Part shown: positions 1-29,541 of the stretch, in pieces
How the letters are laid out: every line of letters starts with the position of its first letter
Numbering within the stretch: the first letter of the stretch is position 1
Source of the DNA: a bacterium
GTDB lineage: Bacteria; Desulfobacterota; Deferrisomatia; Deferrisomatales; Deferrisomataceae
Assembly (NCBI GenBank): GCA_027021615.1
Contig: JALUTY010000085.1
Span: 1-29,541 of the forward strand
Reading direction: 5' to 3'
Length of the DNA stretch: 29,541 nt
Translations under genes and position numbers: made by a program
Notes under the pieces: generated by a model
The model's database searches: none
Seen by the model: the letters and a program-made list of their open reading frames with translations, nothing else
What the model was told of the DNA's origin: nothing

Positions 1-2
1 TG

Positions 3-428
3 CCCCCAGCCCCGCAGGGGCCGGCAGTGGAGACGGTCGCGCCGGGCGGGAGCACCCCGGCAGGGGAAGGGGATGGGGCCGCTGCGCCCGAACCGGAGGC
101 GCCGGCCCAGGCGCCCGAGGCCCCCCAGACCCGGGAGGATCCGGCGGAGGAGACCGCAGCGCCGACAACCGCCCCTTTCACCCTGGAGATCCGAGCCACG
201 GAGAAGGCCTGGGTTCGGGTGGTGGCCGACGGCGGCGAGCCCGACGACCAAGTGTTCCGGCCCGGGGAGAGGCGCACCTACGAGGCCCGCAACGGGTTCT
301 CCGTGAAGCTGGGCAACGCCGGCGGGGTACGGTTCGTGTGGAACGGCACCCTCCTCAAGGTGCCCGGTCGGCCGGGGGAGGTGAAGGAGGTGCGGCTGCC
401 CGCGGAGCTGGAGGCCCTGCTGCCGTGA
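3..428 (+). CDS. RodZ-like / DUF4115-domain protein, C-terminal part (5' end outside window)
   Basis: Frame 3 is open from base 3 to the window edge, so the track start at 27 is probably internal. A Pro/Ala/Glu-rich linker is followed by a beta-rich block (FTLEIRATEKAWVRVVADGG...VKLGNAGGVRFVWNG) typical of the RodZ C-terminal domain. Stop TGA 426-428 overlaps the GTG of the next gene. Confidence 0.6.
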   Translation, partial: PPAPQGPAVETVAPGGSTPAGEGDGAAAPEPEAPAQAPEAPQTREDPAEETAAPTTAPFTLEIRATEKAWVRVVADGGEPDDQVFRPGERRTYEARNGFSVKLGNAGGVRFVWNGTLLKVPGRPGEVKEVRLPAELEALLP

Positions 429-1279
429 TCGGTTGGCCCGGCGACCCATTGGCCGCGGCCGCGGCCAGGGCCTTGGGGCCCGCGTTCCGGGCCGAGGTGG
501 CCGTGGTGCTGGGGTCGGGCCTGGGAGAGGTGGCGGGGCCCCTGGAGCGATCTGTTCCTTTTGCTCGGGTGCCCGGACTGTCGTCCTGCGGGGTGCCGGG
601 CCATGCGGGAAGGGTCGGGATCGCCCGGGTGGCGCAGACGCCGGTCGTGGTGTTCCAGGGCCGGCGCCACCTCTACGAGGGGATCTCCCCGGGCCAGGCC
701 GCGTTCCCGATCCGCTTGGCCCGGCGGCTGGGGGCCGGACTGGTGGTGCTGTTCGCTGCGGCCGGCTCCGTGGACCCGGGGCTCGATCCCGGCACCTGGA
801 TGTTCGTGACCGACCACGTGAACAATATGGGCCGCAACCCCCTGGAAGGGGTGCGGTTTCCGGACCGGACCCCCGCGTTCGTGGACCTGACGGGGGTGTA
901 CCGCACCGATCTCTGGCCCGCGTTGGCCCGGACCCCGGGGATTCCCACCGCCCGGGGGGTGTACGCCGCGTTCGCCGGCCCCACCTACGAGACGCCGGCC
1001 GAGGTGCGGTGGGCCCGGAGCCAGGGGGCCCGGGCGGTGGGGATGTCGGTGGTGCCCGAGGCGGTGTGGGCCCGGTTCCTGGGCCTGGACGTGGTGGCCT
1101 GGGCCCGGGTGGCGAACCCCGCGGCCGGGGTCTCGGAGGCGCCGGTGAAGCACGGGGACGTGCTGGCCCAGGTCGGCCGGAACGCGGCCGAGGGGAGGGC
1201 GCTGCTCGAGGCCACGGTCCGGGCGTGGAAGGGGGAGCCCCCATCGGCCGCTACGCGGCCCTCCAACGGAGAAGGGTAA
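425..1279 (+). CDS. purine nucleoside phosphorylase (PNP/MTAP family, PunA type)
   Basis: GTG 425 overlaps the upstream stop (GTGA). Blocks VVLGSGLG, RRHLYEG, FAGPTYETPAE and GMSVVPEA are typical of trimeric PNPs. The track start at 338 lies inside the previous gene. The last codons and stop (GGAGAAGGGTAA) are part of repeat R1. Confidence 0.85.
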   Translation: MIGWPGDPLAAAAARALGPAFRAEVAVVLGSGLGEVAGPLERSVPFARVPGLSSCGVPGHAGRVGIARVAQTPVVVFQGRRHLYEGISPGQAAFPIRLARRLGAGLVVLFAAAGSVDPGLDPGTWMFVTDHVNNMGRNPLEGVRFPDRTPAFVDLTGVYRTDLWPALARTPGIPTARGVYAAFAGPTYETPAEVRWARSQGARAVGMSVVPEAVWARFLGLDVVAWARVANPAAGVSEAPVKHGDVLAQVGRNAAEGRALLEATVRAWKGEPPSAATRPSNGEG

Positions 1280-1520
1280 CGTGCGTTGGTCCGGGGCCGT
1301 TGCGGGCGGCGGGCATGGGGCCTGCGGTTCAGGAGCCAGAGTTCAGGGGACAGAAGCCAGAAAGAAGGCAAAGGCACTGTGGCCAAAGCGACGTCGTGGG
1401 ACCCACGGCCCGTCCCCTGACGTCTGTCCTCTGACCCCTGATTCCCATGCCCCCCGACTCCGGTGTCGAGACGATCTTTCGACCGGCGACCAACGACTGA
1501 CGACCAACGACCGGAGTTAC
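1270..1520. repeat. intergenic repeat family R1, copy a (~250 bp), immediately 3' of the PNP gene
   Basis: By-eye alignment: the reverse complement matches 24296-24525 and 26886-27052. Shared blocks are GGACCAAC.CACGTTACCCTTC, TCTGTCCCCTGAA, ATCAGGGG.CAGA..ACAGA, GGTCGT.GGTCGTCAGTC and GAAGTTAC/GGAGTTAC. Confidence 0.7.
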
Positions 1521-1789
1521 TAAGGCCTACGAAGGTATTGCCAGACGCGGGTGGGGGGCTGGCTCCGGCCGGGCGCGAGTGCGGCACCCCTTTCGCCGCG
1601 CCTTCGCATGCCGTCGTCAGCCAGGTAGGTCGGGGCGCCGGTGGCGGAAGTTCCTGAACTTCCAAGGCGATTCCGGCTTGGTGGGGGCGCGGCGACGTGA
1701 GGGGCCGCGCCCGGCTCTCCACCAGCCCCCCACCCGCTGGTTCCCTTGTGAACGCCGGGGATCTGACAATAGTTTCGTTGGTATTAGTA
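1517..1789. mobile_element. MITE-like foldback element R2, copy a (~273 bp, no coding capacity)
   Basis: Roughly 90% identical by eye to the reverse complement of 21752-22025. Imperfect ~25-bp terminal inverted repeats: TACTAAGGCCTACGAAGGTATTG versus the reverse complement of the right end, TACTAATACCAACGAAACTATTG. Central palindrome GGAAGTTCCTGAACTTCC (1646-1663) sits exactly at the midpoint. A perfect 16-bp internal stem pairs GCGGGTGGGGGGCTGG (1547-1562) with CCAGCCCCCCACCCGC (1722-1737). Confidence 0.6.
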
Positions 1790-1912
1790 CATGGAAGCCC
1801 TCGGAAGGTTGTTGAGGAGGCGGCGGAAAGGCGGGTGCGCTTGCCCCTCCGCAATGGGTGGTAGCTCCGATTTGGCCGCTGGGTTCATCACACCGATCAG
1901 CGAGACGAGACC

Positions 1913-2956
1913 TTGACCGACGAGCGAAACGAACCGACCCCGGTCCCCGAGGGGCCGATCAAGGCGGTGAGCCTCCTATCCGGGGGGCTCGACTCGATCC
2001 TGGCCACCCGGGTGGTGCAGGACCAGGGGGTGGAAGTGCTGGCTCTCCACTTCATCACCCCCTTTTTCGGGGGCCGCGGGCGGGGCCGCGAGGCCGAGGT
2101 GGAGGCGTTCTTCCGGGAGAGGTACGGGTTGAACGCCCGGGTGGTGGACGTGTCGGACGAGTACATGGACGTCCTGGCCAACCCCCGGTACGGGTACGGC
2201 AAGAACTTCAACCCGTGCATCGACTGCAAGATCTTTCTGGTGCGCAAGGCCCTGGAGATCCTGCGCCAGGAGGGGGCGCGGTTCCTGATCACGGGCGAGG
2301 TGTTGGGGCAGCGTCCCATGAGCCAGCGCCGGGACGCCATGAACGCCGTGGCCCGGCAGTCGGGCGCGCGGGACATCATCCTGCGGCCGCTTTCGGCCCA
2401 GCTGATGCCGATCACGGCGCCGGAACGTCACGGGTGGGTGGACCGGAAGAGGCTGTTCGGGTTCCGGGGCCGGTCCCGGAAGCCCCAGATGGAGCTGGCC
2501 GAGCGAATGGGGATCACCGAGTATCCGAGCCCGGCGGGGGGGTGCTATCTCACCGATCCCACCCTGGCGAACCGGGTGCGCAGGTACTTCGAGGAGGTGC
2601 CGGCGGACGAGCGTTCCAGCGAGGACGTGCAGCTCCTGCTGGCCGGCCGGCCGTTCCGGCTGCCCGGCGGCAGCTGGCTGACCCTGGGCCGGAACCAGGG
2701 GGAGAACCGGGCGGTGGCCGGCCTGGCCCGGCCCGGCGACCGGTTCCTGAAGGCCCGGGAGGTGCCGGGCCCCCTGGGGCTGGTGCGGCTCCGGAGGCCG
2801 GATGATCTGCCCCTGGCGGCCGGCGTGCTGCTGCGGTACTGCCCGAAGGCCGGTCCCGAGCACGAGGTGGGGGTGGGGCCGGCTCCGGACGACCTGCCCG
2901 AGAGCGTTCGGGCCGTGCGGGCGGCCGAGGAGCAGATCGGGGCCTGGAGGTTCTGA
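1913..2956 (+). CDS. PP-loop ATP pyrophosphatase family protein (ThiI/MnmA-like, probable tRNA/cofactor thiolation enzyme)
   Basis: TTG 1913 is the first possible start after the in-frame TAG at 1862-1864. PP-loop AVSLLSGGLDS lies near the N-terminus. NPCIDCK and ITGEVLGQRPMSQ blocks are present. The substrate cannot be assigned from sequence alone. Confidence 0.7.
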   Translation: MTDERNEPTPVPEGPIKAVSLLSGGLDSILATRVVQDQGVEVLALHFITPFFGGRGRGREAEVEAFFRERYGLNARVVDVSDEYMDVLANPRYGYGKNFNPCIDCKIFLVRKALEILRQEGARFLITGEVLGQRPMSQRRDAMNAVARQSGARDIILRPLSAQLMPITAPERHGWVDRKRLFGFRGRSRKPQMELAERMGITEYPSPAGGCYLTDPTLANRVRRYFEEVPADERSSEDVQLLLAGRPFRLPGGSWLTLGRNQGENRAVAGLARPGDRFLKAREVPGPLGLVRLRRPDDLPLAAGVLLRYCPKAGPEHEVGVGPAPDDLPESVRAVRAAEEQIGAWRF

Positions 2957-2996
2957 CCGGGTGCGCCGTTCTGCCGACCTCGCCTCGTACCGCCAC

Positions 2997-5087
2997 ATGC
3001 GCTCGGTGCTCGCCACCCCGCTCACCGGCGTGCGGGGGGTGGGGCCGAAGGTGGCGGAGAAGCTGGCCCGCAAGGGGCTCCGGACCCTGGGCGACGCGTT
3101 GGTGTTCCTGCCCCTGCGCCACGAGGACCGAACCCGGCCGGCCCCTCTCCACCGGCTCGTCCCGGGCGACACCGTGGCGTTCCGGGGCCGGATCGAGTCG
3201 ATCGGGATCCGCGACTACCACCGCCGCCGGGTGCTGGAGGCCCGGCTCACCGACGGCAACGGCTGGGTCACCCTCAAATGGTTCCGGGGAAACTTCGGGT
3301 GGCTCCAGGGCCGGTATCCGCCGGGAACCGTGGTGGCGGGCTCCGGCGCCGTGCGGATGTTCCAGGGCCGGGCCGAGATCCACCACCCCGAGCTCGAGCC
3401 CCTGGAGAACGATCGCGACCCGGCCGGGTTCGAGCGGGTGGTGCCCGTGTACTCCGAGGTGGAGGGGGTCCACCCCAAGGCCCTCCGCCGAATCCTCGAG
3501 TCCGTCCTGGACCAGGCGCTCCCCGCCGTGGTGGACCTGATCCCTCCCCACCTGGCCGACGAGCTCGGCCTTCCCCCCATGGCCCGAGCGTTCCAGGAGG
3601 TCCACTTCCCCAGCCGAGGGGGGCCGGACCTGCCCCGGTGGGTGGCCCGACACCGCCAGGCCTTGGTGCTGGAGGAGTTCTTCTTCCTCCAGCTGGGGCT
3701 CCTGCTCCGTCGGGAGGGAAAGGGCCCGGTGGAGGGGATCGCCTTCCGGCCGGACTTTCGGCTGATCAAGCCCTTGCTCGACACCCTGCCGTTTCGCCTC
3801 ACCCGTGCCCAGCGCCGGGTGCTGGGGGAGATCCGGCGCGACATGGAGGCGCCCCGGCCCATGCACCGGCTGCTCCAGGGCGACGTGGGCAGCGGCAAGA
3901 CCCTGGTGGCCCTCCTGAGCGCGCTCATGGCCGTGGAGTCGGGCTTCCAGACGGCGATCATGGCGCCCACCGAGATCCTGGCCGAGCAGCACGCCCTCAA
4001 TCTGAAGCGGATGTGCCGGCCCATCGGGGTGGAGGTGGGGTGCCTGACCAGCTCCACCCCCCGAGCCGAGCGCGACGAGGTCCTCGAGGCCCTGCGCACC
4101 GGCGCCCTGCCCATCGTGGTGGGGACCCACGCCCTCATCCAGGACCCGGTGGAGTTCCACCGCTTGGGGCTCGTCGTGGTGGACGAGCAGCACCGGTTCG
4201 GGGTGCTCCAGCGGGCGGGCCTCCTCAGGAAGGGGCGCAACCCCGACCTTCTGGTGATGACCGCCACGCCGATCCCCCGCAGCCTGTCGCTCACCGTGTA
4301 CGGGGACCTGGATCTCTCGGTGATCGACGAGCTGCCCCCGGGCCGCCAGCCCGTCGCGACCCGGGTGGTGCGGGAGCGCGACCTGCCCAAGGTGTATGCC
4401 TTCGTTCGCGAGCAGGTGGGCCGGGGGCGCCAGGCCTACCTGGTGTACCCCCTGGTGGAGGAGAGCGAGGCCCTGGATCTCCGCGCGGCCACCACCATGG
4501 CCGAGCACTTCCAGGGCGAGGTGTTCCCCGACCTGAGGGTCGGGCTCCTGCACGGACGCATGCGGGCCGACGAGAAAGAAGCGGTCATGGCCGCGTTCGC
4601 GGCCGGCGAGGTCCAGGTGCTGGTGTCCACCACCGTGATCGAGGTGGGGATCGACGTGCCCAACGCCACGGTCATGGTGGTGGAGCACGCCGAGCGGTTC
4701 GGCCTGGCCCAGCTGCACCAGCTGCGGGGCCGGGTGGGCCGGGGGGCGGAGCGGTCCTACTGCGTGCTGGTGGCCGGCCGGGAGGCCGGGCGGGACGGCT
4801 GGGAGCGGCTGCGGGTGCTCGCAAGCACCTCGGACGGGTTTCGGATCGCAGAGGAGGACCTGCGCATCCGGGGACCGGGCGACCTGCTGGGGACCCGCCA
4901 GTCCGGGCTGCCGGACTTCCGCATCGGCAACATTCTCCGCGACGGACCTCTGCTCCAGGTGGCTCGGGATCTGGCCGCCCGGGTGCTCGCCGAGGACCCG
5001 GGCCTGCGGGCCGGCCGGTACCCGGCCCTCCGCGAGGCCCTGCAGGATCGGTGGGCCGGTCGGCTGGAGCTGGCCAAGGTGGGGTAG
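2997..5087 (+). CDS. recG: ATP-dependent DNA helicase RecG
   Basis: ATG 2997 gives MRSVLATPLTGVRGVGPKVAEKL, a typical RecG N-terminus; GTG 2961 is an alternative. Helicase motif I GDVGSGKT, motif II VVVDEQHRFGV, MTATPIPR and QLRGRVGRG are present. The track start at 2802 overlaps the previous gene. Confidence 0.9.
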   Translation: MRSVLATPLTGVRGVGPKVAEKLARKGLRTLGDALVFLPLRHEDRTRPAPLHRLVPGDTVAFRGRIESIGIRDYHRRRVLEARLTDGNGWVTLKWFRGNFGWLQGRYPPGTVVAGSGAVRMFQGRAEIHHPELEPLENDRDPAGFERVVPVYSEVEGVHPKALRRILESVLDQALPAVVDLIPPHLADELGLPPMARAFQEVHFPSRGGPDLPRWVARHRQALVLEEFFFLQLGLLLRREGKGPVEGIAFRPDFRLIKPLLDTLPFRLTRAQRRVLGEIRRDMEAPRPMHRLLQGDVGSGKTLVALLSALMAVESGFQTAIMAPTEILAEQHALNLKRMCRPIGVEVGCLTSSTPRAERDEVLEALRTGALPIVVGTHALIQDPVEFHRLGLVVVDEQHRFGVLQRAGLLRKGRNPDLLVMTATPIPRSLSLTVYGDLDLSVIDELPPGRQPVATRVVRERDLPKVYAFVREQVGRGRQAYLVYPLVEESEALDLRAATTMAEHFQGEVFPDLRVGLLHGRMRADEKEAVMAAFAAGEVQVLVSTTVIEVGIDVPNATVMVVEHAERFGLAQLHQLRGRVGRGAERSYCVLVAGREAGRDGWERLRVLASTSDGFRIAEEDLRIRGPGDLLGTRQSGLPDFRIGNILRDGPLLQVARDLAARVLAEDPGLRAGRYPALREALQDRWAGRLELAKVG

Positions 5088-5090
5088 GGG

Positions 5091-6230
5091 CTAGCCTTCC
5101 GGCCCCTCTTCCATCAACCCCGCCACGATCCGCTCGGCGGCCTTCCCGTCCCAAAGCTCCGGCACGCGCCCCGCCTTGCCCCGGCCGTCCAGGGCCTTGC
5201 GGGCCTCGGTTTTGATCGCCTCCGGGTTCGTGCCCACCAGGGTGTTGGTCCCCTCCCAGATCGTGACCGGCCGCTCCGTGTTCTCCCGCAGGGTCAGGCA
5301 CGGGATGCCCAGGGCCGTGGTCTCCTCCTGGAGCCCGCCCGAGTCGGTCAGCACCAGGGCCGCGTCCTTCCAGAGGTTCAGGAAGTCCAGGTAGCCCAGG
5401 GGCTCGGTCACGTACAGCCCTGGGTTGAGCCGCCCCTCCGGCTCGGGAAGGGGCCGGAACCCGCTGTCGATCCCGAACTCGCGGGCCATCTTTCGGGTGC
5501 GGGGGTGGATCGGGAACACGATGGGCAGGTCCCGGGCCACCTCCTCGATGGCGCCCAGGAGCCGGGTGAGGACCTCGCGGCGGTCCACGTTGCTGGGGCG
5601 GTGAAGGGTCAGGACGCCGTATCGCTGGCCCGGGGCCACCGGGGGCCGAAGCCCCAGGTGCGGCAGCCGCCGCACCTGGGCAAGCAGGGTGTCGATCATC
5701 ACGTTGCCCACGAACCGGATCTTCTCCGGGGGTACGCCCTCGGCCCTCAGGTTCTCGTCGGCGTCGCGGCTGGTGGTGAACAGCAGGTCGGCCACCGCGT
5801 CGGTGACCAGGCGGTTGATCTCCTCGGGCATGGTGCGGTCGCGGCTCCGGAGCCCTGCCTCCACGTGGCACACCTGGATGCCCATCTTCACCGCCACCAG
5901 GCTCGCGGCCATGGTGGAGTTCACGTCGCCCACCACCAGCACCCAGTCGGGCCGCTCGGCCTCGCACACCTCCTCGAACCGCAGCATCACGTGGGCCGTC
6001 TGAAACGTGTGGGTCCCGGAGCCCACCTCCAGGTCCACGTGGGGGGGCGGGATCTGGAGGTCTTCGAAGAACGTCTTATACATGCGCTCGTCGTAGTGCT
6101 GACCCGTGTGCACCAGACGGTGCTCGATGGGGCGGTCGGGGTGGGTATCGTTCCAGGAGCGGATCGCACGCACGATGGGGGCGATCTTCATGAAGTTGGG
6201 CCGGGCACCCACCACGAGGAGAATCTTCAT
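5091..6230 (-). CDS. wecB: UDP-N-acetylglucosamine 2-epimerase (non-hydrolysing)
   Basis: ATG 6230 is preceded by AAAGGAG. MKILLVVGARPNFMKIAP, HTGQHYD, HVEAGLRS and DSGGLQEE blocks are present. The track start at 6335 is an unsupported extension. The gene is convergent with recG, with only 3 nt between stops. Confidence 0.9.
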   Translation of the reverse strand: MKILLVVGARPNFMKIAPIVRAIRSWNDTHPDRPIEHRLVHTGQHYDERMYKTFFEDLQIPPPHVDLEVGSGTHTFQTAHVMLRFEEVCEAERPDWVLVVGDVNSTMAASLVAVKMGIQVCHVEAGLRSRDRTMPEEINRLVTDAVADLLFTTSRDADENLRAEGVPPEKIRFVGNVMIDTLLAQVRRLPHLGLRPPVAPGQRYGVLTLHRPSNVDRREVLTRLLGAIEEVARDLPIVFPIHPRTRKMAREFGIDSGFRPLPEPEGRLNPGLYVTEPLGYLDFLNLWKDAALVLTDSGGLQEETTALGIPCLTLRENTERPVTIWEGTNTLVGTNPEAIKTEARKALDGRGKAGRVPELWDGKAAERIVAGLMEEGPEG

Positions 6231-6370
6231 GGGGAACGGCGCTCCTTTCGCGGGCCGGAACGGAGACACGGCGGCCCACTTTGCCACAGCCCCCGGCCCA
6301 GGGGCAACATCAACATCATGCGGCCGTGAGAGCAAACAGAGGCCAGGAGCCGCGCCGGCGGGGCTTGGAA

Positions 6371-6415
6371 GTTCCTAGCTTTCCAGCCTCCTAGCCTTCT
6401 AGCTTTCCAGCCTCC
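6371..6415. repeat. 8-nt-phased CTAG micro-array (units CTTTCCAG/CCTCCTAG/CCTTCTAG)
   Basis: Read directly: CCTAG|CTTTCCAG|CCTCCTAG|CCTTCTAG|CTTTCCAG|CCTCC. The same unit family occurs at 12637-12660, 21304-21351, 26033-26072 and 26788-26819. Confidence 0.75.
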
Positions 6416-6424
6416 CCGCCGAGA

Positions 6425-6634
6425 TCACTCGTCGTCCCGGAACTGGGGCGGCAGGGGCTGGGGGCCGGGAACGATGCCGGCGATGTCCGGATCCTCGCCG
6501 TCGTCCGGTCGGGGCGGCTCTTGGGCCTTCCGCTCCCGGGCCTCGGCCCGGCGGGCCTGCTTCTCCATGCGCCGCTCCTGCCGGGCCTTCTCCCGGGCCC
6601 GTTTCTGGTAGGTCTGTTTGGTGCGTCTCGCCAT
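6425..6634 (-). CDS. small basic hypothetical protein (69 aa)
   Basis: ATG 6634 is preceded by GAAAGGAG. The N-terminal half is Lys/Arg/Glu-rich (coiled-coil-like) and the tail is Pro/Asp-rich. Codon position 3 is G/C-rich. No domain recognised. It lies directly behind the csp terminator, which lowers confidence. Confidence 0.45.
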   Translation of the reverse strand: MARRTKQTYQKRAREKARQERRMEKQARRAEARERKAQEPPRPDDGEDPDIAGIVPGPQPLPPQFRDDE

Positions 6635-6670
6635 GGGATGGCTCCTTTCTCGGTCGGGGCGTCGGTAACG

Positions 6671-6703
6671 AAAAAACGCGGGTCCCCCTGGGGGAACCCG
6701 CGC
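6671..6703 (-). terminator. Rho-independent terminator of the cold-shock gene
   Basis: The minus strand reads GCGCGGGTTCCCCCAGGGGGACCCGCG followed by TTTTTT, about 25-30 nt after the csp stop. A second small hairpin, CCGTCGGCCCCCGACGG, lies just before it. Confidence 0.8.
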
Positions 6704-6730
6704 CGTTTCGTCCGTCGGGGGCCGACGGTT

Positions 6731-6934
6731 CTACACGGGCCGGACGTTGGAGGCCTGGGGGCCCTTCATGCCGGGGACCGCGTCGAACTCCACGGTCTGA
6801 CCCTCGGTCAGGGTCTTGAATCCTTCGCCCTGGATCGCGCTGAAGTGCACGAACAGGTCTGCGCCCCCGTTCTCGGGGGTGACGAAGCCGTAGCCCTTTT
6901 GGTCGTTGAACCACTTCACGGTGCCTTTGGCCAT
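6731..6934 (-). CDS. cold-shock protein, CspA family (67 aa)
   Basis: [18 protein letters not shown] carries RNP-1 (KGYGFV), and DLFVHFSAI is the RNP-2 region. ATG 6934 is preceded by AAAGGAGAAGG. The track ORF (to 7294) is an unsupported extension. Confidence 0.95.
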
Positions 6935-7217
6935 GTTGCCTTCTCCTTTGTCTGGGACCTCTGATCCCGGGTGTGTGTGCAACCGCGATGGCGCCAAGCC
7001 CAGACCGAGGAACCCAATCCCAGACTCCGGAACACGTCCATCCAATTGCGTCGAAAACGTCTGCGGGTGAGCGGAAACACAAAAAGCGGAAGAGGCCACG
7101 GTCGCCTCTCCCGCCTGGGTTCGCACACCGAAACTGCCGTCTTGGGCCGCGTCGCAGCCCCTTTGTTGTGGAACACACCCTACGCCCCTTAGGGGGCGGA
7201 TGCAAGGAGAAAAAGAT

Positions 7218-7973
7218 CTAGCCTTGTATTCTCTCCCCCGGCGAAGGCAGCGGGCCCACGGCGGCCAGGTAGTAGGCGAACTCCTCCTCCCCATCCACCC
7301 CGAGCACCCGGTTCATCTCCCCATCGAAGAACGCGGCCACGGGGCAGCAGCCCAGGCCCGACGCCTCGGCCGCCAACGCCAGGTTCTGGCACACGTGCCC
7401 CAGGTCCAGGCCCAGGTACCGCAGGGCCCGTTCTCCGTACTTCCACGCGGCCCGGGGGTACACGGCGGTCCACACGAACACGGCTGCCGCCCGGGCGAGG
7501 AACCCCTGGGCCAAGGCGGCCAACGCGATCCTCCGGCCGTGGTGACCTTCGTCCAGAACCTCCAGCGCGAACCCGGCTACGTCGAAATGGGCGAGGCACG
7601 GGGCGAGCCCCTCCACCGCCTGGACCGAGACGTAGGTCTCGAACGGGTACAGGGCCCCGGCCGAGGGCGCAGTACGAAGCAGACACGGCCCCTGCCGGGC
7701 GGTCACGCCCTGGCAGGCCCACAGGAGGGCCGCCAAGGCCTCGAGCGGGATCGGCTTCCCCGTGAACTCCCGGCGGGACCGCCGCCGGGCCAGCACGTCC
7801 CACAGGTCGGCCGGGGGCGTCCGGAGAGCGCCGGGCCGGGGCAGCGGAACCCGGCGACGGTCGGGATACCTCTTGAACGCCTCGGGCTTGCGGGACCAGT
7901 CGAGCCTGCGGGGCGAAAGGGTGTCGGGGTCCAGGTCGGTCAGGTCCCGCCACCGTCGGAGTTCCTCAGCCAT
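7218..7973 (-). CDS. SagB/ThcOx-type dehydrogenase (nitroreductase fold)
   Basis: [17 protein letters not shown] and C-terminal [10 protein letters not shown] blocks are typical of nitroreductase-fold SagB-type proteins. ATG 7973 is preceded by AAGGGGGA. It is the last gene of the ECF/thioredoxin gene string. Confidence 0.7.
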
Positions 7974-7991
7974 GGTCCCCCTTCTCTTCGT

Positions 7992-8522
7992 TCACTGCGC
8001 GGGCTTCTCCTCGAGCAGTCGCCGGACCTTCTCCTCCATGTCCCGGCCGATATCGGGGCTGAAGCCCATGAACGAGTGCCGCAGGTACCCGGCCCGGTCG
8101 ATCAGGAAGGCCTGAGGGATCGAGGGGATGCCCCCGTAGGCCATGCGGGTGGTCTCGTCCACCCGGACCACCGGGTAGTTGAAGGTGGTTCGGGCCATGA
8201 ACTTGGCCAGCTCGTCCGGGTCCTGGTCCATGTTCATGCCGATCACCACAAGCCCCTCTTTCCGGTACTTCCGCTGGAGCTCCACCAGGTGGGGAATGGC
8301 GACCCGACACGGCGGGCACCAGGTGGCCCAGAAGTCCAGGAGTACCACCTTGCCCCGGAGGTCCGACAGGCGCACTCGGTTGCCGTCGACACTGACCAGA
8401 TCGAAGTCCGGGGCCGGCTTGGGCTGCCGACCCTTCTCCTCGGTCTTCGAGCAGGCCGACCCGAGCACGAGTAGGAACGCCACCACCAAGGCCCCCCATC
8501 CTTTCCCCCATCGAAGGCCCAT
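7992..8522 (-). CDS. TlpA/ResA-family thiol:disulfide oxidoreductase, probable lipoprotein
   Basis: ATG 8522 is preceded by GGAGGG. The signal peptide ends LLVLGSAC (lipobox-like). Thioredoxin-fold active site is WATWCPPC. The track start at 8789 is an extension. Confidence 0.85.
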   Translation of the reverse strand: MGLRWGKGWGALVVAFLLVLGSACSKTEEKGRQPKPAPDFDLVSVDGNRVRLSDLRGKVVLLDFWATWCPPCRVAIPHLVELQRKYRKEGLVVIGMNMDQDPDELAKFMARTTFNYPVVRVDETTRMAYGGIPSIPQAFLIDRAGYLRHSFMGFSPDIGRDMEEKVRRLLEEKPAQ

Positions 8523-8617
8523 CACCGATCCCTCCAAACGAAACCCCAAGGAAAACAAAGGCGCAGGCCTTAGCCTGCGCCGCGTCCGCGGGGCCCCCGG
8601 CCCCGTCGGCACTACCC

Positions 8618-8809
8618 TCAGGTGAACCCGCCCCGGGGGGCGCAGGCCCCGCCCCCTGCCCCCTTGGTGTGGGTAACCACCGGGGCCCACTGGCGCTCCA
8701 TGGGTGCCCCGCACACCGGGCATCGGGGGGCATCGGCCCGGTCGCCGGAGCGAACCAGCACCTCGGTCTTCTCCCCGCATTGGGCGCACTGGAACTCGTA
8801 GAGCGGCAC
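8618..8809 (-). CDS. FmdB-family zinc-ribbon protein (63 aa)
   Basis: GTG start at 8809 is preceded by GAGGGA. N-terminus MPLYEFQCAQCG plus CPVCG gives two CxxC pairs, the signature of the CxxC_CxxC_SSSS putative regulatory family. Confidence 0.75.
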   Translation of the reverse strand: MPLYEFQCAQCGEKTEVLVRSGDRADAPRCPVCGAPMERQWAPVVTHTKGAGGGACAPRGGFT

Positions 8810-8819
8810 GGCCGTTCCC

Positions 8820-9149
8820 TCACACGACCCGGTTGAGCATCTCTTCGAGCTTCTGCCGGGGCACGGCCCCCACCACCTCGTCCACCACCTGGCCGTTTTG
8901 GAACAGCTTCAGGTTCGGGATGCCGCGCACGCCGTACTTGGCCGGGGTCTGGGGGTTGTCGTCCACATTCAGCTTGGCCACGATCACCTTGCCGTCGTAG
9001 GCGGCGGCCACCTCGTCGATCACGGGCCCCATCATTCGACACGGCCCGCACCAGGCCGCCCAAAAGTCCACTAGGACCGGCTTGTCGGCCTTGAGGACCC
9101 TCTCCTCGAAGTCGGCGTCGGTCACGTTGAGCACCTTGTCTCCTGCCAT
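8820..9149 (-). CDS. trxA: thioredoxin
   Basis: 109 aa with active site WAAWCGPC and a GIPNLKLF block. ATG 9149 is preceded by GAAGGAGAGAGGGAG. The track start at 9284 is an extension. Confidence 0.95.
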   Translation of the reverse strand: MAGDKVLNVTDADFEERVLKADKPVLVDFWAAWCGPCRMMGPVIDEVAAAYDGKVIVAKLNVDDNPQTPAKYGVRGIPNLKLFQNGQVVDEVVGAVPRQKLEEMLNRVV

Positions 9150-9293
9150 CTCCCTCTCTCCTTCGCTCCGGTTTCGTTTCGCGTCGTGGGGGCGGCCCGC
9201 CGACCGGCGGGTCAGCACGCGCCTCAGCCGCCTCCTCGAATCGTCCAGTATCCCACCACCACGATCAAGAGCAACCAGATCCACCCGTCCATC

Positions 9294-9551
9294 CTACTCC
9301 CCTTCGTCCCGCGCGCATTTCTCCCGGAGGAACCGGTGCAGGTCGATGTGGACCTCGCGGGGTACCTCGTCACGCTGGGCCGAGTACTTGTACAGGACCA
9401 CGGTCTTCTTGAGGGTGTTGAGGAACGCCACACAGGGGTTGCACCCCTCCATGTGGGCCTCGATCTCGGCACAGAGCGACGGGTCCAACTCCTCGTCGAT
9501 GTAGGCCGAGAGCTGCTCCAAGATCTCTTTGCACGTCAGTTTCCGGGTCAT
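9294..9551 (-). CDS. small cytoplasmic zinc-binding anti-sigma factor (ZAS, RsrA-like)
   Basis: 85 aa with no TM segment. Cys7 plus His33-x3-Cys37-x2-Cys40 (AHMEGCNPC) is the HxxxCxxC ZAS motif, with the same Cys-to-His spacing I recall for RsrA. ATG 9551 overlaps the sigma-gene stop (ATGA). Confidence 0.85.
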   Translation of the reverse strand: MTRKLTCKEILEQLSAYIDEELDPSLCAEIEAHMEGCNPCVAFLNTLKKTVVLYKYSAQRDEVPREVHIDLHRFLREKCARDEGE

Positions 9552-10150
9552 GGGGTCACCGCCCGCCCCCCGTGTTCCTCGCCGTCGGCGAAGTAAGGGC
9601 TCAGCTTTTCCCGTAAGTGGATCCGGGCCCGGTGCAGGCGGGTCTTCACCGCTCCCTCCGTGGTCCCGAGGATCTTCGCCGTGTCCGCCGTGCTCAGCCC
9701 CTCCACATCCCTCAGCAGCACCACTGCTCGATACAGGGGCGGCAGCTCCTGGATCGCCCGAACCAGCAGCTCACGGATCTCCCGCCGGAGCAATGCCTCC
9801 TTCGGGTCCACCGCCCAGTCACTCACCCCCCGCTGCCGGATCTCCTCGTGGGAAGGCAATGGGAGCTCCTCCCACGAGACGGTCTCGGGCTGTTTGCGCC
9901 GCAATCTCATCAGGGCGTGGTTCGTGGCGATTCGGTACAGCCACGTAGAGAACGCGGCGTTGCCCCGGAACGAGCCGAGCTTCTTGTAGGCGCTGAGATA
10001 TGTCTCCTGCAGCAGCTCCCGCGCGTCCTCCGGGTTGCCGGTCATGCGCAGTAGCAGGCTGTAGATCCTGCCCTCGGTGCGGGTAACCAGCGCCTCGAAG
10101 GCCTCGAAGTCGCCTGCTCGAGCCCGCTCCACCAACCAGGTTTCGTCCAT
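9548..10150 (-). CDS. ECF-type RNA polymerase sigma-70 family factor
   Basis: Region 2 (ELLQETYLSAYKKL, FSTWLYRIATN) and region 4 (LPPLYRAVVLLRDVEGLSTADTAKILGTTEGAVKTRLHRAR) are present. ATG 10150 is preceded by AAGGA. Confidence 0.9.
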   Translation of the reverse strand: MDETWLVERARAGDFEAFEALVTRTEGRIYSLLLRMTGNPEDARELLQETYLSAYKKLGSFRGNAAFSTWLYRIATNHALMRLRRKQPETVSWEELPLPSHEEIRQRGVSDWAVDPKEALLRREIRELLVRAIQELPPLYRAVVLLRDVEGLSTADTAKILGTTEGAVKTRLHRARIHLREKLSPYFADGEEHGGRAVTP

Positions 10151-10304
10151 TGCGACATCCTTACGATGCAGGTGGGGGCCTCGGGGTTACGGGCGCGTCC
10201 GAAGCATAAAGGAGGGGCTGGTCCTGCGCAAGAAACCCAGGAATGCCGCGGCGGCTTCGAGAGGGCACGTTTGCGGTCTTGGGGGGCAAAAAAGGGGTGG
10301 CTCA

Positions 10305-10350
10305 CCACAATATGTCGTGGTATTATTTGGCCGCCCACAAGATGTGGCGC
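10305..10350 (+). promoter_or_regulatory. two putative NrdR boxes overlapping a candidate nrdD promoter
   Basis: Box 1, CCACAATATGTCGTGG (10305-10320), matches about 12 of 16 positions of the acaCwAtATaTwGtgt consensus as I recall it. Box 2, CCACAAGATGTGGCGC (10335-10350), is weaker and starts 30 bp downstream. A TATTAT -10-like hexamer sits at 10321-10326. Confidence 0.5.
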
Positions 10351-10399
10351 TTTTCTTCCCTCCTAACCCCCTGTTTTCCCTACGGAAGGAGCGACGGTC

Positions 10400-12544
10400 A
10401 TGGGCGAGGTCATGGAGCTCAACCGAGGAGGCCCGGTGCCCCGCGATTCGGACGCCACCGACCGGGTGCTGTTCGTCCGAACCTCGGACATGGAGATCGT
10501 CAACTGGGACCGGAGCCGTATCGTGGAGGCGCTGGTTCGGGAGACGTTCCTCGATCGGGACACGGCCGAACGGGTGGCCGAGGCGGTGGACCAGATGATC
10601 CACCGATCTCGGATCCAGGTGCTCACTGCGCCCCTGATCCGTGAGCTGGTGGACGCGAAGCTGATCGAGATGGGCCTCGAGAGCGCCCGCCGGATGCACA
10701 CCCGGCTCGGCATGCCCCTGTACGACGTGGAGGAGCTGCTGGTCGCTCCCAACAGGGAGAACGCCAACGTTCCCCACGGACCCGAGGCCACCAACCTGAC
10801 CCTGGCCGAGAACATCAAGAAGGAGTATGCGCTCCTGGCCGTGTTCAGCCAGGAGGTGGCCGACGCCCACATGCGCGGCGACCTCCACCTGCACGACCTC
10901 GGGTTCATCGACCGGCCCTACTGCTCGGGCCAGAGCCTGGAGTATCTCAAGAGGTTCGGTCTGAACCTGCCCAACAGCTTGGCCAATGCCCGGCCGGCCA
11001 AGCACCCCGAGGTGCTTCTGGCCCACATGGTCAAGTTCTCGGCCGCGCTCCAGTCCAACTTCGCAGGCGCCATCGGCTGGGACGCGGTGAACCTGTTCTT
11101 TGCTCCCTACCTGGAGGGGCTTCCGGACCGGGACGTGGAGCAGCTCGCCCAGATGTTGATTTTCGAGTACTCCCAGCAGGCCGTGGCCCGGGGAGGGCAG
11201 GCGATTTTCTCGGACATCAATCTGTATTGGGAGGTTCCCAAGCACTTCCAGGACGTGCCGGCCATCGGTCCCGGCGGCGAGTACACGGGCAAGACCTACG
11301 GCGACTACGAGAAGGAGGCCCAGCGGTTCCTGTGGAAGCTGTTCGACGTGTACGCCGAGGGCGACGCATCGGGCCGGCCGTTCTTCTTTCCGAAGCCCCT
11401 TGTCCACATCACGGAGAAGTTCTTCCAGACCGAGGGACACGAGCGGTTCCTCCACCGGATCTGCGAGGTGGCGGCCGAGAAGGGCAACACTTACTTCGTG
11501 TTCGACCGGGGGGACACGGCCAAGATCTCCGAGTGCTGCCGGCTGGCGTTCAAGCTGGAGAAGTCGGACCTGGAGGACGCCAAGCAGCCCTGGCGGATGC
11601 GGTACTCGGCCCTCCAGAACGTGACCCTGAACCTCCCCCGGATCGCGTACCGGGCGGGGGGCGACGACACCCGTCTGTTCCAGCAGCTGACAGAGAGGAT
11701 GGAGCTGGCCGCCCAGGCCCACCTGCAGAAGAAGGCTTTTATCGAGCGCCTGCTGAGCCAGGGGGAGCGGGGCCCCCTGTCGCTTCTGACCATGAACCGG
11801 GACGGCCAGCCCTACCTGAGGATGCACCGGGTGAGCTACCTGCTCGGCATGGTAGGGCTCAACGAGATGGTCAAGATCCACACCGGCCAGGAGCTCCACG
11901 GCAGCGAGGAGGCGTTTCGGTTCGGGCTGAAGGTGATCGCCCACATGAAGCTCACGGCTGACAAGCTCGCCCGGAAGCACGGTATGCACTTCGTGCTGGA
12001 GCAGACCCCGGCCGAGTCCACGGCCTACCGGTTCGCCAAGCTGGACCTCAAGTACTACTCTCCGGCGGCCGGCTCGGCCGTTCGGGGCGACGTGGCCCGG
12101 GGCGAGGTGTACTACACCAACTCCACCCAGCTCCACGTGGGCAGCCCCACCAACCCGGTGGACCGGGTCCGGCTGGAGGGCCTGTTCCACCCGCTCATCG
12201 AGGCCGGGGCGATCACCCACCTGTGGTTGGGGGAGGAGAGGCCCCATCCCGAGAGCTTGGCCCGGTTCGTGATGAAGATCTTCCGCAACACCCATAACGA
12301 CCAGGTGGCGTTCAGCCCCGAGTTCACCACCTGCGTGGCGTGCGCCCGCACGAGCCGGGGGCTGTCGGAGACCTGCCCGCACTGCGGCAGCGACGAGGTG
12401 GAGGGGATCACCCGGATCACCGGCTACTTCACCAAGATCAGCTCGTGGAACAAGGGCAAGATCGGCGAGCTCCACGATCGGCAGCGCACGGCGGGCTACT
12501 TCTCCGGCGCCCCCTCCGCCGGGGCCGGCGCGGCAGAGGCGTGA
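10400..12544 (+). CDS. nrdD: anaerobic (class III) ribonucleoside-triphosphate reductase
   Basis: ATG 10400 is preceded by GGAAGGAG. There is an N-terminal ATP-cone (MEIVNWDRSRIVEALV...), a C-terminal Zn ribbon CVAC...CPHC and the glycyl-radical motif TRITGYF. Confidence 0.95.
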   Translation: MGEVMELNRGGPVPRDSDATDRVLFVRTSDMEIVNWDRSRIVEALVRETFLDRDTAERVAEAVDQMIHRSRIQVLTAPLIRELVDAKLIEMGLESARRMHTRLGMPLYDVEELLVAPNRENANVPHGPEATNLTLAENIKKEYALLAVFSQEVADAHMRGDLHLHDLGFIDRPYCSGQSLEYLKRFGLNLPNSLANARPAKHPEVLLAHMVKFSAALQSNFAGAIGWDAVNLFFAPYLEGLPDRDVEQLAQMLIFEYSQQAVARGGQAIFSDINLYWEVPKHFQDVPAIGPGGEYTGKTYGDYEKEAQRFLWKLFDVYAEGDASGRPFFFPKPLVHITEKFFQTEGHERFLHRICEVAAEKGNTYFVFDRGDTAKISECCRLAFKLEKSDLEDAKQPWRMRYSALQNVTLNLPRIAYRAGGDDTRLFQQLTERMELAAQAHLQKKAFIERLLSQGERGPLSLLTMNRDGQPYLRMHRVSYLLGMVGLNEMVKIHTGQELHGSEEAFRFGLKVIAHMKLTADKLARKHGMHFVLEQTPAESTAYRFAKLDLKYYSPAAGSAVRGDVARGEVYYTNSTQLHVGSPTNPVDRVRLEGLFHPLIEAGAITHLWLGEERPHPESLARFVMKIFRNTHNDQVAFSPEFTTCVACARTSRGLSETCPHCGSDEVEGITRITGYFTKISSWNKGKIGELHDRQRTAGYFSGAPSAGAGAAEA

Positions 12545-12636
12545 TCCCGGCTCTGCGGCAGACCCCATACCGCCTGGACTGTGGCGCCGTAAAGCAGAGC
12601 TGTTTGAAACGTTCAGGAGACAAAAGAAGCTTTTCG

Positions 12637-12660
12637 CCTTCTAGCGTTCTAGCTTTCCAG
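12637..12660. repeat. 8-nt-phased CTAG micro-array (3 units)
   Basis: CCTTCTAG|CGTTCTAG|CTTTCCAG, in the nrdD-grx spacer. Confidence 0.6.
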
Positions 12661-12692
12661 CGGGTCGAAGGCCCTGAATACTGGAGGATCCC

Positions 12693-12947
12693 ATGACGCT
12701 GTTCACGAAGGTCGGGTGCGGGAAGTGCGAGTACGTGAAGGAGCGGGTGGACCTGGCCGCCCTGGGCGTGGCGGTGGAGGAGCTGGGTCCGGAGAACCCG
12801 GACGCCCTGGCCCACCTGGCCTGGCATGGGCTGGTGAACGTGGCCGAGAGCAATCTGCCGATCCTGGTGCTGGAGGACTCGAGCTACCTCACGGGAGCCG
12901 TGCAGATCCGCAAGTACCTGGAGGGCCTGGGGGGGCAGGCCGCATAG
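12693..12947 (+). CDS. glutaredoxin/NrdH-like thioredoxin-fold protein (84 aa)
   Basis: ATG 12693 is preceded by TGGAGGA. N-terminal MTLFTKVGCGKCEYVK carries a CxxC redox motif in the position typical of glutaredoxin-like proteins. It sits between nrdD and nrdG. Confidence 0.7.
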   Translation: MTLFTKVGCGKCEYVKERVDLAALGVAVEELGPENPDALAHLAWHGLVNVAESNLPILVLEDSSYLTGAVQIRKYLEGLGGQAA

Positions 12948-13054
12948 CCGGCCCGTGCCGGGTGTGCCGCCCTGGTGGCGGACGCGGCCCGGGATCGACC
13001 GGTGTGCAAGGGGCGACGGGCGCGTCGCCCCTCGTCGTTCGAGCGGAGGCCGAG

Positions 13055-13819
13055 GTGGCGTCACTCCCGGAGATCAAAGGATTCCTGGAAACCTCCTTCA
13101 CGGACTGGAGGGGCCGGGTGGCTGCGGTGGTGTTCCTGGCCCGGTGCAACTTCCGGTGCCCGTACTGCCACAACCACCGGATCGTGACCTCGCCCCACGA
13201 GGTGCCCACCTGGCCGTGGCTGGAGGTGAAAAGCCGCCTGAGCCGGCTCCGGGGGTGGGTGGATGGGGTGTGTGTGACCGGGGGCGAGCCGACGCTCCAC
13301 CCGGGGCTCCCGGCCCTGCTGGAGCGGTTCCGCGCCCTGGGGTTCCGGATCAAGCTCGACACCAACGGGTCCCGGCCCGGGGTGTTGGCGTCGCTGCTGG
13401 AGGCGGGGTTGGTGGACCAGGTGGCCCTGGACGTAAAGGCGCCCCTGGAGCCCGTGCCTTACCGCCGCAACGCCGGCTCCGGTTCGGACCCAGAGATCGT
13501 GGCCGCCACCTTGGAGCTCCTGTCGCCCCTGTCCGTGCCCTTGGAGCTGCGTACCACGGTCCACCCGGCGCTCCTCAGCCGGGAGGAGCTATGCCGGTTG
13601 GGTAAGGATCTGGGGCGGAGGTTTGGGGGGCGGCCCGGGCAGGTGCGGTGGATCCTCCAGCGGTGCCGAGCCGAGGAGGTGCTGGACCCAGGGCTGCGGA
13701 GCGCGCCGCTGCTGTCCCCCGAGGAGTTCGCGGTGTGGGAGCACGCGGCCCGTGCGGCGTTCTCTGAGGTAGATCCCATGCCAGTCGGGGCGTTGGCGAC
13801 AGCCCGGAAACCCGGGTGA
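13055..13819 (+). CDS. nrdG: anaerobic ribonucleotide reductase activating protein (radical SAM)
   Basis: GTG 13055 is preceded by GCGGAGG. The radical-SAM cluster motif is CNFRCPYCHN, with GVCVTGGEPT also present. The track start at 12716 would overlap the grx-like gene and is rejected; GTG 13004 is a weaker alternative. Confidence 0.85.
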   Translation: MASLPEIKGFLETSFTDWRGRVAAVVFLARCNFRCPYCHNHRIVTSPHEVPTWPWLEVKSRLSRLRGWVDGVCVTGGEPTLHPGLPALLERFRALGFRIKLDTNGSRPGVLASLLEAGLVDQVALDVKAPLEPVPYRRNAGSGSDPEIVAATLELLSPLSVPLELRTTVHPALLSREELCRLGKDLGRRFGGRPGQVRWILQRCRAEEVLDPGLRSAPLLSPEEFAVWEHAARAAFSEVDPMPVGALATARKPG

Positions 13820-13888
13820 TTTGCGGGTGTTCGGCCCACGACTGAAGTTCCTGGAGAAGCCGAAGGCGGGATGGGGGCCGCGGGGGCG

Positions 13889-15346
13889 CTAGCCGGCCGA
13901 TCCCCCCGGCCCTCGGCCAGGCACGAAGTCTCGCCGTGACAGACCGTACCGGGCCATCTTGCGCTCGATGGTCCGCCGGGACAGGCCCGAGGCCTGGATC
14001 AGATTCTTGATCCGGCCTCCGAACCTCCGCAGGTTGTGCTCCAGGTACGCCCGTTCGAACTCCTCCACCACCCGCCCCAGCGCCTCGTCGAACGGCAGCT
14101 CCCACTCGGCCGGAGCCCCGGAGGCCTGGGCAAAGGCCTCCGCTCCCATGGCCTCGCGCAGGTGGGACTCGTGGATGATCTTGCCCCGCCCCATCACCAC
14201 GGCGCTCTCGATGATGTTCCGGAGCTCGCGCACGTTGCCGGGGTAGTCGTACCGCTGAAGGGTGCGGGCGGCCCGGGGGTCGATGTCCTCGAACCCCTTC
14301 CCGTAGGCCCGGGCGAACCGCTGGAGGAACGCGTGGGCCAGGAGCAGGATGTCCTCCCGCCGCTCCCGCAGGGGCGGCAGCTCGATGTGTACGACCCGCA
14401 ACCGATAGTAGAGGTCGTTCCGGAACGAGCCGGCCTGTACCGCCTCGTGGAGCCTCCGGTTGGTGGCGGCCACGATTCGCACGTCCACCGGCCTAGGTCG
14501 GGTCTCGCCCACCCGGGTCACGGCCGAGTCCTGGAGCACCCGCAGCAGCTTCACCTGGAGCCGGGGATCCATCTCTCCGATCTCGTCCAGGAACAGGGTG
14601 CCGCAAGAGGCGGCCTCGAAGTAACCCTGGCGGTCCGCATGGGCGCCGGTGAACGCTCCCCGCACGTGGCCGAACAGCTCGGACTCCAGGAGGTTGCCGG
14701 GGATCGCCCCGCAGTTCACCGGCACGAACGGTCCGCCCGCCCGGCGGGACTCGGCGTGGATGGCCCGGGCGACCAGCTCCTTGCCGGTGCCCGACTCCCC
14801 CTCGAGCAGCACGGTGGCATCCGTGCGGGCGGCCCGGCGCACCCGCTCGAACACCCGGAGCATCGCGGGGCTCCGGCCCAGGAGCTCCCCCTGCAGCAAA
14901 GCTGCGGCCTTCTCCCGGCGAAGCGCCCGCACCTCGTCGCGCAGGCCCTTCATCTCGAGCGCCCGGCGCACTACGTGGAGGATCTCCTCCGGTAGGAGGG
15001 GCTTGCGCAGGTAGTCGAAGGCCCCCTCCCGCATCACCTCCACCGCGGAGTCCACCGAGGCGTGGGCTGTGATGACAAGGATCTCGGTTTCGGGCTGGGT
15101 GGACTTGGTCACCCGGACCACGTGCTCCCCCCCCCGGCCGCCCAGCACCAGGTCGGTGATCACCAGGTCGAAGGGGGCTCCCGAAAGGAGAAGCTCTGCC
15201 TGCTCGGCCGAGCTGGCCGTCTCCACGGTATAGCCCTCCCGCTCCAGCACCCGGCGGAGGAGGTCGAGCATGCCGGCCTCGTCGTCCACCACCAGGATCC
15301 GGGGAACGTGTTCCGCGGCCTTCTCAGCCTGTCGGGGATGGGCCAT
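13889..15346 (-). CDS. sigma-54-dependent response regulator (NtrC family)
   Basis: ATG 15346 is preceded by GAGGA. Features: receiver domain (ILVVDDE, DLVITDLVL), AAA+ Walker A GESGTGKE, sigma-54 contact loop GAFTGA, and a C-terminal Fis-type HTH (ASGLSRRTIERKMARYGL). The track start at 15646 is an extension. Confidence 0.9.
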   Translation of the reverse strand: MAHPRQAEKAAEHVPRILVVDDEAGMLDLLRRVLEREGYTVETASSAEQAELLLSGAPFDLVITDLVLGGRGGEHVVRVTKSTQPETEILVITAHASVDSAVEVMREGAFDYLRKPLLPEEILHVVRRALEMKGLRDEVRALRREKAAALLQGELLGRSPAMLRVFERVRRAARTDATVLLEGESGTGKELVARAIHAESRRAGGPFVPVNCGAIPGNLLESELFGHVRGAFTGAHADRQGYFEAASCGTLFLDEIGEMDPRLQVKLLRVLQDSAVTRVGETRPRPVDVRIVAATNRRLHEAVQAGSFRNDLYYRLRVVHIELPPLRERREDILLLAHAFLQRFARAYGKGFEDIDPRAARTLQRYDYPGNVRELRNIIESAVVMGRGKIIHESHLREAMGAEAFAQASGAPAEWELPFDEALGRVVEEFERAYLEHNLRRFGGRIKNLIQASGLSRRTIERKMARYGLSRRDFVPGRGPGGSAG

Positions 15347-15362
15347 GGGTCCTCGGTATGAA

Positions 15363-15390
15363 CCCCGGGGCCCGATCCGGGGCCCCGGGG
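15363..15390 (-). terminator. GC-rich hairpin between the porin gene and the regulator gene (weak terminator or processing site)
   Basis: CCCCGGGGCC (15363-15372) pairs with GGCCCCGGGG (15381-15390). There is no U-tract, so it may only attenuate. Confidence 0.3.
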
Positions 15391-15402
15391 AAGCGGAGAT
15401 CG

Positions 15403-16347
15403 TCAGAACACCCACACGACGTTGAGCCAGGTGCTCGATCCCTCGGGCATGTTCTTGCCATCGAACTCCCAAAGTTGCTTGGCCACCACGCTGAACCGTC
15501 CCTGGTTCGGCCACCACTTGAGCCCAGGGCCGATCGCGGCCAGCCGGCTGCGGTCGGAGTTCTCTTTCCCGTCGATCTCGTCGTCGGTGGTCTGCCAATA
15601 GTAGAACCCGTTCACCCCGAACCGCCAGCCCGGCTTGGGGGACCATCCCACGGCCCAGTCGAAGTGGAACTCCTGGCCCGGGTCGAGATCCACCTCTTTT
15701 GTGCTGCCGGCCGGCAGGTACTCATCGTTGGTGGTGTTGAAGTCGTACATGAGCTTCACGGAGAAGTCGAACCCGTTCCACAGGTAGGTGGCTGCTAGCA
15801 CCGGCTCGAACGTCCAGTGGTTTCGCGACAGGAGCTGGGTGGATGCGTCCTCGTTGTCGTAGTTCCCGGTGGGGGCCCAGATGTCCACGGCGAACACGGT
15901 GTGGAAGTTCGGGCCGAAGTGCCACCCCAAAATGAACGGGCTGAAAATGATGTCACCGAGCCCTCCGCTGGACTCATCCACCAGGCTCGTGCCTCCGGCC
16001 TTCACATCCACGTCCGCGGTGTAGAAGGGAATGAAGGCGTGCGCCCCCCACGAGGCGCCCAGGATCTTGTAGGGGCTGACCCAGATGAACCGGGGGATCG
16101 CTGCGAACACGCTCGCGTCGAACTCCACGGGGGTCTTTTTGCCCTCGTTGTCCATGAGCCGGTCCTTGTTGATATAGACGAGATAGTTCTTGAAGTAGAT
16201 CCCGGGCGGGGGCAGGGCGCCCACCACGAAGTCCTCGGCTCCGTTGGGGTAGTGCTGGCCTCCGCCGGCTACGGCGGAGCCCGCGCACAGCGTGAGCCCC
16301 AGGACCAATCCGGTCCACCACCAGGTCATGCCGCGTCCTCTTCTCAT
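15403..16347 (-). CDS. outer-membrane beta-barrel channel, 'MetA-pathway of phenol degradation' (Phenol_MetA_deg-like) family
   Basis: ATG 16347 is preceded by AAGGAGGAAGG. There is a signal peptide (WWWTGLVLGLTLCAGSAVA), an N-terminal HYPNGAEDFVVGALPPPGIYFKNY block as I recall for this family, alternating aromatic/hydrophilic strands and a C-terminal aromatic residue (…VVWVF). Confidence 0.7.
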   Translation of the reverse strand: MRRGRGMTWWWTGLVLGLTLCAGSAVAGGGQHYPNGAEDFVVGALPPPGIYFKNYLVYINKDRLMDNEGKKTPVEFDASVFAAIPRFIWVSPYKILGASWGAHAFIPFYTADVDVKAGGTSLVDESSGGLGDIIFSPFILGWHFGPNFHTVFAVDIWAPTGNYDNEDASTQLLSRNHWTFEPVLAATYLWNGFDFSVKLMYDFNTTNDEYLPAGSTKEVDLDPGQEFHFDWAVGWSPKPGWRFGVNGFYYWQTTDDEIDGKENSDRSRLAAIGPGLKWWPNQGRFSVVAKQLWEFDGKNMPEGSSTWLNVVWVF

Positions 16348-16409
16348 GCGCCTTCCTCCTTTCCTTGCGAAGGGGGAGCTCCGGGCTCCCCGCAGGGGGG
16401 GTGTCAGCC

Positions 16410-17546
16410 CTACACCGGATCGGACCACCAGGGCTCGAACCGGTACGGGATGGGGGTTCCGTCCAGGCGGACCCGGGCGCCGCGGCTGTCCACGGGCACG
16501 GTGACGGAGCAGGTCACGGCCGAGGAGCCCTCCCAGCGTTTCCACTTCGCCCAGACCCCCGGGTCCCGGCTCAGGGCGAACACGGCCGGCCCCACCGAGC
16601 TCATGCCCACGATCTCGGCCCCCTCGTTTCGGAGCCGCTCCATGGTCGTCCAGACCTCCTTGCCCCGGTCGCCGTGGAGCTCGATCTCCGCCCTCTTGGA
16701 ACCTCCCTGGGACAGGTCCCAAAGCACGTCTCCCACGGCCCGGAGGTCGCCGGTGAGGGCGGCCGGCAGGAGGTCCATGAACACCCGGTACACCTTTTCC
16801 CGTGCCGCCTGCTCGTCCGCACGGCGGGCGGTTTGGACCAGAGATCGATACTCTGCCGCGCCCGACGAGACCTCGGGTGCGATCTGGGGCAGAATGAGCA
16901 GGGCCCGCAGGTCCTCGGGCAGGGCGACCCGTGCCAACAGCTCACATCGGTCCGACCCCACCACCAGACCCCCGTGCAGGCCGGCCATGGCGCCCACGTT
17001 GGTCTCGAACCCGGGCACCAGACGGGGCGGAGCCGAGGAGAGCTCCTCGCAGTAGTTGTGGGCGACCAGCTTGCGCAGGTCCCGCAGATCCAGGGGCCGT
17101 CCCAAGGCCTCGTTTAAGGCCAGGGCGGCCGCGGTCAGGGTTGCCACCGACGAGCCGAGCCCCATGTGCCGCCGGCCGTGGTCCCGGGTCTGGATCTCCA
17201 CCCCGCCGGGGTATCCGGTGAGGGTGAGGAAGAGGTGGGCCAGGTGCTGCCCCAGCAGGGGGCGGCTCCCCGTGGATCGAACCCCCGGGGCGTCGATCAG
17301 CGTGACCCGTGCCCGGGAGAACAGCCCCACCGCGAACCCCACCCCGCCGCCGCCGGGGCGGCCGAGGTCAAACCGGGTCATGTCCAACACCAGGGCGTGG
17401 AGCCGGCTCGGCACCTCGGCCTCGCACACCGTCCCGGCAGGTGAGGGCTCCACCGGCCGCAGATTTCCCCCCCACGCCACCGGCCAGACGAACCGGGACG
17501 GATCGCCGGGGGAGAAGGCCAGGGCCTCCAGGGACGGGCCAGTCAA
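16410..17546 (-). CDS. GHMP-kinase-superfamily protein, beta-ribofuranosylaminobenzene-5'-phosphate (beta-RFAP) synthase-like
   Basis: GHMP phosphate-binding motif HMGLGSSVATLTAAALAL. The N-terminal block PSRLHALVLDMTRFDLGRPGGGGVGFAV resembles the PSRLHFGLIDLNG..GR.DGG.G opening I recall for beta-RFAP synthases. Start: TTG 17546 has a perfect AGGAGG 7 nt upstream. The track ATG 17570 has no SD and lies only ~18 nt from the -12 element. Confidence 0.6.
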   Translation of the reverse strand: MTGPSLEALAFSPGDPSRFVWPVAWGGNLRPVEPSPAGTVCEAEVPSRLHALVLDMTRFDLGRPGGGGVGFAVGLFSRARVTLIDAPGVRSTGSRPLLGQHLAHLFLTLTGYPGGVEIQTRDHGRRHMGLGSSVATLTAAALALNEALGRPLDLRDLRKLVAHNYCEELSSAPPRLVPGFETNVGAMAGLHGGLVVGSDRCELLARVALPEDLRALLILPQIAPEVSSGAAEYRSLVQTARRADEQAAREKVYRVFMDLLPAALTGDLRAVGDVLWDLSQGGSKRAEIELHGDRGKEVWTTMERLRNEGAEIVGMSSVGPAVFALSRDPGVWAKWKRWEGSSAVTCSVTVPVDSRGARVRLDGTPIPYRFEPWWSDPV

Positions 17547-17587
17547 CAGGGCGCCTCCTGGACCATACATGGTTTTGTTCTGTAGTA

Positions 17588-17603
17588 TTCAAACATCGGG
17601 CCA
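17588..17603 (-). promoter_or_regulatory. candidate sigma-54 (-24/-12) promoter
   Basis: The minus strand reads TGGCCCGATGTTTGAA, against consensus TGGCAC-N5-TTGC. GG and TTG are correctly spaced; only the C of the -12 GC is replaced by A. It lies ~30 nt upstream of the AGGAGG of the GHMP-like gene, and a sigma-54 activator is encoded in the same gene string. Confidence 0.5.
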
Positions 17604-17782
17604 TCTCGTGGGGGGACGCAGGTGCATTCGGGGGGAGACGGCCGGGCGGCCCGGAGCCGATCCGTTCGGCGCCTCGTCAACTGCCGTTGAACCCGCTTGT
17701 TGGCTGCCTCTTGAGCGGATCTCACCCAGAGGGGCGGCCGTGGCGGTCGATCATAACATGAGAAATCAAACATAGGTAGGAA

Positions 17783-18895
17783 ATGACGATAAAAGGCCTG
17801 AAATACGACATTGGAGACGCACTGTGGGAAGGGGTCCCGTGCGCGGCGTTCGTAACCGACACTCGAGGACGGGTCGTGGGGTGGAACCCGGCTGCAGAGA
17901 TTCTGACCGGACGTCTGGCGCCGGATGTGGAGGGACGGCCGTGGCAGGAGGCCCTTGGTCGGCCGGACCCGGGGGGGGGGGCAGCTGACTCCCGGGGGAA
18001 CGCTTGGGTGGACACGGTGTGCGACGCCACCCGGGCGGACGGACGCCCCATGCGTCTCCGTCTCCGGTCCCGGCCCGTACGGGACCCGGCGGGCCGGCCC
18101 GCTGGCCGGCTGTGGCTGGCCACCGACCACTCCCTGCGGGACGCGGTGGACCGGAAGCTGGTTCAGTACGAGCGGCTGGCCACCTTGGGGGAGCTGGCCG
18201 CGTCCGTGGTGCACGAGGTGGGCAACCCCGTGTCGGTGATCCTGGGGTTCGCGGCGCTCCTCCAGAGCGAGACCGAGACCGACCCCGACGGATCGATCCG
18301 TCGCCGCATCTACGAAGAGGCACACCGATGCCGCACCCTGATCGACCAGCTGCTGGGCTACGCCCGCTCCGCAACGAGGGGAAGCGCGCCCGCGCCGGTG
18401 CGGCTGGCCGTGGTGGTGGGCGAGACCCTGCCCCTGGTGCGGCACCGCCTGCAGCGAGCCCAGGTGTCGGTGGACAGCCGTTTGCCCTCCGACCTGCCCT
18501 CCGTGTGGGGGGATGCGTCGGAGCTGAAGCAGGTCGTGCTGAACCTTTTGCTGAATGCGGCGGACGTGACGCCCCGCGGAGGGATGATCGAGGTTGTGGG
18601 CGACGTGGTGGAGCGGCAGGAGGAGAGAGGGGGGGACTCCCTTCTTGACCCGGTGCTGCGCCTGGAGCGCCAGACGCGGGTGAGGTTGCGGGTGGGAGAC
18701 CGGGGCCCCGGGCTCCGCGGCCAGGACCCGGAACGGTTCTTCGGACCGTTCGTGACCACCAAGGAGAAGGGCGGGGGATTGGGGCTCACCGTGTGCCGCC
18801 GCATCGTGGAGGCGTGGGGGGGGACCATCCGGCTCGAAGAGCGCGAGGGGGGAGGAGCCTGGGCCGTGGTGGAGCTTCCCGCACACGCCGGGTAA
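17783..18895 (+). CDS. cytoplasmic PAS-domain sensor histidine kinase (NtrB-like)
   Basis: No TM segments. The N-terminus is PAS-like (AAFVTDTRGRVVGWNPAAEILTG). H-box is ELAASVVHEVGNP, N-box LLLNAADV, G-boxes DRGPGL and GGGLGL. It is divergent from the GHMP-like gene. Confidence 0.85.
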   Translation: MTIKGLKYDIGDALWEGVPCAAFVTDTRGRVVGWNPAAEILTGRLAPDVEGRPWQEALGRPDPGGGAADSRGNAWVDTVCDATRADGRPMRLRLRSRPVRDPAGRPAGRLWLATDHSLRDAVDRKLVQYERLATLGELAASVVHEVGNPVSVILGFAALLQSETETDPDGSIRRRIYEEAHRCRTLIDQLLGYARSATRGSAPAPVRLAVVVGETLPLVRHRLQRAQVSVDSRLPSDLPSVWGDASELKQVVLNLLLNAADVTPRGGMIEVVGDVVERQEERGGDSLLDPVLRLERQTRVRLRVGDRGPGLRGQDPERFFGPFVTTKEKGGGLGLTVCRRIVEAWGGTIRLEEREGGGAWAVVELPAHAG

Positions 18896-18904
18896 CCCCT
18901 CCTC

Positions 18905-19188
18905 ATACCAAGTTGCGTTCAAACCAAGATCCGTCCGGGGGCCAGGGCAGGGGGCCTGGTTCCGGCCGTGCGGGAGTGCAGCATCCGCCTCACGCGGCCC
19001 CCGACACTCAGCCCGAGTGTCCCATGAACGGTAGAAAAGCGAACGTTGGCAATGCATTTCGGGTCACCGGCAGAGCGGGTATCGGCTGAGTGCCGGGGGC
19101 CGCGACTGTCGGAGCCACGCCCGGCGCTCCACCAGGCCCCTTGCCCCGCCGGTTCAGGGGTCTGATGGCCTTGAACGCAACTTGGTAT
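18905..19188. repeat. nested palindromic element R3 (~284 bp) filling a convergent gene gap
   Basis: Three concentric stems were read directly. Outer: 18905-18922 ATACCAAGTTGCGTTCAA with 19171-19188 TTGAACGCAACTTGGTAT (18/18). Middle: 18943-18960 CAGGGCAGGGGGCCTGGT with 19131-19148. Inner: 18996-19013 GGCCCCCGACACTCAGCC with 19084-19101 GGCTGAGTGCCGGGGGCC. The right arm overlaps the stop codon of the 19188 gene. Confidence 0.7.
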
Positions 19189-19736
19189 CAGCCCCCGCCG
19201 TAAAGGAGCTCTCGCAGCCGCCGAACCACCCGGGGCACCGCCTCCAGGTGCCGGATGGGGCACGGCAGGGTCCAGTCCTGCCAGGGGCCCAGGAGCTCGG
19301 CATAGGGATCTGCGCAGGCCCGGGAGAGCCGGAGGGGCACCTGCGGGAAATGCCGCTCTAGGGTCTGTCGCAGGCACGCCACCAGCCGGTCCCGCTCGGT
19401 CTCTCCCTCTGCATGGAGGACCAGGGCCGAGGTCCCGTACCGATCCCGCCGACCCCCCAGCTTGCCGTGGAGGTAGAGGTCCGGGTGGTCCTCGGCCAGC
19501 TGGCCGAGGATCTCCATGCAGGTTGTCTCGTCCGGGGCCGCGGCCACCACCTTCCAGCAGTCCCAGGCATGGGGCAGGTCGATCTCCGTCCGGTCCGTCT
19601 TCAGTTGGTCCAGCAGCCCGGCGAGGCACGGCAGGCACCGCTCGTGGATTCGGCGCTTCGTGCGTTCCATTCGGGGGTGGGTCTCGAAGCTCCACCACCC
19701 CTCCCGGGACACCCGGTGCCCGAAATGGACCTCCAT
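19188..19736 (-). CDS. hypothetical protein (182 aa), Cys/Trp/His-rich, no recognised domain
   Basis: Strong G/C at codon position 3 throughout. Start ATG 19736 (MEVHFGH) avoids overlap with the 61-aa gene but has no clear SD; ATG 19811 is an alternative. Contains CLPC and several isolated Cys/His. Confidence 0.55.
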   Translation of the reverse strand: MEVHFGHRVSREGWWSFETHPRMERTKRRIHERCLPCLAGLLDQLKTDRTEIDLPHAWDCWKVVAAAPDETTCMEILGQLAEDHPDLYLHGKLGGRRDRYGTSALVLHAEGETERDRLVACLRQTLERHFPQVPLRLSRACADPYAELLGPWQDWTLPCPIRHLEAVPRVVRRLRELLYGGG

Positions 19737-19759
19737 GGGAACGGGCCCGTCGGACCGGG

Positions 19760-19945
19760 CTACGGCGTTTTCGTCCCAGCAGGCGGCTCGAAATGGGCCC
19801 GGAGCACCCACAGGGTCCCCTCCATCCGGCGCACGTTCCGCTCCACCGCCGGGATGCCGTCCCCGGCCCGCTCCAGCTCCCTCAACGCCGAGGCCACCCG
19901 GTCCAACGCCTCGGCCACCTCACGGATCCGATCGTCCGGAGCCAT
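19760..19945 (-). CDS. hypothetical 61-aa helical protein, translationally coupled to the CoA ligase
   Basis: The ATG shares its A with the ligase stop (TGATG) and is preceded by AAGGAGGGAGG inside the ligase 3' end. Codon position 3 is G/C-rich. It is hidden in the track inside a longer out-of-frame ORF (19760..20368). Confidence 0.6.
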   Translation of the reverse strand: MAPDDRIREVAEALDRVASALRELERAGDGIPAVERNVRRMEGTLWVLRAHFEPPAGTKTP

Positions 19946-21288
19946 CACGCGCCTCCCTCCTTGCGAAGATCGTGGAACCTCCGGGCCTTCACCTGGTAGC
20001 GCGGCAGGCTGCCGTAGGGCTGGGGCTGGATGTCGAAGTTGAGCTGGGTCTTCCACCGGAGCCGGCTGGCCAGCTCCTTGAGCAGGCCGTCCCGGTCCGG
20101 CGGGGCCAGCCCGTCGGGCAGCTCCACCTTGAGGGTGATGTGATCCAGGTCGCCGCGCTTCTCCACGAAGATCTCGAACTCGCCGTCCAGCTCCTCGAAC
20201 GATCGGACCACCTCCTCCACGGTGACCGGGGAGAACAGCACCCCCTTCACCTTGGTGATGTGGTCCACCCGGCCGTGGACCCCCCCTTCGAGGATGCGCC
20301 AGGTGCGGCCGCATTCGCATCCGTCCGCGGCCCACATGGACACGTCCTTGGTGTCGAACCGCACGCACGGCTGGGCCCTCCGGTCGAAGGCGGTGATCAC
20401 GATCCGTCCCGGCACGCCGGGCCGGGTCACCGGGCGGTCGGAGTCAAGCTCCAGGAGCTCCACCAGGAACATGGACTCGATCACGTGCTGGCCCCCGGGC
20501 TGGTGCCGGCACTCGAACCCCCATGCGCCGACCTCGGTGGCGCCCACGTGGTCGTAGACGGGGCATCCCCAGGCGTCCTGCATGCGCTTCTTTGTCGTCG
20601 GAACCGAGGCCCCGGGCTCCCCGGCACAGGTGATCCGCCGGATGCCCCACTCCCGGGGGTCGGCGCCCAGGTCCTTGCGCGCGGTCTCGGCCATGCCCAG
20701 CACGTAGGTGGGGGTGGCCATGAAAGCGTTGGTCTTGAGCTCGCGCATCTTGAGCAGCCGCTCCCGGGTGCCCAGAACGCCCCCGGGGACCACCTCGCAC
20801 CCGAGCCGCTCGGCCCCGTAGTGGGCGGTCCAGAAGGCGATGAACACGTGGTAGCCGAAGGGGAAGAACACCCGGTCGGTGGGGCGGTACCCCTGGGCCC
20901 ACAGGATCGTGGCCCAGAGCTCCGAGAACCACTCCCAGTCGGCCCAGGTGTCGGGCTGGTACACGGGGGTGCCGGTGGTGCCCGAGGTCTGATGGTACTC
21001 GGTCACCTCCTCCAGGGGCACGCACAGGGTGTCGCCGTAGGGAAACGGGTCCGTGCCCTGGCACCGGTAGTCGTCCTTGGTCACCAGGGGCACCTTGGCC
21101 AGGTCGTCCCAGGTCCGCACGTCCTCCGGACGAAGGCCGGCCTCGTCGTACTTGCGGCGGTACATGGGGCTTCGCTCGTACACCCAGGCGAGCACCCGCC
21201 GGAACTTGGCCAGCTGGATCTCCCGGAGCCGGTCCGGGTCCAGGGTCTCGGTGATCGGGTTCCAGTACTCGGTCTCCGGGTACGGCAT
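19945..21288 (-). CDS. phenylacetate-CoA ligase (PaaK)-family aryl/acyl-CoA ligase
   Basis: 447 aa. N-terminal ...EIQLAKFRRVLAWVYERSPMYRRKY, AMP-binding core YHQTSGTTGTP, ATPTY, CAGEPG and VKG..FSP blocks are typical of the PaaK/F390-synthetase branch. ATG 21288 is preceded by GGAGAG. Confidence 0.85.
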   Translation of the reverse strand: MPYPETEYWNPITETLDPDRLREIQLAKFRRVLAWVYERSPMYRRKYDEAGLRPEDVRTWDDLAKVPLVTKDDYRCQGTDPFPYGDTLCVPLEEVTEYHQTSGTTGTPVYQPDTWADWEWFSELWATILWAQGYRPTDRVFFPFGYHVFIAFWTAHYGAERLGCEVVPGGVLGTRERLLKMRELKTNAFMATPTYVLGMAETARKDLGADPREWGIRRITCAGEPGASVPTTKKRMQDAWGCPVYDHVGATEVGAWGFECRHQPGGQHVIESMFLVELLELDSDRPVTRPGVPGRIVITAFDRRAQPCVRFDTKDVSMWAADGCECGRTWRILEGGVHGRVDHITKVKGVLFSPVTVEEVVRSFEELDGEFEIFVEKRGDLDHITLKVELPDGLAPPDRDGLLKELASRLRWKTQLNFDIQPQPYGSLPRYQVKARRFHDLRKEGGA

Positions 21289-21303
21289 GGTTTCTCTCCG
21301 AGG

Positions 21304-21351
21304 CTAGGAAGCTGGAAGGCTAAAAGGCTAGAAGGCTAGGAAGCTGGAAAG
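21304..21351. repeat. 8-nt-phased CTAG micro-array (6 units, purine-rich on + strand)
   Basis: CTAGGAAG|CTGGAAGG|CTAAAAGG|CTAGAAGG|CTAGGAAG|CTGGAAAG, starting 16 nt upstream of the ligase ATG. Confidence 0.8.
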
Positions 21352-21397
21352 CCAAAGACCTCCGCGATCTTTAAGCGCTGCGCCGTCACCACAAGTC

Positions 21398-21492
21398 GGG
21401 GATGCCTGGGGCCTGGTGGAGCGCCGGGCGTGGCTCCTACAGTCGCTGCATTCGGCACTCACGCACGGCCGAAACCAGGCCCCAGGCATCCC
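21398..21492. repeat. R3 core hairpin copy (~95 bp)
   Basis: GGGGATGCCTGGGGCCTGGT (21398-21417) pairs with ACCAGGCCCCAGGCATCCC (21474-21492). The interior (GGAGCGCCGGGCGTGGCTCCTACAGTCGC...) is the reverse complement of 19102-19140 and 18951-18980, i.e. the R3 middle stem without the ~125-nt inner insert. Confidence 0.65.
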
Positions 21493-21751
21493 TATTGACC
21501 CGGCGGACAAACAGGCGCTATCGCTCACTGCTCGGACCTGCCGGAGAGCCGGGCGCGGCCCCTTAACTCGCCGCGCAGCGCCTCCGACGCTCGGATCGCG
21601 AAATGGTTCGGATTCCACCGAGTTGTCATGAAACCAGCTCTTCGGTCCCGTGCCTGCGCGGCGAATCCCATGCCCGGCTTCGCGCCCGGCCTTTAGGCAG
21701 GTCCCTTGCCCCGCCCTCCGAGGTGCCGCGCTTATTTTGCCGCCAGGTTAA

Positions 21752-22025
21752 TACTAACTACCAACGGAACTATTGTCAGATCCCCGGCGTTCACAAGGGA
21801 ACCAGCGGGTGGGGGGCTGGTGGAGAGCCGGGCGCGGCCCCTTACGTCGCCGCGCCCTCACCCGGCCTGGATCGCTCTGTAAGTTCAGGAACTTCCGCCA
21901 CCAGCGCCCCGGCCTACCGGGCTGACAACGGCATGCGAAGGCGCGGCGAAGGGGATGCCGCACTCGCGCCCGGCCGGAACCAGTCCCCCACCCGCGTCCG
22001 GCAATACCTTCGTAGGCCTTAGTAA
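21752..22025. mobile_element. MITE-like foldback element R2, copy b (inverted relative to copy a)
   Basis: The reverse complement aligns end to end with 1517-1789, with the same termini (TACTAA...TTAGTA) and the same central GGAAGTTCCTGAACTT palindrome. Confidence 0.6.
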
Positions 22026-22073
22026 GCTTTGGCGCGGCTGGGGAGTTCCCGGCGGGCCGAAGGCCCGAAGGGC

Positions 22074-22670
22074 TCATCCTCCCGCCGACAGCACCTTCAC
22101 GTCGCTGCCCTTCCAGCGGCGGAACAGGTTGTGCTCGATGCGGAGCTGGTCGAGCACTTTGCCCACGGTCTGATCCACGATCTCCTCCACCGTGCGGGGG
22201 CGGTGGTAGAAGGCCACCATAGGGGGCAGGATCACCGCCCCGATGTCTGCGCACCGGCGGAGGATGTCCAGGTGCCCCTTGTGCAACGGGGTCTCCCGGA
22301 ACAGCAGGACCAGGGGCCGGCGCTCCTTCAGGGTCACGTCGGCCGCCCGCACCAGCAGGTTGTCATTGTACGAGTTGGAGATGGCCGAGGCGGTCTTCAC
22401 CGAGCAGGGGGCCACCACCATGCCCTCGGTCAGGAACGATCCGCTGGCAATGGCCGCTCCCACGTCCTCGGGGTCGTAGACCTTGGAGGCCAGGGCCTCC
22501 ACCCGCTCCGGGGTCCAGTCGCTCTCGAGCCGGATGTTGCGCCGGGCGGCCTTGGAGAGGATCAGATGGGTCTCCACCCCGAGCTCCCGGAGCACCTGCA
22601 AGAGCCGGATGCCGTACTGGGGGCCGGTGGCCCCGGAGATGCCAACCACCAATCTACGGGGTACGTTCAT
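22074..22670 (-). CDS. ubiX: flavin prenyltransferase UbiX (prFMN synthase)
   Basis: 198 aa. RLVVGISGATGPQYGIRLL, MVVAPCSVKT and RPLVLLFRETPLH blocks are present. The ATG overlaps the stop of the upstream UbiD paralogue (ATGA). Confidence 0.9.
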   Translation of the reverse strand: MNVPRRLVVGISGATGPQYGIRLLQVLRELGVETHLILSKAARRNIRLESDWTPERVEALASKVYDPEDVGAAIASGSFLTEGMVVAPCSVKTASAISNSYNDNLLVRAADVTLKERRPLVLLFRETPLHKGHLDILRRCADIGAVILPPMVAFYHRPRTVEEIVDQTVGKVLDQLRIEHNLFRRWKGSDVKVLSAGG

Positions 22671-24010
22671 CGCTCTCTCCTCGTGAGGAACCCAAGGGCC
22701 CGTTCCAATGCCGGCCCAGGGACTCGGGCCCGCCGTCCGGGTACCCGATGGTACCCGGTGGCGTCCACCCCTGCCTTGGCCGTGACCGCGTGCTCGTGGG
22801 CCGAAGGGTCGATGGGCTGGCCCTGGAGACCCGGCAGGATCACCCAGTCCCGGTCGGGCTGGGTCCGGCTCACCACGGACCACTCCACGTCCCAGGGGTC
22901 TTCCACGTCCACGTCCTCGGCCACGGCCACCACCTGCTTCACCCGGGTCTCGCGCAGCAGGATCTTCAGGAATGCCCGGATCCGGTCCGGCGTTGTCGGA
23001 GCGAGCCGGACCACCACCGAGGCGCCGTACGAGAACGGGACGGCCCGGACCGCCGTGACCTCGACCGGCACAGACCCGAGCAGGGCCTGCACGGAGGCCT
23101 CGGCCACCATGCCTAGGAGCCGGTCGGCCTCCCACCCGGTGGGGAGGAGGGCGTGGTACAGGGGGCTCTGCCGGCACCGGACCGATCTCACCACGAAGGT
23201 GGGGGTGGCGGAAAACGATACGTGGTACCCGCTGATCTCCCCGAACGGGCCGTCCGGGCGCTCGTCCGAGGGGTCGATCTCGCCCTCCAGCAGGATCTCG
23301 GCCTCGGCCGGCACCGGGATACCGGTGTGGGGGGCGCTCACCAGGTCCACGGGCTCCCCCCGCAGGGCGCCGGCCGCGGCCATCTTGTCCTCGCCGGCGC
23401 GCCCCTTGAGGGCTGCGGCGAGAAAGGTGAGCGGCTCGTGCCCCAGGGTCACAGCGGCCGGCAGGGGCCGGCCCGTCGCCTTGGCCTCGGCATACACCTC
23501 GGACAGGGGCGGGTTCAGCAGGGCCACGCCGAACCGGTCCGGCCCGCGCTGCTCCATGCGGTGGACGCCCCGGGCCACGGTGCCGGTGCGGGGATCCACG
23601 GCCGAGACCACGGCCGTAGTCAGGAACGCCCCGGAGTCGCCCTCGTAGTGGGTGAGCACGGGCAGAAGCTCCCCGATCTCTGCCGGCTCGATCGACCGTT
23701 CGAGCACGGGGCCGTCGGCCCCGGTCCGCGGCGGGACCTCGGCGGTGCACCGCTCCACGAACGCGCGGCCGGCCCGCTCCGGGGGCACGCCCAGGCCATG
23801 GGCCAGGACCTCGTCGTGGCACAGCACGTTCCCCACCACCGGCAGCGGGCCCCGGTCGGTCCGGCCCACGTGCACGGCTCGATGCTGCCGGGACGCCACG
23901 TGGAGCAGGGCCGCCACCTCGTGCCGCACCGACACGGGGCCCCCCACCTCCGCCAGGCGACCACAGGCCTGGAGGAACGCCACCACATCGGTCAGGTCGC
24001 GGAACGCCAC
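22667..24010 (-). CDS. UbiD-family protein, divergent third paralogue (447 aa)
   Basis: GTG 24010 is preceded by AGGGGAG, 13 nt after the stop of the 84-aa gene. N-terminus AFRDLTDVVAFLQACGRL is UbiD-like. The PFGE.SGY block is present as DGPFGEISGY. The N-x-G-x-Y-R signature is degenerate (ARGVHR). The track start at 24145 overlaps the upstream gene. Confidence 0.8.
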   Translation of the reverse strand: MAFRDLTDVVAFLQACGRLAEVGGPVSVRHEVAALLHVASRQHRAVHVGRTDRGPLPVVGNVLCHDEVLAHGLGVPPERAGRAFVERCTAEVPPRTGADGPVLERSIEPAEIGELLPVLTHYEGDSGAFLTTAVVSAVDPRTGTVARGVHRMEQRGPDRFGVALLNPPLSEVYAEAKATGRPLPAAVTLGHEPLTFLAAALKGRAGEDKMAAAGALRGEPVDLVSAPHTGIPVPAEAEILLEGEIDPSDERPDGPFGEISGYHVSFSATPTFVVRSVRCRQSPLYHALLPTGWEADRLLGMVAEASVQALLGSVPVEVTAVRAVPFSYGASVVVRLAPTTPDRIRAFLKILLRETRVKQVVAVAEDVDVEDPWDVEWSVVSRTQPDRDWVILPGLQGQPIDPSAHEHAVTAKAGVDATGYHRVPGRRARVPGPALERALGFLTRRER

Positions 24011-24023
24011 GATCCGTGCTCCC

Positions 24024-24278
24024 CTACCGCCACGCTTCCGGGATGGGGTCCACCTCCTCCACCACCCGGATCGACCAGGGCTCGCCCACCCATTGCCCGC
24101 GGCCCAGGCGGGGCCACAGCCTTTCCGGGTACTTGGAGGGCTCACTCGACACCTTGGCCCGGACCACCTGGCACCGGTACTTGGCCCGGCCCGGGGTGAG
24201 GTCCCGGATCACCAGGCGGATCTCCTCGTCCTGGGGGACCTCCTGCAGGTTCTCGAAGAACGCGTCGTACTCAGCCAT
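24024..24278 (-). CDS. 84-aa protein, candidate small (gamma-type) subunit of the UbiD carboxylase
   Basis: ATG 24278 is preceded by CAAGGAG. Codon position 3 is G/C-rich. Size (~10 kDa) and position between UbiD paralogues match the small subunit of phenylphosphate carboxylase. There are no Cys pairs, so it is unlike the BsdD/VdcD zinc-ribbon subunits. Confidence 0.6.
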   Translation of the reverse strand: MAEYDAFFENLQEVPQDEEIRLVIRDLTPGRAKYRCQVVRAKVSSEPSKYPERLWPRLGRGQWVGEPWSIRVVEEVDPIPEAWR

Positions 24279-24295
24279 GGTTCGGACTCCTTGCC

Positions 24296-24525
24296 GGTAA
24301 CTTCGGTCGTCGGTCGTCAGTCTGGGCCTTCGGCCATATCAGGGGCCAGAATTCAGAAGTCAGTAGACAGGGAGAAGGATCTTCGGTGCGTCGAGAGGAT
24401 CCCCCCGGGAAACCGAACTGCTTTTCGGGATTTCCTGTCTTCTGTCCGCTGAAATCTGTCTCCTGAACCGTCGGCCCCATGCCTCCGGCGTGAAGGCTTC
24501 GGACCAACAAACGTTACCCTTCCCC
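24296..24525. repeat. repeat family R1, copy b, filling the ubiD-small gene intercistronic gap
   Basis: Aligns with the reverse complement of 1270-1520. Shared blocks: GGTAACTTCGGTCGTCGGTCGTCAGTC, ATCAGGGGCCAGAA, TCTGTCCGCTGAAATCTGTCTCCTGAACCG and GGACCAACAAACGTTACCCTTCCCC. Confidence 0.7.
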
Positions 24526-24556
24526 GTTGTAGGGCTCCGCAGGGGCCTCACGGGGC

Positions 24557-26005
24557 TTATTCGGAAAACCCGTATGCCTTCCAGTTGGCCAGCACCTTGT
24601 CCCGGATCTCCTGGGGGTAGACCGTGTCGAACGCCACGAGGATCGGGATGTCGGAGGGCTGCCAGTCCCGCGGGAACAGGCAGTCGAACAGCACCTTGGC
24701 GCCCTTGCCCATGCGGCGCTCGGCCGGGGTGGCAAACGGGTTCAAAGGAGTGCCCACGTCCCCTTCGTACACGTGGATGCCGTTGACCGGATGGCATCGG
24801 GTGCTCAGGGCGTGGATCACCTGGTTCTTGTTGTAGATGTCGGTGTTCTCGTCCACCACCACCACCATGTGGAACCAGGGGCCCAGCTTGCTGCCGAACA
24901 CCAGGTTGGCGATCTGGCGGGCGATGCCGGTGTACGCGTGACGGGTGCCGATCACCACCAGGTGGTGGGTGGACTCGGGCCACATGTACACGCCGGTGAT
25001 CGGGATGCCCTGGCTCCGCAGGAGCTTCTCCATCTCGAGGCTCAGGGAGAACGACCGCAGGAGCTGGCCCTCGTCCGTGGGCACGCCCATGTTCGACACG
25101 GTGAGGATCGGGTTGTCCCGGAAGGTGATCGCCCGGATCCGGTACACGGTGCGCCGTTCCCGGGGCGAGGTGCGGTAGCCGGTGTACTCCCCGAAGGGGG
25201 CCTCCTCGAGCCAGACGCCCGGCAGCACCTCGCCCTCGATGATGATCTCGGCGTGGGCCGGCACCAGCAGGTCGGAGGTCTCGCACTTCACCACCTCCAC
25301 CGCCTCGCCCATGAGGAGGCTCGCGAACTCGTCCTCCGGGATCGGGGAGGGCGCGCAGGCGGCCACGCCGGACAGCGGGTCCATGCCGATCACCGTGGCG
25401 AACGGCATGGGCTGGTTCCGGGGCACGTACTTGTTGAAGAACATCTTGCCCATGTCGGAGAACGGCAGCACCGGGCCCACCATGGTCTTCTCGTCGAACA
25501 CCATCTGGCGGTACATGCCCCAGTTCACCTCTCCGGTGTCCGGGTCCTTGGCCACCACCATGTGCCAGGTGGCCAGGTACCGGCCGCCGTCGCCGTCGTG
25601 GACCATGGGCGCGGGCAGGTTGAACAGGTTGGCGTCGTCGCCCGTCCACACGTTCTGCTTGCACGGGGCCCGGCTGCGGTCCACCACCCTGGGCTTGAGG
25701 GGCTCGCCCCGCTCGGTGCGCTCCACATAGGCCCTGCCGATCTCCGGGATCGGGGTGGCGGCCGGAAGCCCCAGGGACACCGCCAGCTTCCGGTAGGTGG
25801 CCAGGGGCGCGCCCAGGGCCTCGAAGCCGGGGTAGTCCTTGATCTTCTTGAAGTGGGGCGACGGGCCCTGGAGCTCGCACACCCGCCGGACGATGGCCCC
25901 GAGCTCCAGGTCCCAGTCCACCTCGGGCTCGACCGTGACCAGGTCTCCGGTGGCCCGCAGGGCCTCGATGAACTCGCGGTTGTCCTTGTAGTAGCGGTAC
26001 GCCAT
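24557..26005 (-). CDS. UbiD-family (de)carboxylase subunit, phenylphosphate-carboxylase alpha/beta-like (482 aa)
   Basis: ATG 26005 is preceded by AAAGGGAG. UbiD signatures NWGMYR, EAPFGEYTGY and HMVVVVDENTDIYN are present. Confidence 0.85.
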   Translation of the reverse strand: MAYRYYKDNREFIEALRATGDLVTVEPEVDWDLELGAIVRRVCELQGPSPHFKKIKDYPGFEALGAPLATYRKLAVSLGLPAATPIPEIGRAYVERTERGEPLKPRVVDRSRAPCKQNVWTGDDANLFNLPAPMVHDGDGGRYLATWHMVVAKDPDTGEVNWGMYRQMVFDEKTMVGPVLPFSDMGKMFFNKYVPRNQPMPFATVIGMDPLSGVAACAPSPIPEDEFASLLMGEAVEVVKCETSDLLVPAHAEIIIEGEVLPGVWLEEAPFGEYTGYRTSPRERRTVYRIRAITFRDNPILTVSNMGVPTDEGQLLRSFSLSLEMEKLLRSQGIPITGVYMWPESTHHLVVIGTRHAYTGIARQIANLVFGSKLGPWFHMVVVVDENTDIYNKNQVIHALSTRCHPVNGIHVYEGDVGTPLNPFATPAERRMGKGAKVLFDCLFPRDWQPSDIPILVAFDTVYPQEIRDKVLANWKAYGFSE

Positions 26006-26144
26006 GGGGATCTCCCTTTCATGTAACTTCCGCTAGAAGGCTGGAATGCCAGGAGGCTAGAAGGCTTGGAATCCTGCCGGATTCCCATGCGTTCTAGGAA
26101 TCACCACGCCTCTTTGTCTCCACCTCACGGTCCGGAAAGCATGG
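26006..26144 (-). promoter_or_regulatory. conserved leader R4, copy a (contains CTAG micro-array 26033-26072)
   Basis: About 75-80% identical by eye to 26761-26898. Both abut a start codon and share CATGTAACTTCCGCTAG next to the RBS, plus CCGGATTCCC, TTCTAGG.ATCACCA.GCCTC and CTCCACCTCAC.GTCCGG. Confidence 0.55.
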
Positions 26145-26217
26145 TCTAGTTTCTAGTCTCTAGACGGCCCCGCAGGGGCCTGATGGAGCTTTCGTCGTGG
26201 AGCCGGGCTCTGTGGCC

Positions 26218-26760
26218 TCAGCCCCAGCCCATGTTCGCGATCTTCTCCACCAGGGCGCCCCATCGGCCCTGGGCCCTGAGGATGAACTCGGCCAGCTCCC
26301 GCAGCATGCCCTCGCCGCCGGCCCTGCGGGTGATGAGATGGGCCGCGTCCCGGACCTCGGGGACCCCGTTGGCCGGGCACACCGCGAATCCCACCCGGCG
26401 CATGGCGCCCAGGTCGATGATCTCGTCGCCCACGTAGCACACCTCGTCGGGGCCGATGCCGATCTCGGCCATGATCTCCTCCATCTTGGCCCACTTCTCC
26501 TTGGCCGCGTACACCCGCTTGATGCCCACCTCCTGGGCCCGGGCGAACACGATTTTGGACTTGCGGGTGAGCAGCGCCACCTCGATGCCCGACATCATCA
26601 GCACGTTGGCCCCGAACCCGTCGTCGTGGTGGAACACCTGGAACTTCACGCCGTCCTCGTTGAACAGGACCATGCCGTTCGTGAGCACGCCGTGGACGTC
26701 CAGGACCACCAACTTCACGCGCTTGGCCCGCTCGATCGCATCCATCATGTCGTAGGCCAT
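26218..26760 (-). CDS. KdsC-type HAD-superfamily protein, phenylphosphate-carboxylase delta-subunit-like (180 aa)
   Basis: ATG 26760 is preceded by AAAGGAGG. It is collinear with KdsC (LVVLDVHGVLTNG..., DGFG, GDEIIDLGAM, AGGEGMLRE). Motif I reads DVHG instead of DVDG. Confidence 0.85.
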   Translation of the reverse strand: MAYDMMDAIERAKRVKLVVLDVHGVLTNGMVLFNEDGVKFQVFHHDDGFGANVLMMSGIEVALLTRKSKIVFARAQEVGIKRVYAAKEKWAKMEEIMAEIGIGPDEVCYVGDEIIDLGAMRRVGFAVCPANGVPEVRDAAHLITRRAGGEGMLRELAEFILRAQGRWGALVEKIANMGWG

Positions 26761-26898
26761 GGAATGCCTCCTTTCATGTAACTTCCGCTAGGACGCTGGG
26801 AGGCTGGGACGTTAGGAGGTTTGAAAACCTCCCGGATTCCCGCGCCTTCTAGGCATCACCATGCCTCCTCGCCTCCACCTCACAGTCCGGGGGCATGG
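26761..26898 (-). promoter_or_regulatory. conserved leader R4, copy b (contains CTAG micro-array 26788-26819)
   Basis: See 26006-26144. The minus-strand sense contains hairpins AGGCATGGTGATGCCT and GGAGGTTTTCAAACCTCC, and several CCTCC anti-SD-like motifs upstream of the AAAGGAGG RBS. Confidence 0.55.
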
Positions 26899-27052
26899 GG
26901 ATCAGGAGTCAGAGGACAGACGTCAGTGGACAGGGCGTGGTCCCACGACGCCGCTTTGGCCCCAGTGTCTTTGCCCCTCTTCTGGCTCCTGTCCCCTGAA
27001 ACCCATGCCCCGCCGCCGATGGCCCCAGGACCACCAAGCGTTACCTTTCCTC
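26886..27052. repeat. repeat family R1, copy c (partial)
   Basis: CCGGGGGCATGGGGATCAGGAGTCAGAGGACAGACGTCAGTGGACAGGGCGTGGTCCCACGACGCCGCTTTGGCC...GGACCACCAAGCGTTACC aligns closely with the reverse complement of 1281-1450. Confidence 0.7.
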
Positions 27053-27099
27053 GTACCGGGCCTCGCAGGGGGACTGGAGGGGCTTTTCAGTAAGCTCTC

Positions 27100-28515
27100 T
27101 CAGCCGTCCAGCCCCAGCTCCTTCCAGCGTTTCTTGATCCGCTCCACCACCTCGGGCACCAGGGCCACCTCCACCGGCTTCTGCTCCCACTCGAACGGAA
27201 CGGTGGCGTCCAGCAGGATGCGGGAGGTGATGAGCTTGTTGGAGTCGGGGTCCAGGGCGGGGTCCAGGGGCGTGGAGCGGCCGCGCTGGATGATCTGGGT
27301 GTCCCGGGCCGGATCGAACCGGGTGGCCAAGGCCCACCAGACCCGGGGCAGGTCGTCGGCGCGCACGTCGTGGTCCACCACGATCACCCCCTTGGTGCCG
27401 TAGGTGCAGGTGTTGCTGGCCACCACCGCGGCCGCCACCTGGTTGGCGTGGCCGGGGTACATCTGGCGCACGCTCACGATGGCCCAGAACCGGCCGCAGG
27501 CCTCCGGCGGCAGGTACACCGACTCGATGCCGGGGATCCGCATCTTCTCCAGCTCGGTCCACAGCGTGGCCCCGCGCACGAACGCGAGCATCCAGTGGTT
27601 GTCGGTGACCGGGCGGCCCACGGACGTGGCCCACAGGATCGGCTTGTTCCGGTGGTACACGCGTTCGACCACCATGGAGGGTTTGGGAATGGGGTGGAAC
27701 AGCTCGTCGGTGTAGTACCCGGTGTACTCGCCGAACGGTCCCTCGGGCCGCAGATCGTCGGGGTCGATCCAGCCCTCGAGCACGATCTCCGCGTCGGCCG
27801 GGATCGGAAGGCCGGTGACCTTGCCCTGGGTGACCGTGACCGGCTCGCCCCGGAGCGACCCCACCACGTCGTACTCGCTGGCCTTGGCCACCATGGCGCT
27901 TCCCGCGAGCATGAGGAGGGGATCGCACCCGATCACCACGCAGGCGGGCATCTTCTGCCCGGCCTTCTTGTACTTCTTCAGGATGCGGTCGCCCCGCTTG
28001 CCCTTGAGGATCTGGACCCCGATGCGGTTCTTCTCCTGGGCCTGCATCCGGTAGGTGCCCAGGTTGATCTCACCGGTCTCGGGGTCGCGGGTCACCAGGA
28101 ACACGGCCGTGCCGATGTAGCGGCCGCCGTCCTTCTCGAAGAACCGGGGGGAGGGGAACCGGAAGATGTCCACGTGGTCGTCGCTGTACTCGTTTTCAAA
28201 CACCGGTCCCGACTCCACCTCCTGAGCCGGGATGATCTTGTCCACCGCGAGCTTCATCCACTCGCGGGTGAGCTCGCACAGGCTCAGATGGGTGGGTTTG
28301 CCCAGGGCCAGGGCCAGCCGCTGGGTGGTGGCGAACGCACCCGTGAACACGGGGCTGTCGTAATCCTTGACGTTCTCGAACAGGAGGGCCGGCCCCTCCT
28401 GTTCCTCCACGAGCTTGGCCACGTGGCTGAGCTCCAGGTCCCAGTCCACCTCGGCGCCGATCCGCTTGAGCTGCCCCTCTTCCTCGCAGCGGGCGATGAA
28501 GTCCCTGAGGTCCAT
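27100..28515 (-). CDS. UbiD-family (de)carboxylase subunit, phenylphosphate-carboxylase alpha/beta-like (471 aa)
   Basis: ATG 28515 (MDLRDFIARCEEEGQLKRI, a typical UbiD N-terminus) is preceded by GAAGGAGGGAG. NLGTYRMQ, EGPFGEYTGYY and GVIVVDHDV blocks are present. The track start at 28641 is an extension without an RBS. Confidence 0.9.
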   Translation of the reverse strand: MDLRDFIARCEEEGQLKRIGAEVDWDLELSHVAKLVEEQEGPALLFENVKDYDSPVFTGAFATTQRLALALGKPTHLSLCELTREWMKLAVDKIIPAQEVESGPVFENEYSDDHVDIFRFPSPRFFEKDGGRYIGTAVFLVTRDPETGEINLGTYRMQAQEKNRIGVQILKGKRGDRILKKYKKAGQKMPACVVIGCDPLLMLAGSAMVAKASEYDVVGSLRGEPVTVTQGKVTGLPIPADAEIVLEGWIDPDDLRPEGPFGEYTGYYTDELFHPIPKPSMVVERVYHRNKPILWATSVGRPVTDNHWMLAFVRGATLWTELEKMRIPGIESVYLPPEACGRFWAIVSVRQMYPGHANQVAAAVVASNTCTYGTKGVIVVDHDVRADDLPRVWWALATRFDPARDTQIIQRGRSTPLDPALDPDSNKLITSRILLDATVPFEWEQKPVEVALVPEVVERIKKRWKELGLDG

Positions 28516-28659
28516 GTCTCCCTCCTTCGCAAAAAATCGTTTGATGAGTTGCGACTCTAGCGCCCGGTGGAGGCGGGGTCCAATCATATGTTTTGCGTTG
28601 ATGTATAAGGTGGGGTTATGCTCTTGGTCGCAGGTCGTCACCCGCCACCCGTTACTGCC

Positions 28660-29541
28660 ATGCTCAACTTCAACCAGCTACGAACGTTCTACGAGGTCGC
28701 ACGGAGCGGAAGCTTTACCCGGGCGGCAGAGACCCTGTGCGTCACCCAGCCGGCCGTGTCGGGGCAGATTCGGGCCCTGGAAGAGGCCCTGGGGCTTCGG
28801 CTGTTCCGGCGTCGGGGGCGGAGCATGGTGCTGACCGAGGCGGGGACGCTGGTGTTCCGGCAGGCCGAGCGGGTGTTCGCCCTGGAGAGGGAGATCGAGG
28901 GGCTGGTGGAGGAGCTCCGGAACGTACGCCAGGGGCTGCTCAAGGTGGGCACCACCAAGACGTACGCCCGGTACGTGATGCCCGACATCCTGGGCCGATT
29001 CCACGCCGCATACCCCGGGATCCGGATCGTGCTGGACGAGGGGGCGTCCGCGGCGGTGGTCCGGTCGGTCCTCGAAGGCGGCAGCGAGATGGCCGTGGTG
29101 GGCCTGGCGGAACCGGTCCGGGGGCTGCGGTGCGTTCCGTTCCGGCGGGAGGAGGTGGTGCTGTTCGCCGCCCCGGGCCACCCCCTGGCGGGCCGGGGCG
29201 GGGTGGGGTTTTCGGAGCTGGCGGGGGAGCTGATGGTCCTCAAGGAGGAGGGCTCGACCACCCGCACCCTGGTGCGCGATGCCTGTCGGCGGCACGGTGT
29301 CTCGCCCAAGGTGCTGGTGGAGACCAGCAACCTGGAGTTCATCAAAGACGTGGTGGCCCGGGGGGAGGGGATCTCGTTCTTGGTTCGGTGCGCGGTGGAG
29401 GAGGAGCTGAGGGCGGGGAAGGTGGTGGAGATCCCGCTCCGGGACGAGCGCCTATGGCTGGACGTGTTCATCGTGTGCCCGGAGCCGGACGTGCTCTCCC
29501 CGGCCGCGCGGGCGTTCCTGGAGATCCTGGAGAAAAGCTAG
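28660..29541 (+). CDS. LysR-type transcriptional regulator, divergent from the UbiD operon
   Basis: ATG 28660 gives MLNFNQLRTFYEVARSGSFTRAAETLCVTQPAVSGQIRALE, a canonical LTTR wHTH, followed by a C-terminal substrate-binding domain. The stop is at 29539-29541. Confidence 0.9.
   Translation: MLNFNQLRTFYEVARSGSFTRAAETLCVTQPAVSGQIRALEEALGLRLFRRRGRSMVLTEAGTLVFRQAERVFALEREIEGLVEELRNVRQGLLKVGTTKTYARYVMPDILGRFHAAYPGIRIVLDEGASAAVVRSVLEGGSEMAVVGLAEPVRGLRCVPFRREEVVLFAAPGHPLAGRGGVGFSELAGELMVLKEEGSTTRTLVRDACRRHGVSPKVLVETSNLEFIKDVVARGEGISFLVRCAVEEELRAGKVVEIPLRDERLWLDVFIVCPEPDVLSPAARAFLEILEKS

Follow-up and report, generated by a model that had tools for sequence, protein, structure and literature searches.

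A gene for a GHMP-fold protein lies between genes for a histidine kinase and a sigma-54 response regulator, close to genes for phenylphosphate carboxylation. This arrangement raises the question of whether the protein is an enzyme of phenol catabolism or part of the system that senses the substrate. The window (the whole stretch of 29,541 nucleotides that was analyzed) carries the following features in this region:

13889 to 15346, reverse strand: NtrC-type sigma-54 response regulator with REC, AAA+ (with GAFTGA) and HTH_8 domains
15403 to 16347, reverse strand: Phenol_MetA_deg-type outer-membrane channel (porin), 314 aa, Pfam E-value 9e-66
16410 to 17546, reverse strand: GHMP-fold protein, 378 aa, with a TTG start preceded by an AGGAGG ribosome-binding site
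17559 to 17588, forward strand: putative sigma-70-like promoter facing the kinase gene (-35 TGGACC, 18-nt spacer, -10 TAGTAT), as read from the sequence
17588 to 17603, reverse strand: -24/-12-like motif TGGCCCGATGTTTGAA, ending 42 nt upstream of the TTG start
17783 to 18895, forward strand: cytoplasmic PAS-HisKA-HATPase histidine kinase, divergent from the GHMP gene
19188 to 19730, reverse strand: 180-aa conserved protein with no assigned function and four invariant cysteines
19945 to 21288, reverse strand: PaaK-type aryl-CoA ligase, presumed to be a 4-hydroxybenzoate-CoA ligase
22062 to 28641, reverse strand: cluster of ppcB, ppcD, ppcA, ppcC, a third UbiD gene and UbiX (phenylphosphate carboxylase locus)

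Open reading frames and Pfam domains agree with the preliminary description of this DNA, in which the GHMP gene is followed by a Phenol_MetA_deg porin gene and a sigma-54 regulator gene with GAFTGA, and a PAS kinase gene diverges from it. All Pfam domains of the kinase and regulator score over their cut-offs, as expected for a two-component system, and the kinase has the H-box HEVGNP. The GHMP gene also has an alternative ATG start at 17570. Its co-transcription with the porin gene is plausible, because the gap is 62 nt, a ribosome-binding site is present and no terminator is predicted. A porin gene is located between the GHMP gene and the regulator gene only in Deferrisoma-level relatives.

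The neighboring carboxylase locus had been noted previously, and it is a bona fide phenylphosphate carboxylase cluster. PpcA (alpha) scores 688.5 bits against an equivalog cut-off of 564.6, and PpcB (beta) scores 697.3 against 469; the gamma and delta subunits match their own models at scores under the cut-offs. No tetrahydromethanopterin (H4MPT) genes were found among the window genes scanned, consistent with the earlier remark that no other methanopterin genes are visible, and the window has no match in Rfam.

The GHMP protein, which carries PSRLHALVLDMTRFDLGRPGGGGVG and RRHMGLGSS, belongs to the GHMP superfamily: it scores 29.2 bits with Pfam GHMP_kinases_N (PF00288; cut-off 22.3), and its AF2 model (pLDDT 91) has more than 200 Foldseek matches in the PDB with E-values of at most 0.001, of which the top 50 are all GHMP-fold enzymes. 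Its nearest described relatives are RFAP synthase and the C-glycoside synthase ForT, on which HMM, PDB-profile and Foldseek results agree. The top NCBIfam models are both for beta-RFAP synthase, as the preliminary description had proposed from sequence motifs, and no ordinary kinase, which would count against that likeness, is the top match by any of these three methods. However, the protein falls outside the beta-RFAP synthase family proper, because its scores are far under the cut-offs (58.1 bits versus 328 with NF040726 and 44.3 versus 113.5 with TIGR00144), and the model alignment covers only residues 201 to 328. It is likewise excluded from the homoserine kinase equivalogs (35.6 versus 194 with NF002288 and 23.6 versus 168 with TIGR00191), and neither NCBIfam HMMs nor PDB profiles reveal special similarity to isoprenoid GHMP kinases. 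The protein thus falls between homoserine kinase and beta-RFAP synthase/ForT, in a clade not described before. Our literature searches returned nothing on Deferrisoma with phenylphosphate, on phenylphosphate carboxylase with GHMP, or on DUF2148, COG1907 or COG4739.

We found 239 relatives in species-representative genomes, and 166 representatives at 50% identity with E-values of at most 1e-30. Family members are named "beta-RFAP synthase", "sugar kinase" or "GHMP kinase" in databases. Three types of gene context were observed: Deferrisomatales (clade A), sulfate reducers and Firmicutes with a GHMP-PRAI-dehydrogenase-aldolase operon (clade B), and methanogens with DUF2148-GHMP (clade C). In addition, some family members are fused to adenylate kinase or to Ham1.

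About 30 residues are invariant across 88 sequences from all three clades, including R48, H50, D55, GGGG, H127-G-x-G-S, E167, E168, E181, T182, E232, K284, E287 and MSSxGP. This extent of conservation indicates an enzyme rather than a decayed domain, and the GHMP protein is predicted to be catalytically intact. Clade A has changes of its own at N183, R285 and E289; N183 is found only in this phenol-linked clade, and the other two clades have G at this position.

Comparison with ForT (PDB 6YQQ, 8AOZ and 8AP0), the closest solved structure, bears on whether the enzyme is a true RFAP/RHP-type synthase that would consume the carboxylase product by decarboxylative C-ribosylation of 4-hydroxybenzoate or 4-aminobenzoate with PRPP. 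The profile E-value is 7e-14 and Foldseek TM scores are 0.64 to 0.76, but sequence identity is only 18%. By sequence alignment, R19 and the H99-S104 loop of ForT (the pyrophosphate site), E211 and K263 correspond to R48, H127-S132, E232 and K284, and the aromatic-pocket residues S21, K263, Q266 and E211 align with H50, K284, E287 and E232; RFAP synthases have the same residues at the first three of these pocket positions. The equivalents of R19, the GHMP loop, E211 and K263, the top-ranking matches and the fact that the adjacent pathway yields 4-hydroxybenzoate are all in favor of such a synthase. In contrast, T106 and R135, which contact the 5'-phosphate and are two of the three ForT residues essential for binding PRPP, are not conserved in this family: T106 aligns with V/I134, R135 with P, K, R or A, depending on the sequence, and T138 with E181. 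The counterparts of these ligands in RFAP synthases, GTQ and GRGGTSG, are missing from the GHMP protein. Also missing throughout this family is the ForT loop that binds the leaving carboxylate (residues 157 to 181, with S174), at which RFAP synthases have an insertion of 20 to 25 residues. Removal of the pathway product would moreover be futile in a catabolic setting, and the H4MPT context is lacking from the window genes scanned. Accordingly, RFAP-type chemistry on 4-hydroxybenzoate, one of the roles suggested earlier, appears very unlikely.

The overall resemblance to RFAP synthase of the MJ1427 type includes the GHMP fold, PSRLH..D, a GGxG block, the H-x-GLG loop, G-[SF]-K-x-x-E and MSSxGP. 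The GHMP protein differs in lacking GRGGTSGIG (whose R and T are the ForT contacts of the 5'-phosphate) and the long loop that follows GGH. It also has an added segment, NYCEE, as well as about 40 additional aa at the N terminus and a tail at the C terminus. The extra segment belongs to a central motif, CEE...FETNVGA, that aligns with EGE...HADNVAP of homoserine kinase, including the position of the Mg-binding Glu, and that RFAP synthase and ForT lack. In this central region the order of elements is the same as in ThrB, with a GLGSS loop, then E-x-E, then x-D/T-N-V-x-x; the profile E-value to 4P52 is 1.8e-10, and Foldseek scores almost equal those for ForT. Outside this region, in the N-terminal motif and the C-terminal half, the likeness is to RFAP synthase rather than to ThrB. 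Predictions of the donor differ accordingly: the acidic CEE...FET motif looks kinase-like, whereas the fusion partners, adenylate kinase and Ham1, and the neighboring PRAI gene point to phosphoribosyl or nucleotide chemistry.

Gene context is highly consistent in Deferrisomatales. The divergent kinase gene flanks the GHMP gene in 14 of 14 distinct clade-A loci, and the regulator gene follows in 13 of the 14; in the other (L019), the contig ends. Gene order and attachment to phenol-catabolic operons are retained in homologues down to 49% identity. In contrast to these fixed components, the catabolic neighbors vary: ppc and UbiX genes, with three UbiD paralogues, in most clade-A loci, but a pps operon and CoA ligase in L010 and L017. 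The linkage to UbiD and ppc genes seen in the window thus recurs in relatives. The gene for the 180-aa protein, for which searches of Pfam and of PDB folds gave no match, is positioned tail-to-tail with the kinase gene in all clade-A loci but two (absent from L011, and separated by a NUDIX gene in L095).

The cassette consists of a divergent cytoplasmic PAS kinase, the GHMP enzyme as a third fixed component, an optional porin and a sigma-54 regulator, and it is located at the end of anaerobic phenol-catabolic operons. Within it, the GHMP gene overlaps the regulator gene by 11 nt in L011 and is separated from it by a gap of about 1 nt in L095, which suggests the coupled, low-level expression typical of regulatory partners.

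The strongest pattern, which the preliminary description had missed, is that the GHMP gene has its invariant partners in the kinase and regulator genes rather than in the carboxylase genes.

That description had also suggested that the GHMP enzyme replaces a missing phenylphosphate synthase. This proposal is not supported, because pps-like operons coexist with the GHMP gene. In L010 and L017, the gene directly adjoins a split PEP-synthase-like pps operon, and the related assembly GCA_054680655.1 combines the ppc-plus-cassette layout with a pps-like operon on a separate contig. The enzyme might nevertheless be an ATP-dependent aryl-hydroxyl (phenol) kinase that makes phenylphosphate from one ATP as a pilot or alternative route beside phenylphosphate synthase, and that is, with the porin, the payload of the two-component system. 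The GHMP fold and phosphate loop, the homoserine kinase-like motif, the absence of both ForT 5'-phosphate ligands, the restriction of N183 to the phenol-linked clade and the operon shared with an uptake channel in Deferrisoma are consistent with this activity, as is the finding that homoserine kinase, IspE and other kinases nearly equal ForT by Foldseek. However, pps-like operons are present in the same genomes and can even adjoin the GHMP gene, the GHMP gene is always located within the operon of the regulator and never within a ppc or pps operon, and the fusions and neighbors in the wider family point to other chemistry. To our knowledge, a GHMP phenol kinase has no biochemical precedent. 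We regard a phenol kinase as somewhat unlikely.

The same loci argue against a role in cofactor supply for UbiD and UbiX, for example as a kinase making dimethylallyl phosphate or another prFMN precursor. UbiX and UbiD genes are near the GHMP gene in most clade-A loci, and ppc loci elsewhere do recruit genes whose products presumably supply cofactor: a NUDIX hydrolase in L095, and an HAD hydrolase and riboflavin kinase, together with RibBA, in L097. However, the cassettes in L010 and L017 have no UbiX or UbiD gene within 10 kb; conversely, the ppc-type locus L097 includes genes for UbiD and UbiX, but its 10-kb flanks contain no GHMP gene. Linkage to UbiX is also absent in clades B and C, and the GHMP protein has no particular likeness to isoprenoid kinases. 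With nothing specific in its favor, the dimethylallyl phosphate kinase proposed earlier, and cofactor supply in general, can be given very little credence.

Another alternative is that the enzyme belongs to an unrelated small-molecule pathway that it shares with clades B and C, such as ribosyl or deoxyribosyl salvage, and that its gene merely travels with two-component genes in Deferrisomatales. The active site is almost identical in homologues from methanogens and sulfate reducers that have no phenol link, and the clade-B operon is of a kinase/isomerase/dehydrogenase/aldolase type. Against this, clade A has lost PRAI, dehydrogenase and aldolase alike, has acquired its own three substitutions, and maintains a strict gene order and attachment to phenol operons over considerable divergence. 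We consider this alternative unlikely. Regulators are occasionally found outside clade A as well: in L039 a kinase and sigma-54 regulator, and in L041 an enhancer-binding protein, adjoin an ordinary GHMP-PRAI-dehydrogenase-aldolase operon. These few clade-B genomes suggest an ancestral "regulated enzyme" relationship.

The GHMP gene had been assigned a -24/-12 promoter, which is at most a candidate. Sigma-54 promoters have GG at -24 and GC at -12, spaced ten bases apart. TGGCCCGATGTTTGAA has the GG, but has GA in place of the -12 GC and two mismatches to the sigma-54 consensus in total, and matches of this quality are not above chance in the window (two found versus 3.2 expected). Among six clade-A upstream regions (the window, L001, L003, L009, L010 and L011), similar elements are present only in L001 and L010, and none was found upstream of the GHMP gene in L003, L009 or L011. 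Moreover, the motif abuts the opposite-facing sigma-70-like promoter, which is the better conserved of the two; equivalents of that kinase-facing promoter (TGGACC or TGGAAC, 17 nt, TACAGT or TAGAGT) are retained in most clade-A loci. MAFFT alignment of GHMP upstream regions gave nothing usable, and these regions were instead anchored on a recurrent word.

A recurrent bipartite motif (GACTGTAG, about 19 nt, GGTCCAGG) was initially taken for a control element of the GHMP gene, either its promoter or an operator. This reading was dropped, because on the other strand the motif is the kinase-facing sigma-70-like promoter, with ppcB promoter architecture.

Canonical sigma-54 promoters do occur upstream of the CoA-ligase operon beside the cassette in L010, L017, L096 and L012; none matching at least 10 of 12 consensus positions was found anywhere in the window. 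The cassette is not the obvious sole controller of the ppc and pps operons, because these come with divergent LysR regulators of their own, as well as LysR-type boxes and promoters of the sigma-70-like type.

The fixed place of the GHMP gene between a sensor kinase and a sigma-54 regulator, beside phenol genes, makes its product look like part of a sensing unit rather than a stand-in pathway enzyme. We therefore tentatively favor the possibility that it is an active, inducer-forming or "trigger" enzyme that turns an aromatic effector into an anionic signal for the adjoining two-component system. The enzyme would hold a phosphoryl donor (ATP) or phosphoribosyl donor (PRPP) in its conserved GHMP loop and would convert phenol or 4-hydroxybenzoate to an anionic derivative trapped in the cell. 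The two-component system might then read this derivative, or the substrate-bound state of the enzyme, through an interaction with the kinase or regulator. The regulator would in turn activate sigma-54 promoters; its targets would include the 4-hydroxybenzoate-CoA-ligase operon, and it might also control its own promoter. In a more specific form of this proposal, which we judge quite unlikely, phenol or 4-hydroxybenzoate is phosphorylated or joined to ribose 5-phosphate from PRPP, and the trapped "phenol nucleotide", not phenol, is the ligand of the PAS kinase.

Several considerations weigh against a sensing role. The PAS domain could sense the effector alone, and the GHMP gene may be the payload of the cassette, encoding a tightly regulated enzyme. 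Another such point is the ancestral "regulated enzyme" relationship that the clade-B loci L039 and L041 suggest. Also, methanogens, sulfate reducers and Deferrisomatales have almost the whole active site in common, which favors a substrate that all of them share and that may not be aromatic.

With a sensing role, a GHMP clade that has not been studied would gain a function, the sensing of phenolics by strict anaerobes would include a step that depends on an enzyme, and it would become clear how C-glycoside synthases of the RFAP synthase/ForT type are related to ordinary GHMP kinases. If the more specific form is true, the "phenol nucleotide" would serve as a second messenger, made by an enzyme, through which the cell senses a toxic aromatic that crosses membranes, and the GHMP family, spread over methanogens and sulfate reducers, would have its first assigned function. 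Database names such as "beta-RFAP synthase" are a tempting mis-annotation of this clade that is now corrected, and there is no longer reason to suppose that ppc loci of the Deferrisoma type are without an enzyme for phenol activation.

Parts of the proposed arrangement have counterparts in known sensing systems. In the GlrK/QseE, YfhG/QseG and GlrR/QseF system of E. coli, a further gene is positioned beside or between those for a histidine kinase and a sigma-54 response regulator. QseG, however, is a lipoprotein and not an enzyme, and the GHMP cassette is likened to this system by gene arrangement, without homology. An enzyme that informs a regulator is exemplified by DhaK and DhaL, subunits that control DhaR and thereby report substrate availability to a regulator of the enhancer-binding type. 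DhaR differs in functioning outside any two-component system, and it also has no homology to the GHMP cassette. Closest in setting are PheR, the known phenol sensor of Aromatoleum, and PpsABC, with which the cassette shares a background of anaerobic phenol activation and sigma-54-dependent control (PMC10715001). PpsABC is of the PEP-synthase type and has no relation to GHMP proteins; genes resembling pps also occur together with the GHMP gene. PheR is a one-component regulator, whereas the GHMP cassette combines a two-component system with an enzyme.

The GHMP-like gene holds an obligatory position in a two-component cassette that is attached to phenol-catabolic operons. Genes in the window, whose G+C content is approximately 70%, were called by using third-position G+C content and domain searches, and the resulting layout agrees with the genes named in the preliminary description. 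The relevant genes, in minus-strand order, are the following (ppc, phenylphosphate carboxylase).

27100-28641, minus strand: ppcB, above the NCBIfam equivalog cut-off
26218-26760, minus strand: ppcD-like HAD gene
24557-26005, minus strand: ppcA, above the NCBIfam equivalog cut-off
24024-24278, minus strand: ppcC
22667-24145, minus strand: third UbiD gene
about 22062-22670, minus strand: UbiX gene
19945-21288, minus strand: PaaK-type CoA ligase gene, beyond a non-coding stretch of about 800 bp
19188-19730, minus strand: gene for a 180-aa protein
17783-18895, plus strand: PAS-HisKA-HATPase kinase gene, divergent from the next gene
16410-17546, minus strand: GHMP-like gene
15403-16347, minus strand: Phenol_MetA_deg porin gene
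13889-15346, minus strand: NtrC-type sigma-54 response regulator gene

Elsewhere, the window encodes RecG, UDP-GlcNAc 2-epimerase, thioredoxins, an ECF sigma factor and NrdD/NrdG, and the rest of it contains no methanopterin genes.

Homologues of the GHMP-like protein with 49-96% identity occur in Deferrisoma, Deferrisomatales and other Thermodesulfobacteriota MAGs. An exhaustive profile search yielded 166 representatives at 50% identity (E <= 1e-30), and a scan of species-representative genomes found 239 relatives. When a panel of neighbouring proteins was searched by tblastn against 95 loci, the family divided into three context types, here called clades A, B and C.

In clade A (49% identity or more), the divergent PAS kinase gene precedes the GHMP-like gene in all 14 distinct loci, and the sigma-54 regulator gene lies downstream in 13; in the other, L019, the contig ends before that point. 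These two genes are thus its fixed partners. In L011, the GHMP-like and regulator genes share an 11-nt overlap, and a porin gene intervenes between the two only in the window and its closest relatives (L001/L002 and L015). The catabolic neighbours vary. Most clade-A loci carry ppcB-D-A-(C)-UbiD-UbiX. Supply of a prFMN precursor is a very improbable role for the GHMP-like enzyme. In L010 and L017, the place of ppc is taken by UPF0261, split PEP-synthase-like PpsA/PpsB and CoA ligase genes, and assembly GCA_054680655.1 has ppc plus the cassette on one contig and a LysR-controlled operon resembling the phenylphosphate synthase (pps) genes on another. The GHMP-like gene therefore coexists with pps-like genes, and the earlier suggestion that it replaces a missing phenylphosphate synthase is not upheld. 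The pps-like operon (L010, 1653-5792; also L012 and L096) starts with a UPF0261 protein, not with the CBS-type PpsC known from Thauera, in these lineages; downstream of it come conserved genes, then one for a CoA ligase, an ORF of 60 aa and a porin gene. We found no mention of a GHMP-like gene in a phenol cluster in the literature searched.

We tentatively propose that the GHMP-like enzyme would serve the kinase and regulator by making an anionic derivative of the aromatic effector, or would instead report effector binding to them; we consider such a role plausible, if somewhat short of an even chance.

The 180-aa protein is conserved, with four invariant cysteines in RCLPC, DCWK and SRAC. Pfam gave no match to it, and its AF2 model, which is confident (pLDDT 92.5), matched no PDB fold. 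In almost every clade-A locus, its gene adjoins that of the kinase. Its neighbours in L097 are genes for a CTP-dependent riboflavin kinase and a HAD hydrolase, with ppc, UbiX and RibBA close by; this setting suggests that the protein takes part in handling flavin or prFMN cofactors.

A -24/-12 promoter had been assigned to the GHMP-like gene. The motif is present at that position, but it has GA at -12, and such matches are no commoner than chance. Similar elements lie upstream of this gene in L001 and L010 and were not detected in L003, L009 or L011. Better conserved in the same intergenic region is a bipartite, sigma-70-like promoter directed toward the kinase gene (TGGACC, 17-18 nt, then TACAGT, TAGAGT or TAGTAT). 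The ppcB promoter has the same architecture (TTGGACC, 17 nt, TAGAGT) and adjoins a conserved LysR-type box, CATAACC...CCTTATACATC, in the ppcB-lysR divergent region (28516-28659). Because box and promoter are both kept in L001, L003, L009 and L095, the ppc operon looks to be controlled by LysR and not by sigma-54. The CoA-ligase operon does have canonical sigma-54 promoters (matching 10-11 of 12 positions; for example, TGGCACAAGGATTGCT) some 90-150 nt ahead of it in L010 (5894), L017 (747), L096 (15683) and L012 (15243), and in those genomes it is a likely target of the regulator.

Other non-coding features were also observed. The leader regions of ppcA and ppcD form a 139-nt direct repeat (25997-26135 and 26752-26890; 79% identity), so that a duplicated upstream region is common to both genes. 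The gap between the UbiX and CoA ligase genes (21289-22061) has no Rfam match. Within it, a 39-nt repeat occurs three times, every copy inside a long inverted repeat (one such has perfect 19-nt arms at 21399-21417 and 21474-21492), and close upstream of the CoA ligase start is a tandem repeat of 8 nt (AGGCTAGA-like, 21301-21356). A perfect 11-bp G+C hairpin (15363-15390, minus strand) occupies the gap from the porin stop to the regulator start. It has no U-run behind it, and shuffled sequence folds with an energy at least as good; the hairpin might stabilise the mRNA or act as a partial terminator.

Clade B (37-43% identity) comprises Desulfobulbaceae, Desulfosarcina, Desulfonema, Desulfococcus, Desulfallas, Pelotomaculum and other Bacillota. 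Its operon encodes the GHMP protein, a PRAI-like protein, a Zn-dehydrogenase and an aldolase of the LsrF/ADH-synthase type, and this four-gene arrangement is conserved in about 20 sulfate-reducer or Firmicute genomes (L004, 10001-13785; L024-L044). In some of them, it is adjoined by a kinase plus sigma-54 regulator (L039) or by an enhancer-binding protein (L041). Clade C (32-43%), in which the gene is paired with DUF2148, comprises Methanomicrobiales, Methanothrix and Methanocorpusculum. The pair (L005, L007, L045-L094) represents a second RFAP-synthase-like paralogue in those archaea, and a CBS-DHH pyrophosphatase precedes it in four archaeal loci (L005-L008). Some homologous proteins are fused to an adenylate-kinase domain (P0216, P0239, P0244, P0246 and P0286), to Ham1 NTP pyrophosphatase (P0052) or to PrnB-like domains (P0309 and P0328). 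The fusions hint at a nucleotide-like product of the family and, considered with the PRAI neighbour, at phosphoribosyl or nucleotide chemistry. That the protein is an unrelated salvage-type enzyme travelling with the cassette is rather improbable.

Across all 88 sequences from the three clades, approximately 30 active-site residues do not vary, and the active site is thus intact. Clade A differs only in N183 (G in the other clades), and positions 285 and 289 are under looser constraint in it. ATP is hinted at by the acidic, kinase-like motif. A phenol kinase as the cassette's payload is an unlikely role, though one worth considering.

In fold, the protein is of the GHMP type, and it represents a new clade. 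It scores above the cut-off of Pfam GHMP_kinases_N, and its top NCBIfam matches are two beta-RFAP synthase models, in keeping with the likeness noted previously. However, its scores (58 and 44 bits) do not reach their cut-offs (328 and 113.5), the alignment is limited to the C-terminal third, and homoserine kinase follows with 36 bits. By family profile, the closest solved structure is ForT, a formycin C-glycoside synthase (E 7e-14), with homoserine kinase second (E 2e-10). The AlphaFold model, built from 33 homologues, is confident (pLDDT 91); Foldseek ranks ForT on top (TM 0.64-0.76), with homoserine kinase, IspE and mevalonate-pathway enzymes scoring about equally.

We compared the sequence with published ForT work (PMC8183095, PMC9832568) and with true RFAP synthases. 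The pyrophosphate site of ForT is kept (R19 is R48; the H99 loop is H127-S132), as are the essential E211 (E232) and the lysine K263 (K284), and the pocket residues H50 and E287 are also present in RFAP synthases. In contrast, of the three ForT residues shown to be essential for PRPP binding, the two that touch the PRPP 5'-phosphate, T106 and R135 (PMC8183095, PMC9832568), are not conserved. An invariant Glu replaces ForT T138, and the long loop in which ForT binds the departing carboxylate is missing. By the tests that define the RFAP-synthase family, the protein is thus no member of it, and true RFAP-synthase chemistry on 4-hydroxybenzoate is quite improbable. Its insert NYCEE...FETNVGA aligns with EGE...HADNVAP of homoserine kinase, and the protein lies between the kinases and the C-glycoside synthases.

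Follow-up and report, generated by a model that had tools for sequence, protein, structure and literature searches.

A locus in the 29,541-nucleotide stretch of DNA analysed here (the window) very probably represents the carboxylase part of a classical locus for anaerobic phenol catabolism, carried by an iron-reducing host close to Deferrisoma camini, to judge from gene identities, gene order and synteny, all of which are directly observed. Six genes lie on the minus strand in the order PpcB-like UbiD, KdsC-like HAD protein, PpcA-like UbiD, 84-aa protein, third UbiD and UbiX, and a LysR regulator gene diverges from them (Table 1). The initial annotation had described this order, the ATGA coupling and the divergent regulator, and coordinates and domain matches confirm all three. 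Domain matches across the locus have E-values from 1e-17 to 1e-210, and chance matches are therefore of no concern.

Table 1. Features of the predicted phenylphosphate carboxylase locus and its surroundings in the window
Feature	Coordinates	Strand	Basis or remark
LysR-family regulator, 293 aa	28660..29541	+	HTH_1 and LysR_substrate domains; divergent from ppcB
LysR–ppcB intergenic region	28516..28659	.	candidate LysR operator/promoter, predicted function
ppcB, beta subunit, UbiD family, 471 aa	27100..28515	-	TIGR02724
ppcD-type delta subunit, KdsC-like HAD phosphatase, 180 aa	26218..26760	-	TIGR02726/TIGR01670, position
ppcA, alpha subunit, UbiD family, 482 aa	24557..26005	-	TIGR02723
Gamma subunit, 84 aa	24024..24278	-	PF09662 Phenyl_P_gamma
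Third UbiD paralogue (UbiD3), 447 aa	22667..24010	-	Pfam UbiD_N, UbiD, UbiD_C
UbiX flavin prenyltransferase, 198 aa	22074..22670	-	NF004685
UbiX–ligase spacer, 785 nt, dispersed repeats	21289..22073	.	
PaaK-type aryl-CoA ligase, 447 aa	19945..21288	-	AMP-binding and AMP-binding_C_2 domains
Two conserved small proteins after the ligase	19188..19945	-	61 aa (19760-19945), 182 aa (19188-19736)
Soluble PAS histidine kinase, AtoS-like	17783..18895	+	PAS, HisKA, HATPase_c domains
GHMP-superfamily protein, 386 aa	16410..17570	-	GHMP_kinases_N domain
Outer-membrane channel, Phenol_MetA_deg family	15403..16347	-	PF13557, 221.4 bits
Sigma-54-dependent response regulator, AtoC/NtrC type	13889..15346	-	Response_reg, Sigma54_activat, HTH_8 domains

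Carboxylase subunits and the Azoarcus reference cluster

Work on Thauera aromatica and Aromatoleum aromaticum has characterised the phenol catabolic pps–ppc cluster of denitrifying Rhodocyclales. For comparison, we used the phenol cluster of Azoarcus sp. KH32C as annotated by PGAP (pAZKH, NC_020548), which runs ppsA-ppsB-CBS-ppcB-ppcD-ppcA-ppcG-UbiD-UbiX-DUF120-NUDIX-ligase-transporter. From ppcB to UbiX, its order is identical to that of the window and every gene is homologous, at 38-62% identity; homologous ppsA/ppsB (compared through genes of the window's relatives), DUF120, PaaK-type ligase and MetA-type porin extend the correspondence, with identities of 37-63% overall. A departure from the ppcBCAD order, one of three reasons for which the substrate had initially been left open, is thus not borne out.

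Both large subunits pass the phenylphosphate carboxylase equivalog models, PpcB with 697.7 bits for TIGR02724 (cut-off 468.95) and PpcA with 688.5 bits for TIGR02723 (cut-off 564.6), and they are 62% and 59% identical, respectively, to the annotated Azoarcus sp. KH32C proteins. PpcB falls into one 90% cluster with D. camini WP_025322336 ('phenylphosphate carboxylase subunit beta'), and WP_025322338 of the same organism is an alpha subunit by its RefSeq name. The 84-aa protein passes PF09662 (60.9 bits, cut-off 25) but stays under the stricter TIGR02725 (62.5 bits, cut-off 135.55); it occupies the position of Azoarcus PpcG, with which it has 38% identity and an RLGRGQ motif in common. For the delta subunit, the best match is TIGR02726 at 146.2 bits, under the cut-off of 281.95 and statistically tied with KdsC, whose subfamily model TIGR01670 is passed; the protein is 43% identical to Azoarcus PpcD and is encoded between ppcB and ppcA in both clusters. 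Its motifs read DVHG/GDE as opposed to DVDG/GDD in Azoarcus, and in motif alignment the His of motif I replaces the second HAD Asp, the general acid/base. This His for Asp and the delta and gamma scores under the strict NCBIfam equivalog cut-offs are among the points counted against a phenol reading. Relative to D. palaeochoriense, the Ppc subunits have dN/dS values of 0.10-0.14 and are therefore under purifying selection. The initial recognition of a complete phenylphosphate-carboxylase-type subunit set with UbiX, a LysR regulator and an adjacent PaaK-type ligase is upheld.

Two other assignments of the gene set are rejected. A hydroxyarylic acid decarboxylase of the VdcBCD/BsdBCD type fails on all components, since the three UbiDs reach only 308.8, 239 and 172.3 bits against the VdcC cut-off of 650, UbiX reaches 237.5 against the VdcB cut-off of 290, and no VdcD-like small-subunit gene occurs at the locus. 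The 'strict-anaerobe type' cluster of Geobacter metallireducens and Desulfatiglans anilini includes a beta homologue only, in D. anilini without any gamma subunit (PMC6114531); it has a strictly anaerobic host lineage in common with the window, which differs in its full alpha/beta/gamma/delta set, and the ppcB-only type is rejected here because all four subunits are present. The ppcB-only pattern was found at ~60 other loci, and in Desulfobacterota MAGs the genes for LysR, ppsA, ppsB, ppcB and UbiX often adjoin one another.

The same enzyme architecture might act on another phenolic or anilinic compound, for instance catechol, hydroquinone or a cresol, or else aniline by way of phenylphosphoamidate. 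Specificity is beyond what sequence can fix, identity to the betaproteobacterial reference is just 38-63%, the catalytic motif of the delta subunit is altered, and in D. anilini, proteins of pps/ppc type are recruited for aniline (PMC7500099). This is nonetheless judged unlikely: alpha and beta pass the phenylphosphate carboxylase thresholds, the accessory genes known from the phenol cluster are conserved in full, and the D. anilini system comprises a pair of beta-type subunits and lacks both gamma and delta (PMC7500099), whereas alpha, gamma and delta are all present in the window.

Synthase genes beyond the window edge in Deferrisoma relatives

No PEP-synthase-like gene occurs in the window, as first noted for ~15 kb of it, but this is no reason for an open substrate because the edge falls just after LysR, whose true start is the ATG at 28660 and whose stop codon forms the final three bases. 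The source contig (29,676 nt) ends ~135 nt past LysR, and a contig 99.99% identical to it (L001) extends just 149 nt further, with extra sequence that has no match in either D. camini or L002. For the window strain, metagenome contigs scanned for exact matches included none that bridges LysR to pps. In all five related lineages with bridging contigs, by contrast, ppsA-ppsB lies directly beyond LysR (D. camini, on L099; L002; L088; L085/L086; L090/L091), and from these five we infer pps adjacency in the window strain itself. A point against is one Deferrisomatales MAG, L097, which has the pps module with LysR–ppc not adjoining. The PpsA of L002, a lineage with 93-97% nucleotide identity to the window, has 63% identity to its Azoarcus counterpart, and the PpsB has 51%.

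The locus of D. camini S3R1 (GCA_000526155, JAFN01000001, positions 1603726-1625141) is collinear with the region compared, 16557-29541 of the window, at 92-96% nucleotide identity, and its proteins belong to the same 90% clusters, with RefSeq names of phenylphosphate carboxylase alpha, beta and gamma. It comes from a different strain or species-level variant, in which the sequence right after the LysR stop differs and, unlike in the window, the ppsAB continuation is visible as ppsA-ppsB-DUF120-HAD directly past LysR. Synteny with known ppc genes and pps genes just outside the window, which the initial annotation had named as signs of an ordinary phenol pathway, are thus what the nearest relatives display, while the contig of the window strain ends first.

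A synthase-independent aryl carboxylase, as proposed for benzene and naphthalene and initially considered here, could be suggested by the multiple UbiD paralogues, with UbiX and a PaaK-type ligase, in a window devoid of a synthase gene. Such an enzyme is largely refuted and retains next to no probability, given ppsAB next to LysR in those five lineages, gamma and delta subunits that are specific to the phosphate-ester mechanism, and large subunits that classify as PpcA and PpcB and not just as generic UbiD. For membership among the putative AbcA-type benzene/naphthalene carboxylases, the Ppc equivalog passes and the pps genes of relatives are indirect evidence to the contrary.

Several features set the Deferrisoma-type loci apart from the Rhodocyclales clusters. 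They place the divergent LysR gene between pps and ppc, a position kept in D. camini, D. palaeochoriense, L002, L088 and L090, and the window encodes a PAS kinase with a sigma-54 response regulator where Rhodocyclales have a one-component sigma-54 regulator. In comparison with Azoarcus, the CBS-domain PpsC is missing, and the window's relatives carry DUF120 and HAD genes after ppsB; HAD stands in place of NUDIX, although a NUDIX gene precedes ppsA in L088, and the window adds a GHMP-like gene and two small proteins. The LysR–ppcB intergenic region is a candidate operator and promoter for LysR, containing a T-N11-A type box, ATAACCCCACCTTAT, at 28605-28619 and a second motif, GCAAAACATATGATTGGAC; both are kept in D. 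camini, D. palaeochoriense and L088, with partial conservation in L090.

Third UbiD paralogue and UbiX

UbiD3 starts with GTG 13 nt past the gamma stop codon, and its own stop overlaps the UbiX start as ATGA; its gene and the UbiD gene found after ppcG in Azoarcus are syntenic. UbiX passes NF004685 (256.4 bits, cut-off 188) and TIGR00421 (246.5, cut-off 108.9) and is 56% identical to Azoarcus UbiX. UbiD3 matches all three Pfam UbiD domains but stays under the TIGR00148 cut-off (214.8 bits against 244.85). Its closest solved relative is the 2,5-furandicarboxylate decarboxylase HmfF (PDB 6h6x, 191 bits), which, in contrast to UbiD3, retains the metal ligands. In the numbering of A. niger Fdc1, the landmark sequence, N168, H191 and E233 are residues which we take to be the ligands of the metal and the prFMN phosphate. 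According to the HMMER alignment to HmfF and to MAFFT, UbiD3 has Ala, Pro and Lys at these positions and keeps R173 and E282, and the three Mn/prFMN ligands are absent from its orthologues too. In addition, its dN/dS is 0.34 compared with 0.10-0.14 for its neighbours, indicating approximately threefold faster evolution. As a canonical prFMN/Mn-dependent decarboxylase, UbiD3 is rejected on account of the replaced ligands and the TIGR00148 score.

With the full UbiD fold by Pfam, translational coupling to UbiX and a true decarboxylase, HmfF, as nearest solved relative, UbiD3 and UbiX might form a separate 4-hydroxybenzoate (hydroxyarylic acid) decarboxylase alongside the carboxylase. We regard this as very improbable, as the ligands are lost from UbiD3 and its orthologues alike, the VdcC score is 172 against 650 bits, no VdcD- or LpdD-like small subunit follows UbiD3, and the protein has an evolutionary rate roughly three times that of its neighbours. 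The role of UbiD3, as read from its sequence, is probably accessory and not catalytic. UbiD systems can employ dedicated prFMN-handling accessory proteins, as exemplified by the prFMNH2 chaperone LpdD (PMC10865409); LpdD has no sequence relation to UbiD3, for which a chaperone function is only a hypothesis. A tentative and somewhat doubtful proposal is that UbiD3 is a non-decarboxylase that founds a Mn-ligand-less UbiD subfamily, possibly with the signature [A/G/S]-R-P-K at Fdc1 positions 168/173/191/233, and that, with UbiX, DUF120 and the HAD/NUDIX phosphatase, it would constitute a module for making, delivering or maturing prFMN for the Ppc alpha/beta core under strict anoxia. The DUF120 protein is riboflavin-kinase-like.

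Ligase, porin, regulators and the predicted pathway

The PaaK-type ligase gene, whose presence next to the carboxylase genes proves real, is separated from UbiX by a spacer made up of repeats: octamers are arrayed at 21295-21374, a 220-nt element occupies 21534-21753, and 21759-22025 holds a hairpin-forming element of 267 nt. Its product scores 229.9 bits with TIGR02155, under the cut-off of 646.3, and has 39% identity to the AMP-binding protein encoded in the phenol cluster of Azoarcus, making it a candidate 4-hydroxybenzoate-CoA ligase. The ligases of Thauera (ORF14) and D. anilini also belong to the PaaK type (PMC6114531), and in a published comparison of the T. aromatica ORFs, ORF8 matches a ubiX-like gene and ORF14 a phenylacetate-CoA ligase (PMC6114531, PMC7500099). 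The Phenol_MetA_deg channel is 37% identical to the 'transporter' that ends the Azoarcus cluster.

Partner genes, of which the GHMP-like enzyme, the sigma-54 system and the two small proteins had been regarded as unusual, are no reason for an open substrate either: the third UbiD, UbiX, the ligase and the MetA-type porin belong to the classical cluster, and the GHMP-like gene, the kinase, the sigma-54 regulator and the two small proteins are conserved within the clade. Orthologues of the 61-aa and 182-aa proteins, which have no Pfam or NCBIfam match and the latter of which has conserved Cys residues, occur in D. camini, D. palaeochoriense, L088 and L090/L091. Four Deferrisoma-type lineages, namely D. 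camini, D. palaeochoriense and two known from MAGs, keep the GHMP-like, kinase and sigma-54 regulator genes in place, and in them the GHMP gene follows the kinase gene in a set that ends with the sigma-54 regulator. The GHMP-like protein has weak NCBIfam matches to beta-RFAP synthase (NF040726, 58 bits, under the cut-off of 328). Its AlphaFold model (pLDDT 92) has ForT–PRPP (6yqq) among the top fold matches, with the highest TM-scores (0.63-0.65 query-normalised, 0.73-0.76 target-normalised); ForT, a PRPP-dependent C-glycoside synthase of formycin biosynthesis, has the GHMP fold in common with it, but identity is just 18%. Going by this model, the protein might C-ribosylate 4-hydroxybenzoate or phenol, for example to yield a signal for the adjoining two-component system, an idea that represents a weaker novelty than the prFMN module.

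For the locus as a whole, the equivalog passes, the identical Azoarcus order, the pps genes past LysR in relatives and the conserved partners mean that the three reasons given for an open substrate and an unusual locus fail; the substrate itself cannot be fixed from sequence alone. The predicted substrate is phenol or a close phenolic analogue, and the enzyme activities are likewise predicted. Phenol would probably enter through the MetA-type porin and would be phosphorylated by the phenylphosphate synthase PpsAB, whose genes are predicted just past LysR outside the window. If the division of labour among subunits follows that of the Thauera enzyme, the KdsC-like delta subunit would cleave the phosphate ester, and CO2 would be added in the para position by the alpha and beta UbiDs together with the gamma subunit of 10 kDa, resulting in 4-hydroxybenzoate, with prenylated FMN supplied by UbiX. 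The PaaK-type ligase would then form the CoA ester, and expression would be controlled by LysR and by the PAS kinase with its sigma-54 response regulator. No 4-hydroxybenzoyl-CoA reductase or benzoyl-CoA reductase genes are in view, and the literature searched yielded no report of phenol use by Deferrisoma.

The locus would thus be a further case of a known type of phenol cluster, the D. camini orthologues of which are already named in RefSeq. The proposal that UbiD3 belongs to a prFMN module, if true, would bear on how UbiD enzymes become activated without O2.

Gene content and order of the carboxylase locus

The locus on the minus strand of the window (G+C content ~70%) is a textbook anaerobic phenol pathway. 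Its six minus-strand genes between 22074 and 28515 and the divergent LysR gene are present exactly as listed in the initial annotation, which rightly named the enzyme as phenylphosphate-carboxylase-type; the large subunits, classified with curated equivalog HMMs, score above the equivalog cut-offs for both alpha (PpcA) and beta (PpcB). The 84-aa gamma protein is recognized by its Pfam model and falls under the cut-off of TIGR02725 phenyl_P_gamma (62.5 against 135.55 bits), and the phenyl_P_delta score of the KdsC-like HAD protein (delta, PpcD) is statistically tied with that of the KdsC model. In the NCBIfam scan, none of the three UbiDs in the window approaches the VdcC cut-off (650 bits). 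The third UbiD, a 447-aa paralogue, starts at a GTG only 13 nt past the gamma stop codon, and its own stop overlaps the UbiX start as ATGA.

Features of the window and of related loci (L numbers), with the best model match (score against cut-off, bits) and amino acid identity to the Azoarcus sp. KH32C homologue
Feature	Location	Strand	Match or remark	Identity
PpcB (beta), UbiD, 471 aa	window 27100-28515	minus	TIGR02724 phenyl_P_beta equivalog, 697.7 vs 468.95	62%
Delta, KdsC-like HAD, 180 aa	window 26218-26760	minus	TIGR02726 phenyl_P_delta (best match), 146.2 vs 281.95; altered motifs I (DVHG) and IV (GDE)	43%
PpcA (alpha), UbiD, 482 aa	window 24557-26005	minus	TIGR02723 phenyl_P_alpha equivalog, 688.5 vs 564.6	59%
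Gamma, 84 aa	window 24024-24278	minus	PF09662 Phenyl_P_gamma, 60.9 vs 25	38%
Third UbiD, 447 aa	window 22667-24010	minus	TIGR00148 UbiD family, 214.8 vs 244.85; GTG start at 24010	38%
UbiX, 198 aa	window 22074-22670	minus	NF004685 UbiX family, 256.4 vs 188	56%
LysR	window 28660 (ATG) to end	divergent from ppcB	stop is last codon of window	
PaaK-type ligase	window 19945-21288	minus		39%
Two conserved proteins, 61 and 182 aa	window 19188-19945	minus	after ligase	
GHMP-superfamily protein	window 16410-17570	minus	after PAS kinase gene, in set ending with sigma-54 regulator	
Phenol_MetA_deg porin	window 15403-16347			37%
Third UbiD, other loci	L002; L003; L088 12150-13493; L090 11733-13085; L092 11724-13091; L094 13777-15123			
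Flavin/phosphate gene set	L002 3180-4317; L085 8473-9546; L090 5338-6972; L097 13139-14721; L094 15734-16736; L092 13685-16563			
LysR-ppcB spacer box	window 28605-28619		ATAACCCCACCTTAT	
LysR-ppcB spacer motif	window ~28575-28595		GCAAAACATATGATTGGAC	
267-nt repeat	window 21759-22025; 1517-1783		inverted copies, 93% complementary	
Period-8 arrays	window 21295-21374; 26024-26079; 26787-26826; 6375-6413; 12639-12662		GCTAGAAG / GCTGGAAG and variants	
Spacers within ppc operon	window 24279-24556; 26006-26217; 26761-27099		278; 212; 339 nt	

The gene order, previously thought to differ from that of the ppc cluster, is identical to that of the PGAP-annotated pAZKH phenol cluster of Azoarcus sp. 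KH32C, which was found by tblastn of plasmid records and which, together with secondary papers, provides the canonical order used here. In this cluster, a divergent sigma-54 regulator is followed by a PEP-utilizing enzyme (ppsA), a PEP/pyruvate-binding protein (ppsB), a CBS protein, ppcB, ppcD, ppcA, ppcG, a UbiD family decarboxylase, UbiX, DUF120, NUDIX, an AMP-binding protein, and a transporter. Thus, beta, delta, alpha, gamma, UbiD, and UbiX run in the same order in both, and the classical cluster also includes the third UbiD with UbiX, the PaaK-type ligase, and the porin. Deferrisoma-type loci lack the CBS-domain PpsC of Rhodocyclales. In a study of Desulfatiglans anilini, the phenol-degradation queries from Thauera aromatica included ppsαβγ, ppcαβγδ, and ORF7-11/13-14; the best match of ORF14 was a phenylacetate-CoA ligase, read there as a 4-hydroxybenzoyl-CoA ligase, and that of ORF8 was the gene called ubiX-like in the aniline paper (PMC6114531, PMC7500099). 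These published matches agree with the ligase and UbiX of the window as phenol-cluster members.

The steps of the proposed pathway are derived by analogy with the characterised Thauera enzyme (PMC6114531). PpsAB would phosphorylate phenol, delta would cleave the phenylphosphate ester, and alpha, beta, and gamma would carboxylate the phenolate to 4-hydroxybenzoate, from which the PaaK-type ligase would form the CoA ester, with UbiX providing prFMN. For the mechanism of the Thauera carboxylase, the background is the work of Schühle and Fuchs (2004).

Phenylphosphate synthase and the edge of the window

Partly because no phenylphosphate synthase gene lies in the window, the initial annotation had left the substrate open, an argument that does not survive comparison with the nearest relatives. 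In D. camini S3R1, which shares 92-96% nucleotide identity with window positions 16557-29541, ppsA (613 aa), ppsB (366 aa), DUF120, HAD, and a divergent LysR precede ppcB, delta, ppcA, gamma, UbiD, UbiX, and the ligase, followed by the 61-aa and 182-aa proteins, a divergent kinase, and the GHMP gene. The same pps module adjoins LysR in a close MAG contig (L002, 93-97% nucleotide identity) and likewise in L088, L083, L085/L086, and L090/L091; all related contigs that bridge the LysR edge carry it. The L002 PpsA has a C-terminal PEP-utilizers mobile domain and its PpsB a PPDK_N domain, the same split architecture as the Azoarcus ppsA/ppsB pair, with which they share 63% and 51% identity. In one Deferrisomatales MAG (L097), the pps module stands without LysR-ppc beside it. 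The initial annotation had held that ppc synteny with pps just outside the window would make this an ordinary phenol pathway; since pps adjoins LysR in the bridging relatives, this is what is found in them, and we infer the same adjacency in the strain of the window itself.

The window stops at the LysR stop codon, its source contig being 29,676 nt long, and a 99.99% identical contig (L001) extends only 149 nt further. These 149 nt match none of the loci compared, L002 and D. camini among them, and no exact match to a 42-mer taken from the 3' end of LysR turned up in JGI metagenome contigs. Three independent assemblies, the window contig, L001, and the start of D. palaeochoriense BAAHXI010000003, end at most ~150 nt past the stop codon of LysR. 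Dispersed repeats are abundant in the intergenic regions of this genome; they probably break assemblies just beyond LysR and are a plausible reason for their ending there. The L002 spacer beyond LysR holds a copy of a 220-nt repeat found at window positions 21534-21753. A 267-nt repeat forms a single long imperfect hairpin (z = -4.2) with no Rfam match, and the corresponding UbiX-ligase spacer of D. palaeochoriense (L095 6223-6473) retains it with ~85% conservation. It could represent a MITE-like element or a structured RNA. Period-8 tandem arrays are likewise intergenic, and three lie shortly before the start codons of the ligase, ppcA, and delta. A role as strand-specific 5'-UTR elements was rejected, as the copy at 6375-6413 is opposite in orientation to its neighbouring gene and array orientation is inconsistent overall. 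The spacers within the ppc operon, similar in D. camini, are only 12, 26, and 139 nt in D. palaeochoriense, and the extra sequence in the window matches repeats at 1236-1474 and 25997-26135 / 26752-26890.

With regard to regulation, the 144-nt LysR-ppcB spacer holds two conserved elements, an ATAA-N7-TTAT box and a 19-nt motif, which on sequence grounds are candidate LysR operator and promoter elements; D. camini, D. palaeochoriense, and L088 share both. With up to 2 mismatches allowed, a search of the window for the sigma-54 promoter TGGCAC-N5-TTGCW gave 6 matches against 9 expected by chance, with no convincing site upstream of ppcB or the ligase, and an Rfam scan of the window gave no match.

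Third UbiD, delta subunit, and associated modules

In A. niger Fdc1, N168, H191, and E233 are taken here to be the Mn/prFMN-phosphate ligands, and each of the six numbered positions of the landmark sequence carries the residue expected there. The third UbiD has Ala, Pro, and Lys at these ligand positions in the window, L002, L003, L088, and L090, Arg, Pro, and Lys in Desulfosarcina (L092), and Gly, Pro, and Lys in Azoarcus, while retaining R173 and E282; PpcA and PpcB retain N168, R173, E233, E277, and E282. A HMMER alignment to HmfF independently gives the same three substitutions. In an exhaustive search, the [A/G/S]-R-P-K signature occurs in nearly all of the ~35 nearest 50%-identity cluster representatives, and more distant relatives have the canonical N-R-H-E. 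The third UbiD found in phenol clusters is a member of a separate, ligand-less UbiD subfamily. The gene is coupled to UbiX, and its rate of evolution is about three times that of neighbouring genes (dN/dS 0.34 versus 0.10-0.14). A decaying pseudogene was rejected in view of the intact frame, the dN/dS value, and motifs conserved across phyla. Non-catalytic cofactor handling together with UbiX, DUF120, and HAD/NUDIX would be a reasonable candidate role. LpdD, the only prFMN chaperone described so far, is unrelated to it in sequence.

The altered HAD motifs of delta are common to the Deferrisoma clade, including D. palaeochoriense, L088, and L090, and to both Desulfosarcina copies. Azoarcus PpcD differs in having DVDG and GDD at these sites, as does E. 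coli KdsC; DVHG in place of DVDG puts a His where the HAD general acid/base Asp would be.

Among the best 80 PpcB-like loci in GTDB species genomes, most of those in Desulfobacterota consist of LysR, ppsA, ppsB, ppcB, and UbiX without alpha, gamma, and delta, an arrangement that has been described for Geobacter and D. anilini (PMC6114531). The full subunit set is still common: Desulfosarcina, Syntrophorhabdales, Smithellaceae, Chloroflexi, and others have PpcA homologues with 64-87% identity, many of which already carry the PpcA annotation. Across phyla, pps/ppc/UbiX are accompanied by a flavin/phosphate gene set of variable composition (DUF120, HAD, NUDIX, PNPOx-like, Flavin_Reduct, FMN_dh), in which HAD is often fused to DUF120, the latter taken to be CTP-dependent riboflavin-kinase-like. 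Its gene content would fit a dedicated FMN/DMAP/prFMN supply module. Desulfosarcina variabilis (L092; CP159846, 9320096-9341541) carries a ppc-type locus, 'PpcA2', in which the delta gene and the alpha-type UbiD gene are each present twice, alongside gamma, a ligand-less UbiD, UbiX, FMN_dh, HAD, and DUF120. A PpcB-like gene with LysR runs divergently, and the 10 kb on either side of the locus contain no pps gene.

Partner genes and implications for anaerobic phenol metabolism

The genes near the ligase, once taken as unusual partners marking an unusual locus, keep their order (ligase, 61-aa, 182-aa, divergent PAS histidine kinase, GHMP-like, in some cases porin, sigma-54 response regulator) in the four Deferrisoma-type lineages compared, namely D. 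camini, D. palaeochoriense, L088, and L090/L091, and the ligase and porin belong to the classical cluster. The window and D. palaeochoriense are collinear between ~6.4 and ~28.8 kb, a stretch that also holds genes for NrdD/NrdG, an ECF sigma factor, and thioredoxin. These partners are lineage-specific additions to a standard locus, not marks of another pathway. Automatic annotation in RefSeq already labels the products of the near-identical locus in D. camini as phenylphosphate carboxylase subunits beta (WP_025322336), alpha (WP_025322338), and gamma (WP_025322339). The 61-aa protein (helical, motif PAVERN..RM.GTL) and the 182-aa protein (conserved CLPC, DCWK, and PCP cysteines) are found in all four lineages and have no match in Pfam or NCBIfam. 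The GHMP-like gene holds its position in the same number of Deferrisoma-type lineages. The structure model of its product (pLDDT 92) resembles ForT, a PRPP-dependent C-glycoside synthase: ForT-PRPP is among the best fold matches, with the highest TM-scores, and homoserine kinase is first by E-value. Its distant sequence relatives in methanogens and Desulfotomaculia bear the names beta-RFAP synthase or GHMP kinase, and that of Desulfoscipio gibsoniae neighbours PRAI, ADH, and DeoC genes.

The finding chiefly corrects an over-reading of the locus as unusual: the enzyme type named initially is right, and the case made for an open substrate and for an unusual locus is wrong. No report of phenol carboxylation by Deferrisoma was found in the literature searched, and the gene content predicts that these thermophilic Fe(III)-reducing bacteria from hydrothermal vents can carboxylate phenol. 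A strictly anaerobic lineage carries the complete alpha/beta/gamma/delta enzyme here, unlike Geobacter and Desulfatiglans, for which a version with beta alone has been described. Three small oddities of the locus, namely the ligand-less third UbiD, the His-for-Asp delta, and the ForT-like GHMP protein, could shed light on the assembly and activation of UbiD carboxylases in anaerobes.
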